Positions 1-64,000 of a DNA stretch of 64,000 bases are shown piece after piece. Source of the DNA: an uncultured Clostridia bacterium (GTDB lineage: Bacteria > Bacillota > Clostridia > TANB77 > CAG-508); NCBI GenBank assembly GCA_944393385.1, contig CALYAA010000003.1:29363-93362 (forward strand). The letters are read 5' to 3'. Under the pieces are notes generated by a model. That model ran no database searches and had not been told where the DNA came from. It worked only from the letters and a program-made list of their open reading frames with translations. Made by a program: the position numbers and the translations under genes. How positions within the stretch are numbered: the stretch's first letter is position 1; the number at the start of each line of letters is the position of its first letter.

Positions 1-1118
1 TTAATATTATTTTTTATTTCTTTTATTTTTTTATTTATTTTTATTATTTTAACTAAATATATAAAAATAATTATTAAAATTGGAAAAAATAAAATATATT
101 TTAAATTATTAATTTTTTTAGGAATAAAAATAAAACCAACAATATTTAATATAATTAAAATAAATAATATTAAATTATATTTTTTTAATATTTTATTTTT
201 TATTATTTTATTTTTTTCTAATATTTCATTATTATTTTTTATATCATTATTTTCTATATTTTTATTATTTATTTTTTTATTTAAATCAATTTTTTTATAA
301 TTATTTTCTTCATTTATTTTTTCTTTTATTTTCATTTTTTCTTGATTTATTTCTGTTTTTTCATAAATGTTTTTTATTTCTTTTAATAAATTATTTTTTA
401 TATTTTCTTTATTAATTTTATTTTCTACTTCATTTATTTTTTCTCGAATTTCAAATTGAATATTTTTATTATTTTTTAATTCTTCTATTTTTTTATTATT
501 TTCTTCTATTTTTTTCTGTATTATATTTATTGGTTTTTCTTTGCTTCTTTCTGTTCCTATTTTTTCCAATTGTAATTTGTTTAGTTTGTCAATGGTCTTT
601 TTATATGATATGTTATCTTCTCCTGTTCCCAATAGGTTAGAGATTTTTTGAATAAGTATATTTTGTTTTCCTCTTCCAATTTTTACCTCTTGTTGTTGAG
701 AAACTGCAGTTGATAAATACATATTTAAGTTAATATTTGTTTGTTCATAAAAAAATTCATTTCCATTTTTTTTATTTATATTATATTCATCTGAAATATC
801 ATTTCCTTTTTCATTAAATATTTTTGGATTTTTTTTATTAAATTCTCTAAATATTTCGAATTTATTTTTATTGTCTAATTCATATATTAATTTTCCAGAA
901 TATTCTGTACTATCCCATGGATTATATTTATCAAAATCAGAAATTTCTTTTCCATTTTTATTTCTTGAGATTCCAAATAAAATATTATTTATAAAATTAA
1001 CTATTGTTGATTTTCCACTTTCGTTTTTTCCATAAATAATATTCAAATGATTTTCTAAATTAATTTCTTTATTTTTTATTTTTCCATATGAATTTATTTT
1101 TATTTTATTTATTTTCAA
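1..1118 (-). CDS. AAA/SMC-type ATPase, YhaN/SbcC-like (N-terminal part; ORF runs off the left edge)
   Basis: I translated the minus strand by hand from TTG at 1118 (preceded by GGAGGG). It is stop-free to base 1. It reads LKINKIKINSYGKIKNKEINLENHLNIIYGKNESGKSTIVNF (Walker A GKNESGKST), then a long K/N/E coiled coil, then a two-helix hydrophobic hairpin (LILFILIILNIVGFIFIP...ILFFPILIIIFIYLV). It lies directly downstream of the Mre11/SbcD-like gene. It is absent from the ORF track, probably because it is truncated by the window. Confidence 0.6.
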   Translation of the reverse strand, partial: MKINKIKINSYGKIKNKEINLENHLNIIYGKNESGKSTIVNFINNILFGISRNKNGKEISDFDKYNPWDSTEYSGKLIYELDNKNKFEIFREFNKKNPKIFNEKGNDISDEYNINKKNGNEFFYEQTNINLNMYLSTAVSQQQEVKIGRGKQNILIQKISNLLGTGEDNISYKKTIDKLNKLQLEKIGTERSKEKPINIIQKKIEENNKKIEELKNNKNIQFEIREKINEVENKINKENIKNNLLKEIKNIYEKTEINQEKMKIKEKINEENNYKKIDLNKKINNKNIENNDIKNNNEILEKNKIIKNKILKKYNLILFILIILNIVGFIFIPKKINNLKYILFFPILIIIFIYLVKIIKINKKIKEIKNNI

Positions 1119-1137
1119 AATAAATCCCTCCAAATTA

Positions 1138-2208
1138 TTATTCTAATATTTCCATACCTATTTCTAATGCTCTATTTATTATATTTTTATTATATGGATC
1201 ATTTTCTAATTCTTTTAATATTTCTTTTGCAAATAATCCCCTTAAATTATTTTCTTTAGATATTTTTTCTATATTGTAATTAATTGTTGTTTTATTTTTT
1301 ATTTTTATAATTTTTTCGTCTAATTGATATTTATATATATCATTTAGATTTATTTCAAAATTTCTTTTTCCAATTAATATAATTTCATATAAATTATTAT
1401 TTTTTAATTTCGAAAAATTTATTTTTTCAATTAATTCTTCTATAGATTTAATCTCTGTACAATTTATTTCTAACTTTTCAAATTGTACATCATCTAATTT
1501 AATAAATTTCAATTTATTTTTTTGTTTTGTTATCTCACCCACAACCATACCATGTTCACCAAGTTCATCAAAGCCCATTGCAATCGTTGAACCTGGATAT
1601 ATAATTGTTCCATCTTCTGTAAAATTTTTTTTATGAATATGTCCTAATGCAATATAGTTAAATCCTTTTTCTTCAAGAATTTTTTTACTCATTGAATTAT
1701 ATTGCATATCTTCTAAATTTGCTCCGTCTAAAGTTCCGTGAATAATTAATATATTAATTTTGTTTTTATTTTGAATTTTAAATTTACTAAAATCTAAATT
1801 TGAGCAATAAAAATCATTAAAGCCATAACCATAGATATCTACTTCTTCTGTTTCTACTTTTTGTAATTCTGATGTAAATATATAAACATTGTCATTCCAA
1901 ATAAAATTATTGTAATATGAATTTTTTAAAAAGGGGTCATGATTTCCTGGAGAAATAAATATTTGAGTTTCATTTATTTCTTTAAATAAGTCATTTAAAT
2001 ATTCTATTGTTGATTTTCTTATAAATTCATGCTCATATAAATCTCCAGATATAAAAAAATATTTTATGTGATTATCTTTTATATATTCTATTATCTTATT
2101 TAATATTTTTCTTTGGTCATATCTTCTTTGTTCTCCTATACCATTTTTATCTGAAAGCATCTTGAATTGAGCATCTAAGTGCATATCTGCTATATGTACA
2201 AATTCCAT
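1138..2208 (-). CDS. Mre11/SbcD-family metallophosphoesterase (DNA repair exonuclease, YhaO/SbcD-like)
   Basis: Calcineurin-like phosphoesterase motifs are present: HIADMHLD, SGDLYE, GNHD and GHIH. It is paired with a downstream SMC-like ATPase. Confidence 0.8.
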   Translation of the reverse strand: MEFVHIADMHLDAQFKMLSDKNGIGEQRRYDQRKILNKIIEYIKDNHIKYFFISGDLYEHEFIRKSTIEYLNDLFKEINETQIFISPGNHDPFLKNSYYNNFIWNDNVYIFTSELQKVETEEVDIYGYGFNDFYCSNLDFSKFKIQNKNKINILIIHGTLDGANLEDMQYNSMSKKILEEKGFNYIALGHIHKKNFTEDGTIIYPGSTIAMGFDELGEHGMVVGEITKQKNKLKFIKLDDVQFEKLEINCTEIKSIEELIEKINFSKLKNNNLYEIILIGKRNFEINLNDIYKYQLDEKIIKIKNKTTINYNIEKISKENNLRGLFAKEILKELENDPYNKNIINRALEIGMEILE

Positions 2209-2465
2209 TTTAAAATTGTTTCCTTTCTCTTTAGTTTTGAATTAATAAATTTATTCTAAAATTTTAATATATAAATAAATTTTTATTTTGAATATAATTA
2301 AAATTTTTTATAAAGTGCATTTTTACTAATTTCACATATATATTTTACAACATTTGTTCTGTTTTTTCAATATTTTTGACATAAAAAGTAAAATTGTGTA
2401 CGTTTTTTATGGCAAAGCCCTATTATTCAATAAAAAAATCATTTTCATATTAAATGACAAAAACT

Positions 2466-2496
2466 GAGGTAGAAAGCTTTTAAAGTTTTCTACCTC
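2466..2496 (-). terminator. Hairpin terminator downstream of the coupling-protein gene
   Basis: A 10-bp stem (gaggtagaaa / tttctacctc) sits about 45 nt after the stop at 2543. On the minus strand it is followed by a T-rich stretch. Confidence 0.5.
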
Positions 2497-2542
2497 AACT
2501 ATTGATATTTAATCATTTTTTGTAGCCTTATTTATATGATTT

Positions 2543-4618
2543 TTATTCATCATCATCAATTGGTCCAAATAATTCATCAAATTTTGCCTCTAATTCTTTT
2601 TGTAAGTCATATGTATCTTCATCATCTTCAACAATCGGTGTTTGTTTTGGAACTTCATCTTGTTTAATATCACCAAAAGAATCTTCTGTTATTATTCCTA
2701 CAGCTCCTGAATTTTGTTGTTCAGAATCTTTTTCGTTAAGGTTTTGATTATTATTTTCAACCATTATTTTTTGAGCTTTATTTGAGTTTTCTTTTTTTTG
2801 ATCTGATGGTTCATCTGTAAATAAATCATCCAAAGATTCTATTTTTAAATCTTTTGCTTCTTTTTCTGTTTTATCCTCAGTCCATGGATTATATGGATTA
2901 AATTTTCTCCATGTTCCACGATCGATTTGACCTATATCATTATGACTTATTTCTGCCTTTCTTAAACTACTTTCCATATTTTTATGTTTAAAGTAGTAAA
3001 ATTTATTTGCTTTAACTGGTTTAATTCCTTTTTCAAAAATAATACATAAATCATTATCTAATCTTCTTAATTCATCTGGTGTCATTAATGCTCTTGCCAT
3101 TACTTGGTCAGAATCACTTGTTCCTGTTCTATGATGCTGTTTATCTCTATTTATTGATATACTTTCTCTTTCAATTGTTTTTTCACCTAATGCTTTTGAA
3201 AAATATTCAACAGTTTTATATGAGTTACTTCCTAAAAATACATGTGTATCACAGTTACCTATTATTGTTTCATATGATTTATCATATATTGCTTCTAATT
3301 GGTCTAAGTTCTGTAATATAACACTAAATGATATTTTTCTACTTCTTGATGTTGATATTTTTTTATCAAAATCTGGTATTTTTCCAATATTAGCAAACTC
3401 ATCTAATATGAAATATGTTGGAACTTTTAATTTTCCACCATTATCATCTGCAAAATTGTATAATTGTTGTATCATTTGAGCAAAGAATATTGTTAGTAAA
3501 AAGTCATATGCAGTATGTGTATCTGAAGATATAACATATACTGCTGTTTTTCTACTTCCTATATCTTCAAACTTGATTGTATCTGTTGAAGTTAATTCTG
3601 CTATTTCTTTTGAATCAAATTTTCCTAATTTTGATTGTAATGTACTTAATATTGAACTATATGTCTTTTCTGGTGCTATTTCTATTGATTTATAATTCAT
3701 TCTTGCAGGATGATCATATGGTAATTTACTCATTAATTCTGTTAATAAATTACTTCCTCCATTAGAGTTTGCTGCTCTTACCAATTCTGCGCAACTTGCT
3801 AAATTCTGTTCTTCTTCTGGTCTTGTGGCCATCAAATAATAAATTAATGCTTTTAATAACATTTCTGCAGAATCATCCCAAAATGGATCTGAGCCCCCAG
3901 AATCTGTTTTTTGACCTTTTACAATTGTATTTGCTATAACATCAACATCTATTTCTGAAGAAATATGCATTAATGGATTATACCCATCACTATTTTGAGG
4001 TTTAACTAAATTAAGTACTTTAATTTCATATCCATTTTGTTTTAAATATCCTGCAGTTCTATCATATAATTCTCCTTTAGGATCTGTAAATACATATGAT
4101 CCTAATTGTTGATATGCATTTGGAATTGAATATGATGCTGATTTACCTGATCCAGAACCTCCGACTACTAATACATTGACATTTCCCCTTTTATCAACTG
4201 GTAAATAATTGTTTTCAGCAAGTATTATTCCTTTTTTATTGCTTAAAACTTGGTATTGCTCTCCATTTTTACTCCAATCACTTGAACCATGTTCCATATC
4301 TGTATATTCGTTTTTTGGAGATGCTTTTATTAATCCTATTACCATTAAAATAGCAAATAGAATTGTAAATAGTCCAACATTTTTTAAATATTGTAAAAAT
4401 ATTCCTTCACTAAATAATGTTCCAAAAGATTGAAATATATGTTGCATTGAATTAACTATTCCTTCAAATCCAGCAGTTATATCTTGTTGTACTTGTGCTT
4501 CATGAATTGCAATTGTTAAAGGCATAACTAATACTATGGATATAAATAACCATAGTATTGCAAAAATTATAAAATATTTTCTTGTCCTTCTAATAGCTCC
4601 AGAAATTTTGTAATTCAT
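2543..4618 (-). CDS. Type IV coupling protein (VirD4/TraG/TraD family ATPase)
   Basis: The N-terminus has TM helices. Walker A is VLVVGGSGSGKSASYSIPN and Walker B is TYFILDEFANIGKIP. The C-terminal tail is acidic (...EDDEDTYDLQKELEAKFDELFGPIDDDE). The ORF track starts at GTG 4630. I prefer ATG 4618, which has GAAGGTG 9 nt upstream. Confidence 0.8.
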   Translation of the reverse strand: MNYKISGAIRRTRKYFIIFAILWLFISIVLVMPLTIAIHEAQVQQDITAGFEGIVNSMQHIFQSFGTLFSEGIFLQYLKNVGLFTILFAILMVIGLIKASPKNEYTDMEHGSSDWSKNGEQYQVLSNKKGIILAENNYLPVDKRGNVNVLVVGGSGSGKSASYSIPNAYQQLGSYVFTDPKGELYDRTAGYLKQNGYEIKVLNLVKPQNSDGYNPLMHISSEIDVDVIANTIVKGQKTDSGGSDPFWDDSAEMLLKALIYYLMATRPEEEQNLASCAELVRAANSNGGSNLLTELMSKLPYDHPARMNYKSIEIAPEKTYSSILSTLQSKLGKFDSKEIAELTSTDTIKFEDIGSRKTAVYVISSDTHTAYDFLLTIFFAQMIQQLYNFADDNGGKLKVPTYFILDEFANIGKIPDFDKKISTSRSRKISFSVILQNLDQLEAIYDKSYETIIGNCDTHVFLGSNSYKTVEYFSKALGEKTIERESISINRDKQHHRTGTSDSDQVMARALMTPDELRRLDNDLCIIFEKGIKPVKANKFYYFKHKNMESSLRKAEISHNDIGQIDRGTWRKFNPYNPWTEDKTEKEAKDLKIESLDDLFTDEPSDQKKENSNKAQKIMVENNNQNLNEKDSEQQNSGAVGIITEDSFGDIKQDEVPKQTPIVEDDEDTYDLQKELEAKFDELFGPIDDDE

Positions 4619-4643
4619 ATGTAAATTCACCTTCTCTTTTGTT

Positions 4644-4925
4644 TTATTTTATTTGGTCATCTTCTTTATTTTTAGTAGATTTATGTAATTTAGCATCTTT
4701 TTTGTTATCTTCTTTTACATTATTAGAATAAGCTTTAATTACAATATAGTCTGTTGGTATAACTTCTCTATGTAATTTACCTTTAGCCTCTAATTCAAAT
4801 ACTTGTGTTGTTTTTTCTCCAGCCTTTTTTCCTATTTCTTTTACTTTTTGATTTATTTGCATACCTACAATAACTGTTTTATCATTTAAACCTGCTGGTC
4901 TTTTCTTTACTGTGTGATTCCCCAT
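4644..4925 (-). CDS. Hypothetical basic 93-aa protein, immediately upstream of the coupling protein in the same operon
   Basis: The ORF has a strong SD (AAGGAGG). It is Lys-rich and I recognise no motif. Confidence 0.55.
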   Translation of the reverse strand: MGNHTVKKRPAGLNDKTVIVGMQINQKVKEIGKKAGEKTTQVFELEAKGKLHREVIPTDYIVIKAYSNNVKEDNKKDAKLHKSTKNKEDDQIK

Positions 4926-4944
4926 AGTAAAATATCCTCCTTAA

Positions 4945-5484
4945 TTATTCACCTCTTACTTCAAACGCGAAATAAGACTTATATGGTTTTAATTTACATT
5001 TTCCCTTTACTTTATTTTCTTTCTCATCAAAATAAAGTCGAGGTTTTATTTCTTCTGTAGTTTCAGGATCAATAACACATATGTCCCTTTTTAAATTAGG
5101 GGTATAGTTAAAATCTTTAAATTCCTGTTCTTCTTCTGAATATAATGTATCAAACTTAAAAGCTGAAGGATTTTTTGCAATTCTAACTTCATTATCAATT
5201 AAAATACCAGAGTTTATTATTACTTTTTCTCCAGCAAACGAAAGAATTGCTAATTGATTTCCTTGTGGTTGTGGATTATCTACATAAAAAGTCTTTCTTC
5301 TAGAATCTCCTCTTATTTCCTCTGTATATTCTAATCTTTCAACTGTATATTTAGGATATTCTTTTAAAAAATCTTTTTCTGTTTTATTTATTTGATAAAT
5401 AACTGTATTAACACCTTGTGGATCTGTTATACTAAAATGTTTTCCTTGTAACATATCCATTTTTTTATTTTCCTCACTTTCCAT
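4945..5484 (-). CDS. Hypothetical 171-179-aa protein, first gene of the coupling-protein operon
   Basis: The ORF lies downstream of a perfect sigma-A consensus promoter. The second ATG (5460) has the better SD (GTGAGGAAA). I recognise no motif. Confidence 0.55.
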   Translation of the reverse strand: MESEENKKMDMLQGKHFSITDPQGVNTVIYQINKTEKDFLKEYPKYTVERLEYTEEIRGDSRRKTFYVDNPQPQGNQLAILSFAGEKVIINSGILIDNEVRIAKNPSAFKFDTLYSEEEQEFKDFNYTPNLKRDICVIDPETTEEIKPRLYFDEKENKVKGKCKLKPYKSYFAFEVRGE

Positions 5485-5529
5485 GCTAATCCATAGAATT
5501 GTCTTTTGTTAATCAAATCACCAATATTA

Positions 5530-5558
5530 ATTATACCGTATTTTACTGGGTTTGTCAA
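5530..5558 (-). promoter_or_regulatory. Consensus sigma-A promoter (TTGACA-N17-TATAAT) for the 179aa-93aa-coupling protein operon
   Basis: The minus strand reads TTGACAaacccagtaaaatacggTATAAT. The -35 is at 5553-5558 and the -10 at 5530-5535, with exactly 17 nt spacing. It lies about 45 nt upstream of ATG 5484. Confidence 0.65.
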
Positions 5559-5591
5559 CTTTTTTTGTTATTATGTTAAACATTTTTACAT

Positions 5592-6473
5592 TTAGACTCT
5601 TCTTGGATTAAATTTTGATATTTCTTTTAATTTTTTAAACATATCTTTTTCTTCTTTTGAAACACTTTCTGGAACTACAATCTCAATTTTTCCTATTAAT
5701 TTTCCTCTTTCTCCATTTGGTGTTTTATAACCTTTTCCTGGAATTTCGAAAATTTGACCAGATTGCACTCCATTTGGTACATAAATTTGAGTTTCTGAAT
5801 CATCTATTGATTTAACCTTAAGTTTTGTTCCAAGTACTGCTTCCCATGGTGTAATAGGTATTACTGTATATAAGTCATTATCTTTTAATTGATATTTTTT
5901 GCTATCTTCTATATTTATTTTTATATATAAATCTCCATTTTTTCCACCATTTTTACCTGGCTTTCCTTGACCAACTAATCTAATTTTTTCTGAATTTTTT
6001 ACTCCTTCTGGTAGTTTCATTGTTATTTTTTTATTTTTATTTTCAATATCTTTTAAAAGTATTGTTTTATTTGCTCCAAAAAAGCCCTCTTCAATTGTAA
6101 TATTTATTTCAGTCTCAATATTCTCTCCATTTATTGCAGGAATACTTGATTGGCCAATTTCTTCTTTTTGTTCATTATTTCCAAAAAACATTCCAAAAAA
6201 TTCTCCTGCCATTTGACTTGAAGTTTTTACATGATTTCTTTTTCTTCCTATAGCATAATTCCAAGTTCTATCATATTTTCGTTTTGTTGATGTTTCTGAA
6301 AGAATTTTATATGCTTCGTTTATATCTTTTATTTTTTCTTCTGCTAGTTTATTTCCTACATTTACATCTGGATGGTATTTTTTTGCTTGTTTTCTATATG
6401 CTGATTTTATTTGATCTAAAGTAACCTTATTGTCTTCTAAATCTAGTATTTTATAGTAGTCTTTAAATTTCAT
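5592..6473 (-). CDS. DnaJ-domain co-chaperone, CbpA-like (J domain plus DnaJ C-terminal domain, no zinc finger)
   Basis: J domain: DYYKILDLEDNKVTLDQIKSAYRKQAKKYHPDVN. The C-terminal region has a DnaJ_C-like beta-rich sequence. No CxxCxGxG repeats are present. Confidence 0.8.
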   Translation of the reverse strand: MKFKDYYKILDLEDNKVTLDQIKSAYRKQAKKYHPDVNVGNKLAEEKIKDINEAYKILSETSTKRKYDRTWNYAIGRKRNHVKTSSQMAGEFFGMFFGNNEQKEEIGQSSIPAINGENIETEINITIEEGFFGANKTILLKDIENKNKKITMKLPEGVKNSEKIRLVGQGKPGKNGGKNGDLYIKINIEDSKKYQLKDNDLYTVIPITPWEAVLGTKLKVKSIDDSETQIYVPNGVQSGQIFEIPGKGYKTPNGERGKLIGKIEIVVPESVSKEEKDMFKKLKEISKFNPRRV

Positions 6474-6490
6474 TTGATATCCCCCAATAC

Positions 6491-6530
6491 AATAAAAAAT
6501 TGGTATACTTATTATACCAATTTTTTTTCA
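6491..6530 (-). terminator. Rho-independent terminator after murF
   Basis: The stem is ttggtata/tataccaa with a 5-nt loop. It is flanked by an A-run and a T-run, and the minus-strand reading gives hairpin + TTTTTTATT. Confidence 0.6.
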
Positions 6531-6536
6531 AAAAAT

Positions 6537-7907
6537 CTATAGTTTTTGACAAATTTCGTAAAATTTCATTGCATTTGATGCTTTAATTAATACTACATCT
6601 CCTTCCTTTAAAATTTCTTCTAGTTTTTTTATAATTTCATCATTTGATTGTAACTCCATAATTTGTAATTTCTTATTTTTTTGTGCCCCTTCAATTATTT
6701 GTTTTGAATATTTTCCTCTACAAATCAAAACATCAATATTATTTGTTGCTACTTCTTCTCCTACTTTTCTATGTAACTCTTCTGAAAATTCTCCCAGTTC
6801 TAACATATCTCCTAAAACCGCAATTTTTCTTAAATCTGTACGATTTGATAGATATTTTAAACTTGCTTTCATTGATTCATAACTTGCATTATAACTATCA
6901 TTGATTATTGTTGCTCCATTATTTAAAGTTTTTATATCCATTCTTTTTTTGGTTAACTCAAATGTTAAAATTCCATTTTGAATTTCCTCATTAGATAAAT
7001 TAAACATTTCTCCTACCATAATTCCACATAAAGCATTATATATAAAATGTTCTCCTCCTACTGGCACATCTATCTCTATATTACACCCATCTTTAATTAT
7101 AGCAGTAAATTTACTATTCTCTTCCCCTAAGTTAATATTTTTAGCATTTATTTCACTTTCATTTTTTATACCATAAGTATGTATTTCAATTTTATTTTTA
7201 TTTTTCTCATACCAACTATGTAACAAATCATTATCATTATTAATTATTAATTTAGGGATTTCCATTCCTTCTAATATTTCAAGTTTTGCTTTCAAGATAT
7301 TTTCTCTTGAGCCTAAATTGCCTATATGTGATGTTCCAATATTAGTAATTATTGCTAATGTAGGTTTTGCAATTTGTGTTAATAATCTAATTTCTCCAAA
7401 ATGATTCATGCCCATTTCTACAACTAATGCTTCATGATTTTTTAACTTTAGTATTGTCATTGGTAATCCTATATTATTATTAAAATTTCCTTCTGTTTTT
7501 AATGTTTTAAATTTTTGTCCAAGAACATTTGCAACAATATCCTTTGTACTTGTTTTTCCAACACTTCCTGTTATTGCTATAACAGGAATATTATATTGTT
7601 TTCTTTTATATGTAGCAAGTTCATATAGTGATTTTAAAGTATCTTCAACTATTATTATTACTTTATCTTTATAAATTAATTTGTCTTCATCAGTAATTTT
7701 TATTTCTGAAACAATAACTGCTTTAGCTCCTGCATCTAATGCCTGTTTCCAAAAATCACTCCCATCAAATTTTTCTCCTTTTATACCTATATATAAATCA
7801 TTTTCTTGTATTGTTCGAGTATCTTTTGAAAAGTTTTCTATCTCAGTTTTTAAATCTCCAATAATTAATTTTCCTTTTGTTACATTTAAAATTTCTTCTA
7901 TTTTCAT
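6537..7907 (-). CDS. murF: UDP-N-acetylmuramoyl-tripeptide--D-alanyl-D-alanine ligase
   Basis: Mur ligase P-loop ITGSVGKTSTKD. The N-terminus is MurF-like (DTRTIQENDLYIGIKGEKFDGSDF), and the length of 456 aa fits. Confidence 0.9.
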   Translation of the reverse strand: MKIEEILNVTKGKLIIGDLKTEIENFSKDTRTIQENDLYIGIKGEKFDGSDFWKQALDAGAKAVIVSEIKITDEDKLIYKDKVIIIVEDTLKSLYELATYKRKQYNIPVIAITGSVGKTSTKDIVANVLGQKFKTLKTEGNFNNNIGLPMTILKLKNHEALVVEMGMNHFGEIRLLTQIAKPTLAIITNIGTSHIGNLGSRENILKAKLEILEGMEIPKLIINNDNDLLHSWYEKNKNKIEIHTYGIKNESEINAKNINLGEENSKFTAIIKDGCNIEIDVPVGGEHFIYNALCGIMVGEMFNLSNEEIQNGILTFELTKKRMDIKTLNNGATIINDSYNASYESMKASLKYLSNRTDLRKIAVLGDMLELGEFSEELHRKVGEEVATNNIDVLICRGKYSKQIIEGAQKNKKLQIMELQSNDEIIKKLEEILKEGDVVLIKASNAMKFYEICQKL

Positions 7908-7994
7908 AATTAATCATAATCCTTTCTCTTAAATATTATATTATTTTCTATATGATATTGCAACACAAATTTCTCCATTTTTTTGTCAATGGGT

Positions 7995-8065
7995 TGTCAA
8001 TGGGGACGGAGATTTTGACAACTTTTATATTAAAAAAGTTGTCAAAATCTCCGTCCCCATTGACA
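7995..8065. repeat. Perfect 32-bp inverted repeat (7-nt loop); probable transcript-end hairpin of the SASP gene
   Basis: 7995-8026 (ttgtcaatggggacggagattttgacaactttt) is the exact reverse complement of 8034-8065. It is locally GC-richer than its surroundings and begins 17 nt after the SASP stop. Confidence 0.6.
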
Positions 8066-8082
8066 TTCAAATTATCTAAAAA

Positions 8083-8262
8083 CTATTTATTGTCTACAGC
8101 TCTATTTGCAATTTCTATAGCTTTTGATACAATATTACCACATGTTTTAGAAGAAACGTTTTCCCAACTTCCTCCGTCTCTTTTTACTTGGTCATAAACA
8201 CCTAATTCTTTTGCTATTTCTGTTCGTAAGTTTTCAGATATTAATTTGCTATTTCTTGACAT
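8083..8262 (-). CDS. Small acid-soluble spore protein, alpha/beta type (59 aa)
   Basis: Hand translation: MSRNSKLISENLRTEIAKELGVYDQVKRDGGSWENVSSKTCGNIVSKAIEIANRAVDNK. It matches the alpha/beta SASP pattern (K.EIA.ELGV ... S.. CG..). An SD (AAAGGAGA) lies upstream. It falls below the ORF-track length cutoff. Confidence 0.7.
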   Translation of the reverse strand: MSRNSKLISENLRTEIAKELGVYDQVKRDGGSWENVSSKTCGNIVSKAIEIANRAVDNK

Positions 8263-8385
8263 ATTATAAGTCTCCTTTCAAATTTCAATCTGTATATTAC
8301 GGACCGTTTTTGAAAATATTATTTAATATTTTCAATTTTATTATTTGCAAAAATCTTTTTATTATTATAAAAATTTTTTCCAATT

Positions 8386-9735
8386 TTATTCTGTTAAAGT
8401 TCCATTTTCAGTATTAATTAAAATAAGTGTATCTTCTTCTTTTCCATTTTCTGCATTTATATAAGTTAAAAATTCTATATCATTCACTTTTCCTTTAATT
8501 TCATAACATAAAATTTCTGTATTAAATTCAGTTGGTATTATAGATAGTCCTTTTACTTCACATTGGACATTTTTTGAAATATTTTTAGTTGCATCCTCTT
8601 TAGATATTACGGATTTTGAAATCTCTCTGTTATAATGATTATTTAAATATCCCATTGATTCAATTCCTATAATTTCTCCATTATCTAAAGCTATTTTTAC
8701 TTTAATTAAATCAGGATATACTATTATATCTCCTTGTTTATAAGCATAATTTACAGTAATAAATCCATTATTTCTAAGTGTATACGTTTCTTGCATGTTT
8801 TCAAATCCTTTTGATGATAAATATTCTTTTCCTTTTTGAATTGCTTCTTGTTCAGTTATATTTTCTTCTGTAATATCTCTATCATAATTCATAAAAACAA
8901 TATGCCCACCTTTTTTAGAAATAGATATTCCTATTATTTTATCTTCATTTGTTGTAATTTCAAATCTATAAACTGGAATATTTCCATTTTCTACAAAGCC
9001 ATTGTTTTTAGTTTCTTTTATTTTTTCTTTTCCAATAAATTCTTCTGCAACTTGTTTTGCTTGTTCTTCTGATATATCTTCACCCGTTAAGCCTCTTCTT
9101 TCATTATTAGTTAAATGTTCAGAATATGCTCCATCATAAATTAAACCTGTGTATTCATGGAAGTTTTCTTCTACAATATTAAAATTATTAACTTGAGATA
9201 TATTAGATTCTTCTGTATTATTTTTTAAATCTTCCCAATTTAATGTTCCATTATTTAATTCATCTAACATTTCTGTTAATGTATTTGATAAATCATTAGA
9301 ATAATTATAAAGTTCTTCAATTTTTGCTATATCTTCATCAGTTAAATCTTCTCCATTCATATTTTTGTTAAATAATGAATAACTATATTCACTTACTTGA
9401 TTCAAAAATTTTTCTGTATTTTCTATCTCTTGACTTTCAATTGGAAGCATTACTAAATAACACATCGCTAAATTTGCTTCTCTCCAAACATGTGATAATG
9501 TTTTTAATCCATGTGTTGCATCTTTTGATATTAGAGCTTTTGCTAAATATATTTTCGTATTTTGAACTCTATCAACAATTTCATAAAGTGATTGATTACT
9601 ATCATTTTCCACAACAGTTGCGTAAGAAACATTTTTATTATATAAATTTACTGCAAGTATTATTGAAAGAATAATTAACAAAATTGTTATTGCACTCCAA
9701 ATTTTATTAATTCCCTTTAAGTTTTTATTATTCAC
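8386..9735 (-). CDS. ypeB: Germination protein YpeB (PepSY-domain, membrane-anchored)
   Basis: It has an N-terminal TM segment. YpeB signatures are present: HVWREANLAMCYLVMLPIESQEIENTEKFLNQVSEYSYSL. The C-terminal region has PepSY-like repeats. Confidence 0.75.
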   Translation of the reverse strand: MNNKNLKGINKIWSAITILLIILSIILAVNLYNKNVSYATVVENDSNQSLYEIVDRVQNTKIYLAKALISKDATHGLKTLSHVWREANLAMCYLVMLPIESQEIENTEKFLNQVSEYSYSLFNKNMNGEDLTDEDIAKIEELYNYSNDLSNTLTEMLDELNNGTLNWEDLKNNTEESNISQVNNFNIVEENFHEYTGLIYDGAYSEHLTNNERRGLTGEDISEEQAKQVAEEFIGKEKIKETKNNGFVENGNIPVYRFEITTNEDKIIGISISKKGGHIVFMNYDRDITEENITEQEAIQKGKEYLSSKGFENMQETYTLRNNGFITVNYAYKQGDIIVYPDLIKVKIALDNGEIIGIESMGYLNNHYNREISKSVISKEDATKNISKNVQCEVKGLSIIPTEFNTEILCYEIKGKVNDIEFLTYINAENGKEEDTLILINTENGTLTE

Positions 9736-10018
9736 CTTTATTCATACCTCATATAATATGTTTATAATTTGAGAACAAATCTTTATAAACATATTCTTTC
9801 TTTATATTTTTAATTATAATAACTTATCAATTTTTATATAATGTGAAAGAATATTTTTCTTATTATATAAACTTTTAAGTTATCACAAAATTTTAACTTT
9901 TTCTTATTTTTGCATTTTTTTCAAAAAATTATACAATTATTTATTTTTTTATGGTAAAATAAAAAAAATTAGAAGTAACATCTCATAGAAATAAATTAAA
10001 ATAAACCACTTAATAACA

Positions 10019-11176
10019 ATGATACGGAAAGGAATTGAATTTATTATGAAAGTAATTATTTTTTATGCGAAATATGGTGGTGGTCATTTATCTGCTGCAC
10101 GTTCTATTGAATCTTGTATTCATGAAAATTTTAAAAATATTGATGTTGAATTAATTGATTTTATGGAATATGCTAGTAAAGAATTTAATAAAATAACAAC
10201 AAAAGCTTATTCTGAAATGGCAAAAAAAGCACCAAAAACATGGGGACATTTATATTGGAAATCTCAAAAAGGTCCTCTTGCACATATAAGTACTACTTCA
10301 AACAAAATATTATCTATAAAATTGAAAAAACTTTTAAATATAAAAAAACCCGATTTAATTATATCAACTCATCCATTTTCAAGCCAAATATGTGGTTATT
10401 TAAAAAAGCATAATAAATTACAATCAAAAATAGCAACTATTATAACTGATTTCGCTTCACATGATCAATGGTTGGTTTATAATGAGTATATTGATTATTT
10501 TTTTGTTGCTTGTAAAGAAATGGAACAAGAACTTTATGAAAAAGGCATTTCAAGAAGTAAAATTTTTGTTACAGGAATCCCTATCTCTAGCAAATTTATG
10601 AAAGATTATGATAAGAAAAATATTTTAAAAGAATTTAACTTAAGGCAAGATAAAAAAATTGTATTATTTTTTGGTGGAGGTGAATTTGGGCTAGGAAAAA
10701 ATTTTACTTTACAAGTTTTTCATGCATTTGTAGAACATTCTAATGATATTCAAATTATTGCCATTTCTGGGAAAAATCAAAAATTAAAAACAGCTTTTCA
10801 AAATATAGTTCTAGAAAAACATACAGAAGAAAATATTCAGATTTTTGAATATACTAATAAAGTACCTGAATTAATGAGTATTTCAACCCTAGTAGTAACA
10901 AAACCTGGAGGCTTAACTTCATCTGAAAGTCTTGCTTCTGGTCTACCTATTGTAATTATTAATCCTATCCCTGGTCAGGAAGAAGAAAATGCAGAATATT
11001 TAGTAAAAAATAATTCCGCAATTTGGATAAAAAAAGATGATAATATAAGTAATGTAGTAAATAATCTTTTATCAAATCCTGTACAATTACAAGAAATGAA
11101 AAAAAATGCTCTACTTATTGCAAAACCTAATTCCACATATAATATTTGTAAAATTTTGCTTAAAAAAAATAACTAA
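10019..11176 (+). CDS. Glycosyltransferase of the MGDG-synthase/UgtP family (diacylglycerol glycosyltransferase)
   Basis: The N-terminus is KVIIFYAKYGGGHLSAARSIE. The GT-B C-terminal region is TKPGGLTSSESLASGLPIVIINPIPGQEEENAEYL. The start may be ATG 10046. Confidence 0.75.
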   Translation: MIRKGIEFIMKVIIFYAKYGGGHLSAARSIESCIHENFKNIDVELIDFMEYASKEFNKITTKAYSEMAKKAPKTWGHLYWKSQKGPLAHISTTSNKILSIKLKKLLNIKKPDLIISTHPFSSQICGYLKKHNKLQSKIATIITDFASHDQWLVYNEYIDYFFVACKEMEQELYEKGISRSKIFVTGIPISSKFMKDYDKKNILKEFNLRQDKKIVLFFGGGEFGLGKNFTLQVFHAFVEHSNDIQIIAISGKNQKLKTAFQNIVLEKHTEENIQIFEYTNKVPELMSISTLVVTKPGGLTSSESLASGLPIVIINPIPGQEEENAEYLVKNNSAIWIKKDDNISNVVNNLLSNPVQLQEMKKNALLIAKPNSTYNICKILLKKNN

Positions 11177-11308
11177 GAAAAAACTTTAAATCATTTTAAT
11201 TTGTTCTTGCCAGATTCGAGTTTTCTACTACAATAAGAAAATCTCAAATTATTAGCAATTGTATCTTTTTATATAATAGGGAAACATAACTTTTCTATTA
11301 TCTAAAAT

Positions 11309-11350
11309 AAAACTCAATTATCATGCAAAAAAGCTTAATAATTGAGTTTT
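11309..11350. terminator. Bidirectional terminator between the convergent glycosyltransferase and recR genes
   Basis: The 13-bp stem is aaaactcaattat / ataattgagtttt, with A/T runs on both sides. Confidence 0.55.
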
Positions 11351-11358
11351 ATTTTAAT

Positions 11359-11958
11359 TTATATTTCTCTTCTTCCTTCTAAAGCCTTAGTAAGTGTTAT
11401 TTCATCTGTATATTCTAAATCTCCTCCTACTGGAATTCCATGTGCAATTCTTGTAACTTTAACACCTAAAGGTTTTATTAATTTTGATAAATACATCGCT
11501 GTTGCTTCTCCTTCAACTCTAGGGTTAGTTGCCAGTATAACTTCTTTAACTTGTCCATCCATTAATCTAGCTAATAATTCTTTTATTTTAATATCATCTG
11601 GGCCAATTCCATTCATTGGAGAAATAGAACCATGTAATACATGGTATACCCCTTTAAATTCATGTGTTTTTTCCATTGCAACAATATCTCTAACATCTTC
11701 AACTACACAAATTTGAGATTGGTCTCTTTTTGGATTTCCGCATATTGGACATGGATCTGTATCTGAAATGTTCCAACATTTACTACAATATTTTAGATTC
11801 TTTTTTGCATTTATAATTGAATTAACAAATTCGTCTGTCTCTTCTTGTGATGCATTTAATATATAAAAAGCAAGTCTTGCTGCTGTTTTATTTCCTATAC
11901 TAGGAAGTTTTTCAAAACTTTCTATCAGTTTTTCTATTGATGGTGAATATAATGACAT
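11359..11958 (-). CDS. recR: Recombination protein RecR
   Basis: It has the zinc-finger [22 protein letters not shown] and a Toprim region ([16 protein letters not shown]...[14 protein letters not shown]). Confidence 0.95.
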
Positions 11959-12085
11959 TTCTTCCGCTCCCTTATTTATACATATTTAATTTTATTAATA
12001 GTTTTTTAAAGAATATTATTAAAATTCAAGTTATGTTTTATCAAAAATTTTAATAATGAACTTTAAGGGATATCCCTAAAGTTCA

Positions 12086-12430
12086 TTACATTATTCCTGG
12101 TATATTAAATTTTCCCATTGATGCTGATTGTGCATCATCAACTTGTTTAAAAGCTTGATTTATACATGTAACAATCAAATCTTGTAACATTTCTACATCA
12201 TCTGGGTCTACAACTTCTTTTTGAATATTTAAATTCAATATTTGTTTTTGACCATTAACTTTTACACTTACTGCATTTCCTCCTGCTGAAGCCTCAAATT
12301 CTTTTACAGCTAATTCTTGTTGTGATTTTTCTAAGTCTGCTTGCATTTTTTTTGCTTCTTTCATTAAACTATTAATGTTCATTCCTCCAAATCCTCCCAT
12401 TCCTCCTGGGAATCCACCTCTTTTTGACAT
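12086..12430 (-). CDS. ybaB: Nucleoid-associated protein YbaB/EbfC
   Basis: The sequence MSKRGGFPGGMGGFGGMNINSLMKEAKKMQADLEKSQQEL... is typical of YbaB. ATG 12430 has an AGGAGG SD. The ORF-track 5' extension overlaps the dnaX 3' end and is unlikely to be real. Confidence 0.9.
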   Translation of the reverse strand: MSKRGGFPGGMGGFGGMNINSLMKEAKKMQADLEKSQQELAVKEFEASAGGNAVSVKVNGQKQILNLNIQKEVVDPDDVEMLQDLIVTCINQAFKQVDDAQSASMGKFNIPGIM

Positions 12431-12458
12431 ATTATAAAATCCTCCTTTTTTTATTTTT

Positions 12459-14060
12459 TTATTCAACAACATCAAATGGAATATCATATCCATTTGCAAA
12501 ATTAGATAGTTCTTGTTCTTCATTGGTTTCTTGCTCTTTTGGTTTTGTGTCTATATATTGTATATGCATTTCTTTACCATATGCTATTGAAATTTGCTTA
12601 ACCAGTTCTTGTTTATTTTCTGGTTTTTCTAGAACAGTTTTTCCAAAAGAAGTAATTCCTCCTGGAAACTGAATTCCTATTGTCATATCATTTATTTCTA
12701 CGGCATTAGTATTTATCAAATTTGTATATAAAACAATTTTTCCATCTTGTTTTAAATGATTAACAATATCTTTCCAATTATGTGATTGTTTACTATTATC
12801 TGTTTTTATTGTATTCGTTATTTGTTTACTTTCGGTTGTTTTATTTGCAAAATTTGTTTGTACTCTTGTTTTCCCACTAGTATTTCTTAAATAATTTTCT
12901 ATTTTATCAGGCCTTGTATAAATATCTTGATTTAAATTTCCACTATTAAATTTATTTTCTCCCTCATCAGGATTATTATTATTTTCATTATCACATAATT
13001 TTATAATTCCAGCTTCAAAAACTATTGTTCTTTGTGTTGATGCTTTCATTTTAGTATCTAATAAAGATAATTCTGATATAAGTCTTATTGCTTTAGATTT
13101 TGTTGTTTTTTCAGCTAATTCTTTTAATCTAGAAAAATCATTTTCATTATAAATCGTTAACCTTTGATTTGTTTTTACCATTAAAATATCTTTAATATAT
13201 TTAATCATTTCCCAAAGTAAATTACTAATATCTTTTCCATCATCCAAAATTGCTGTAATTACTTCCATTGCTTTATCAATATTATATTCAACAATTGCTT
13301 GAACAATACCATTAACAAATTCTAATTTAGGAATTCCTACAAGTTCTTTTATTTTTTCCTCATCAATTTGATTTACTCCATCTTGAGTACATCTTTCTAA
13401 TATTGATAAAGCATCTCTCATAGCTCCTTCTGATAATTCTGCAATAATATTTAGAGCTTGTTTAGTTGCTTTTACATCAGATTCATTGCATACTTGTTCA
13501 AGCCTTTTTATAATATCTTCATTAGATATTCTTTTAAAATCAAATCTTTGGCATCTAGATAAAATAGTTGCAGGTAATTTTTGTGGCTCTGTTGTAGCTA
13601 AAATAAATTTTACATGTTCTGGTGGTTCTTCAAGTGTTTTTAATAAAGCATTAAATGCACCTTGTGACAACATATGTACTTCATCGATTATATAAACTCT
13701 GTATTTTGCTTTTGTTGGTAAGAAATTTACTTCCTCTCTAATAGAACGTATATCTTCAACACTATTATTTGAGGCTGCATCCATTTCTACAATATCTGTT
13801 AATGAACCTGAAAGTGCAGCTTTACATATTTCACATTCATTACAAGGCTCTCCATCTTTTGGGTTTAAGCAATTTATAGCCCTAGCTAAAACTTTTGCTG
13901 AAGTAGTTTTTCCTGTTCCCCTAACTCCATTAAATAAATATGCATGTCCTACTCTATTTGCTATAATTTGATTCTTTAAAGTTCTTGTTATATGTTCTTG
14001 ACCTACCATTTCAGAAAATGTTTGTGGTCTAAACTTTCTATAAAGAGCTGTGTACCCCAT
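12459..14060 (-). CDS. dnaX: DNA polymerase III subunit gamma/tau
   Basis: The protein begins MGYTALYRKFRPQTFSEMVGQEH. Walker A is GVRGTGKTTSAK, the zinc module is CLNPKDGEPCNECEIC, and the DEVHML box is present. The ORF-track extension to 14126 overlaps the SRP RNA. Confidence 0.95.
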   Translation of the reverse strand: MGYTALYRKFRPQTFSEMVGQEHITRTLKNQIIANRVGHAYLFNGVRGTGKTTSAKVLARAINCLNPKDGEPCNECEICKAALSGSLTDIVEMDAASNNSVEDIRSIREEVNFLPTKAKYRVYIIDEVHMLSQGAFNALLKTLEEPPEHVKFILATTEPQKLPATILSRCQRFDFKRISNEDIIKRLEQVCNESDVKATKQALNIIAELSEGAMRDALSILERCTQDGVNQIDEEKIKELVGIPKLEFVNGIVQAIVEYNIDKAMEVITAILDDGKDISNLLWEMIKYIKDILMVKTNQRLTIYNENDFSRLKELAEKTTKSKAIRLISELSLLDTKMKASTQRTIVFEAGIIKLCDNENNNNPDEGENKFNSGNLNQDIYTRPDKIENYLRNTSGKTRVQTNFANKTTESKQITNTIKTDNSKQSHNWKDIVNHLKQDGKIVLYTNLINTNAVEINDMTIGIQFPGGITSFGKTVLEKPENKQELVKQISIAYGKEMHIQYIDTKPKEQETNEEQELSNFANGYDIPFDVVE

Positions 14061-14099
14061 ATTATCACATCCTTTATAATAAATAATGGTGTGATTTCT

Positions 14100-14212
14100 A
14101 ATCTCTCTATGGAAAGCAACTCTCACATAAAAGTATCTACTTATTGCTGCTTCCTCCCGGACCTGACAAGATTCATAGGCTCCTATTGAGTTTGCTTTCC
14201 ATACAGAGGTTA
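14100..14212 (-). ncRNA. ffs: Signal recognition particle RNA (small 4.5S-type; ends approximate)
   Basis: The minus strand contains the conserved domain IV motif GUCAGGUCCGGGAGGAAGCAGC. A closing helix pairs CUCUGUAUGGAAAGCAAACUC with GAGUUGCUUUCCAUAGAGAG. Its position upstream of dnaX matches the Bacillus tadA-scr-dnaX-yaaK-recR synteny. Confidence 0.8.
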
Positions 14213-14273
14213 GTTATCATACCATCTATATTATATACTGCATTATTCATTTTTGCAAGTAAATTTTAAATAT

Positions 14274-15020
14274 TTAATTATCAATTCTTTTAAATACCAA
14301 ATCACTTAAATCTGTTATTTCAATTCCATTTGTTCCTTTTTCTATAACATCTTTGGCTGGAATTTCTAATTGTATATTTGATTGATATTTTTTTCCAGTT
14401 GTTAAATTAATTATAATATCAAATGTAAGTGTTGTTTTTATATCATCTTCCATAATATTTGTTAATTGTAATAATTTGCTATAGTCAACTTCCTCACTCT
14501 CATTAAATATATAATTTGAAATATTGTTAATTCCAAATCTAAATGCAACAATTCCACCCTGGTTTGAAATTTTTTGCTCTTTAATATTAGACTCTAAGTC
14601 CCCTATATAAGATATTTGTGTAATCTCATTTTCTTCTAAATTTTTAAACATTGCTTTTTCGTCTACTACTGGTTTATAGAATTTAGCTTCTCCTTTTGTA
14701 TTGTTTTTATTAAAAGTTATATTATTAATATCTATACTTTCTATAATTTCTGTTTTATTATATTTAGAATTTTTTTCTAAATATATATATATATCATTAT
14801 TTTCTGATACTTGTAAATTCCATCTTTCTGGTTGATTTAAATTTTCTGTTCCATCTACACTTTGTGCTATAATAATTTTAGTAATATTAAATGGTAAATT
14901 TGATTCTCCTTTTACTTGATACCTTAAAATATATAATCCAATTGCACTTAAAACCACAAAAAATATTACAATAAGTATAATTACATGAATTATTTTTTTC
15001 TTTGTACTTTTATTATACAT
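14274..15020 (-). CDS. Hypothetical bitopic membrane protein (248 aa)
   Basis: It has an N-terminal TM segment (IIHVIILIVIFFVVLSAIGLYIL). Its start overlaps the reconstructed tadA stop (ATGTATAA). I recognise no motif. Confidence 0.6.
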   Translation of the reverse strand: MYNKSTKKKIIHVIILIVIFFVVLSAIGLYILRYQVKGESNLPFNITKIIIAQSVDGTENLNQPERWNLQVSENNDIYIYLEKNSKYNKTEIIESIDINNITFNKNNTKGEAKFYKPVVDEKAMFKNLEENEITQISYIGDLESNIKEQKISNQGGIVAFRFGINNISNYIFNESEEVDYSKLLQLTNIMEDDIKTTLTFDIIINLTTGKKYQSNIQLEIPAKDVIEKGTNGIEITDLSDLVFKRIDN

Positions 15021-15472
15021 TTTTATTCTTTCTTAACTCCTTAAAAAATTGTTTTAATATATTTCTACATTCATTTTGCATAATTCCTACTTCAACTTCT
15101 ACTTTATGATTAAAAGTAAAATCTTTAAATAGATTTAAAACAGAACCAACAGCTCCTGTTTTTTCATCCATTGTTCCGAATATACACTTTTTTTATTCTA
15201 GAATTAATGATTGCTCCTGCACACATTGCACATGGCTCTAATGTAACATACATTTCACAATTTATTAATCTCCATGCAGTTAGCTTTTTACTTGCTTTTT
15301 GAATTGCAATCATTTCTGCATGTTTTGTAGTATCTGTTTTTGTTTCTTTTTGATTATATCCTCTTGCTATTATTTTTCCATCTTTTACTATTACGGCCCC
15401 TACAGGTACTTCTAATTTTTTATATGCCTTTTTTGCTTCTCTTAAAGCTTCTTTCATAAACTTTTCTTGCAT
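15013..15472 (-). CDS. tadA: tRNA-specific adenosine deaminase TadA, reading frame interrupted by a 1-nt frameshift
   Basis: The 5' ORF (15164-15472) carries HAEMIAI...LEPCAMCAGAIINSRIKKVY, then terminates. The adjacent frame continues with the expected C-terminus FGTMDEKTGAVGSVLNLFKDFTFNHKVEVEVGIMQNECRNILKQFFKELRKNKNV*. The shift lies at or next to an A7 run (15188-15194). Confidence 0.8.
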
Positions 15473-15539
15473 TCTTTCCTCACATATATTAGATTTTTTT
15501 ACTTTAGTCTTTCTGTTTATATAATAAATTTTTTAGAAA

Positions 15540-15615
<76 letters not shown>

Positions 15616-15785
15616 AAATTTATCAAAAATATTATAATATATCAAAAAGAAAAAATCAAGCTTTATTAGTAAGTTCTCCTCTTGACATATATGTTATAAT
15701 ACTTATGAGATTTAATAAAGAGAGATTTTTGTTTAAAAGAAATTCTCTATTTATTGTGTGTACCTTTTAGTAAATCAAGAAAGGA

Positions 15786-16523
15786 ATGAATTTTTTTATG
15801 CAACATATATTAAGTAAAATGAGAAAAGCAATTGAGGAATATAATATGATAAATGATGGAGATAAAATCGCAGTTTGTTTATCTGGTGGAAAGGACTCTA
15901 TAACTATGCTAAATGGTTTAAAGGCTTTACAGCGTTTCTATCCCAAACACTTTGAATTAATTGCAATTACTATTAATCCTGGTTTTGCAAATTTTGATAC
16001 AAACATTATTCAAAAAAACTGTGATGATATAAATGTTCCATTATTTTTAGAAAACAGTCATATTAAAGAAATTGTTTTTGATATTAGAAAAGAAAAAAAT
16101 CCATGTTCTTTATGTGCAAATTTACGTAGAGGTATAATAAATACTATTGCAATTAAAGAGGGCTGTAATAAAATTGCACTTGGACACAACATGGATGATG
16201 TAATAGAAACTTTTTTACTAAATTTAAAATATACGGGTAATATTTCAACATTTTCTCCAAAAAGTTATATGGATAGAAGTAAAATTACATTAATTAGACC
16301 TCTTATTTTTTTAACAGAAAAAGATACAAATCGTTTTGTAAAAAAATATAATAAATCTGTTCTCCCTAAAGTATGTCCAATGGATGAGAACACAAAAAGA
16401 GAACAAATAAAAGAGGAAATTTACAATTGGCAGAAAGATATACCTACAATTAAGGCAAATTTATTTGGAGCAATTTCTAGAAATCTTACTGATTGGAAAA
16501 AAGCAAAAGAAGCAGAATTATAA
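15786..16523 (+). CDS. PP-loop ATPase, TtcA-like tRNA 2-thiocytidine biosynthesis protein
   Basis: The PP-loop is VCLSGGKDS. Cys motifs CSLCANLRRG and VCPMD are present. Length is about 245 aa. Confidence 0.7.
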   Translation: MNFFMQHILSKMRKAIEEYNMINDGDKIAVCLSGGKDSITMLNGLKALQRFYPKHFELIAITINPGFANFDTNIIQKNCDDINVPLFLENSHIKEIVFDIRKEKNPCSLCANLRRGIINTIAIKEGCNKIALGHNMDDVIETFLLNLKYTGNISTFSPKSYMDRSKITLIRPLIFLTEKDTNRFVKKYNKSVLPKVCPMDENTKREQIKEEIYNWQKDIPTIKANLFGAISRNLTDWKKAKEAEL

Positions 16524-16597
16524 ACCTCCGCTTCTTTTTTAATTATATATATTTTTTTTATTTCATAAAATTTTGTATTCTTAAGTAATTGAAGTTC

Positions 16598-18328
16598 TTA
16601 TGCATTTCTAACTAATGTATCCATTGCTGTCTTCAATTTACTTAATTTATCTATTGCATCTTCTTCATTTTTACCCTTTACACCCATGTAAAGTTTAATT
16701 TTTGGCTCTGTTCCAGATGGTCTAACACAGCACCAAGCATTATTTTCTAATTCATAATATAATACATTTGATTTTGGTAAATTAGCTTTACCTTCTTCTC
16801 CAGTAACCATATTTTTTACATAATCTCTACTAATATCTTTAAATGTAATTACTTTATAATCACCAATTTGAGTTATATCTTTATTTCTCATATTTGTCAT
16901 CATAGATTTTATTTCTTCAGCACCATCTGCACCTTCTAATACAATTGAAATTTGGTCTTCTTTGTAATATCCATATTTTTCATAGATTTTCAACATTTGA
17001 TCCCATAATGTCATTCCCTTAGATTTATAATATGCTGCTGCCTCGCATAAAGACATTACTGCAGAAATTCCATCTTTATCTCTTGCATAATCACCTATTA
17101 AACAACCATAGCTTTCTTCAAATCCAAATACATATGTTTTGTCTTTGTTCTCTTCTGCTTTTTTTATTACGGCTCCAATGTTTTTAAATCCTGTTAAAAC
17201 TTCTATACATTCTAAGCCATAATTTGTTGCAATTGCTTTTGCTAAATCTGATGAAACTATTGTTGTAATAAGCATTCCATTTTTAGGTAATAATCCTTGT
17301 TCCTTCATTTGAGAAATTCGATATTCTGCAATCAATAAAGCTGACATATTTCCTGTATAAGTCATATATTCTCCTGTTTTTGAATCCTTTGCATAAATCC
17401 CTAATCTATCTGCATCAGGGTCTGTTGCAAGTACTACATCAGCATCTACCTTTTTTGCTAATTCTAATGCTAATTTAAATGCTTTTTTATCTTCAGGGTT
17501 AGGGTAATCTACTGTTGGAAAGTTTCCATCTGGTTTTTCTTGTTCTGGTACAACATATACATTTTCAAATCCTAGTTCTTTTAGAAGTCTTGATGCAACA
17601 GTATTTCCTGTCCCATGTAAAGGTGTATAGACTATTTTTAGCTTTTTACCCTCTTTTTTTACAATTTCAGGATTTAATACAAGTTTTTTTAAGGTATCTA
17701 TATATTTGTCATCTATCTCTTTTCCAATAATATTAAATAATCCTTTTCTAATTGCTTCTTCTTTACTTATAGTTTTTATTTCTTTAAAGTCTCTTATTTC
17801 CCTAACTTTTTCAATAATTTCTTTATCTCTTGGTTCAACAATTTGTGAACCGTCATCCCAGTATACCTTATATCCGTTATATTTTGGTGGATTATGACTT
17901 GCAGTTATCATTATTCCAGCAGTGCAATTTAGTTCTCTTACTGCAAATGATAATTCTGGAACAGGTCTTAATTTTTCAAATAGATATGTTTTTATTCCAT
18001 TAGCATTTAAAATTAAAGCTGTTTGTAAACTAAATTCATCAGACATTTTTCTTGAATCATAGCTTATAGCAACTCCTTTATCTTGAGTTCCCTGTTCTAA
18101 TATGTAATTTGCTAAACCTTGTGTTGCTTTTCCTACTGTATATTTGTTCATTCTGTTAGTTCCCATACCTATTACACCACGTAGTCCTGCTGTACCAAAT
18201 TCAAGCTCTTTATAAAATCTATCCTCAATTTCTTCATTATTTCCTCTAATTTCTAATAATTCTTTTTTAGTTTCTTCATCAAATGCAGGATCTGTACACC
18301 ATTTTTCATACTCTTCTAAATAATTCAT
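16598..18328 (-). CDS. Phosphoglucomutase/phosphomannomutase family protein (PgcA-like)
   Basis: The active-site loop is ITASHNPPKYNGYK. The metal site is ATDPDADRLG and the sugar-binding motif is GFEESYG. Confidence 0.9.
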   Translation of the reverse strand: MNYLEEYEKWCTDPAFDEETKKELLEIRGNNEEIEDRFYKELEFGTAGLRGVIGMGTNRMNKYTVGKATQGLANYILEQGTQDKGVAISYDSRKMSDEFSLQTALILNANGIKTYLFEKLRPVPELSFAVRELNCTAGIMITASHNPPKYNGYKVYWDDGSQIVEPRDKEIIEKVREIRDFKEIKTISKEEAIRKGLFNIIGKEIDDKYIDTLKKLVLNPEIVKKEGKKLKIVYTPLHGTGNTVASRLLKELGFENVYVVPEQEKPDGNFPTVDYPNPEDKKAFKLALELAKKVDADVVLATDPDADRLGIYAKDSKTGEYMTYTGNMSALLIAEYRISQMKEQGLLPKNGMLITTIVSSDLAKAIATNYGLECIEVLTGFKNIGAVIKKAEENKDKTYVFGFEESYGCLIGDYARDKDGISAVMSLCEAAAYYKSKGMTLWDQMLKIYEKYGYYKEDQISIVLEGADGAEEIKSMMTNMRNKDITQIGDYKVITFKDISRDYVKNMVTGEEGKANLPKSNVLYYELENNAWCCVRPSGTEPKIKLYMGVKGKNEEDAIDKLSKLKTAMDTLVRNA

Positions 18329-18425
18329 ATTTACTTCCTTTCTAGTTAGGAAAGAATAACTTTCCTATTATATTAAATAAAAATTAAATAGCTACTGACT
18401 TTCACCAGTAGCAATTTTATATACT

Positions 18426-19670
18426 TTATAATAAATGATTGAATTTTCTATATAGCTCTCTTGCTGTCTCAGGGCTATCTGTTCCTGTAGCATTTTTAAC
18501 AGGAGCAAATTCCTCTTCTCTTTTTACTCTCATAATTGCCATATCATCTAATTCTCCAAATGCATCAAACAAAAAGGCTTCAAATTTATATGCATTTGGT
18601 CCATCTGGTACTACTTTATTTCCATTTTTATCTATATATGTGGCTTTTTTAAATGCTGTATGATATGGTAATGGCTTACTTCCCATTCTTTCTATAGCAT
18701 CTATATTGAATAAATTACATAAAATATGTGATTCTCCATATACAAGTTCTCCATTACTATCTACTTGCTCTGCCATTTCTTTTGGAATCTCTGTGTATTC
18801 AATAACTGAAGGTCTACCATTCTTTTTACAGAAAACTCCTACCTTTTCTTGTGGATTTGCTTTAACAACAGATTTTCCTGCTGCTGTTACTTGTTTATCT
18901 ATTGAAATCCCCATTAATATTGGATCTACCATTTTTACTAAACAGTTATCTACCCCTCCAATAAATACCCATTCTGCACCTAATTCTCTCATTTTTTTAG
19001 TCATTCCATTTTTAACAAGAGCTTCATATATTCCACCATGTCCATTTGCTGCTTCTTTTATTAAACCATCTTCACCTATTAAAATTTTTCCTTCCATATC
19101 CATCATTGGTAATTCTTCTTGTTTAAAGAAAAATAAGTTTTTGTCTTTTTCATATCCAAAATTTCTGTTTTGGGCAAAAAATTCTATTGTTTCATCATTA
19201 TTCTCTCTACTTGTCATAATAAACCATGGAATTGTAACACCATATTTGCGTCCTTGTTCTTTTAAACCATCACTTAGTAATTCAAATAATGATTTGTGTG
19301 ACTCAAGTCCAATATCAAAAGTTCCTTTTGGTCCTTTATGTCCAAGTCTTGTTCCTTGTCCACCAGCCATTGTTACAGCAACTAATTTTCTGTTTTTAAT
19401 TGCCTCTGTTCCTATTGCTTGATATTTTTTATAATTATCATATAACTTTTCCTTATCTACATAGTTGATTGGTTTAATTGTAAAATCTTCTATTTTAGGT
19501 TCTTTTTTTGTATTTTCATATAAGCTTTTCATAAGATCAAAGTCAATATTTTTTATCTGTTGTATCAATTCTTTTTGGTTTTTTTCACTTAAATTGTCAA
19601 AACCATTTAATAGGTGTTCTTGAGAGTATTTTTTAAGAGTCCATTTGATTTCATCTAAATTTTCGTCCAT
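18426..19670 (-). CDS. UDPGP-family sugar-1-phosphate uridylyltransferase (UDP-N-acetylhexosamine pyrophosphorylase-like)
   Basis: The nucleotide-binding loop is MAGGQGTRLGHKGPKGTF. Other motifs are NGHGGIY and VDNCLVK. Confidence 0.8.
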   Translation of the reverse strand: MDENLDEIKWTLKKYSQEHLLNGFDNLSEKNQKELIQQIKNIDFDLMKSLYENTKKEPKIEDFTIKPINYVDKEKLYDNYKKYQAIGTEAIKNRKLVAVTMAGGQGTRLGHKGPKGTFDIGLESHKSLFELLSDGLKEQGRKYGVTIPWFIMTSRENNDETIEFFAQNRNFGYEKDKNLFFFKQEELPMMDMEGKILIGEDGLIKEAANGHGGIYEALVKNGMTKKMRELGAEWVFIGGVDNCLVKMVDPILMGISIDKQVTAAGKSVVKANPQEKVGVFCKKNGRPSVIEYTEIPKEMAEQVDSNGELVYGESHILCNLFNIDAIERMGSKPLPYHTAFKKATYIDKNGNKVVPDGPNAYKFEAFLFDAFGELDDMAIMRVKREEEFAPVKNATGTDSPETARELYRKFNHLL

Positions 19671-19798
19671 AGTATACTTCCTTTCCTAGTACATAAGAAT
19701 AATATATACTATTCTGTCGAAAATTTCAATAGTTTATTCAAATTTTTTCGTATATTCAAATTTTTTCGTATATTCTTTTGTTTTTTATAATTTCCTCA

Positions 19799-20236
19799 TT
19801 AAACATTAGTTATTCCCAATGTATTTAAATTTTTATCATGTGTTAATACTATTTTTTGTACATCTTTTTCAACTTCTTGAAGATTATAACAATCTATAAT
19901 TTTTAAATTTTCTACATCCATATCTATCAATTTATTTTTCTTTTGTTCAATAAAATTTTCTGTTCCTATTAATACAACATTGGAATTATTTTGAATTTCT
20001 TTAATCTCTGCTGAATCCCATTCTAAATTTAAAATATTATTTTTTATTTTATTATCTAAGTTTACTTTTGAAATAAGTTCTTTAATTGATTGATTTAAAT
20101 TTTTTTCACTTATAATAGTAACTGGTTCTTCTTCTTTAAGTTTTTGATTTAAATATGGTAATAATATCATTTCTAAATGAAAGTCACTAACATAAAAGTT
20201 ACATATTTTTTCTATATTTTTATTTTCAATAATCAT
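19799..20236 (-). CDS. Hypothetical protein (145 aa)
   Basis: It is an isolated ORF with its own intergenic flanks. I recognise no motif. Confidence 0.5.
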   Translation of the reverse strand: MIIENKNIEKICNFYVSDFHLEMILLPYLNQKLKEEEPVTIISEKNLNQSIKELISKVNLDNKIKNNILNLEWDSAEIKEIQNNSNVVLIGTENFIEQKKNKLIDMDVENLKIIDCYNLQEVEKDVQKIVLTHDKNLNTLGITNV

Positions 20237-20461
20237 ATTTTTCTCATCCTTTCAATCGATGTTTTTTGATTACTGGTAAATTTTACCATCTTTTATTTCT
20301 TTTGTCAAGTATTTATTAATAATTTGTATAATTTATATTTTTTGGGTAAAACTTATTTTAAAGATATTATTTTACAAAAATGTTATTAATAAGATTAAAT
20401 TTATATGCAAATTTTTCCATAACAAAAAAAATTATATGTATAAGAAAGGAATTGATTTTTT

Positions 20462-21106
20462 ATGAAAAAATTTATTAAAAATGTTTTTATTATTATATTT
20501 TTACTATTAATTTATATCCTTTTCTCTGCACAAAGTTATACTTTTGCTATATCTTCAGATTTATCTAATGCTGTTTTCAGATTACATGTTTTAGCCAATA
20601 GTGATTCAAAAGAAGATCAAGATTTAAAATTAAAAGTAAGAGATAATTTACTTAAGTATATGAATAGTATTTGTTCTAATTGCAAAACAAAAGCTGAAGC
20701 AATGAAGATTGCAAATGAAAATAAAGAAGTTTTTCAAGAAATTGCAGAAAATACTGTTAAAGAGAATGGTTATGATTATTCAGTAAAAATTAATATAAAT
20801 AATTTTTATTTTCCTACAAAAACTTATGGAGATATTTCATTACCTGCAGGATATTATGATGCTTTAAGAGTTGAAATTGGAGAAGCAAAAGGTCAAAATT
20901 GGTGGTGTGTTATGTTTCCTTCGTTATGTTTTATTGATGTTAGCTCTGGTGTTGTAGACCAAAGTGGCAAAGAAAATTTAAAAAATAATGTAGAAGAAGA
21001 ATCTTATAAAATTATTTCACAAAGTGAAAATATTCCTAGTGTTAAATTTAAATTTAAAATATTAGAATTTTTCGCACAAACAGGATTATTCACTGCAAAA
21101 AATTAA
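20462..21106 (+). CDS. spoIIR: Stage II sporulation protein R
   Basis: It has a signal/TM N-terminus. SpoIIR signatures are present: FRLHVLANSDSKEDQDLKLKVRD and GQNWWCVMFPSLCF. Confidence 0.9.
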   Translation: MKKFIKNVFIIIFLLLIYILFSAQSYTFAISSDLSNAVFRLHVLANSDSKEDQDLKLKVRDNLLKYMNSICSNCKTKAEAMKIANENKEVFQEIAENTVKENGYDYSVKININNFYFPTKTYGDISLPAGYYDALRVEIGEAKGQNWWCVMFPSLCFIDVSSGVVDQSGKENLKNNVEEESYKIISQSENIPSVKFKFKILEFFAQTGLFTAKN

Positions 21107-21181
21107 AAAACTATTGTAAAATTTACTGTTTTATGTTATATTTTATTTGTTAATTTATATTCATTATGGGGGTGAATACAT

Positions 21182-22441
21182 TTGGAAAAACTAGTAATAA
21201 CAGGACCTACTCGTCTTAAAGGAGAAGTTTCTATTAGTGGTGCAAAAAATGCTGCAGTTGCTATTTTACCTGCCACATTATTAATAGATGGTGTTTGCAC
21301 TATTGAAAATCTTCCAAATATAAGTGACGTAAAAATGTCTTGTAAAATATTAGAAAGTTTAGGTGCAAAAATTACTTGGAATAACACTAATGAAATAACT
21401 ATTGATACTAGGAATATAGAAAAAACAGTTGCTTCAGAAGAATTAACAAGAAAATTTAGAGCTTCATATTATATTATAGGTAGTATGCTTGGCAGAAAAG
21501 GAAATATAACTGTTGGTATGCCAGGCGGATGTAAACTAGGAGCTAGACCTATTGATCAACATATAAAAGGGTTTGAAGCATTAGGTGCTAAAGTAGATAC
21601 GGCTCAAGGAAAAATAACTGCAAAAGCCTCAAAATTAGTTGGAACATCTATATATATGGATGTTGTTTCTGTTGGAGCAACTATTAATGTTATGCTTGCA
21701 GCAGTTCTTGCTGAAGGAACAACAATTATTGATAATGCTGCAAAAGAACCTCACATTGTAGATGTTGCAAACTTTTTAAATACTATGGGAGCGGATATAC
21801 GAGGTGCTGGAACTGATGTTATAAAAATAAATGGTGTAAAAAAATTATCAGGAAATAGTACCTATTCAGTGGTTCCAGATCAAATAGAAGCTGGAACATT
21901 TATGTTGGCTGCTGTTGCAACAAAAGGTAATATTTTAATAAAAAACTGTATAACAAAGCACTTAGAATCTGTAACTGCAAAAATCACAGAAATTGGAGGA
22001 CAAGTTGAGGATTATGGTGATAGTATTAGGGTCATCTGTAATAAACGCCCATCTAAAGCCATTATAAAGACTTTACCATATCCAGGTTTTCCTACAGATT
22101 TACAACCACAAATGGGAGTTGTTCTTTCTATTGCTGACGGGACAAGTAGAATTATAGAAAGTATATGGGAATCTAGATTTCAATATACAGATGAACTTAA
22201 TAAAATGGGAGCAAAAATTACAGCACAAGGTAAATCAGCTTTTTTTGAAGGTGTTGATAAGTTATATGGTGCTCCTGTATATTGCACAGATTTACGTGCC
22301 GGTGCAGCACTTATTATTGCTGGAACCTCTGCAAAAGGAAAAACTGAAGTTTTCAATCTAGAACATATTGATAGAGGATATGAAAATATTGAAGAAAAAT
22401 TTAGAAATCTTGGAGCACAAATAGAAAGAGTTTCTGAATAG
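21182..22441 (+). CDS. murA: UDP-N-acetylglucosamine 1-carboxyvinyltransferase
   Basis: It has a TTG start. Motifs are ISGAKNAAVAILPA, the catalytic loop MPGGCKLGARPID, and LRAGAALIIAG. Confidence 0.95.
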   Translation: MEKLVITGPTRLKGEVSISGAKNAAVAILPATLLIDGVCTIENLPNISDVKMSCKILESLGAKITWNNTNEITIDTRNIEKTVASEELTRKFRASYYIIGSMLGRKGNITVGMPGGCKLGARPIDQHIKGFEALGAKVDTAQGKITAKASKLVGTSIYMDVVSVGATINVMLAAVLAEGTTIIDNAAKEPHIVDVANFLNTMGADIRGAGTDVIKINGVKKLSGNSTYSVVPDQIEAGTFMLAAVATKGNILIKNCITKHLESVTAKITEIGGQVEDYGDSIRVICNKRPSKAIIKTLPYPGFPTDLQPQMGVVLSIADGTSRIIESIWESRFQYTDELNKMGAKITAQGKSAFFEGVDKLYGAPVYCTDLRAGAALIIAGTSAKGKTEVFNLEHIDRGYENIEEKFRNLGAQIERVSE

Positions 22442-22476
22442 TATTATACATTAAAATAAAAGGAAGAAAAATACAT

Positions 22477-23268
22477 ATGTTAAATTTTTGTAGTTTATAT
22501 AGTGGTAGTAGCGGTAATAGTATGTTCGTTGAAAGTGAAAACACCAAATTACTTATTGATGTTGGAATGAGCTGCAAAAAAATAGAAGAAGCTTTATTAT
22601 CAATTGATAAAAGTATATCTTCAATTGACGGAATCCTTATTACACATGAACATTCAGACCATATAAAAGGATTGTCAACAATATCAAAAAAATATAATAT
22701 ACCTGTTTATACAACAAAAAAAACTTTTGATGCAATGTCTACACAGATAGAAACTTCTTTAAATAAAAACTGTCATTTCTTTTCTGTGAATGATAATTTT
22801 TATATTAAAGATTTAGAAATTAAATCTTTTTCAATTCCTCATGATGCAGCAGAACCTTGTGGTTTTAATATTTGTAACAAAAATCATAAGATAAGTATTG
22901 CAACAGATATTGGACATATGACTAAAGATATTGTAAATAATCTTGAAGGAAGTGAATTAATTTTACTAGAATCAAATTATGATACAGAAGTTTTAAAATG
23001 TTGTAAATATCCATTTAATTTAAAAGCTCGTATTGCTGGTAGTAATGGACACTTATCAAATACAATTGCAGGTAAAACAATTTCATATTTATTAAAAAAT
23101 AGTAATTTACATACTGCTATTTTAGGACACTTAAGTAAAGAAAGTAATTTTCCAGAACTTGCTTATCAAACAACAGTTGATGAACTAATTTCTACTGGTT
23201 GTAATACTGACTCAATAAACCTATCTGTTGCAAACAGAGACTTTCCTGGAAAAATGATTACTTTATAA
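22477..23268 (+). CDS. MBL-fold metallo-hydrolase (YycJ/WalJ-like)
   Basis: It carries the HEHSDH metal motif. Length is 263 aa with YycJ-like organisation. Confidence 0.8.
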   Translation: MLNFCSLYSGSSGNSMFVESENTKLLIDVGMSCKKIEEALLSIDKSISSIDGILITHEHSDHIKGLSTISKKYNIPVYTTKKTFDAMSTQIETSLNKNCHFFSVNDNFYIKDLEIKSFSIPHDAAEPCGFNICNKNHKISIATDIGHMTKDIVNNLEGSELILLESNYDTEVLKCCKYPFNLKARIAGSNGHLSNTIAGKTISYLLKNSNLHTAILGHLSKESNFPELAYQTTVDELISTGCNTDSINLSVANRDFPGKMITL

Positions 23269-23851
23269 ATAATAATTATTTGCTCAATATAGTTACCCGC
23301 AAATAACTTTATTAAAATATTTTTAAATAATTTTACTCTAATCAAATAAATATAAAAAAATTAAATTATTGTAAAATAAAAAGACATGAAATTTTAATAA
23401 TTTTTATTAACAATTATATATTCCATGTCTTTTTAATATAAGTATTGTAAAGAGAATATATAGGAACAATTAATAATACTTAATCTTCTTTAATAATAAA
23501 ATAGGGGCCTATTATTGAAGAAAAAAATTTTTGACTTAAATAAGGAATCTTTTTTATTAATTATTGATTTATGGGGGAAATTATATATTCCCTTTACAAA
23601 ATAAAAAACTTGAAATAAATTTAAAATTTATAGAAGAACAAATTAATGAAAAAATTTTTGTTTGTTCTTTAGCTATATATTAACTCATAAAAAATTTTTT
23701 GTCAATAAAAATCGTTCGACATAATTCGACATATTATTTTCCTAGATTCATTTTAATTATATATTTATCAACAAATTATATATATCTCTCTAACAAATTA
23801 ATAATTAAATTATGCCGTTAGTTTTTAATTAATCATTTTATAAAAGTAATA

Positions 23852-24391
23852 TCATGCAAATATTATATTACAGATTAATATAGATACAATAATACCAGTT
23901 ATATCTGCTAATATTGCTGGAATTATAATTTTTCGCGTATTTTTTATTTTTAAGCAACTACAATAAACAGTTATGGTATATAAAGTTGTTTCAGTTGAGC
24001 CCATTATTACAGAAGCTATTAATCCTATAATCGAATCAACTCCGTTATTTTTTATTATATCAGTTGCAATTGCTAGTGAAGCACTTCCTGAAATTGGTCT
24101 TAATAAAGCAAGAGGTAAAATTTCTTTAGGAAATCTTACAAAACTTAAAATCGGCTCTATCAATTTAGTAATATAATCTATAATTCCAGAATTATTCAAT
24201 AGACCTATAGAAAAAAATAGTCCAATTAAAGTTGGGAAAATTGTAATTGTAATTTCTAATCCTTTTTTAGCACCATTTAAAAATAAATCAAAAACATTTT
24301 TCTTTTCTTTCATACCAAAAGAAATTATTATAAGAATTGCCAAAGGCACTGCTAAAACAGATATATAATTAATTAATTTTATTTTTATCAC
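23852..24391 (-). CDS. spmB: Spore maturation protein B (nucleoside-recognition/Gate-domain membrane protein)
   Basis: It is a polytopic membrane protein paired with an upstream spmA-like gene. It carries the conserved RPISGSASLAI motif. Confidence 0.75.
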   Translation of the reverse strand: MIKIKLINYISVLAVPLAILIIISFGMKEKKNVFDLFLNGAKKGLEITITIFPTLIGLFFSIGLLNNSGIIDYITKLIEPILSFVRFPKEILPLALLRPISGSASLAIATDIIKNNGVDSIIGLIASVIMGSTETTLYTITVYCSCLKIKNTRKIIIPAILADITGIIVSILICNIIFA

Positions 24392-24399
24392 TTTCTTTC

Positions 24400-24975
24400 T
24401 TAATTTTTATCTACCTTTATAAACAATTTTGTAATCATAATTCCCACAATTAGTGAACAAATTGTGGAAATCCAAACAGGAAATATTATTTTTGTTGGTT
24501 CTTCTGAATTTAATGCTGTTCTAATAGATATTACTGTTGTCGGAATAATTTGTAGAGATGCTGTATTCAATACAATTAACATCATCATATTGTCACTTAA
24601 TTTATCTTTTTTAATATTATCTTTTTGAAGTTCTTCCATTGCTTGTAATCCAAGTGGCGTCGCAGCATTCCCAAGTCCTAAAATATTTGCTATTATATTC
24701 ATAATTATTTTATTTTGAGCATTTTTATTAATATTAGAAAATACTTTTTTTATAATTTTTTTTAGAAAATTGTTTAAAATATCAATTATTTTTGTATTGG
24801 ATGCAATCTCCATAATTCCACTCCACAAACAAGTACTTCCTATTAATGTCAATGTTAATGTTATTGCACTTTCTGTTGATGTAGTTATTGCTTTATTTAT
24901 ATTTTCTACATTTCCAGAAATAATTGAAAAAAGAATTGATAAAATAATAAATAGTGGCCATAATATATTTAACAT
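24400..24975 (-). CDS. spmA: Spore maturation protein A
   Basis: It is a polytopic membrane protein with the motif LGLGNAATPLGLQAMEEL. It forms an operon pair with spmB. Confidence 0.75.
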   Translation of the reverse strand: MLNILWPLFIILSILFSIISGNVENINKAITTSTESAITLTLTLIGSTCLWSGIMEIASNTKIIDILNNFLKKIIKKVFSNINKNAQNKIIMNIIANILGLGNAATPLGLQAMEELQKDNIKKDKLSDNMMMLIVLNTASLQIIPTTVISIRTALNSEEPTKIIFPVWISTICSLIVGIMITKLFIKVDKN

Positions 24976-25167
24976 ATTTTTCCTTTCATATTTATTAAAT
25001 ATGTATTATGAAGTAATACTCTATAGTACTCATAGTAAAAAAATATTTATATATTTTTAAAAAAAATTTGTAAAAATATAACAAATTTTCAAAAAAATAA
25101 TTGACGTCATTCAAGTTTTGTGATATTATATACATGAATTGAAAAAAATGTTTAAGGAGGGCAAATT

Positions 25168-25434
25168 ATGAAATCAACTGGTATAGTTAGAAAAGTAGAT
25201 GAATTAGGAAGAATAGTTATTCCAAGAGAAATTAGAAATAAATTTGAAATTGCCGAAAAAGATCCTTTAGAAATATATGTTGATGGAACTTCAATAATAT
25301 TAAAAAAATATGAACCAAATTGTATTTTCTGTGGTAATTCAAAAAATCTAGTTACTTTTAAGGATAGATTATTATGTCCAAAATGTGTAGAAAAAATTTC
25401 TACCTTAGAAGCTACATTAAAAGAAGTAGAATAA
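25168..25434 (+). CDS. abrB: AbrB-family transition-state regulator
   Basis: The SpoVT/AbrB swapped-hairpin N-terminus is MKSTGIVRKVDELGRIVIPREIRNKF. The C-terminal Cys pairs CIFCG...CPKC are present, and the SD is strong (AAGGAGGG). Confidence 0.9.
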   Translation: MKSTGIVRKVDELGRIVIPREIRNKFEIAEKDPLEIYVDGTSIILKKYEPNCIFCGNSKNLVTFKDRLLCPKCVEKISTLEATLKEVE

Positions 25435-25495
25435 AAATTCTACTTCTTTTATATTTTCAAATTATAAATCTAAAAATATTTAAAAACTTAAATAT

Positions 25496-26323
25496 TTATT
25501 TATTCAAAAAATACATATAAACTTCATTTTTAGTTAATCCTCTATCTTTTGCAATTTTTTTTATAATTTCTTTTTTAATTAATCCATTATTTTTATAATA
25601 CTCAAAATGCTCTTCTAATGTTAATTTATTTAATAAATTATCACCTTCTTTTTTATTTAAATTGCCTTCAATAATTAATATCATCTCACCTTTAATATTT
25701 TGAATATTTTCTATTAACTCATTAATATCTTTTCTAATAAATTCTTCATGTATTTTTGTTAATTCTCTTGCCAAAACTATTTGCCTATTTTTTAATATTT
25801 GTTTTAAGTCTTTAAGAGTTTGTTCAATTTTATGTGGTGCTTCATATAAAATTATTGTTTTTTCTGAATTTTCTATTTCTTTTAATTTTTGAGTTCTTAA
25901 CTTTTTATTTAAAGGCAAAAAACCTAAAAAGCAAAATTCTTTAGTACTTATTCCAGATGCTATTAAAGCATTAATCATTGCACAAGCACCAGGAATTGGA
26001 ATTACTTCTATATTATTTTCAATAGACTTTTTTATAATTTCTTCTCCCGGGTCACAAATTCCTGGTGTACCAGCATCAGAAACTAAAGCTATATTATCTC
26101 CCTGTTTCAATTTTTCAATTAAAATATCACTTCTTATATCTTCATTATGTCTATGATAACTTATTAATGGTTTATGAATATCATAATAATTTAATAGTTT
26201 TAATGTCTGTCTCGTATCTTCTGCAGCAATTAAATCAACAATTTTTAAAATTTTTAATGCTCTTAATGTTATATCTTCTAAATTTCCTATTGGAGTTGCA
26301 ACTACATATAATTTTCCAAACAT
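25496..26323 (-). CDS. rsmI: 16S rRNA (cytidine1402-2'-O)-methyltransferase RsmI
   Basis: It begins MFGKLYVVATPIGNLEDITLRALKIL, and also carries SDAGTPGICDPG. The upstream 21 codons of the ORF track are probably not translated. Confidence 0.9.
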   Translation of the reverse strand: MFGKLYVVATPIGNLEDITLRALKILKIVDLIAAEDTRQTLKLLNYYDIHKPLISYHRHNEDIRSDILIEKLKQGDNIALVSDAGTPGICDPGEEIIKKSIENNIEVIPIPGACAMINALIASGISTKEFCFLGFLPLNKKLRTQKLKEIENSEKTIILYEAPHKIEQTLKDLKQILKNRQIVLARELTKIHEEFIRKDINELIENIQNIKGEMILIIEGNLNKKEGDNLLNKLTLEEHFEYYKNNGLIKKEIIKKIAKDRGLTKNEVYMYFLNK

Positions 26324-26389
26324 ATTACCATTCCTTTCATATGGAATATATTTTATCATATTTTTTACAAAATTAAAATATTTCATTAT

Positions 26390-26560
26390 TATTTTATTTA
26401 TTTTTTATTCAAATATTATTTATTTATTTTTATTTTTTTATTTAAATATTATTTATTTATTTTTTGTTTAAATATTATTTATTTATTTTTATTTGAATAT
26501 TATTTATTTTTATTTTTTATTTAAATATTATTTATTTATTTTTATTTAAATATTATTTTT
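26390..26560. repeat. AT-only tandem repeat, about 6 copies of a 26-33-bp unit (tttaaatattatttatttatttttat)
   Basis: I read the repeat directly from the sequence. It shares the core tattatttatttattttt with the array at 56.3-56.66 kb. Confidence 0.8.
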
Positions 26561-26669
26561 TTATCTCCACTTTTATTATTTTATATTTTTATTAATTTAT
26601 TTTTTTATTATCATTTTTTATTATTTAGAATATAATATATTATATTTTTATATAAAAGGGAGAATATTT

Positions 26670-26885
26670 ATGAATAATAATAATTTAAATTATTTTTATA
26701 ACAATAAACTTTTAAATAAATATAATACTTTAGAAAATAGCAGACATTTAGATAAAAAAAATAAATTTGATTTAATTTTATTAAAAAATAAAACATTATC
26801 TTCACTTAATGACGTAGAATGTTTCTTGAACAAAATTACTTTAGCAAAAAAATATATAAAAATATATAATTTATTTAAAAAATAG
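26670..26885 (+). CDS. Doubtful small ORF (71 aa, N/K-rich)
   Basis: It has an SD-like AAGGGAG 8 nt upstream. Its composition cannot be distinguished from AT-rich noncoding DNA. Confidence 0.25.
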   Translation: MNNNNLNYFYNNKLLNKYNTLENSRHLDKKNKFDLILLKNKTLSSLNDVECFLNKITLAKKYIKIYNLFKK

Positions 26886-26939
26886 ATTATATATTTTTAT
26901 TAAGTTTTATTATTTATTTTTATTTTATATAATTTTTTA

Positions 26940-27473
26940 TTATTTGTTCTTTAAATATATTTCTGATAATTTTTCATTCTTCTCCCCGTTAATTAAAAAT
27001 GATACTGAATTTATCTCTTTTAAATTTGTTAATGTATTTACTATGCTATTTATTATTTTAAATTTTTTTTCATCATTTTCAAAATTTAAAAATTGATTTG
27101 AAAAATTTATAATTGCACATCCGTTTTCTATTTTTATTTCATTTAATATTGTTCCATCTGGAATTAATTTTTTTAAATTACTACTTTGTGGCCCCTTTAT
27201 TAATAAATTTACCATTTCTTTATATGGCTCATTTAATAATTTTTTTACATCAATTATTTGTGTTTCCGCTTCTAATTCTCCTGTTTCTGTATTTTCAAAA
27301 TATAATATAATTTTTGTTTGAGTTTCTTGTTCTTCTGATATTTCTTCTTGTGGTATATAATCTTGATATTCATCTTCTACCTTTTTAATTTCAATATTTT
27401 TAAATATAAAAAATACTCCTATAATAATTGCAATAAAAACAATTATAGTAATTATTCTTTTCTTCTTTTTCAT
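26940..27473 (-). CDS. GerMN-domain protein (GerM-like, membrane-anchored)
   Basis: It has an N-terminal TM segment. The GerMN-like segment is ILYFENTETGELEAETQIID...MVNLLIKGPQSSNLKKLIPDGTILNEIKIENGCAIINFS...INSVSFLINGE. Confidence 0.7.
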   Translation of the reverse strand: MKKKKRIITIIVFIAIIIGVFFIFKNIEIKKVEDEYQDYIPQEEISEEQETQTKIILYFENTETGELEAETQIIDVKKLLNEPYKEMVNLLIKGPQSSNLKKLIPDGTILNEIKIENGCAIINFSNQFLNFENDEKKFKIINSIVNTLTNLKEINSVSFLINGEKNEKLSEIYLKNK

Positions 27474-27570
27474 GTCCCTGTCCTCCTCATATTGAAATAT
27501 ATTTTATTCTTTATATTTTTAGAACAAATTTAAATAAATTATATTTCATTTTTATATACTAAGATTTACT

Positions 27571-27609
27571 TAAAAAAAATAAAAAGGATATAACTTCTTT
27601 TATCCTTTT
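27571..27609 (-). terminator. Rho-independent terminator closing the T4SS cluster
   Basis: The stem is aaaaggata/tatcctttt with a 10-nt loop. On the minus strand it is followed by a T8 run, and it sits about 60 nt after the stop at 27668. Confidence 0.6.
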
Positions 27610-27667
27610 TATTTTTTAACAATTTTATATTATATATCTTATAATTTTTCATATAAATAATTTACTT

Positions 27668-28936
27668 TTAATTAAAATAAAACTTAAAACTGTTTTCTTC
27701 TCCTAATATAACAACTATTTTATTTATATTATATTCAGAATTAGCAGAATTATCTTTATATACTTTTACCTCAAGTGTATTTAATTCTTCATCTTGCTCT
27801 AATGATGTTATTTCATAATAATTTGAATTATAAAATTTCTCTCCTATATAATTTATAAAATCGTTAATATTACTGAAATTATTTGCTTTGTATGATTCAT
27901 CTAATAAATTATATAAATTTTCGTAATCATAATTATTAATCATTTTCATTATTTTATCAATATTTGTTGATAATTTTTTAGTGTCTGATGCAGAAGAATA
28001 TGCTTTTTTAAAAGAATCTGTGATTATAGTATATTCATCAAGTTGTACTGTTAATTCCATCGGATAACTAGCATTTATGATATATCTATTATCATTTTTG
28101 GTTTTAATAATATATCCACCATTATCATATTTTGATATTTCTTTTATTTCTGTATCTAATTTATTATTGCCATTCATTAAATTTACATAATTCAAGAATC
28201 TATTATAATCATCCATAAATCTTATTTCTCTATACTGTTCATCTAACATATTATATGCTTCTAAAGAATTATTTTTTAATAAATTAATAAAGTAGTTTGC
28301 ATATTTTGTATATATTTCCTCTTCACTTAATCGTAAAAATTCAAATTTATTAAAATTGTTTTGTTCTATTTCTTCTAATTTTTCCTTTTCCTGTATCTGT
28401 TCTATACTTGTATAATTATTATTATATAATGGTGTTATTTTAAATGTACTATTGCTTAAATCCAAATCAACTATATAAAATTTTTGTTGATTATATATGT
28501 CATCATCAACTACTCCTTTTACAATAAAAGAATATAGTGTTTTGTCTCTTTTTTCATACATTTCTGTTCCAATAAAGTCATATCCTTGTTCTATATTAGT
28601 TAATATATTTTCTTCAGTTAAATTATTTTGTTGTATGTAATTTTCATCTAAATAGCTTATTACTTCCACTGCTCCACCCATTTTTATAGCATCTAAATAT
28701 TTATTAATACATTCTTCTACACTAAAAAAATAAGTTGCATTTATTACTTTTTCTCTATCTTTAATTGCATGTTCTTCTATATCTCCCTGTGGTTCATCTT
28801 CTATTACTATATTTCCATCATTATCTACAATATTTTCTTCATAAAATTTCTTTCTGGAAAATAAAATAATTGTTAATATAATTATAACCAAAACAATTAA
28901 CGAAATAATAGCTATTAATAGCTTTTTATTTTTCAT
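27668..28936 (-). CDS. Bitopic protein with three tandem NTF2-like modules (VirB8/TcpC-like candidate), paralogue of 29989-31176
   Basis: It has an N-terminal TM segment. An internal triplicate is visible: ...VISYLDENYIQQNNLTEENIL..., ...AYNMLDEQYREIRFMDDYNRFLNYV... and ...LYNLLDESYKANNFSNINDFINYI.... Confidence 0.55.
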   Translation of the reverse strand: MKNKKLLIAIISLIVLVIIILTIILFSRKKFYEENIVDNDGNIVIEDEPQGDIEEHAIKDREKVINATYFFSVEECINKYLDAIKMGGAVEVISYLDENYIQQNNLTEENILTNIEQGYDFIGTEMYEKRDKTLYSFIVKGVVDDDIYNQQKFYIVDLDLSNSTFKITPLYNNNYTSIEQIQEKEKLEEIEQNNFNKFEFLRLSEEEIYTKYANYFINLLKNNSLEAYNMLDEQYREIRFMDDYNRFLNYVNLMNGNNKLDTEIKEISKYDNGGYIIKTKNDNRYIINASYPMELTVQLDEYTIITDSFKKAYSSASDTKKLSTNIDKIMKMINNYDYENLYNLLDESYKANNFSNINDFINYIGEKFYNSNYYEITSLEQDEELNTLEVKVYKDNSANSEYNINKIVVILGEENSFKFYFN

Positions 28937-29001
28937 ATTTATTTTATCCTTTCAATTAAATAAAAATTTAAATTTCAATTAAATCTAATTTTATTTATTA
29001 T

Positions 29002-29424
29002 CTATCTTTTTGTTACTCTAATTATATAGTCAAAATGTCCTTGGTTTATAATTCTACTTGTTGCAACTCCTTTATAGCTAATTTCTTTTCTAATTTGATT
29101 TGTAGAACCTGCTCCATATGTACCAACCCCATCTCCTGCAAATACTTCTATATGTCTTGATTGAGAAGCTTTTAACAAGAAATCTCCTGGTTGAGGTGTT
29201 TCAGTTGCCGTTGTTGCCCATTCCCAACCATATTGTGATAAATCATAATTTGCTCCAGGTGAACCTAATATCCAGCATAAGAAATCATTTGTAGATAATT
29301 GTACTTGTCCTATAAATTCTGTATATCCATATTGTATTAAAACCCATGTAACAAATGCACTACAATCAATTCCTCTAGTACTATTATCTGCCATTAGTTG
29401 ATTGTAACCTTCATTAGTTATCAT
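29002..29424 (-). CDS. NlpC/P60-family cell-wall peptidase domain protein (no signal peptide or anchor of its own)
   Basis: The catalytic Cys context is RGIDCSAFVTWVL. The His context is PGDFLLKASQSRHIEVFAGDG. Its start overlaps the upstream ORF stop (ATGATAACTAA). Confidence 0.7.
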   Translation of the reverse strand: MITNEGYNQLMADNSTRGIDCSAFVTWVLIQYGYTEFIGQVQLSTNDFLCWILGSPGANYDLSQYGWEWATTATETPQPGDFLLKASQSRHIEVFAGDGVGTYGAGSTNQIRKEISYKGVATSRIINQGHFDYIIRVTKR

Positions 29425-29968
29425 TCCGTTGAGATCTTAAAATTTCTGGATAATCCATTATATTACCATTTCTATACCAGAAATTATAATAAGCAATATA
29501 GTCATGAATTTCTTCTGAAATTTGTACTATATCATCTGAGGCAGAAATTGTAAAATTATTATCACTTTGAATTATATAACTGTCATCATATATTGACCCC
29601 ATTTCAGAAGTTGAGACATCTCCTGATTTTACATCATTTTTGAATACATTAGATACTGCTCCAAATGTAGCTAAATAAAATGCTACAAATATCAATGCTA
29701 TAATTATTACTCCTATTACAATTAAACTAACTGGAGCTGTATATATTATTAATTGTACAAGTAGCTTAAATAAATGCATTGCAGCTTTAGCTATTAATTT
29801 GGCTAATTTTTTTAGTGCTTCTATTGCCATTTTTTTAGCTCTAGCCATTAAGTTATTTGCAATATCTTGAACTTGCTCTACTGTTTTATCTGCAATTTTC
29901 CTTTCCATCTGTGAAACAGGATTATTATCTAGCTCTGTTTGTTGTTGGTTATTATTTTCTTCGTCCAT
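29414..29968 (-). CDS. Membrane-anchored protein, probable N-terminal half of a split hydrolase
   Basis: It has a coiled N-terminus and a long hydrophobic segment (LLVQLIIYTAPVSLIVIGVIIIALIFVAFYLATFGAV). It ends 11 nt inside the NlpC/P60 ORF. Confidence 0.55.
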   Translation of the reverse strand: MDEENNNQQQTELDNNPVSQMERKIADKTVEQVQDIANNLMARAKKMAIEALKKLAKLIAKAAMHLFKLLVQLIIYTAPVSLIVIGVIIIALIFVAFYLATFGAVSNVFKNDVKSGDVSTSEMGSIYDDSYIIQSDNNFTISASDDIVQISEEIHDYIAYYNFWYRNGNIMDYPEILRSQRNDN

Positions 29969-29988
29969 ATTACACCTCCTAACTAGTT

Positions 29989-31176
29989 TTAGAAGCTAAA
30001 AGACATTTTAAAATCTGTTCCATCTCCTAATTCCATAACAAATTTTACACTCTTTGTTTCAGTTCCATTTTTATTTTTTAATGTAACATCATATATGCAA
30101 TAACTACCTTGTTCAGTAAATATTGAATATTCTACTTCATTTTGGTCATAAAAATTAGTTTTTAAATAATTTTCTAAATCTGTAATATTAGTTAAATTAT
30201 TTGCTGTTTTAAAACTATCTGCAATTAATGTAGAAACATAATAATAATTTTTGTCATTTAATCCATTTATAAATTTACTAATATTTAGTCCTGTCTTTAC
30301 TCTAGAATCTGATTCTTCATACTTTGTAACAAATTGTGGCAAATCTACGATATATTCATCTAATAAAACTGTAAAATTCATAATTCTATCATTAACTGTA
30401 AAAATATAATAATCTTCATAATTTGAATAAGCAACATATTGTTTGCTACTGTTTAAATAATTTACAGTAAATTTAGAAAATTCCATACTTTCAAATTCTG
30501 ATATATTTTGTTGAATATAATTACTAAAATTATCATAATTATTTTCAAATCTAAGTTCTTTATACTTTTCATCTATTAATGAATATGCCTTTTCTGGATT
30601 TGTTAAAATTAACATTTTATAATATTCAAAATATCTTTTGACTGTTTCATTGTCTGCTATATCATCTTGAAAAAATTCTCCAGTTATTTCTTCTGTTGTT
30701 ACATATCTTTGTTCCCCTGCTGTAGCAATTTGTTCAAATTCTGTTTGGTCTATATCCAATTTTTGTTGACTATATTTATATGTTCCTGTTGTTGTATCAA
30801 AATCTATTGCATAAAAAGCATTTTGAGATGTTTTGTTTACAGTATCAAATATTTCTCCAAATACATATAATCTATATGATACTACAACATCAGTTTCTTG
30901 GAAATAAATTTTACTTGCGTAAAATTTATTTCCAGAATTTAAGTGTTGATTAATAACTTCTTCAGCCATGCAAAATGAATTTAATTCATTTACTTCATCT
31001 ATACTTTCATCTATTTCTAGTTCTCCCATTTCTTCTTCTTTATATGGTTCTTCTTCATTTATATGATTTCCTGTTTCTGTTGTATCTTTATTTAATCTTA
31101 GTAATATAAATAATATTATTAAAAATACTATTATAACTAATATTATTGAATACTTAAGTATATTATTATTTTTCAT
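29989..31176 (-). CDS. Bitopic protein with NTF2-like modules (VirB8/TcpC-like candidate), paralogue of 27668-28936
   Basis: It has an N-terminal TM segment. KAYSLIDEKYKELRFENNYDNFSNYIQ aligns with EAYNMLDEQYREIRFMDDYNRFLNYV of the 422-aa protein. A third module is STLIADSFKTANNLTNITDLENYLK. Confidence 0.55.
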   Translation of the reverse strand: MKNNNILKYSIILVIIVFLIILFILLRLNKDTTETGNHINEEEPYKEEEMGELEIDESIDEVNELNSFCMAEEVINQHLNSGNKFYASKIYFQETDVVVSYRLYVFGEIFDTVNKTSQNAFYAIDFDTTTGTYKYSQQKLDIDQTEFEQIATAGEQRYVTTEEITGEFFQDDIADNETVKRYFEYYKMLILTNPEKAYSLIDEKYKELRFENNYDNFSNYIQQNISEFESMEFSKFTVNYLNSSKQYVAYSNYEDYYIFTVNDRIMNFTVLLDEYIVDLPQFVTKYEESDSRVKTGLNISKFINGLNDKNYYYVSTLIADSFKTANNLTNITDLENYLKTNFYDQNEVEYSIFTEQGSYCIYDVTLKNKNGTETKSVKFVMELGDGTDFKMSFSF

Positions 31177-31197
31177 ATATTTAACCTTTCTTATTTA

Positions 31198-33777
31198 TTA
31201 TTTCGAAAATAGTCTTACTTCATCTGCATATTCTAGTACAGTATTTATATTAATATAATTCTCTGTTCTATTTGTCCTTGAACTACCTGGATCTAATACA
31301 TATACAAGTGTATCTCCACTAAATTTTATACCAACAACTGCTATAAAGTGTCCACCACCTGTATTATATGGATTATAAGGATCTGAATTTGCTTTAATAT
31401 GTACTATTGCAGGATTTCCGGCAGTTAGATGTTCTGTTAATTTTGTTCTAATATTATTTGTATATTTAGTTGCAGAAACTCCAGCAACTGACTGTGCCCA
31501 AGAAAACCACATATCTGTAGCTTCAGGACTAATTTCTGTTGGAGTATATGGTTGTCCTGTACTTGGATTTACTACGCCAAGTCCACTTAAACATGTTGCT
31601 AAAGATGTTCTACCACATATGTTTGTTCCTTTTTCTTGTTTAAAATAGTGATATTCTCTAGATACAATTAATTTACCATCTTGGTCTGTTGTTGTAATTG
31701 TTGTTAGTTTCTCTAAATGCCATGCTGTTCTTCCTGAACCACCTGACTTCTTTCCAGAAGCTGAACTTGTTGCATATGAGTCTACATCTACTGTATATCC
31801 ACTTGTTGAACCATCATAATTGTAACTATAAAGTGAATCTAAAGATAACCCTACAGCAAAGTTTATTTCTAGTTCTTTACTATTATCTGTTAAATACTGA
31901 TATCCACTTAATTCTGCCAGTGTATATCTCATATATCTTTCCAGTTCTTGTGTATTTCCATTTTGCTCTAATAAGGCAAATAGTAAGTAAGATGCTGTTG
32001 ATAAATTATTTTCTACTTGAGGATATTCTTTTATTAAATTTATTATAAAATCTATTTTATAACTACCATTAATTATAGAATATACATGATATTCATTTTT
32101 CCATGTAGCATAATTTTCATATATGAAAAAGTGTGTATTTCTCCATTCATATAGATATGAATAATGGTTAGCCTCACAATGCTTTCCTACAAGAGTTGGA
32201 GGAAAAGGAGTTAATCTATCTACATATTCAACATAATATGGAGCAATTCGTGTTACACTTTGTATTCCATCAAACGGTCTTTCTATATCTCCAACTTTGG
32301 GAATTAATTTATAGTCAATATTCCAAGTATCTGCTTCTATTAAATATAAATCACCCGTATTTTTTATTTCAACATGTAAAAAATCTTTTAATACATATCC
32401 AGCATATTTTAAACATGTTAGATATACTTCTTCTACATTATTTAAATAAGTCCCTTCAATAGTTCCAACCATTTCAGGACCACCCTGGTGAGGATTATGT
32501 GTAGTTTCTGAAACTTCTTCACCTGTTTCTGGATCTGTAGTAGTTGATGTTGTATCAACACAACATTCCCATCTATTCCATCTTTCTACTAAATAATGAC
32601 TTATTGTTCCACCTCTTATTGCATCTTTTTCATCTGTACCATAATTATAATGTTCAAATTCACTTTCTGTTGCTTCTAATAAAGCAACTTCTATATATGT
32701 ATTTTCTTTATTACATTCTTCTAGTAAATCATTCATAAAATCAACATCTTGTGTCATCATATGCATTGCTAAAAAGAAATTTAATGGCGCTGCAGTTTGT
32801 TCTAATAAGTTTAAATATTCATATTGTCTTAATTCAAATGTATTTTCTACTACATCTGCTGTATTATAATAACTTGGTAATAATTCTACTTCTGCTGGAT
32901 CATTTGTTCCAGAATCATCTATTGCTCTTTCTGGTGGTGGATTATTATATTTCCATGTATATTTTTCTTCTGATGTTAACACACACAATTTTAATCCATT
33001 AGGATTAATAGAAAAATATTTTAAATATTCTTCTGTTTGTTCATGAGAATATACAGTTTCTTTTGACATTTCTACTAACTTATCATATGGTATATATTCT
33101 AGTGTAATACCATCTTCAAAGTCAGTACCACCTTCTTCTACAACCTCATATTCGTCTTGAGCATTATAACGTCCAAATTTAGCTGTATATCTTTTTACAA
33201 CAACATTTCCATTTATTGCAGTTTTTGCATAATCACCAATATCTGGCAACATATTTTTTAATTCTGTTCTTATATATTTATCAACAATATTTGTTAATTC
33301 TTCATCAGATTTATATGTTTGACTTTCATCATCTGATGCCATAAAATCATAATCTTCATCTCTTAATCCAAGTGCTAATGTATTTACAGAATATTCTTCT
33401 AATGTTCTTAAAATTCTTAACGCATAATTTGCATTTATTTCATATCCATTTTCTGTAATGGAAACCATATCTATTACATCTGAAGAAGATGCTTCAAAAC
33501 CACTAGCAACACTTGTAGAATTACTTAAACCAATATTTGATTTTTGCTCTTCTTCATCTGTTGTTGATCCACCTGTTGATGATGTTTCTGGTGCAACCGG
33601 TTGTGTGGATATTATTCCTCCACCTGGATCTGCCCAATCCATTGCATCTCCTATTTTATATGAATTTATTATATTTAAATTATTTGCAAAAACATTTCCA
33701 GTTGAAGAGAGCATTATTATAACTAAAAGAGCTATAAATATTAATTTTTTTATTATCTTATTTAATTTTTTCTTCAT
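31198..33777 (-). CDS. Secreted 859-aa protein with a C-terminal papain-fold (peptidase C39-like) cysteine peptidase domain
   Basis: The signal peptide is ...SSTGNVFA/NN. The C-terminus has GTNICGRTSLATCLSGLG (Cys motif), GGGHFIAVVGIKFSGDTLVYVLDPG (His motif) and a following Asp. I do not recognise the roughly 650-aa N-terminal region. Confidence 0.6.
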   Translation of the reverse strand: MKKKLNKIIKKLIFIALLVIIMLSSTGNVFANNLNIINSYKIGDAMDWADPGGGIISTQPVAPETSSTGGSTTDEEEQKSNIGLSNSTSVASGFEASSSDVIDMVSITENGYEINANYALRILRTLEEYSVNTLALGLRDEDYDFMASDDESQTYKSDEELTNIVDKYIRTELKNMLPDIGDYAKTAINGNVVVKRYTAKFGRYNAQDEYEVVEEGGTDFEDGITLEYIPYDKLVEMSKETVYSHEQTEEYLKYFSINPNGLKLCVLTSEEKYTWKYNNPPPERAIDDSGTNDPAEVELLPSYYNTADVVENTFELRQYEYLNLLEQTAAPLNFFLAMHMMTQDVDFMNDLLEECNKENTYIEVALLEATESEFEHYNYGTDEKDAIRGGTISHYLVERWNRWECCVDTTSTTTDPETGEEVSETTHNPHQGGPEMVGTIEGTYLNNVEEVYLTCLKYAGYVLKDFLHVEIKNTGDLYLIEADTWNIDYKLIPKVGDIERPFDGIQSVTRIAPYYVEYVDRLTPFPPTLVGKHCEANHYSYLYEWRNTHFFIYENYATWKNEYHVYSIINGSYKIDFIINLIKEYPQVENNLSTASYLLFALLEQNGNTQELERYMRYTLAELSGYQYLTDNSKELEINFAVGLSLDSLYSYNYDGSTSGYTVDVDSYATSSASGKKSGGSGRTAWHLEKLTTITTTDQDGKLIVSREYHYFKQEKGTNICGRTSLATCLSGLGVVNPSTGQPYTPTEISPEATDMWFSWAQSVAGVSATKYTNNIRTKLTEHLTAGNPAIVHIKANSDPYNPYNTGGGHFIAVVGIKFSGDTLVYVLDPGSSRTNRTENYININTVLEYADEVRLFSK

Positions 33778-33794
33778 ATAATCCCCTCCTTTAA

Positions 33795-34787
33795 TTATAA
33801 AGTAACTTGTATAGAAGTATAATTTGAATATGATGTTCTATTATGGGTATCTAAATAATCTTGGTAATCTAATATTACTTTGCTAAATATCATTTTGGTA
33901 GGTTTATTTGAAGCACTGTAAACTTTATTAAATCTTACTGTAACTTTTTTTACAGATCCTGGTTGTACTAAAATATCTCCTTCATCAAATTCGCTATTCA
34001 TAGAACTGTATACAACTTCTTCTTCATTAATTAAATAAACACTATTATCTTCTTCATATCCTGTAAAAGCAATTGTTTTATCAGAATTGTTTTGTAATTC
34101 CATTGTAATTTCTACATATCTACTATATGTATCTATTGTATCAATTTTTACATCAATATCATCAAATACATATCTTGTATTTTTATTTTCACCATAAATA
34201 TAATTATTTACATTTATTTTATAGCTTCCATCATCTTGTTTTACAAAAGTATAGTATTCATCATTAGCTGTAAATTTTGCTCCTCCAGTTGCTAACATAT
34301 CACCATTAAAAGTAACTTTGCATAATACTGTGTTTCCGTCTTGTGATACTCTTGATATTGAATATTCTTGTGGCTCTGCAAATCTTAAATCAATATAATA
34401 TTCTTTAAACGTTTTTGCATCATAATATTTTAATGCTGTTTTACATTCCTCTGTTATCAAATTAAATGCATTCTCTCCATCTCCATTATTACAATAATTA
34501 ACAAATAATTTCATTGTATTTTCTATTGTTTCATTAGATAAATCTGTAACACCTTCATCATTAATATTGTCCATTGTTACATTTTGACCATTTGTATATA
34601 CACTTCCTGTAGTAATATTACTTCCTTCTAGTTCTTTTTGGTTTTCTTCTTCTTTTTTTGCATAATAATAATTTAAACTATAAATTATTATTAATGCAAA
34701 TACTACACCTATTATTACATATATTATTGTTTTTTGATTTTTATTTATAAAACTTCTTAAACTATTAATATTACTCACCTCTTTCAT
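33795..34787 (-). CDS. Bitopic protein: TM anchor, one NTF2-like module, then an Ig-like (DUF4352-type) domain
   Basis: The TM segment is IIYVIIGVVFALIIIYSLNYYYA. The NTF2-like module is LFVNYCNNGDGENAFNLITEECKTALKYYDAKTFKEYY. The beta-rich C-terminus is VEITMELQNNSDKTIAFTG...VQPGSVKKVTVRF. Its start overlaps the upstream stop (ATGA). Confidence 0.5.
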   Translation of the reverse strand: MKEVSNINSLRSFINKNQKTIIYVIIGVVFALIIIYSLNYYYAKKEEENQKELEGSNITTGSVYTNGQNVTMDNINDEGVTDLSNETIENTMKLFVNYCNNGDGENAFNLITEECKTALKYYDAKTFKEYYIDLRFAEPQEYSISRVSQDGNTVLCKVTFNGDMLATGGAKFTANDEYYTFVKQDDGSYKINVNNYIYGENKNTRYVFDDIDVKIDTIDTYSRYVEITMELQNNSDKTIAFTGYEEDNSVYLINEEEVVYSSMNSEFDEGDILVQPGSVKKVTVRFNKVYSASNKPTKMIFSKVILDYQDYLDTHNRTSYSNYTSIQVTL

Positions 34788-37700
34788 TTTAAATAATCAT
34801 ATTCTTCATTATCTTCTACGGTTTCAAAGTCTTGTGCATTTTTTAACATTCCATTATAATATGTTCTTATTTCTTTTGCTGTTTTTGTTGTTCTATTTTG
34901 TTGTACCATTTCATCTATAAAGTTCTTTTTAGCTTGTTGACTTTCTGGCATTCCATATGTATCATTCATATTGTTTCTAAATTTAAATACTTGAACTGCC
35001 ATTTTATCAGCTTCTTCTTCTGTATAAGAATTATGTTGATATCTTAAATAATTTGAGTATCTAAATAATTTCTTTTGTTCTTCAACATCTGTTATTCCTT
35101 GTCTAGCAAATCTATCTCTTGCTCTACGTATCATTTCATTAGATCTTGAACCATATCTTTGCTTATATTTTTCTTGAACATCTTCTCTTTCTGACCAGTC
35201 TTTTGCAATTTGTGCTTTTCTTGATTCTTTTCTTGCATATCTTGTATCTTTTAACATATCTTTAACAGCTCTTTCACCTTTATTGTATACTCTTCCTCCT
35301 GCAGCAAAACCAGCTGCTAATGATGCACCTAATTCTCCAGGTCCATATTTTCCATCTGTTGCACTAATTCCTGCTTGTACTGCTCCAACTGTAACAGCCC
35401 CCATAATTTGAACTGCACCTTTTGCAATCTTTCCTCCTGCTCTAATTAAATTTTCTTTTCCTGATTTATCTGTATCCCAAACAGGGCTTACTGCACTTTG
35501 TGCAACTGCTCCTAAGCCTCTAGCTAGTGAACTGATTTTTCCTCTTTGCTTTGCTCTATCATAATTAATATTTGTTCTAACTGGTTTTCGTTGATATCCT
35601 TGTTGTCCTTTTTCAGAATCTTGTGTATCTTGGTCTGAATCTTGACTTGACTGTGTTCCACCATTTTGTTGATTTCCATTCGTTTGAGCTTGATTTTGTT
35701 GGCCTTGTTGAGTCTGTTGTGAAGTTTGAGAACCAGAACCACCTCCAGCAACTAAACTTGGGTCAGCATCTTGTTGTGTAAAGTCTTTATTTTTTTCAAG
35801 TCTTAATCTTTCTATTTCATCTAATTTAGAATCATATTCTGCATAATTTTTGCTTCTTAATGCCATTTCTGCTTCACATTCTAGCATATCTTCTTTATTT
35901 CCATTAGCTTTGGCTTCTTCATACATTTCTTTTAATTCATCATCTGTTAAATTAGAATATTTTCTCTTTAAGAATGCTTGTGGTCCATTATGCATTCTAA
36001 AGAATTTATTTTCCATCATTCTTCTATTTAATATATTAAAGTAATATTCTGCCATTTTCATATCTCCAGCTTTTATACTGTCTCTCATTTTTTCTAATAT
36101 TTGATTAGAATTTAAATGAGAAAGTGAATCTGTATATTGAAGTGGGATATTTGCTTTATTAAATGGATCTTCATTACGTTTTATAAAGTTTTCCATATAG
36201 TCTAAACGTTTTTTAGTTTTATTATTATATCCTCCTTTGACTCCCATTTGAATTCCATTTAATTTTAATTCATTAAATGCTATTTCAAATTTTTCATTTT
36301 CATCTTTTGCTTTTTCTAAGTCTACATCTGTTAAATTTCTTCTTATATTATAAATATTTTTATCTAAATTTAATGGATTTGAATAATCAATTCCTCCATA
36401 TCTTTTTTCAAATGCTTCATCTTCTTTATCTTCATCATATCCTGAATCTGAACTGCTATTAGTAAAATCATTTTTTGAACTATCTTGTGAATTATATGCA
36501 CTATTTAATCTTCCACTTTGTTTAGGATGAATAATATCTCTAATACCATGTGATATTGAAGACATAACAGCTAAGCTTCCTACTGTTTTTGCTAGTCCGC
36601 CTACTGTTCCACCACTTGCTCTTCCGAATTCAAATATTTTCTTCATTAGTTTTTCCGCTTCAGATAAGAAGAATAATGCAATTATTGCATAAACAGGATT
36701 ATTTACGGCTAATTGTACAGCTCCTCCTATTAATATATTATATAAAAGTAAATGTACTACTTGTAATAATGCATTAAACATATATTCTTTTAACCAAAAT
36801 CCAAAAGTCCTAGATTTTCCTCCATCTAATTTATCTAATGGATACATCATAGCAACAAGTGGTGCACTTAAGGTTAAAAAAGCCATATTTATCATTCTTT
36901 TGAAATATATATATGTAAATTTACATGTTAGAGTTATAAATCCAAAGTAAATCACTATAAATCCTAATTTATTAATTAATGAATTTTGTTGTGATTCAAA
37001 TCTCGCTAACCCCATTATATTAGTTACAAAAGTTTTATCTTGAAAAACAACTTTTACATTTCCAACTGTTGCACTTATTAATGTTGTTAAGTTTTGTATA
37101 AGTGATATTATAAAAGCCATTATATAATGCATAGTAAATACTAGAAATACTGCAACAACCCAATTTATAAAACTCTTTTTATATTCTGCTTTTTTTCCAG
37201 CACTAGAAGTAAGAATAATTCTAATTCCAATATATATCAATATTGATAATAAACCAACTATTGCAATAAGTCTTAATGTTCTATACCATGATGCAACTGT
37301 TCTTCTTATAGAATTCCAACCATCAGAAGAATTATCTATTTCTTGTCCATCTTTAACTGTTTTTCCTCCAATAAAATCTATTCCAAACAAATCAATTTCA
37401 CCTTTAAATATTTCTTCTGGAGTATATTTAAATTCTGGATATCTTAATTCTGGTACAATTCCTTTATTGTTTTTAAATTTATCTATTTCTTCTTGAGTAA
37501 AAGTTTTAGTTGTATTTGCATCTGCAATATCCAAAGAAGAATCTAATTCTCCCCATTTGGGCATTACATACTCAAATGTTGTTCCTAACATGCAACTACT
37601 TAAAACTGACATAATTGCATCTCCTACAGCCATTAACATTTCCAATAATAATGATAAAATGGTACCTGTATCATCATCAACATCTGAAGATAAGTTGTCA

Positions 37701-37894
37701 TCATCTGAATTTGTATATGCATCATCTGGATCAATTACTTCTTCAATTTGGCTTGGCAGTTGTTCTGTTTGGTCAATTGGATTTCCTTCTTCATCTACCG
37801 GATAAGCATATGAAATGTCAATATATAAATATGGAAACATCAAACAAATTAAAATCATACATACCAAAACTTTTTTTAGTTTATTTATTAGCAC
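34784..37894 (-). CDS. VirB6-like polytopic T4SS membrane protein, paralogue 3 (1036 aa, most divergent)
   Basis: It shares the core with paralogues 1 and 2: YPEFKYTPEEIFKGEIDLFGIDFIGG, ASWYRTLRLIAIVGLLSILIYIGIRI, MHYIMAFIISLIQ, RMINMAFLTLSAPLVAMMYPLDK, WLKEYMFNALLQVVH and NPVYAIIALFFLSEAEKLMKKIFEFGRASGGTVGG. It also has an extra roughly 230-aa insert, a Q-rich linker, and the C-terminal motif SPVWDTDKSGKEN...VGAVQAGISATDGKYGPGE. Confidence 0.7.
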   Translation of the reverse strand: MLINKLKKVLVCMILICLMFPYLYIDISYAYPVDEEGNPIDQTEQLPSQIEEVIDPDDAYTNSDDDNLSSDVDDDTGTILSLLLEMLMAVGDAIMSVLSSCMLGTTFEYVMPKWGELDSSLDIADANTTKTFTQEEIDKFKNNKGIVPELRYPEFKYTPEEIFKGEIDLFGIDFIGGKTVKDGQEIDNSSDGWNSIRRTVASWYRTLRLIAIVGLLSILIYIGIRIILTSSAGKKAEYKKSFINWVVAVFLVFTMHYIMAFIISLIQNLTTLISATVGNVKVVFQDKTFVTNIMGLARFESQQNSLINKLGFIVIYFGFITLTCKFTYIYFKRMINMAFLTLSAPLVAMMYPLDKLDGGKSRTFGFWLKEYMFNALLQVVHLLLYNILIGGAVQLAVNNPVYAIIALFFLSEAEKLMKKIFEFGRASGGTVGGLAKTVGSLAVMSSISHGIRDIIHPKQSGRLNSAYNSQDSSKNDFTNSSSDSGYDEDKEDEAFEKRYGGIDYSNPLNLDKNIYNIRRNLTDVDLEKAKDENEKFEIAFNELKLNGIQMGVKGGYNNKTKKRLDYMENFIKRNEDPFNKANIPLQYTDSLSHLNSNQILEKMRDSIKAGDMKMAEYYFNILNRRMMENKFFRMHNGPQAFLKRKYSNLTDDELKEMYEEAKANGNKEDMLECEAEMALRSKNYAEYDSKLDEIERLRLEKNKDFTQQDADPSLVAGGGSGSQTSQQTQQGQQNQAQTNGNQQNGGTQSSQDSDQDTQDSEKGQQGYQRKPVRTNINYDRAKQRGKISSLARGLGAVAQSAVSPVWDTDKSGKENLIRAGGKIAKGAVQIMGAVTVGAVQAGISATDGKYGPGELGASLAAGFAAGGRVYNKGERAVKDMLKDTRYARKESRKAQIAKDWSEREDVQEKYKQRYGSRSNEMIRRARDRFARQGITDVEEQKKLFRYSNYLRYQHNSYTEEEADKMAVQVFKFRNNMNDTYGMPESQQAKKNFIDEMVQQNRTTKTAKEIRTYYNGMLKNAQDFETVEDNEEYDYLK

Positions 37895-37919
37895 TTTCTC
37901 ACCTCTATTCTTTTTTAGA

Positions 37920-40900
37920 TTAATTATTTGTTATTCTATCAAATGTTCTAATTGCTGCACTTATATTCATTTCTTGTCTTCTTATTCTTGCAACTTGATT
38001 TTGTCTTACTGTTTGTTGAGGTCCTAATCCACGTTGAGAAACATTTCTTCCTCCTTGAGGAGCTTGTTGTGGAGAAGTCATACCTTGTTGTGGGCCTAAT
38101 CCTGGATGATTACCAAGTGATTGAGTTAAAGAGTGTATATATCTTTCTTCTTTTCTCTTATTATAAGAAGCAGCTGATGCATGAATTTTTGCTCTTTTTC
38201 TTTTTTGGGACATTATATACATTGCAATAACATCTTGCTTTTTCTTTTCTTGTTTTAATGATTTCTTTTTCTGTGTTGGATTTAAATATGTTCTATTTTT
38301 ATTAACTTCTTCTGCTACTGCATTTGCATATTTTATTCCTTGTTTTATTTCTTTTAAATCTATATATCCTCTTGTTACATAATTATCTACAATTCTTTCT
38401 CTATATTCTTTCCATTCATCACCATAATTATCTTTACAAAATTGTATTACATCATCTCTATTTTTAAATTCTTCTTTATATACTTCCATTTTTTCAGGTT
38501 TAGTTAGACCTTCTCTATATCCTTCTTCAAAAGTATTTGTTACGCCATCTACTCCTCTACCAACTAATGCAAATCCTGCAGCAAATGCTGCGGCTCCTTC
38601 TGCTGGATTATATTTACCGTCTGTTAAGCTTATACCTGCCTGTACTGCTGCTGCTGTTAGACCAACACTTATTCCAATTGTTCCTTTAATTACATTTCTA
38701 ATTAGTCTTTTTCCATTATATTTTCCACTTCTATCAAAGTCCCAAATTGGTTTTACCATTCTCTTTCCTATTGATCTAGTACCTCTAGCAATTTTTGTAT
38801 TTGCTAAATATATTGCTCTTTGACCAGTTTTGGAATCTCTAACATTATTAGCTAATCTTCTAATTGGTTGTAACTTTGGTTGAATTTTATTAATTATAGG
38901 ATTTGTTTTCTTTTCTGGCTCATTTAATTTTCCTACTAATCTCGGTCTACCAGATGGTCCAAATGCAAACATAGGTGAATCCACTTCTTGTTCATCTGAT
39001 ATTGTATTTACTGCTGGATTATTATTAATTACTGGATTATCTGTTATAATATTACCGTTATTTACAGTACTAACATTATTAATACTAATATTATTATTAT
39101 CATTACTATCATTACTATCTGATATATTCTCTCCTGCTGAAATAAAATCACTGTTGTCATCTTTATAGTCTCTATTTATTGGTCCAGGGAAAGACATAGA
39201 ATGTGTTGAATTTGTATTAATTTGTTTACCAACTCCAGATAATTTTTTAGCACCATGTACAAGTGCAAGTCCAGAAAAAGCTGTTCCAAGTCCTCCAACA
39301 GTTCCTTCATGTGCTTTATCAAATCCAAATATTTTTCTTATTAACCTTTCTGCCTCTGTCATAAATGCTAAAACTGCAATTGCATAAAATGGATTATCAA
39401 CAGCTATTTGAATTGATGAAAATACCATTATATAATATAATAAATAATGCATTGGTTGTAATAAAGCATTAAAGAAAAATTCTTTTAACCACATCGTAAA
39501 GCCTTGTGCTTTTCCATCTAAAGACTTATCTATTGGATATGTAAATGCAACAAATGGTGCTATCACTGTTAAAAATGCCATATATATAACCCTTCTTATA
39601 TATACAAAAGTAAATTTAAAAGTATAAACAACAAGCATTATATACATTATTTCATATCCAATTTTTAAAGCAATTAAATCATATTGTGTGCAAAATCTTA
39701 CTAATCCTATAAGGTTAGTACTAAATGATTCATAACCATTTCCTGCTGCAACTCTTAAAATTGGCATTACAGAAATCATTTTCTCATTAAATTGATTAAT
39801 TACTGTTATAATAAATGCCATAAGATAATGCATTGTATATAATATTGCAATCCCAATAATCCAATCAATTATCCATTGCTTATATTTAGATTTGTCTTTT
39901 ACATTTGATGATATAATTATTTTTATTCCTATATATATTAATACACATAAAAATCCTACTGTTGCAATAATTCTTAATGCTTTATACCAACTTGCTATTG
40001 TTTTTCTAACAACTCCTAGCCCCTCTGCTTGATCTACACCTGATATAAAATCTATATTTAATAAACTAATTTGTCCAGAAAAAATTTCTTCAGGGCTATA
40101 ATGTATATGTGGATATTCTGTACTTCCAATTTTTGCAGTTATTCCAATATTACAATCTATTTGGTTTGTTGATAAATCAAACATTGTATCTATATTTCTA
40201 CTATCTACTACTCTAAGTTTATCTATATAATTAGTTTTTACATAATTAGTTATTTTATTTTGATCTGTTACATCTGAATACATTACTTTTTGTAATACTG
40301 CTAAAAGTGTATCTACAACACAATTTACTAAGAAGAATAGTGGTTTTAATAAAACTCCTCCTATGTCCCAGTCCGTATCTCCTTCATATACTTGTCCATT
40401 AACAATAACTTCATTTGTTGAATTTACATTATTTGAATCTGATGCATTTTGATTATTTTGTTCATTATTGTCTATGCCTGTATTTTTTACAACATCTATA
40501 TTTCCAATTGTAATAGTTGTATATGCTCCTATCTGATTTAAAGCTGATTCATGTGATTTATCTGCTCCTGTTGTAATATTCATATCAAAGCCTAATATAA
40601 TTGTTGTATTATCATCTATTTTTATTTGTTTACCTGATGAACTTATTTCTTCTATTGCTGTTCCATTATTTAAGTCTATTTCACAAATTTCTGCTAATTC
40701 TTCAACTGTACCTTTATAATTATATTTTTCTTCGAGTTGACTTCTTAAAGCCTCTACAGCTTGTCTTTTAATATCCATATAATATTGTTGTCCAACCCCA
40801 TCAATTGTAATTTCTATATCTTCTAAAGATTCTGTTGTACTTGCAGCAAAAGCCATATAATTAAATATCCAGTTAAGTAAAATTACGGTAATTATTGTAA

Positions 40901-40934
40901 TTATTAATATTCGGTTAAAAATTTTATTTTTCAT
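37920..40934 (-). CDS. VirB6-like polytopic T4SS membrane protein, paralogue 2 (about 1004 aa)
   Basis: Motifs are YPHIHYSPEEIFSGQISLLNIDFISG, ASWYKALRIIATVGFL, MHYLMAFIITVINQFN, RVIYMAFLTVIAPFVAFTYPIDK, WLKEFFFNALLQPMH and NPFYAIAVLAFMTEAERLIRKIFGFDKAHEGTVGG. It has an N-rich linker. The C-terminal domain is KPIWDFDRSGKYNGKRL...AAAVQAGISLTDGKYNPAEG...NRDDVIQFCKDNYGDEWKEYR. Confidence 0.7.
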   Translation of the reverse strand: MKNKIFNRILIITIITVILLNWIFNYMAFAASTTESLEDIEITIDGVGQQYYMDIKRQAVEALRSQLEEKYNYKGTVEELAEICEIDLNNGTAIEEISSSGKQIKIDDNTTIILGFDMNITTGADKSHESALNQIGAYTTITIGNIDVVKNTGIDNNEQNNQNASDSNNVNSTNEVIVNGQVYEGDTDWDIGGVLLKPLFFLVNCVVDTLLAVLQKVMYSDVTDQNKITNYVKTNYIDKLRVVDSRNIDTMFDLSTNQIDCNIGITAKIGSTEYPHIHYSPEEIFSGQISLLNIDFISGVDQAEGLGVVRKTIASWYKALRIIATVGFLCVLIYIGIKIIISSNVKDKSKYKQWIIDWIIGIAILYTMHYLMAFIITVINQFNEKMISVMPILRVAAGNGYESFSTNLIGLVRFCTQYDLIALKIGYEIMYIMLVVYTFKFTFVYIRRVIYMAFLTVIAPFVAFTYPIDKSLDGKAQGFTMWLKEFFFNALLQPMHYLLYYIMVFSSIQIAVDNPFYAIAVLAFMTEAERLIRKIFGFDKAHEGTVGGLGTAFSGLALVHGAKKLSGVGKQINTNSTHSMSFPGPINRDYKDDNSDFISAGENISDSNDSNDNNNISINNVSTVNNGNIITDNPVINNNPAVNTISDEQEVDSPMFAFGPSGRPRLVGKLNEPEKKTNPIINKIQPKLQPIRRLANNVRDSKTGQRAIYLANTKIARGTRSIGKRMVKPIWDFDRSGKYNGKRLIRNVIKGTIGISVGLTAAAVQAGISLTDGKYNPAEGAAAFAAGFALVGRGVDGVTNTFEEGYREGLTKPEKMEVYKEEFKNRDDVIQFCKDNYGDEWKEYRERIVDNYVTRGYIDLKEIKQGIKYANAVAEEVNKNRTYLNPTQKKKSLKQEKKKQDVIAMYIMSQKRKRAKIHASAASYNKRKEERYIHSLTQSLGNHPGLGPQQGMTSPQQAPQGGRNVSQRGLGPQQTVRQNQVARIRRQEMNISAAIRTFDRITNN

Positions 40935-41016
40935 CACATCACCTCATTTTCTCAAAAGTAACTTTTTTAATTACACTCCTTTTTTATAAAGGAGTGTAAT
41001 TCCTAAAAATCACTTT

Positions 41017-43848
41017 TTAGTCTTTTACTATACTATTATAATATCTAATTGCTGCATCTTCTCCTCTAATTCGTTTTGCTTCTTTTTCTGGATCTTCTGC
41101 ACCTTGTGATTTTGCTGCAATATATGTATTTTCTTTATTCTTATCATATACAGTTCCTAAAGAGCCTTCTGCTTGTTTTCTTCTTTGTACATTCTTTATA
41201 GACATTGCAGAAATATCATTCTTTTCATATATTTCTTTTCTTTGACTAGGTGTTAAATTTTCAACATCTCCAGAAATTTTATTAGAATATTTTATCATTT
41301 CTTTCATTTCTTTCAAATCTGTAAATCCTCTTGATACATAATTATCTGCCATTCTATCACGATATTCTTTCCATTCTTCTCCATAATTATCTTTACAGAA
41401 TTGTATTACATCATCTCTATTTCTAAAATCTTCTTGGTAAGCAGCCATTTTTTCTTCTTTAGTTAATCCATCATTATATCCTTCTTCAAATGTATCTGCA
41501 ACACCATCTATTTTTCTAGATGCTAATCCATATCCTGCAGCAAATGCGGCAACTCCTTCTGCTGGATTATATTTTCCATCTGTTAAACTTATACCAGCTT
41601 GTACTGCAGCTGCTGTAATACCAACTCCAGCTCCAACAACTCCTTTGGCTATTTTTCTAACTAATCTTTTCTTATTATATTTTCCTGATCTATCAAAATC
41701 CCAAATTGGTCTTACAGCTCTCTTTCCTAAAGCTCTTGCACCTCTATAGGCTTTTTGTCTAACAGATAATGGTTGCTGTTGTTGTCTATTTGTATTGGTT
41801 GAACTTGAAATTATTTGGTTATTTCCTGCATCAGGACCACCTGTTCCAGGTCCTCCTGCTCCAGGTCCTCCACCAGAGCTTCCTCCGCCAGAGCTTCCTC
41901 CGCCAGAATCTCCTCCACCAGAGCCTCCTCCGCCAGAGCCTCCTCCTCCAGAGCCTCCTCCACCAGAGTCTCCTCCGCCAGAGTCTCCTCCGCCAGAGCC
42001 TCCTGAACCATTAGAATCTCCTATTAAAACATTTCCTGCATTAACATTTTCATTCATAGTTATTCCTGTTTTATAATCTTTATTAGTTGCTCCTGGGAAA
42101 TTCATTCTTCCTTGTGAAGAATTTCCTCCAGCTTTTCCTCCTCTACTCATTAGACCTCTTAAACTTGTAGCGATTGCTGCTGCAGCGAATGCATCTTGCA
42201 TACCTTTAACTGTTCCTCCAGAAGCTTTATCAAATCCAAATATTTTTCTTAATAATCTTTCTCCCTCTGCCATAAATGCTAGTACTGCAATTGCATAAAT
42301 TGGGTTTTCTGCTGCAATTACTACTGATGAACCTACTAATATGTAATATAATATAAAGTGCATTGGTTGTAATAAAGCATTAAAAACATATTCTTTAAGC
42401 CACATACTAAATCCTTGTGCGTTTCCATCTGATAATTTATCTAATGGATATGTAAATGCTACTATTGGGGCAATTAGTGTTAAAAAAGCCATATTGATAA
42501 CCCTTTTTAAATATATGAACGTAAATTTTATCGTATATGTTGTTAGCATTACATAAATAATTAAATAACCTAATTTAAATATACTTACATCTGATTGTAT
42601 ACAAAATCTTACTAAACCAATTAAATTAGTATTAAATGTTCCACTTATATTACCTCCTATACCAGTAACAGTTGATTGAACTTGTATATATTGCATAGAC
42701 CTATTTAATCCATCATTAAATTGTTGTATAACAGTTATTATAAAGCTCATTATATAATGCATACAAAATAAAATTCCTAAACCAATAAACCAATTTATAA
42801 TCCATTCTTTATATTTAGCTTTATCCTCAGCCGTTGAACTTATCATAATTCTAATACCTGTATATATTAAAATTGATAAAAATCCTACAACAGCAATTAA
42901 TCTTAATGTTTTATACCATGATGCAATAACTTTTCTTACACTTGCTAATCCTTCTGTTTGTCCTTCACCAGAAATAAAATCTATTCCTAATATACCAACT
43001 TTTCCAGAAAATATTTCTTCACAACTATAATGAATATGTGGATATTTAAATTCCCAAATTCCATGTTCAATACGTACACTAATACTAGAATTTGCTCCAA
43101 CACTATCAAATTCTGCATCAGAACTATCTGTTGTCATGATATCAAATGCACTACTTACTACAGTTGCAATAGTACCAATAGGTCCATTCATATCTTCACC
43201 TTTATACATTACACTTTGTAGTACTGCATTAATAGCATCAAATATTGCTGCAACAATTGCAAACAAAGCATTAAATAAAACTCCTCCAAATGTATCTAAT
43301 GCATTACCTCCATCCCAAATATCTGCACCTTGTCTTTTATCATTTTCAATTTTATCTTCAACAGTTTGCTCTAATTTATCTCCAACTTGTTCTAATGCAT
43401 CCTCATTCGTTGCTCCATTATTTAAAGCGTCATTATATTCTTCAACAGCATTATTTACTAAATTATATATATTCTGATATTGTCCTTCTGTAATTAAATC
43501 TTTAGGAAAATTTGATTCCCAAAATCCACCCATATAAAGTGCATTATTTATATCTTCACTTCTTTCATTTTCAGGAATCATTGAATAAGCAAGCCATTTT
43601 GTTGTTGCATCATAATACTCATCTCCATATTCACTACGTGAAGGTTGTCTTCCTGGTTCTAATACGTTAAGTTCACTAATTATTGTATCTAATATATCTT
43701 CATTGTCTAATTCTATGAGAGTATTTTTTAAATCATCATAACTACTTGCATATACTCTATAAGGAGAGAATACATTTAGAATAATTATAATTACTAAAGC
43801 AAATGCTATAATTCGTTTTGATAAAGTATTAAATGATTTTTTTAACAT
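41017..43848 (-). CDS. VirB6-like polytopic T4SS membrane protein, paralogue 1 (943 aa) with a Gly-rich repeat linker
   Basis: The signal peptide is ...YRVYA/SS. The core motifs match paralogue 2 (YPHIHYSCEEIFSGKVGILGIDFISG, MHYIMSFIITVIQQFN, NPIYAIAVLAFMAEGERLLRKIFGFDKASGGTV). The linker is GSGGSGGGDSGGGDSGGGGSGGGGSGGGGSGGGDSGGGSSGGGSSGGGPGAGGPGTGGPD. The C-terminal domain is conserved. Confidence 0.7.
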   Translation of the reverse strand: MLKKSFNTLSKRIIAFALVIIIILNVFSPYRVYASSYDDLKNTLIELDNEDILDTIISELNVLEPGRQPSRSEYGDEYYDATTKWLAYSMIPENERSEDINNALYMGGFWESNFPKDLITEGQYQNIYNLVNNAVEEYNDALNNGATNEDALEQVGDKLEQTVEDKIENDKRQGADIWDGGNALDTFGGVLFNALFAIVAAIFDAINAVLQSVMYKGEDMNGPIGTIATVVSSAFDIMTTDSSDAEFDSVGANSSISVRIEHGIWEFKYPHIHYSCEEIFSGKVGILGIDFISGEGQTEGLASVRKVIASWYKTLRLIAVVGFLSILIYTGIRIMISSTAEDKAKYKEWIINWFIGLGILFCMHYIMSFIITVIQQFNDGLNRSMQYIQVQSTVTGIGGNISGTFNTNLIGLVRFCIQSDVSIFKLGYLIIYVMLTTYTIKFTFIYLKRVINMAFLTLIAPIVAFTYPLDKLSDGNAQGFSMWLKEYVFNALLQPMHFILYYILVGSSVVIAAENPIYAIAVLAFMAEGERLLRKIFGFDKASGGTVKGMQDAFAAAAIATSLRGLMSRGGKAGGNSSQGRMNFPGATNKDYKTGITMNENVNAGNVLIGDSNGSGGSGGGDSGGGDSGGGGSGGGGSGGGGSGGGDSGGGSSGGGSSGGGPGAGGPGTGGPDAGNNQIISSSTNTNRQQQQPLSVRQKAYRGARALGKRAVRPIWDFDRSGKYNKKRLVRKIAKGVVGAGVGITAAAVQAGISLTDGKYNPAEGVAAFAAGYGLASRKIDGVADTFEEGYNDGLTKEEKMAAYQEDFRNRDDVIQFCKDNYGEEWKEYRDRMADNYVSRGFTDLKEMKEMIKYSNKISGDVENLTPSQRKEIYEKNDISAMSIKNVQRRKQAEGSLGTVYDKNKENTYIAAKSQGAEDPEKEAKRIRGEDAAIRYYNSIVKD
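41866..42000. repeat. Nine tandem 15-bp units (tcctccgccagagcc and variants) encoding (GSGGG/GDSGG)n
   Basis: I read the units directly in register at 41866, 41881, 41896, 41911, 41926, 41941, 41956, 41971 and 41986. They form a GC-rich island in an AT-rich genome. Confidence 0.9.
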
Positions 43849-43914
43849 ATCATCTCTCCCTTCCTAGTATATTTTATAAAATATTTTTTTGTTTTTTGCA
43901 TCTCAATCTCCATA

Positions 43915-45897
43915 TTATCCTATTCTTCTTCTATTATTATTATCATTATCTTCTTTTTGACTTTTTGCAACCAATTTGTTCATGTTTGTTTCAACAAATT
44001 CAAATTCTTTTCTTGTAGGTGTTATTTGTATTATTGTTGTATCTTGTCCTACTTTTAATAATCCTTCACCTCTTGTACAAGTTACAAGGAAAGATGCTTC
44101 ACCCTCACTCAATTTAAATACTTCCTTTAGTTGTTGAATTTCAGATTTATCTTGTGCTAAAAACAATTTTGTATCAGATGATGTTAAAACTGCTTGTGCC
44201 TCAGGTTTTTCATAAAAGTCTTGGAATCTTTGAGAAATAATCGCAAGTGAAACATTTCTTTTTCTAGCACGTCTAGCCATTTTATTTAAAAAGTCTACGG
44301 CTTCTGGGAATGGAAGCAACATCCACGCCTCATCAACTATAACTCTTTTTTGCCTTGCTTTTTTTCTGTCTTCACTATTTTTCTTAACAAATTTTTCCCA
44401 TATCCATGACATTAATATCTGTTGTGCAAGTGGTCTTGCAAAACGTTCCTCTAATTGAGAAATATCAATATTTATTAAAGGAGCTCCTTCTAATAATTCA
44501 AATGTTGATTGTCCATCAAAATATGCCATCTGTCCATTATATTCCCTTATATATTGTTTCATAACTTTTAATAAGTAACTGTAATGGAATTCATAGTCTT
44601 TATTTTCATTACTTTGTGCAATTTGTCTAATACGTTTATACCAAGATCCTATTGTAGGCATCTCTTTTTTTCTTCTTTCAAATACATTACTTGAATTTGA
44701 ATTCTCGTATAAGCTTTGAGGATTTGATGTTATACCTCTTGAAGCATATTCTTGTGATACTGCTTCTGCAATAATTTGTTTAGTAAGCTCATTTACTTCT
44801 TTTGTTCTTGTACTACCTTTTGCCATTGTCATTAGCGCTTGTGTTACGTCTTCAACTTTACTTTCAACATTTAAAGTATCTCTTTCCCTACCTGTTATTT
44901 CATCTTTTGTTCTTTCTACTTCTATATCAAATAAATTAATAATTGTTTTTGATGTTGGACTTATTACAACATTTAATCCTCCTAATGCTTCTGCTACAAC
45001 TGAATACTCACCTTCTGCATCTAGTGTTAAACTTTCAATTCCCATTAATACAGATGATCTAGATATTAATGTTTTCATTGTTACTGATTTACCAGCACCA
45101 GATTTTGCAAATATAACCATATTATAATTTGTTAAACTTGAATGGAAATTATCAAATAATATTGGTACACCTGTCTGTTTATTTACTCCAATAGGAACTC
45201 CTGTATCATGCCCAATATTTGAAGTTGTAAAAGGAAATATCGTACCCATTGATGGTCTATCAAATGTATGTATTTTTTTTATCTTATCTTCCATTAATGG
45301 TAATGCTGATTTAAATCCATCTTCTTGTATTGCCCATGCTGTTCTCATACCAACAAGTGATTTAGCCATTTCTGATGTTAACATTTTTGATAATCTATCT
45401 AAGTCTTGTTCACTATATGCAAATAATGTTGCAACAATTGATGCTTCATATAATTTATTAAAACCTGCTGCAATTTCATCTCTTAATTGCTCTGTTTCAT
45501 ATCTTTTTTGTGATAGCAAACTCTCTCTATTTATATTTCCCCTATCGTTAGCTACAATTCTTTCAGTTTCAAGTTCTGTAATAATTTTATTTAATTCATT
45601 TTGTGAGTTAGATTCCTGAATAGGTTTTATATATATAGATGTATTTATATCTCCAAACATATAAAGAGACCTGAATAATTCTGGAAATATACAAGTTCTT
45701 GGTAGAGTGGCTACATAGAATGTTCTAGCATACCTTTTTACACTAGATATAATTTCTAAATGATCTATGTTTGAAGCGTCTATTCCAGAAGGAGCAATAA
45801 GCTCCTTAATACTCTTTTTCCTTAAAAATACAGGTTCTTTTTGTTTACTGTTTTGTAGTTGTTCTTCTTCTTCTTGTTTTCTTTTCTTCTTGCTCAT
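43915..45897 (-). CDS. virB4: VirB4-family T4SS ATPase
   Basis: Walker A is VIFAKSGAGKSVTMKTL and Walker B is RVIVDEAWMLL. The N-terminal domain is IAPSGIDASNIDHLEIISSVKRYARTFYVATLPR...GDINTSIYIKP, as in Gram-positive VirB4/PrgJ/TcpF-type ATPases. The SD is strong (GGAGGAG). Confidence 0.85.
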   Translation of the reverse strand: MSKKKRKQEEEEQLQNSKQKEPVFLRKKSIKELIAPSGIDASNIDHLEIISSVKRYARTFYVATLPRTCIFPELFRSLYMFGDINTSIYIKPIQESNSQNELNKIITELETERIVANDRGNINRESLLSQKRYETEQLRDEIAAGFNKLYEASIVATLFAYSEQDLDRLSKMLTSEMAKSLVGMRTAWAIQEDGFKSALPLMEDKIKKIHTFDRPSMGTIFPFTTSNIGHDTGVPIGVNKQTGVPILFDNFHSSLTNYNMVIFAKSGAGKSVTMKTLISRSSVLMGIESLTLDAEGEYSVVAEALGGLNVVISPTSKTIINLFDIEVERTKDEITGRERDTLNVESKVEDVTQALMTMAKGSTRTKEVNELTKQIIAEAVSQEYASRGITSNPQSLYENSNSSNVFERRKKEMPTIGSWYKRIRQIAQSNENKDYEFHYSYLLKVMKQYIREYNGQMAYFDGQSTFELLEGAPLINIDISQLEERFARPLAQQILMSWIWEKFVKKNSEDRKKARQKRVIVDEAWMLLPFPEAVDFLNKMARRARKRNVSLAIISQRFQDFYEKPEAQAVLTSSDTKLFLAQDKSEIQQLKEVFKLSEGEASFLVTCTRGEGLLKVGQDTTIIQITPTRKEFEFVETNMNKLVAKSQKEDNDNNNRRRIG

Positions 45898-47050
45898 TGC
45901 CTTCTCCTCCTTCCTTTGTAGCTTGTTGTTGTTTTCTTCTTACTTTAACTTTTGCATCTTCTGCTATATCTTGTCCAATATAGTCTTGGTTTTCTGAAAT
46001 TAATTGTTCAGCAAAGTCAAAGATTAAGTTCTTAGCATTTTCTTCTCTTATTCTAATCATCATTTCTTTATCACTTCTTGCTTCTGAAATTGCCTCATTT
46101 GCGACTTTTAATCCTTCGTCTTCAATTTGTTTATTTATTAATTTCATCTTTTTATCTAATACATCTGGTGCTGTTGAATATAATGCGTCAAATCCTGCAT
46201 TCAAAGCCATTTTTGTACTAAATATGTCAGAATCTTCTCTATTATATGCATTATATAATAATTCTACTAAGGCTCTAGAATCAAGTATTTTGCTATTAAC
46301 TTCACACCTTTGCAAAGTTCTCATAACAGATCTTGCCCTAGTATATAATTCATTGAAAACCATATTTTGAATTTCATCTTTTGAATAATTTTGTGTGGTA
46401 ACTTCACTTTCATAATAAGAAATGATAATATAATATTTTTTATGTAATACATTACTATTTAAACTACTTTTCTCTGTATCTGCTATTATATCTTTTGTAT
46501 ATTCATATTTATTTCTTTGTCTTACATACTCAAAATATGCTTTATATATTTCTTTTTCTGAATATATTCCTGGTTCAGCTTCTTTCATTTGTAAATATTT
46601 ATTTTGTAAAACATTATATTTATCTTCTATATCTCTGAACTTTAATTTATATTCTCTAATACTATCCTCTAAATTTACCGTTCTTGTTTGTACATATATT
46701 TGGATTTCAAATTTTAAAGTATTTAAAAATTCTATAAAACCTTGTTCTACAGCTGTCATTTCCATTTCTGACATTAAGTCGAAGTTAATTCCTTGACATT
46801 CTAAAACCATTAAATATTTGCCATTTTTTTGTATTATCATATTATCTTCAACTTTTTCAAACTCCATAAATTCCATTATATTTTTAATGTCATATACACC
46901 ATTAATTTTTTTATTTTGTTCAGATTCTTTTGCTTTTTTCTTTTCTCTATAAATTATAAAAATCCAAAATCCTGCCAATACAAAAATTATAACTACTAAA
47001 ATTATAGCAATTACTGTTAATACGGGAATTAACTCTTCTGGATTACTCAT
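45845..47050 (-). CDS. Membrane-anchored coiled-coil protein with a VirB4-N-terminal-like segment (T4SS accessory, unknown function)
   Basis: It has an N-terminal TM segment (LIPVLTVIAIILVVIIFVLAGFWIFIIY). It also has IIQKNGKYLMVLECQGINFDLMSEMEMTAVEQGFIEFLNTLKFEIQIYVQT and a basic C-terminal tail. It overlaps both neighbours. I prefer the start at 47050 (AAGGAGGAG SD). Confidence 0.55.
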   Translation of the reverse strand: MSNPEELIPVLTVIAIILVVIIFVLAGFWIFIIYREKKKAKESEQNKKINGVYDIKNIMEFMEFEKVEDNMIIQKNGKYLMVLECQGINFDLMSEMEMTAVEQGFIEFLNTLKFEIQIYVQTRTVNLEDSIREYKLKFRDIEDKYNVLQNKYLQMKEAEPGIYSEKEIYKAYFEYVRQRNKYEYTKDIIADTEKSSLNSNVLHKKYYIIISYYESEVTTQNYSKDEIQNMVFNELYTRARSVMRTLQRCEVNSKILDSRALVELLYNAYNREDSDIFSTKMALNAGFDALYSTAPDVLDKKMKLINKQIEDEGLKVANEAISEARSDKEMMIRIREENAKNLIFDFAEQLISENQDYIGQDIAEDAKVKVRRKQQQATKEGGEGNEQEEKKTRRRRTTTKQ

Positions 47051-47402
47051 TGTCATCTCCTCCTTTGTGGTATACATATATTCTATTGTGTTGCTTTCTG
47101 AATCTTATATATCTAGCAAAAATTTCGTCTATATTTTCGCCTCCTGTTTTTCTAAAAATATCAAAATTATTAGAATAAGGCATTTTTAAAGTTGATATTA
47201 AAAAACCTATTAAACTAAATACTACAGTAACAGCAACTCCAATAAATGGATGTTTCATAAAATACCCTATTGGAAGATAACCAACAATTAGTCCAATTGC
47301 CGTAAAAACTATTGTCCATAAAAATGATTTTTTTGTAAATATTAATAAAATTCTACCTTCTCCTTTTGTATTCCTTGGTATGGTATATGCATATCTTGCC
47401 AT
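47043..47402 (-). CDS. VirB3/PrgI-like small T4SS membrane protein
   Basis: It is 119 aa with two adjacent TM helices following a short N-terminus (YTIPRNTKGEGRILLIFTKKSFLWTIVFTAIGLIVGYL...). It lies immediately upstream of the VirB4 module, as in pCF10 prgI-prgJ. Confidence 0.6.
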   Translation of the reverse strand: MARYAYTIPRNTKGEGRILLIFTKKSFLWTIVFTAIGLIVGYLPIGYFMKHPFIGVAVTVVFSLIGFLISTLKMPYSNNFDIFRKTGGENIDEIFARYIRFRKQHNRIYVYHKGGDDNE

Positions 47403-47457
47403 ATTTTTTCCCTCTCTTTCGTTATATAGTCATATATATTTAATTATAACATATAAT

Positions 47458-47511
47458 AAAAAAAAAAAAAACATTTTATGATAAAAAATATCATAAAATG
47501 TCCTTTTTTTT
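47458..47511 (-). terminator. Strong hairpin terminator or attenuator between the pilin-like genes and the rest of the T4SS cluster
   Basis: The 13-bp stem is acattttatgata / tatcataaaatgt. On the minus strand it is followed by a T13 run. An extended -10 (TGTTATAAT, 47443-47451) lies just downstream. Confidence 0.65.
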
Positions 47512-47875
47512 ATGAGTTTGTCATAATACCAAGTAATAATTTAGCTATACTTGTTGCAGCAAATACAATTACAGTACCAATAATTAATGGTATAAATTGT
47601 TTTTGTACATCAGCTTTTTCATTTGCAGAACCAATTAACATTTTTAAACCTAAATATGCAATTAATATTACTGCTAATATTGCAGATATTACTTGTAATA
47701 GTCCTAAAACTCTACCAGCAATTTGTTGCATTCCTGTTGCATCTATATTACTATCATCTGGTGTTATTCCAGTAATAACATCAACAGCAGATGCTGCAAA
47801 TACTAAATTAGTTGCAGTAAATACCATTACTAAAGCCATCATAACAATTGCAAATATTTTTAAAGATTTTTTCAT
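47510..47875 (-). CDS. VirB2/TrbC-like pilin candidate C (121 aa)
   Basis: The signal peptide is ...TNLVFA/AS. Two TM helices are separated by the short charged loop GSANEKADVQKQ. The SD is perfect (AAAGGAGGAG). Confidence 0.6.
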   Translation of the reverse strand: MKKSLKIFAIVMMALVMVFTATNLVFAASAVDVITGITPDDSNIDATGMQQIAGRVLGLLQVISAILAVILIAYLGLKMLIGSANEKADVQKQFIPLIIGTVIVFAATSIAKLLLGIMTNS

Positions 47876-47929
47876 AAAAACTCCTCCTTTTTATTTTTAA
47901 CTTATATATATAAATTTCATTAACAAATT

Positions 47930-48325
47930 TTATAAATTTTGGAATACATTTACTGCAATTTCCCAAATCGTAAATGCTCCAAATGATATTAGTATTCCTA
48001 TGACCCAAGGTACCATAGATTCTTTAATTTTTGCTTTATCTTCTATACTTTGCGTTACAAATTTAATTCCTAGTATTACTCCTGATATAATTGTAACTCC
48101 TATTGCTATAGACAATAATACTCCTGATATAAATCCTGATAACTCCTGCAAGTCTCCTTCATCTATTGTGTTTGTGTCTTCATCAGCTGCATTTAAAAAA
48201 TCTTCACCCTTAGACAATACATCATCTAAAGTACTTGCTGCATTTACTTTTGAATATGTTGAAAAACTAAATACCAAAAATATAGTTATTATTATAAAAA
48301 TTATTTTTAATAATTGTTTTAACAT
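47930..48325 (-). CDS. VirB2/TrbC-like pilin candidate B (about 131 aa)
   Basis: The signal peptide is ...YSKVNA/AS. Two TM helices are separated by the loop QSIEDKAKIKES. ATG 48325 has the SD AGGGGTGA. Confidence 0.6.
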   Translation of the reverse strand: MLKQLLKIIFIIITIFLVFSFSTYSKVNAASTLDDVLSKGEDFLNAADEDTNTIDEGDLQELSGFISGVLLSIAIGVTIISGVILGIKFVTQSIEDKAKIKESMVPWVIGILISFGAFTIWEIAVNVFQNL

Positions 48326-48341
48326 ATTTCTCACCCCTTTG

Positions 48342-64000: not shown

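Follow-up and report, generated by a model that had tools for sequence, protein, structure and literature searches.

Type IV coupling proteins (T4CPs) of the CD1115 family are encoded on ICEs and conjugative plasmids of Firmicutes, e.g., the plasmids pCDC3875 from C. botulinum, pSXP-169_2 from C. perfringens and pDY28-optrA from E. faecium. The chromosomal T4CP presented here belongs to the same HMM family (NF045973). Shared features are the two transmembrane helices and the Walker A and B motifs, as well as partner VirB4 and PrgI proteins of the CD1110 and PrgI types. That T4CP genes usually lie beside relaxase or pore genes, as the first-pass annotation of this locus stated, is true in the four plasmid-borne CD1115-family contexts examined. 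Their gene order is PcfB/DUF3801, VirD4, x, (VirB6,) PrgI, VirB4, hydrolase, with MobC and a relaxase preceding PcfB/DUF3801 in two of the four plasmids.

Type IV secretion systems (T4SSs) have acquired new functions by repeated recruitment (Guglielmini et al., 2013, PMC3548315). Examples are the ComB system of H. pylori, which takes up DNA, the Neisseria gonococcal island, which releases DNA, and the effector-secreting T4SSs. Protein-secreting T4SSs do not need a relaxosome and usually need a T4CP; as of 2012, protein delivery had been shown only for Proteobacterial systems of the MPF-T and MPF-I types (PMC3548315). The recruited relaxase-less ('MOBless') T4SSs are chromosomal and kept by the host, as is the case here, where no relaxase is seen near the T4SS genes. 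The T4CP is retained here, as in most protein-secreting T4SSs, in contrast to ComB, which lacks a T4CP. The Neisseria system, also unlike the present one, has a relaxase.

The rvh T4SS of the Rickettsiales (Gillespie et al., 2009, PMC2653234) offers an analogy of organization, not a homology of islands. In both systems the T4SS is kept by vertical descent, its genes are split into separate chromosomal islets and the substrates were not known at first description. The five VirB6 paralogs of rvh (PMC2653234) compare with three tandem polytopic proteins of 943-1036 aa here, and several VirB2-like pilins are present as well. However, rvh is of the Gram-negative P-type (VirB/D4) and its hosts are obligate intracellular Alphaproteobacteria, whereas the present system is a Gram-positive one found in spore-forming gut Clostridia, and rvh has no equivalent of ORF171 or ORF93, the two proteins encoded upstream of the T4CP.

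Compared to the plasmid T4CPs, the present protein is at most 37% identical, in alignments that cover only residues 10-548 approximately, and it carries in addition a tail of about 145 aa with motifs conserved in its clade. ORF171 and ORF93 precede the T4CP in the place of a relaxase or PcfB/DUF3801, and no plasmid homologs of the two were found. Moreover, the T4CP gene is located apart from the pore genes, amid core genes, and is vertically inherited. The gatekeeper ATPase of a T4SS, usual on plasmids and other mobile elements, would here have become a permanent and strongly conserved part of the chromosome, together with a partner protein not described before.

The coupling operon and its conservation

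The window, i.e., the whole 64-kb stretch of DNA that was analyzed, contains the operon and its flanking elements as follows:

5592-6473, minus strand: CbpA-type DnaJ co-chaperone gene (J domain and DnaJ_C; Pfam and NCBIfam matches), the upstream neighbor of the operon
5530-5558, minus strand: sigma-A type promoter TTGACA-N17-TATAAT, the sole 12/12 consensus match in window positions 1-8000
4945-5460, minus strand: ORF171, acidic cytoplasmic all-beta protein, start inferred from homolog lengths and RBS
4644-4925, minus strand: ORF93, small basic protein, preceded by a strong RBS (AAGGAGG)
2543-4618, minus strand: VirD4/TraG-type T4CP of 691 aa (Pfam and NCBIfam matches)
2456-2500, minus strand: intrinsic terminator, hairpin GAGGTAGAAA...TTTCTACCTC followed by AGTTTTTGT, read directly from the sequence

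The first-pass annotation placed the T4CP gene last in a three-gene operon, and with small corrections this is what is found, the intergenic gaps being 19 and 25 nt. The T4CP reading frame spans 2543-4630, with ATG 4618, behind the RBS GAAGGTG, as the likely start. The protein matches T4SS-DNA_transf (E = 4e-88) and TraG-D_C (E = 9e-39), with Pfam scores of 296.7 bits for PF02534 (cutoff 20.1), 132.8 bits for PF12696 and 93.8 bits for PF10412. With the NCBIfam equivalog NF045973 ('VirD4-like, CD1115 family'), the score is 451.5 bits, the cutoff being 250. These matches above curated threshold make it a VirD4/TraG-type protein. In place of the conjugative-locus context that goes with NF045973, the gene has cbpA, ORF171 and ORF93 as its upstream neighbors and sbcD as its downstream neighbor, with the pore genes 23 kb away. 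The relatives of the T4CP in the PDB by sequence are Cag5 (8dol) and TrwB.

A hydropathy scan places the N-terminal anchor in two hydrophobic, transmembrane segments (residues 12-43 and 73-102). The Walker A motif VVGGSGSGKS and the Walker B motif FILDEFANIG are intact, with conservation of 90% or more in a comparison of 72 species. In the same species, the nucleotide-binding and all-alpha region (101-540) is 68-99% identical in 20-residue windows, most of them at 85% or higher. Beyond it extends the acidic tail, of which the C-terminal 146 aa have a pI of 4.3; its conserved motifs at 556-600 and 671-685 flank a hypervariable stretch (601-660). A second T4CP was not found by tblastn in the 64-kb window, so the claim that this is the sole T4CP there, with both Walker motifs and an acidic tail, stands.

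The promoter and the terminator proposed for the operon both withstood closer inspection. Both promoter hexamers (5558-5530) are perfect in 78 of the 80 related loci and near-consensus in all 80. As the 17-nt spacer varies freely meanwhile, the promoter is not a chance match. The RNA of the terminator region (2450-2545) folds at -20.8 kcal/mol (z = -4.0), and none of 200 shuffled sequences folds as well. The hairpin and U-run at about 2500-2456 are missed by a simple terminator scanner.

T4CP relatives were found in 274 GTDB species, the best 80 of which are 64-93% identical. The operon is common to at least 80 species of uncultured gut Clostridia and probably to several hundred. The only complete relative listed has a genome of 1.55 Mb. 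The order cbpA, ORF171, small ORF, T4CP amid core genes is present in 80 of 80 loci with enough flank, cbpA being directly upstream of ORF171 in each. Among the 22 loci with all nine compared genes, median identity is 84.5% for ORF171 and 78.6% for the T4CP, compared to 73.4% for dnaX, 69.0% for murF and 68.5% for sbcD. The dN/dS of ORF171 is 0.02-0.08 and that of the T4CP 0.09-0.17, compared to 0.16-0.20 in murF. ORF171 and the T4CP thus evolve more slowly than murF and dnaX.

Three distant triads (L090, L092 and L093) have T4CPs of 41-48% and ORF171 homologs of 28-40% identity, and they retain the linkage among other core genes. The same promoter is found in L090. In a small neighbor-joining tree with midpoint root, the triad T4CPs form one group apart from the four plasmid T4CPs that represent mobile elements (bootstrap 100), which is the outcome of the phylogenetic check that had been proposed.

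Long residence rather than a mobile cassette, as argued in the first-pass annotation, is strongly supported by the core context in 80 of 80 loci, the slow evolution, the conserved promoter and the lack of mobility genes nearby. As judged from sequence, the comparison shows intact genes under strong purifying selection, with a conserved perfect promoter and a fixed core-gene context, across at least 80 species. Vertical inheritance and purifying selection throughout a lineage, as expected of a domesticated T4SS, are thus seen here.

The absence of the relaxase and pore-gene neighbors typical of the family could also mean that the operon is a decaying, functionless remnant of an old integrated conjugative element. 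This is very improbable, as most of the approximately 80 species have intact reading frames, dN/dS is 0.02-0.17, the ATPase core has the high identity given above and the promoter hexamers are kept while the spacer drifts. The few exceptions to intactness are short contigs and one locus, L060, where the match begins about 350 nt into the gene. In addition, the identical 691-aa protein is recorded in 36 blocks of metagenome assemblies. Related genomes that show the operon as the decayed remnant of another element had been named beforehand as a refutation of the first interpretation; what they show is an intact operon under selection. The other refuting outcome named, a relaxase among the two small proteins, did not occur either.

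The origin-proximal T4SS cluster

The presumed partner machine, recognized by Pfam/NCBIfam matches and a transmembrane scan, is encoded near the replication origin, 23 kb from the operon:

27668-48794, minus strand: T4SS gene cluster, comprising the genes below
47510-48794: three VirB2-like pilins
47043-47402: PrgI-like protein
45845-47077: ORF of 410 aa
43915-45897: VirB4-like ATPase
34784-43848: three polytopic proteins of 943-1036 aa
31198-33777: C39_2-domain protein
29002-29424: NlpC/P60 protein

The genes in between include murF, dnaX, recR, murA and rsmI, as had been stated. They are not all essential, however, since ypeB, spoIIR, a ugtP-like gene and others are found there too. The cluster, which includes cell-wall hydrolase domains, adjoins two tRNA-Ser genes, followed by parB, parA, rsmG and mnmG. 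Its distance to dnaA is about 10 kb. In related metagenome loci it is retained beside parB, parA, rsmG and mnmG, and no T4CP occurs within 10 kb of it. VirB4 is 76-91% identical in these relatives, the pilins and large proteins only about 25-70%. The coupling operon is shown by this comparison, again at the level of sequence, to lie always apart from the equally conserved pore/pilin cluster.

The cluster is very divergent. The best match of its VirB4 is the CD1110 type, but at 209.8 bits compared to a cutoff of 325, and no VirB8-like component was identified among its genes. The three large proteins may be VirB6-like, judging from their topology and weak matches to T4SS_pilin and pLS20_p028. 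The system types nevertheless correspond: a CD1115 T4CP, a CD1110 VirB4 and a PrgI-like protein, partners that occur together on plasmids. This match and the co-conservation suggest a joint function of the T4CP and the 27-49 kb cluster.

If instead the T4CP triad were independent of the T4SS, i.e., a stand-alone membrane ATPase or translocase that has taken on another role with ORF171, for instance in sporulation or the handling of DNA, functional independence would account for the 23-kb separation. The triad is never beside T4SS genes in any locus examined, and its neighbors are DNA-metabolism and chaperone genes, with cbpA upstream and sbcD/sbcC downstream, the latter even in the distant triad L093. 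Furthermore, the ORF171-type domain is also present in TIR, kinase and Sel1 multidomain proteins without T4SS linkage and is therefore not a T4SS-specific module. Against this, the cluster has no T4CP of its own, T4CP, VirB4 and PrgI are of matching CD1115/CD1110 type, and the same gut Clostridia retain both islands at similar identity (T4CP 64-93%, VirB4 76-91%). We also know of no T4SS-independent function described for a VirD4-family T4CP. An independent triad is therefore considered improbable.

Mobility genes and the proposed transfer function

No relaxase or integrase domain was detected in the scanned ORFs of the 64-kb window, nor was a tRNA-derived att repeat found. Within 10 kb of either island, 166 related loci (2.69 Mb) contain no MobC, MOBP relaxase, PcfB or DUF3801. 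Of the hallmarks of an ICE or mobile cassette, an integrase or recombinase, a relaxase and att repeats were thus not found in the window, no relaxase was found around the islands of the relatives, and the distribution is not patchy, the triad being in the same place in 80 of 80 loci with enough flank.

These results bear on the possibility that the T4CP still serves DNA conjugation, with a distant chromosomal relaxase and oriT making use of the T4CP and the origin-proximal T4SS to move chromosomal or element DNA from one member of the clade to another. Such a process would amount to chromosomal conjugation or to DNA release of the kind known from the Neisseria gonococcal genetic island, a chromosomal T4SS that is kept with its relaxase for DNA export (PMC3548315). 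The family whose curated cutoff the T4CP exceeds was defined on conjugative elements, the closest annotated relatives of the T4CP are all in conjugation loci, and the CbpA-type neighbor is homologous to a DNA-binding co-chaperone. As the relaxase search covered the 64-kb window and 10 kb around the islands, an unlinked relaxase or oriT may exist. However, besides the lack of relaxase, MobC or PcfB at that range, the PcfB/DUF3801 protein that is upstream of the T4CP in four plasmids is replaced by an unrelated protein. Conjugation genes are normally repressed, unlike what a clade-wide perfect promoter suggests, and fixation across species, together with core-like conservation, is not expected of an element that depends on transfer. 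Conjugation is thus regarded as rather unlikely, though a serious contender.

We favor, with reasonable though far from complete confidence, a reading in which a domesticated Gram-positive T4SS, passed on vertically, has the operon as its coupling (substrate-receptor) module. This T4SS would once have belonged to a CD1110/CD1115-type conjugative element of Firmicutes, and would since have become a core chromosomal trait, inherited vertically, of a large, low-GC, spore-forming lineage of uncultured gut Clostridia. The T4CP would form a hexameric ATPase, anchored in the membrane by its two transmembrane helices, and dock on a channel of VirB4 and polytopic membrane proteins encoded 23 kb away. 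A housekeeping-type transfer function appears most likely, because neither island has a relaxase, oriT-associated gene or integrase beside it and expression looks constitutive. The system may export proteins or nucleoprotein to neighboring cells in a contact-dependent way, rather than serve the episodic self-transfer of an element.

More tentatively, and with a probability that we put below even, an order-level lineage of gut Clostridia may have turned a relaxase-independent Gram-positive T4SS into a constitutive core organelle with a new class of T4CP partners, the ORF171 family and a hypervariable mini-protein. If so, it would be a monoderm counterpart of the rvh system of the Rickettsiales. 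The ORF171 family and the mini-protein would then replace the PcfB/relaxosome interface and choose non-DNA or novel substrates for contact-dependent transfer into other cells.

The two small proteins encoded upstream of the T4CP

The first product of the operon had been given as 171-179 aa. Of these, the shorter form is favored, with ATG 5460 as the most likely start and 171 aa as in the homologs. The AlphaFold2 model of ORF171 is all-beta (pLDDT 86.4, pTM 0.81) and has no fold match in the PDB (E <= 1e-3) or BFVD. Of its 3948 homolog clusters, none is named and none has a Pfam domain, and no homolog was found among 72,556 plasmid and 50,697 phage records. Homologs at 40%, 29% and 28% identity are still upstream of a small ORF and a T4CP. 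ORF171 is, on the sequences compared, the founding member of an uncharacterized family, the genes of which invariably precede that of this T4CP.

As the first-pass annotation noted, neither ORF171 nor ORF93 has recognizable motifs or resembles a relaxase. Both lack matches in Pfam, NCBIfam (E <= 0.1), PADLOC and PHROGs, and a profile search against PDB sequences, as a relaxase test, gave none either. A relaxase or Rep_trans nickase was rejected for both, given the absence of profile matches and, for ORF171, the all-beta model. The structure and profile check recommended for ORF171 thus yielded no relaxase, PcfB/DUF3801 or PDB-fold match. PcfB/DUF3801 proteins do occupy the same slot upstream of CD1115-family T4CPs, but they have no sequence or profile similarity to the all-beta protein of 171 aa: there is no Pfam match, and hhalign of alignment A2 with the DUF3801 protein of pCDC3875 gave a probability of 0.15%.

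That the linkage of ORF171 with the T4CP is so deeply conserved speaks for a role as its partner. Within the proposed coupling module, and on the basis of gene linkage and co-divergence, it would be a cytoplasmic, two-lobed beta protein and an obligatory partner of the T4CP, possibly the recruitment or regulatory subunit in the slot taken by PcfB/DUF3801 in mobile systems. Its binding site on the T4CP may be the conserved motifs of the tail. ORF93-type proteins could be short, probably disordered accessory factors or substrates. The two proteins may be adaptors or chaperones, as first suggested. The upstream gene cbpA is at most a candidate part of the module; among the distant triads it precedes ORF171 in L090, but not in L092 or L093.

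ORF93 is indeed the basic protein of 93 aa that had been described (pI 9.7). An ORF of 63-122 aa is found at its position in every related locus examined, with a pI that varies between 4.3 and 10.6. Sequence shared by these ORFs is limited to short motifs, e.g., AAG..D and IKAY. ORF93 is, as far as its sequence tells, always present and hypervariable, with only 15 detectable homolog clusters. Its dN/dS of 0.19-0.65 indicates that it is coding, but under relaxed selection.

Anatomy of the coupling protein operon

The window is part of the ~25% GC chromosome of a spore-forming Firmicute, and the sporulation markers ypeB and spoIIR as well as a Germane-domain gene lie inside it. Three closely packed ORFs, all on the minus strand, form an operon whose last gene encodes a VirD4-type type IV coupling protein (T4CP):

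5558-5530: promoter TTGACA-N17-TATAAT, the sole 12/12 match within 1-8000
4945-5460, minus strand: ORF171 (ORF179 in a longer reading), 171 aa, likely start ATG 5460
4644-4925, minus strand: ORF93, pI 9.7, with an AAGGAGG ribosome-binding site
2543-4618, minus strand: T4CP, 691 aa, likely start ATG 4618
about 2500-2456: terminator, a hairpin followed by a U-run, fold z = -4.0

The start of ORF171 is deduced from the lengths of its homologues and from its ribosome-binding site. For the T4CP, the exact 691-aa protein starting at ATG is recorded in 36 blocks of gut-metagenome assemblies, unlike a 695-aa version with a GTG start, for which an exact look-up returned no record. [quoted passage not shown] This description is confirmed at the sequence level, as the ORFs, the identity of the T4CP, the promoter, the terminator and the intervening core genes are all present.

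Judged by its domains, the identity of the T4CP is secure and the protein belongs to a known family. It matches Pfam T4SS-DNA_transf (E = 4e-88) and TraG-D_C (E = 9e-39), and scores 451.5 bits, against a cutoff of 250, with the NCBIfam model 'VirD4-like, CD1115 family', a conjugation-type VirD4 family. The Walker A and Walker B motifs and the acidic C-terminal tail (pI 4.3) reported earlier were found again, together with two N-terminal transmembrane helices, and tblastn detects no second T4CP in the window, in agreement with the earlier reading. Among relatives, residues 101-540 are 68-99% identical per 20-residue window, mostly at least 85%, and the membrane anchor is variable. In the tail, conserved motifs at 556-600 and 671-685 (DLQKELEAKFDELFG) flank a hypervariable linker, a pattern typical of docking sites. 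In the distant triad locus L090, gene calling divides the T4CP into ORFs of 148 and 511 aa (8778-10728 of that locus), with the anchor apart from the ATPase; the division may be genuine or stem from a faulty assembly.

The operon is separated from the T4SS cluster by 22-23 kb of core and sporulation genes, in the order cbpA, murF, ypeB, ugtP-like, recR, ybaB, dnaX, tadA, ttcA, phosphomutase, UDP-glucose pyrophosphorylase, spoIIR, murA and rsmI. The distance of about 23 kb noted before thus holds, as does the core character of these genes; that all of them are essential does not, as the sporulation genes ypeB and spoIIR are included. Within this region, a small SRP RNA gene (14108-14200) lies directly upstream of dnaX-ybaB-recR, in what looks like an ordinary core-gene context. 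The tadA ORF (15164-15472), adjoined by tRNA-Arg(CCT) at 15540-15615, is short at 102 aa and aligns to positions 7-101 of a TadA profile that has 165 positions, so that tadA may be truncated.

Conservation of the operon among gut Clostridia

Relatives of the T4CP were sought in one genome per GTDB species, yielding 274 stretches, the best 80 of which are 64-93% identical. Nearly all derive from MAGs of uncultured gut 'Clostridia bacterium', sampled from humans, rabbits, goats and other sources, and a complete chromosome of 1.55 Mb is among them. In 80/80 loci with enough flank, the DnaJ co-chaperone gene cbpA is followed by ORF171, a gap of ~250-500 nt and the T4CP gene, and the gap always contains an ORF of 63-122 aa. 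The genes murF, ypeB, recR and dnaX upstream and sbcD downstream are retained in most loci. In the distant L090 as well, cbpA (5592-6473 in the window) lies upstream of the triad, an arrangement that may point to a functional tie or to mere persistence of gene order.

In the 22 loci with all nine compared genes, median identities are 93.0% for recR, 84.5% for ORF171, 78.6% for T4CP, 73.4% for dnaX, 72.5% for cbpA, 69.0% for murF, 68.5% for sbcD and 65.3% for ypeB; ORF171 and T4CP show a core-gene level of conservation. In pairwise comparison with four close species, dN/dS amounts to 0.02-0.08 for ORF171, 0.09-0.17 for T4CP, 0.16-0.20 for murF and 0.19-0.65 for ORF93. Moreover, a phylogenetic footprint of the promoter reveals two perfect hexamers in 78/80 loci, with a drifting spacer. 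The T4CP operon is genuine, intact and under selection, with a strong conserved promoter. It has been inherited vertically and is fixed among core genes over a large lineage of gut Clostridia, and ORF171 and a small variable ORF accompany the T4CP gene in every case. The proposal that the operon is a long-term resident rather than a mobile cassette is strongly supported by the fixed gene order and the low dN/dS.

The origin-proximal T4SS cluster and mobile relatives of the T4CP

The replication origin lies within the window, with rnpA, yidC, jag, mnmE, mnmG, rsmG, parA and parB on the minus strand and dnaA and dnaN on the plus strand. Just upstream of dnaA, TGTGGATAACTT occurs in two adjacent copies (59749-59772), with the DnaA-box-like TTATCCACA on the opposite strand; these paired copies and the switch in GC skew near 59-60 kb mark oriC. 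The mnmE-jag intergenic region nearby (56324-56695) contains 21.6 tandem copies of a 17-bp unit (TTATTTATTTATTTTTA).

A highly divergent T4SS cluster of the Gram-positive type starts just downstream of two tRNA-Ser genes after parB, ~10 kb from dnaA. In order of transcription, it comprises:

27668-48794, minus strand: the whole cluster
genes 1-3: three small VirB2/T4SS_pilin-like proteins
next: a PrgI-like protein
45845-47077: 410-aa ORF, a single-pass membrane protein
43915-45897: VirB4-like ATPase, 660 aa, best NCBIfam match CD1110 (a conjugation-type VirB4 family), below cutoff
next: three polytopic paralogues in tandem (943-1036 aa), weakly matching T4SS_pilin and pLS20_p028
next: a 330-aa protein
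next: an 859-aa protein with a C39_2 peptidase domain
last: ORFs of 395, 184 and 422 aa and a small NlpC/P60 protein

The 410-aa ORF runs into the start of virB4 and is weakly similar to the N-terminal portion of the mycoplasma-ICE VirB4 profile, of which the 660-aa protein covers positions 279-891; VirB4 may be split into two genes. An integrase, a relaxase and a tRNA-derived direct repeat were sought in the cluster and not found, and a search for flanking att repeats derived from tRNA-Ser gave only chance matches of A/T runs of at most 12 nt.

A metagenome scan with VirB4 retrieved 80 loci at 76-91% identity. These keep the pilins, PrgI, the 410-aa ORF, VirB4, the large proteins and the 330-aa ORF in order, and frequently adjoin parB, parA, rsmG and mnmG. 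Identity among relatives falls to about 25-70% for the pilins and large proteins, which means that the surface parts evolve fast. In four relatives (L017, L025, L032 and L037; ~700-6700 in locus coordinates), extra copies of the large T4SS_pilin-domain protein lie upstream of murF, in the last three between ypeB and murF, a few kb upstream of the T4CP operon; this family is thus expanded and partly dispersed. None of the 80 VirB4 loci has a T4CP within 10 kb, so the separation of T4CP and machine is a feature of the clade and not of one genome. In every case the operon lies apart from a T4SS cluster that is just as conserved and of matching family type.

Homologues of the T4CP occur in more than 5000 plasmid records, the best being at most 37% identical and aligned over residues ~10-548 only; most are annotated as CD1115 family. 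The four plasmids examined share the order PcfB/DUF3801, VirD4, x, (VirB6,) PrgI, VirB4 and hydrolase, with MobC and a relaxase preceding PcfB/DUF3801 in two of them. The first-pass annotation had proposed placing the T4CP in a phylogeny, and in a small neighbour-joining tree (limited sampling, midpoint root) the triad T4CPs group together and the four plasmid T4CPs fall outside, with a bootstrap of 100. With MobC, two relaxases, four PcfB/DUF3801 proteins and VirB6 as queries, tblastn found no match in the window and 166 related loci (2.69 Mb).

Proposed partner proteins and possible role

ORF171 is the founding member of an abundant protein family that lacks an annotation or fold match, and it offers a concrete handle. 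Its homologues form 3948 clusters at 90% identity, none of which is named or has a Pfam domain, and clustering at 50% leaves 333 representatives. Even at 40%, 29% and 28% identity, stand-alone homologues lie 5' of a small ORF and a T4CP gene, surrounded by unrelated core genes. The accompanying T4CPs are 41-48% identical where measured, so that the pair diverges in concert. No match to ORF171 was found in Pfam, NCBIfam, PADLOC or PHROGs and no homologue among 72,556 plasmid and 50,697 phage records; nor does it resemble any of the large proteins of the window. With a pI of 5.5 the protein is acidic, and no signal peptide or membrane-anchor pattern is evident. AlphaFold2 with a diverse alignment gives a confident model (pLDDT 86.4, pTM 0.81), in which the fold is predicted to be all-beta with two lobes (~1-102 and 113-167); a shallow alignment (at least 78% identity) was unusable (pLDDT 41). 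Foldseek gave no match at E <= 1e-3 in PDB or BFVD, only Ig-like noise with TM below 0.35 being returned, and a profile search of PDB sequences gave nothing. The earlier suggestion of a PcfB/DUF3801-like protein was not borne out, as ORF171 and DUF3801 are unrelated in comparison.

The ORF171-type domain is also found within proteins of 470-1050 aa from other bacteria, with Sel1 repeats and, in some cases, a TIR or Ser/Thr-kinase domain at the N-terminus; PADLOC recognises these last two domains and nothing else in the fusions. These fusions (P0188, P0197, P0205, P0225, P0237, P0241 and others; loci L087-L089) come from bacteria with 42-43% GC, and one lies in a small integrase-bearing island. 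The idea that the domain, like XVIPCD or BID, marks proteins for translocation specifically by T4SSs is unsupported, as the two TIR/Sel1 contexts examined contain no T4SS genes and no representative is fused to a T4CP. As the contexts examined are unlinked to T4SSs, the domain is a general cytoplasmic module without T4SS specificity that probably serves binding or sensing.

For ORF93, only 15 homologue clusters are detectable, and PADLOC and PHROGs give no match. Every relative has a gene at this position, with a pI from 4.3 to 10.6 and shared motifs that are short throughout, and dN/dS is below 1. ORF93 is a real, fast-evolving gene, and its protein is probably disordered.

Taken together, we infer that the T4CP serves the origin-proximal T4SS, with ORF171 as a partner of the T4CP in the role of adaptor or regulator, and that the host has co-opted the system for a constitutive function. 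Least certain among these points, the substrate may be other than a relaxase-DNA complex. Its invariable linkage to the T4CP makes ORF171 a candidate for a new mode of substrate recognition or regulation. T4SSs have on many occasions been co-opted for new roles, and protein-secreting T4SSs usually require the T4CP and not the relaxosome; as of 2012, protein delivery had been shown for two Proteobacterial T4SS types only (PMC3548315). By analogy only, the organisation resembles that of rvh, the vir homolog T4SS of Rickettsiales, which is vertically inherited and scattered into islets, with multiplied VirB6 genes (PMC2653234).

No publications on this T4CP or T4SS were found; a paper on the TANB77 order treats a conserved pilin/surface structure encoded by a Tad/CpaF-type pilus locus and not by this T4SS. 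New are the domesticated, split, core-gene status of the T4CP across the clade, the conserved consensus promoter of its operon and the invariant, presumed partner protein ORF171. T4CP and T4SS are fixed, core-like and apparently always expressed across a large lineage of uncultured gut bacteria. Should they have taken on a new function, they would be a clear monoderm case and would bear on how these gut organisms interact with neighbours or host. The conserved promoter and the strongly conserved T4CP core are, moreover, good metagenome markers for the clade.

What the first reader, a model, noticed from the sequence alone, without database searches (positions are those of the whole stretch)
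34784..43848. Three tandem giant VirB6-like paralogues (943, 1005 and 1036 aa) with divergent ectodomains, different low-complexity linkers and a shared novel C-terminal domain
All three share a polytopic core. Its motifs can be aligned by eye:
- YP[HE][IF][HK]Y[ST].EEIF.G....L.IDFI.G
- ASWY[KR].LR.IA.VG.L
- MHY.MAFII
- R.I.MAFLT..AP.VA..YP.DK
- W.KE..FNALLQ
- NP.YAI..L.F..EAE.L..KIF.F..A.GGTVGG

The N-terminal extracytoplasmic segments are unrelated to each other. They run about 250 aa in paralogues 1 and 2 and about 100 aa in paralogue 3.

The linkers differ in composition: Gly-rich in paralogue 1, Asn-rich in paralogue 2, and Gln-rich plus a 230-aa insert in paralogue 3.

All three end with a conserved domain of about 250 aa (P[IV]WD.D[RK]SGK.N....G..VGA.QAGIS.TDGKY.P.E; in paralogues 1 and 2 also NRDDVIQFCKDNYG.EWKEYR). 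I cannot assign it to a known family.

Tandem enlarged VirB6 paralogues with C-terminal extensions are established for Rickettsia, Anaplasma, Ehrlichia and Wolbachia. I do not know of them in Firmicute T4SSs.
Basis: partly seen in the sequence, partly recalled or inferred. Interest (0 to 1): 0.75.

Follow-up and report, generated by a model that had tools for sequence, protein, structure and literature searches.

The report
Three tandem extended VirB6 genes
Three neighbouring giant membrane-protein genes are real, diverged copies of the VirB6 channel/platform subunit of a type IV secretion machine. The machine is fixed next to the chromosome's replication origin in uncultured gut Clostridia. 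Large VirB6 proteins are ordinary in Gram-positive systems, but tandem copies with different outer domains were not found described there.

Summary
Three minus-strand ORFs (943, 1005 and 1036 aa) share a polytopic core (38-40% identity) and a C-terminal region (32-35%). Their N-terminal ectodomains show no detectable similarity, and their linkers are Gly-, Asn- and Gln-rich respectively.

The VirB6 reading holds, but only at profile level.
- The core aligns over 243 columns with the TrsL/TrbL_4 family, the Gram-positive VirB6 (hhalign 93%, E 3e-7; reversed, shuffled and unrelated controls ≤0.6%).
- The best structural matches by TM-score are R388 TrwI/VirB6, though they are not significant.
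- These are the only polytopic proteins in an operon ordered 3 VirB2-like pilins, VirB3, TrsD-like, VirB4, giants, cell-wall hydrolases.

No Pfam TrbL model is passed, and TcpH is unrelated.

Large size and C-terminal extensions are not new. "Extended VirB6" proteins of 700-900 aa are standard in Firmicute systems, and single-copy homologues of 850-1360 aa sit on Clostridium and Bacillus plasmids.

Three things appear unreported:
- repeated tandem duplication confined to one subclade (at least 10 of the 78 related loci held);
- paralogue-specific ectodomains under purifying selection;
- a setting in an origin-adjacent chromosomal T4SS with no relaxase in the cluster, resembling the Patescibacteria system.

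The C-terminal region matches nothing known and occurs only in this family.

The parts
41017..43848 (-). Paralogue P1 (943 aa), extended VirB6-like. Signal/anchor is residues 1-34. The P1-specific ectodomain is residues 35-186 (43291-43746). The polytopic core is residues 262-565 (42154-43065). The Gly-rich linker is residues 566-714 (41707-42153). The C-terminal region is residues 715-943 (41020-41706).
37920..40937 (-). Paralogue P2 (1005 aa; likely start is the ATG at 40934). The ectodomain is residues 33-190 (40368-40841). The core is residues 270-570 (39228-40130). The Asn-rich linker is at 38781-39227. The C-terminal region is at 37923-38780.
34784..37894 (-). Paralogue P3 (1036 aa), the older 'distal' copy. 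The short ectodomain is residues 31-78 (37661-37804). The core is residues 150-452 (36539-37447). The 225-aa helical insert is residues 491-715 (35750-36424). The Gln-rich stretch is at 35525-35749. The C-terminal region is at 34787-35497. The stop codon overlaps the start of the next gene by 4 nt.
41866..42004 (-). 15-nt tandem repeat (9.3 copies) that encodes the GGGxS linker of P1.
43915..45897 (-). VirB4-type ATPase (660 aa).
   Evidence: Pfam P-loop_TraG, DUF87 and AAA_10. NCBIfam CD1110-family VirB4 at 210 bits, below its cut-off. 42% identical to the homologue on C. botulinum plasmids.
45845..47077 (-). TrsD-like protein (410 aa, one TM). It resembles the N-terminal part of VirB4.
   Evidence: Weak NCBIfam match to the N-terminal part of VirB4_plasma. 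Present as a separate gene in all 78 loci. The same arrangement is described for pGO1 and for Patescibacteria.
47043..47402 (-). VirB3/PrgI-like small membrane protein (119 aa).
   Evidence: Weak PrgI hit at 17 bits, below the gathering cut-off. Conserved position in all loci.
47510..48794 (-). Three VirB2-like pilin genes: 48342-48794 (150 aa), 47930-48334 (134 aa) and 47510-47875 (121 aa).
   Evidence: The 121-aa protein passes Pfam gathering for TrbC (35.2 bits) and T4SS_pilin (31.2 bits). The other two are below threshold. Each has a signal-like segment plus two TMs. The trio is conserved in most of the loci whose sequence extends upstream.
33795..34787 (-). Bitopic protein (330 aa) of unknown role. 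It follows the giants in nearly every locus.
31198..33777 (-). 859-aa protein with a C-terminal Peptidase_C39_2 domain. Probably the cell-wall hydrolase (VirB1 role).
   Evidence: The C. botulinum plasmid counterpart carries C39_2 plus a 3D domain.
27668..31176 (-). Distal operon genes: 395 aa, 184 aa, a 140-aa weak NlpC/P60 match (20.8 bits, below the 23-bit cut-off), and 422 aa.
2543..4630 (-). VirD4-type coupling protein (695 aa), encoded about 23 kb from the cluster among housekeeping genes.
   Evidence: Pfam T4SS-DNA_transf at 297 bits.
49704..50015 (-). Two tRNA-Ser genes between parB and the first pilin gene. Possibly the ancient integration site of the cluster.

Best explanation
P1, P2 and P3 are three diverged tandem copies of the "extended VirB6" subunit of a Gram-positive (MPF_FATA-like, pGO1-type) type IV secretion system.

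**The system.** It is fixed in the chromosome beside oriC in a lineage of uncultured, low-GC, spore-forming gut Clostridia. Relatives include Clostridium sp. CAG:508, which names a major TANB77 family, and Candidatus Merdicola, which I recall from GTDB as also being placed in TANB77.

**What is shown.**
- The roughly 300-aa polytopic core is a remote homologue of TrsL/TrbL_4.
- The genes lie in one co-oriented block, with no consensus terminator found inside it, ordered 3 VirB2-like pilins, VirB3, TrsD-like, VirB4, giants, hydrolases.
- All three copies are under purifying selection.
- The distal copy (the P3 lineage, which carries the 225-aa insert) arose first.
- The proximal copy duplicated again, independently, in at least three lineages.

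**What is inferred.**
- By analogy with R388 TrwI, each protein contributes its core to the oligomeric platform or translocon that sits on the VirB4 ATPase. VirB2-like pilins or substrates would pass through that platform.
- The cleavable-looking signal sequence places the paralogue-specific N-terminal domain outside the membrane.
- The positively charged stretch after the last hydrophobic helix places the low-complexity linker and the shared C-terminal region in the cytoplasm. There the region could dock onto VirB4, TrsD or VirD4.
- Three cores with a common cytoplasmic end and different outer domains would let the cell build either mixed oligomers or alternative machines that differ in what they contact on the outside.
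For: **Homology of the core**
- hhalign of the family core (A3) against a 5-sequence TrsL-family alignment gives 93.1% probability, E 3.3e-7, over 243 columns (P1 272-537 against TrsL 30-278).
- Reversed, column-shuffled and unrelated membrane-protein controls give at most 0.6%. TcpH gives 1.8% and TrsF 0.3%.
- TrsL itself matches TrbL_4 (PF19597) at 72 bits.
- The core aligns with the Bacillus, Cytobacillus and C. botulinum plasmid giants at 98.1%, E 8e-14. Those giants align with the TrsL family at 94.5%.
- Family member P0055 matches TrbL_4 along its full length at 20.6 bits.
- blastp of TrsL against P2 gives E 8e-6.

**Structure**
- The AlphaFold2 core has pLDDT above 90.
- TrwI/VirB6 chains give the highest TM-scores in the PDB search: 0.42-0.50 normalised by target, over about 270 columns. 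Rhodopsins score below 0.2.

**Context**
- Identical gene order in all 78 related loci.
- No other polytopic protein in the cluster.
- The same operon position is annotated "type IV secretion system protein" and "TraG N-terminal domain-containing" on plasmids.

**Chromosomal and vertically inherited**
- The cluster follows mnmG-rsmG-parA-parB in the window and in 8 loci whose flank reaches far enough.
- dnaA and dnaN lie about 10 kb away.

**Duplication history:** NJ tree; insert distribution.

**Selection:** dN/dS 0.06-0.16 in the core and 0.08-0.46 in the ectodomains.

**Orthologue comparison:** ectodomains are 86-95% conserved for P1 and 61-92% for P2 and P3, against L002 and L001.
Against: - No Pfam or NCBIfam VirB6/TrbL model is passed by P1-P3. 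The only Pfam hit is T4SS_pilin on the first TM hairpin, and only P1 exceeds the gathering score.
- The Foldseek matches to TrwI are not significant (E 1.6-5.2, probability 0.14-0.35).
- A profile search of PDB sequences finds only low-complexity noise.
- The TrsL profile rests on five sequences.
- Topology and cytoplasmic placement of the C-terminal region come from the positive-inside rule, not from a dedicated predictor. A Gly/Ala-rich hydrophobic stretch in the C-terminal region (P1 737-757) could be a further membrane segment that puts the last 185 aa outside.
- Nothing here tests oligomer state, co-assembly or expression.
- Assignment of the window itself to TANB77 rests on the record titles of relatives.
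Confidence: 0.75

Rival explanations
1. The proteins are primarily pilin-related. The first TM hairpin of each giant is a VirB2-like pilin module fused to a membrane anchor. The giants would then act as pilus-base or pilin-like structural subunits rather than as VirB6.
For: - Pfam T4SS_pilin (PF18895) matches the TM2-TM3 hairpin in all 25 family members scanned. P1 scores 27.5-29.8 bits against a gathering score of 26.6.
- The core HMM picks up the small pilin ORFs upstream in most loci at 22-36 bits.
- NCBIfam pLS20_p028 hits the same stretch weakly.
Against: - The same hairpin lies inside the 243-column alignment with TrsL/TrbL_4, so it is part of the VirB6-type core.
- The proteins are 7-8 times the size of a pilin and carry at least four further hydrophobic helices.
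- P2 and P3 fall below the gathering score.
- Two-helix hairpins with a Lys-rich loop are compositionally easy to match.
Confidence: 0.1
2. The three genes belong to a recently integrated conjugative element (ICE). They serve ordinary conjugation, and the extra copies are transient redundancy on the way to pseudogenisation.
For: - The cluster lies next to two tRNA-Ser genes, which are classic ICE integration sites.
- The VirB4 and the giant family have homologues on Clostridium and Bacillus plasmids.
- A VirD4-type coupling protein is present in the window.
Against: - The cluster keeps the same gene order in all 78 species-level loci. It keeps the same parB-adjacent position in the 8 loci whose flank reaches parB. 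At least 533 stretches in species-representative genomes encode a relative.
- No relaxase or integrase was found among the ORFs scanned in the window.
- There is no GC discontinuity.
- All three copies have intact ORFs and dN/dS well below 1 in every structured domain.
- The paralogue-specific ectodomains and the P3 insert are conserved in orthologues.
Confidence: 0.1
3. The extra copies are not machine subunits. They are surface or secreted products: adhesins or effectors that reuse a VirB6 membrane core as an anchor, with extensions released by cleavage.
For: - Each paralogue has its own conserved extracytoplasmic domain.
- Long flexible linkers flank the domains.
- This idea comes from my recollection of processed VirB6 paralogues in Ehrlichia. 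It was not checked here.
Against: - The core is the most strongly constrained part of every copy (dN/dS 0.06-0.16). That argues for a conserved machine role in all three.
- No protease site, sortase motif or cell-wall anchor was seen.
- Nothing was tested directly.
Confidence: 0.1

Closest known systems
TrsL (pGO1/pSK41) and TraL (pIP501): the TrbL_4 (PF19597) family, the VirB6 homologue of Gram-positive MPF_FATA conjugation systems
   Same: - The polytopic core is homologous along nearly its whole length (hhalign 93%, 243 columns).
- Both sit in operons with a VirB2-like pilin (TrsB matches T4SS_CagC at 55 bits), a VirB3-like protein, TrsD, a VirB4 ATPase, a cell-wall hydrolase and a VirD4.
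   Different: - TrsL is about 305 aa with no ectodomain and no tail. It is encoded after VirD4 rather than after VirB4, and it is single-copy and plasmid-borne.
- The window proteins do not reach the TrbL_4 gathering score.
Single-copy giants at the same operon position on Firmicute plasmids: C. botulinum pINGR16-02E1 (853 aa), a Bacillus pacificus plasmid (1326 aa, annotated 'type IV secretion system protein') and a Cytobacillus firmus plasmid (1361 aa, annotated 'TraG N-terminal domain-containing')
   Same: - Same family (hhalign 98%, E 8e-14; HMM 47 bits).
- Same neighbours: pilin, PrgI-like, TrsD-like, DUF87/VirB4, giant, peptidoglycan hydrolase.
- Long hydrophilic C-terminal extensions.
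   Different: - One copy per cluster.
- Plasmid-borne.
- The C-terminal region of the window family was not detected there.
- Only about 21-27% identity in the core.
Rickettsiales rvh T4SS VirB6 paralogues (RvhB6a-e in Rickettsia; VirB6-1 to -4 in Anaplasma and Ehrlichia)
   Same: - Tandem arrays of enlarged VirB6 genes (Rickettsia: 1055, 674, 971, 886 and 1154 aa around a roughly 413-aa VirB6/TrbL domain; PMC2653234).
- A chromosomal T4SS in organisms with reduced genomes.
   Different: - Diderm Alphaproteobacteria with an MPF_T system.
- An independent expansion: this is analogy, not orthology.
- The extensions are unrelated in sequence.
Extended VirB6 of MPF_FA elements: TcpH (pCW3), ConG (ICEBs1), Orf15 (Tn916)
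   Same: - 700-900 aa polytopic proteins with unstructured extensions (PMC12857230).
- On pCW3, TcpH lies two genes after the VirB4 homologue, with the glucosaminidase-domain hydrolase between them. For ConG and Orf15 the position next to VirB4 and a hydrolase is from my memory only.
   Different: - No detectable sequence or profile similarity to TcpH.
- Those systems lack the VirB2-like pilins and TrsD.
- They are single-copy and belong to mobile elements.
Patescibacteria (Saccharibacteria) chromosomal T4SS
   Same: - A monoderm T4SS that is chromosomal and often near dnaA.
- Usually without a relaxase.
- A TrsD homologue next to VirB4.
- Arrays of divergent VirB2-like pilins.
- VirD4 encoded elsewhere (PMC12102498; PMC12857230).
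- The window shows all five traits.
   Different: - A different phylum.
- No VirB6 multiplication is reported there.
- Essentiality is shown only for Southlakia epibionticum.
- Direct sequence relatedness to the window system was not tested here.

Membership tests
VirB6/TrbL superfamily (Pfam TrbL PF04610, TrbL_4 PF19597) | Match to a family HMM at or above its gathering score | tested here: not met
   P1-P3, as full proteins and as isolated cores, give no TrbL-family hit even at E ≤ 10. The best family member (P0055) reaches 20.6 bits against a cut-off of 27.
VirB6/TrbL superfamily (Pfam TrbL PF04610, TrbL_4 PF19597) | Profile-profile homology to bona fide members across the core | tested here: met
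   hhalign 93.1%, E 3.3e-7, 243 columns against the TrsL family. TrsL itself scores 72 bits on TrbL_4. Controls give at most 1.8%.
VirB6/TrbL superfamily (Pfam TrbL PF04610, TrbL_4 PF19597) | Polytopic protein with about 5 or more hydrophobic helices | tested here: met
   Kyte-Doolittle scan. The AlphaFold2 model shows long hydrophobic helices at 299-336, 340-384, 422-465, 478-512 and 516-536 with pLDDT mostly above 85.
VirB6/TrbL superfamily (Pfam TrbL PF04610, TrbL_4 PF19597) | Encoded within a T4SS gene cluster alongside VirB4 and VirB3 | tested here: met
   Directly downstream of VirB4 in the window and in all 78 loci.
VirB6/TrbL superfamily (Pfam TrbL PF04610, TrbL_4 PF19597) | Fold similarity to a solved VirB6 (R388 TrwI) | tested here: inconclusive
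   TrwI chains have the highest TM-scores (0.42-0.50 normalised by target) and probabilities of 0.14-0.35, among the highest listed. E-values are 1.6-5.2.
VirB6/TrbL superfamily (Pfam TrbL PF04610, TrbL_4 PF19597) | Pentameric platform under VirB5/VirB2, in contact with VirB4 | not testable with these tools
   No multimer prediction is available.
Extended VirB6 subfamily | VirB6 core plus one or more large hydrophilic domains | tested here: met
   Ectodomain, low-complexity linker and a roughly 230-aa C-terminal region in each copy, plus a 225-aa insert in P3. Definition taken from PMC12857230.
TcpH/ConG/Orf15 (MPF_FA VirB6) | Sequence or profile similarity to TcpH | tested here: not met
   HMM and blastp find nothing. 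hhalign gives 1.8%. ConG and Orf15 were not tested.
VirB2/T4SS_pilin (PF18895) | Match above gathering score, and pilin architecture (about 100-150 aa: signal peptide plus two TMs) | tested here: inconclusive
   P1 scores 27.5-29.8 bits against 26.6. P2 and P3 are below threshold. The architecture is clearly not that of a pilin.
Conjugative element (ICE or plasmid) | Relaxase, and an integrase or replicon, associated with the T4SS genes | tested here: not met
   None was found in the window ORFs scanned. Ten ORFs of at least 100 aa outside the cluster were not scanned, and the rest of the genome was not seen.
Patescibacteria-type domesticated T4SS | Chromosomal and ori-proximal, TrsD next to VirB4, a VirB2-like pilin array, no relaxase nearby, VirD4 elsewhere | tested here: met
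   compared with the description in PMC12102498. Phylogenetic affinity was not tested.

The most novel reading that the evidence does not exclude
These uncultured gut Clostridia (relatives belong to the reduced-genome order TANB77) may carry a domesticated, origin-proximal, pilus-forming T4SS that plays the role the Patescibacteria T4SS plays: an obligate or near-obligate cell-to-cell interaction rather than conjugation. In one subclade the VirB6 platform subunit has been duplicated repeatedly. Its extracellular domains have been replaced so that the machine can engage different partner cells or surfaces. This would parallel the independent VirB6 proliferation in obligately host-associated Rickettsiales.
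Probability: 0.25. Interest if true: 0.8.

Novelty: new variant of a known kind. Interest (0 to 1): 0.55.

Why it matters
**VirB6 as a platform.** VirB6 is the least understood core subunit of type IV secretion. The R388 structure recast it as a pentameric platform for pilus growth (PMC12857230), and the function of "extended" VirB6 proteins is explicitly stated there to be unknown. A natural series of one, two and three copies, with the same core and tail but swapped outer domains, is a ready-made comparative experiment on what the extensions do.

**A chromosomal T4SS in gut Clostridia.** The host cluster shows that VirB2-like pilins and a chromosomal T4SS with no relaxase in its cluster are not confined to Patescibacteria among monoderms. 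Relatives of the source organism belong to TANB77, a prevalent, never-cultured gut order linked to immunotherapy response (PMC11680825). Its cell-surface machinery is therefore of practical interest.

Tried and rejected
- **Megablast of the 9-kb region against plasmids:** no match.
- **tblastn of the core against plasmids and phages:** no match. The link to plasmids came only through VirB4 and profile searches.
- **PHROGs:** nothing relevant, so a phage tape-measure reading is rejected.
- **PDB sequence searches:** with P1, only GGGGS-linker artefacts. With the A3 profile, only low-complexity noise.
- **Foldseek of the C-terminal model against PDB and BFVD:** nothing.
- **TcpH of pCW3:** no similarity.
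- **TrsF of pGO1** (same operon position as the giants): bitopic and unrelated.
- **Pfam on the Bacillus and Cytobacillus giants:** only TrbL at E 0.06, so their GenBank product names could not be reproduced.
- **Precomputed PF19590 and PF26635 labels** on some homologues could not be reproduced with the Pfam copy at hand. I did not rely on them.
- **Third homologue search,** seeded with the C. botulinum protein: only 3 hits.
- **Promoter and terminator scan:** uninformative in this AT-rich DNA. Counts equal the shuffled expectation.
- **The TANB77 "conserved pilin" paper** (PMC11680825) concerns a Tad-type pilus cluster, not this T4SS.
- **A frameshifted VirB4** as the explanation for the 410 + 660 aa pair: rejected, because the split is conserved in all loci and matches TrsD.

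Full report
**1. The observation**

Each start has a good ribosome-binding site. For P2 the ATG one codon downstream of the GTG is the likelier start.

Pairwise blastp gives:
- P1/P2: 40% identity in one alignment spanning nearly the full length.
- P1/P3: 40% over the core and 32% over the C-terminus.
- P2/P3: 38% over the core and 35% over the C-terminus.

The N-terminal segments taken alone score no better than shuffled sequence (z between -1.0 and -0.5). The linkers are 36% Gly (P1), 19% Asn (P2) and 25% Gln (P3), and P3 also carries a 225-aa insert. The P1 Gly linker is a 15-nt tandem repeat of 9.3 copies.

**2. What surrounds the genes**

The window is the replication-origin region of a low-GC (about 26%) spore-forming member of the Clostridia.
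- dnaA and dnaN lie on the plus strand at 59.8-62.6 kb (assigned from ORF size and position, not scanned), and GC skew flips there.
- On the minus strand run jag, mnmE, mnmG, rsmG, parA and parB, followed by two tRNA-Ser genes.
- Then comes one co-oriented block with no minus-strand terminator-like site inside it:
  - three small VirB2-like pilins; the 121-aa one passes Pfam TrbC and T4SS_pilin;
  - a PrgI/VirB3-like protein;
  - a 410-aa one-TM protein resembling the N-terminus of VirB4;
  - a 660-aa VirB4 ATPase;
  - P1, P2 and P3;
  - a 330-aa bitopic protein;
  - an 859-aa protein ending in a Peptidase_C39_2 domain;
  - three further small or bitopic membrane proteins and a 140-aa soluble weak NlpC/P60 match.
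- Sporulation and housekeeping genes follow.
- A VirD4-type coupling protein (Pfam 297 bits) sits 23 kb away among dnaJ-like, mur-ligase, ypeB and dnaX genes.
- No relaxase or integrase was found in the ORFs scanned.

**3. Relatives**

- The core has hundreds of unnamed homologues in gut metagenomes.
All 78 loci returned come from uncultured gut Clostridia, apart from one MAG labelled Erysipelotrichaceae. They include Clostridium sp. CAG:508 and Candidatus Merdicola.
- CAG-508 is a major family of the uncultured, reduced-genome order TANB77 (PMC11680825).
- In all 78 loci held the gene order is the same. In the eight whose flank reaches far enough, the cluster follows parB directly.
- The 410 + 660 aa split is conserved. 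It corresponds to the TrsD/VirB4 pair described for pGO1 and for Patescibacteria.

The cluster is therefore a vertically inherited chromosomal T4SS, not a recent ICE.

**4. Copy number and history**

- About 67 of the 78 loci have one giant (750-960 aa).
- Two copies occur in L005 and L009-L011.
- Three copies occur in the window and in L001-L004. One MAG, split over L006 and L007, has at least three.
- An NJ tree of the core shows the distal copy (the P3 lineage) as an old duplicate shared by all multi-copy genomes. The proximal copy duplicated again independently in the window/L001-L003 lineage, in L004 and in the L006/L007 MAG.
- The 225-aa insert marks the distal lineage.
- Each paralogue's ectodomain is conserved in its orthologues: 86-95% for P1 against L002 and L001, and 61-92% for P2 and P3. 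It is absent from the other paralogues.
- dN/dS is 0.06-0.16 in the core, 0.13-0.37 in the C-terminal region, 0.08-0.46 in the ectodomains and 0.44-0.60 in the linkers.

All three are maintained, specialised genes. This is not hypervariation and not decay.

**5. Is the core VirB6?**

Direct library searches say little.
- Pfam gives only T4SS_pilin on the first TM hairpin, and NCBIfam gives only a weak pLS20_p028 hit there.
- PDB sequence searches are empty.

The link to known VirB6 proteins came in steps.
- The VirB4 is 42% identical to one on C. botulinum plasmids. There the same operon holds a single 853-aa protein that the family HMM recognises at 47 bits.
- That protein in turn finds giants of 1326 and 1361 aa at the same position on Bacillus and Cytobacillus plasmids. 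These are annotated "type IV secretion system protein" and "TraG N-terminal domain-containing".
- In pGO1 the protein at the same position (TrsF) is bitopic and unrelated. The plasmid's TrbL-family protein TrsL (72 bits on TrbL_4) is the only Trs protein that matches the giants.
- hhalign of the family core against TrsL alone gives 68%.
- Against a five-sequence TrsL-family alignment it gives 93.1%, E 3.3e-7, over 243 columns.
- Reversed, column-shuffled, YidC and Gate-domain controls give at most 0.6%. TcpH gives 1.8% and TrsF 0.3%.
- Core against plasmid giants gives 98.1%, and plasmid giants against TrsL give 94.5%.
- The AlphaFold2 model of P1 1-575 is confident in the core. Its best PDB partners by TM-score are the TrwI/VirB6 chains of R388 (0.42-0.50), though not significantly so.
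- No other polytopic protein exists in the cluster.

I conclude that the core is a remote TrbL_4-type VirB6 homologue. It fails the curated HMM thresholds, so it is better called a new, divergent branch than a plain member.

**6. The C-terminal region**

- An exhaustive HMMER search of 1.84 billion cluster representatives finds 85 proteins. Every one of 536 aa or longer also carries the core.
- With a more sensitive setting, weak colinear matches appear at the C-termini of about 20 of the single-copy members. The region is therefore ancestral to the family and fast-evolving, not unique to the triplet.
- AlphaFold2 folds the last 150 residues or so as a confident helical bundle. The most conserved stretch (PIWDxDRSGKxN ... 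AVQAGISxTDGKY) comes out below pLDDT 50.
- Foldseek finds nothing in PDB or BFVD.
- Its role is unknown. I infer a cytoplasmic docking function from the positive charge after the last core helix and from the cytoplasmic C-terminus that I recall for Agrobacterium VirB6. This is untested.

**7. Comparison with what is known**

- Extended VirB6 proteins of 700-900 aa are described as typical of MPF_FA systems, and their extensions are stated to be of unknown function (PMC12857230). Size alone is not novel.
- Tandem enlarged VirB6 paralogues are established for Rickettsiales (PMC2653234). My literature searches found no such report for monoderms.
- The same reviews state that VirB2 is absent from Gram-positive T4SSs except in Patescibacteria. 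Yet this Clostridial cluster, the C. botulinum and Cytobacillus plasmid clusters and pGO1 TrsB all carry VirB2-like genes.
- The cluster shares five traits with the Patescibacteria T4SS: ori-proximal chromosomal location, TrsD next to VirB4, a pilin array, no relaxase nearby, and VirD4 elsewhere.

**8. Verdict**

The finding is real and the VirB6 reading is right at superfamily level. The claim of novelty needs narrowing. The following appear unreported in the literature I could search:
- repeated tandem duplication of an extended VirB6 in a monoderm;
- stable paralogue-specific outer domains combined with a shared, family-specific tail;
- a setting inside a conserved chromosomal T4SS of an uncultured gut lineage.

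How the copies work together is inference only.

Noticed in passing
window 2543-4630 (-): A VirD4-type coupling protein (Pfam T4SS-DNA_transf, 297 bits) is encoded 23 kb from the T4SS cluster, among housekeeping genes (dnaJ-like, Mur ligase, ypeB, dnaX). Patescibacteria show the same separation of VirD4 from virB4.
   Followed up: partly
window 47510-48794 (-); L083 25115-25432; L079 9225-9641; L081 1739-2110: Three VirB2-like pilin genes head the operon. Recent reviews say VirB2 is absent from Gram-positive T4SSs except in Patescibacteria. Pilin-like genes also head the homologous plasmid clusters, and pGO1 TrsB matches Pfam T4SS_CagC at 55 bits.
   Followed up: partly
window 49704-49793 and 49924-50015 (-): Two tRNA-Ser genes (anticodons GCT and TGA) lie between parB and the first pilin gene. 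This may be the ancient integration site of the whole cluster. No integrase or flanking repeat was looked for.
   Followed up: no
window 45845-47077 (-) and 43915-45897 (-): VirB4 appears as two genes that overlap by 53 nt: a 410-aa one-TM protein with N-terminal VirB4 similarity, and a 660-aa ATPase. The split is conserved in all 78 loci and on the plasmids, so it corresponds to the TrsD/TrsE pair and is not a frameshift.
   Followed up: yes
window 41866-42004; proteins P0003-P0033: The P1 Gly linker is a 15-nt tandem repeat. In a related species, near-identical homologues vary in length from 673 to 740 aa because of different Pro/Gln linker lengths. This suggests strain-level slippage in the linkers.
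   Followed up: partly
window about 40971-40999 (-), between P1 and P2: A 12-bp perfect inverted repeat (TTACACTCCTTT ... AAAGGAGTGTAA) lies in the 79-nt gap after the P1 stop codon. No T-run follows, so it is not a canonical terminator. It could be an mRNA-processing or stabilising hairpin that sets the P1:P2 ratio.
   Followed up: no
P1 residues 305-370, P2 312-368, P3 199-258; small ORFs upstream in L001-L078: The first TM hairpin of each giant matches Pfam T4SS_pilin. The core HMM also picks up the neighbouring small pilin ORFs at 22-36 bits. Either VirB6-type cores and these pilins share a hairpin module, or the pilin model is compositionally permissive.
   Followed up: partly
P1 residues 715-793 (window about 41470-41706): The most conserved stretch of the C-terminal region (PIWDxDRSGKxN, then the Gly/Ala-rich AVQAGISxTDGKY) is the part AlphaFold2 cannot fold (pLDDT below 50). 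It may be a membrane-embedded hairpin or a partner-binding segment.
   Followed up: no
P1 ectodomain (window 43291-43746) against L001 5471-8311: Between the window and L001, synonymous divergence of the P1 ectodomain (dS 0.26) is far lower than that of the P1 core (dS 0.74). This hints at recombination or exchange of the ectodomain segment between lineages. It rests on a single comparison.
   Followed up: no
window 31198-33777 (-) and 29002-29424 (-); L079 15665-17713: The probable VirB1-role proteins are an 859-aa protein with a C-terminal Peptidase_C39_2 domain and a 140-aa protein with a weak NlpC/P60 match (20.8 bits, below the 23-bit cut-off). The C. botulinum plasmid counterpart combines C39_2 with a 3D domain. 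C39-like peptidases are not the usual T4SS cell-wall hydrolase type.
   Followed up: no
L003 10593-12878: The P1 orthologue in MAG UBA10678 is a 762-aa stop-to-stop ORF that lacks the signal sequence and the ectodomain. This could be an assembly error, a frameshift or a real truncation.
   Followed up: no
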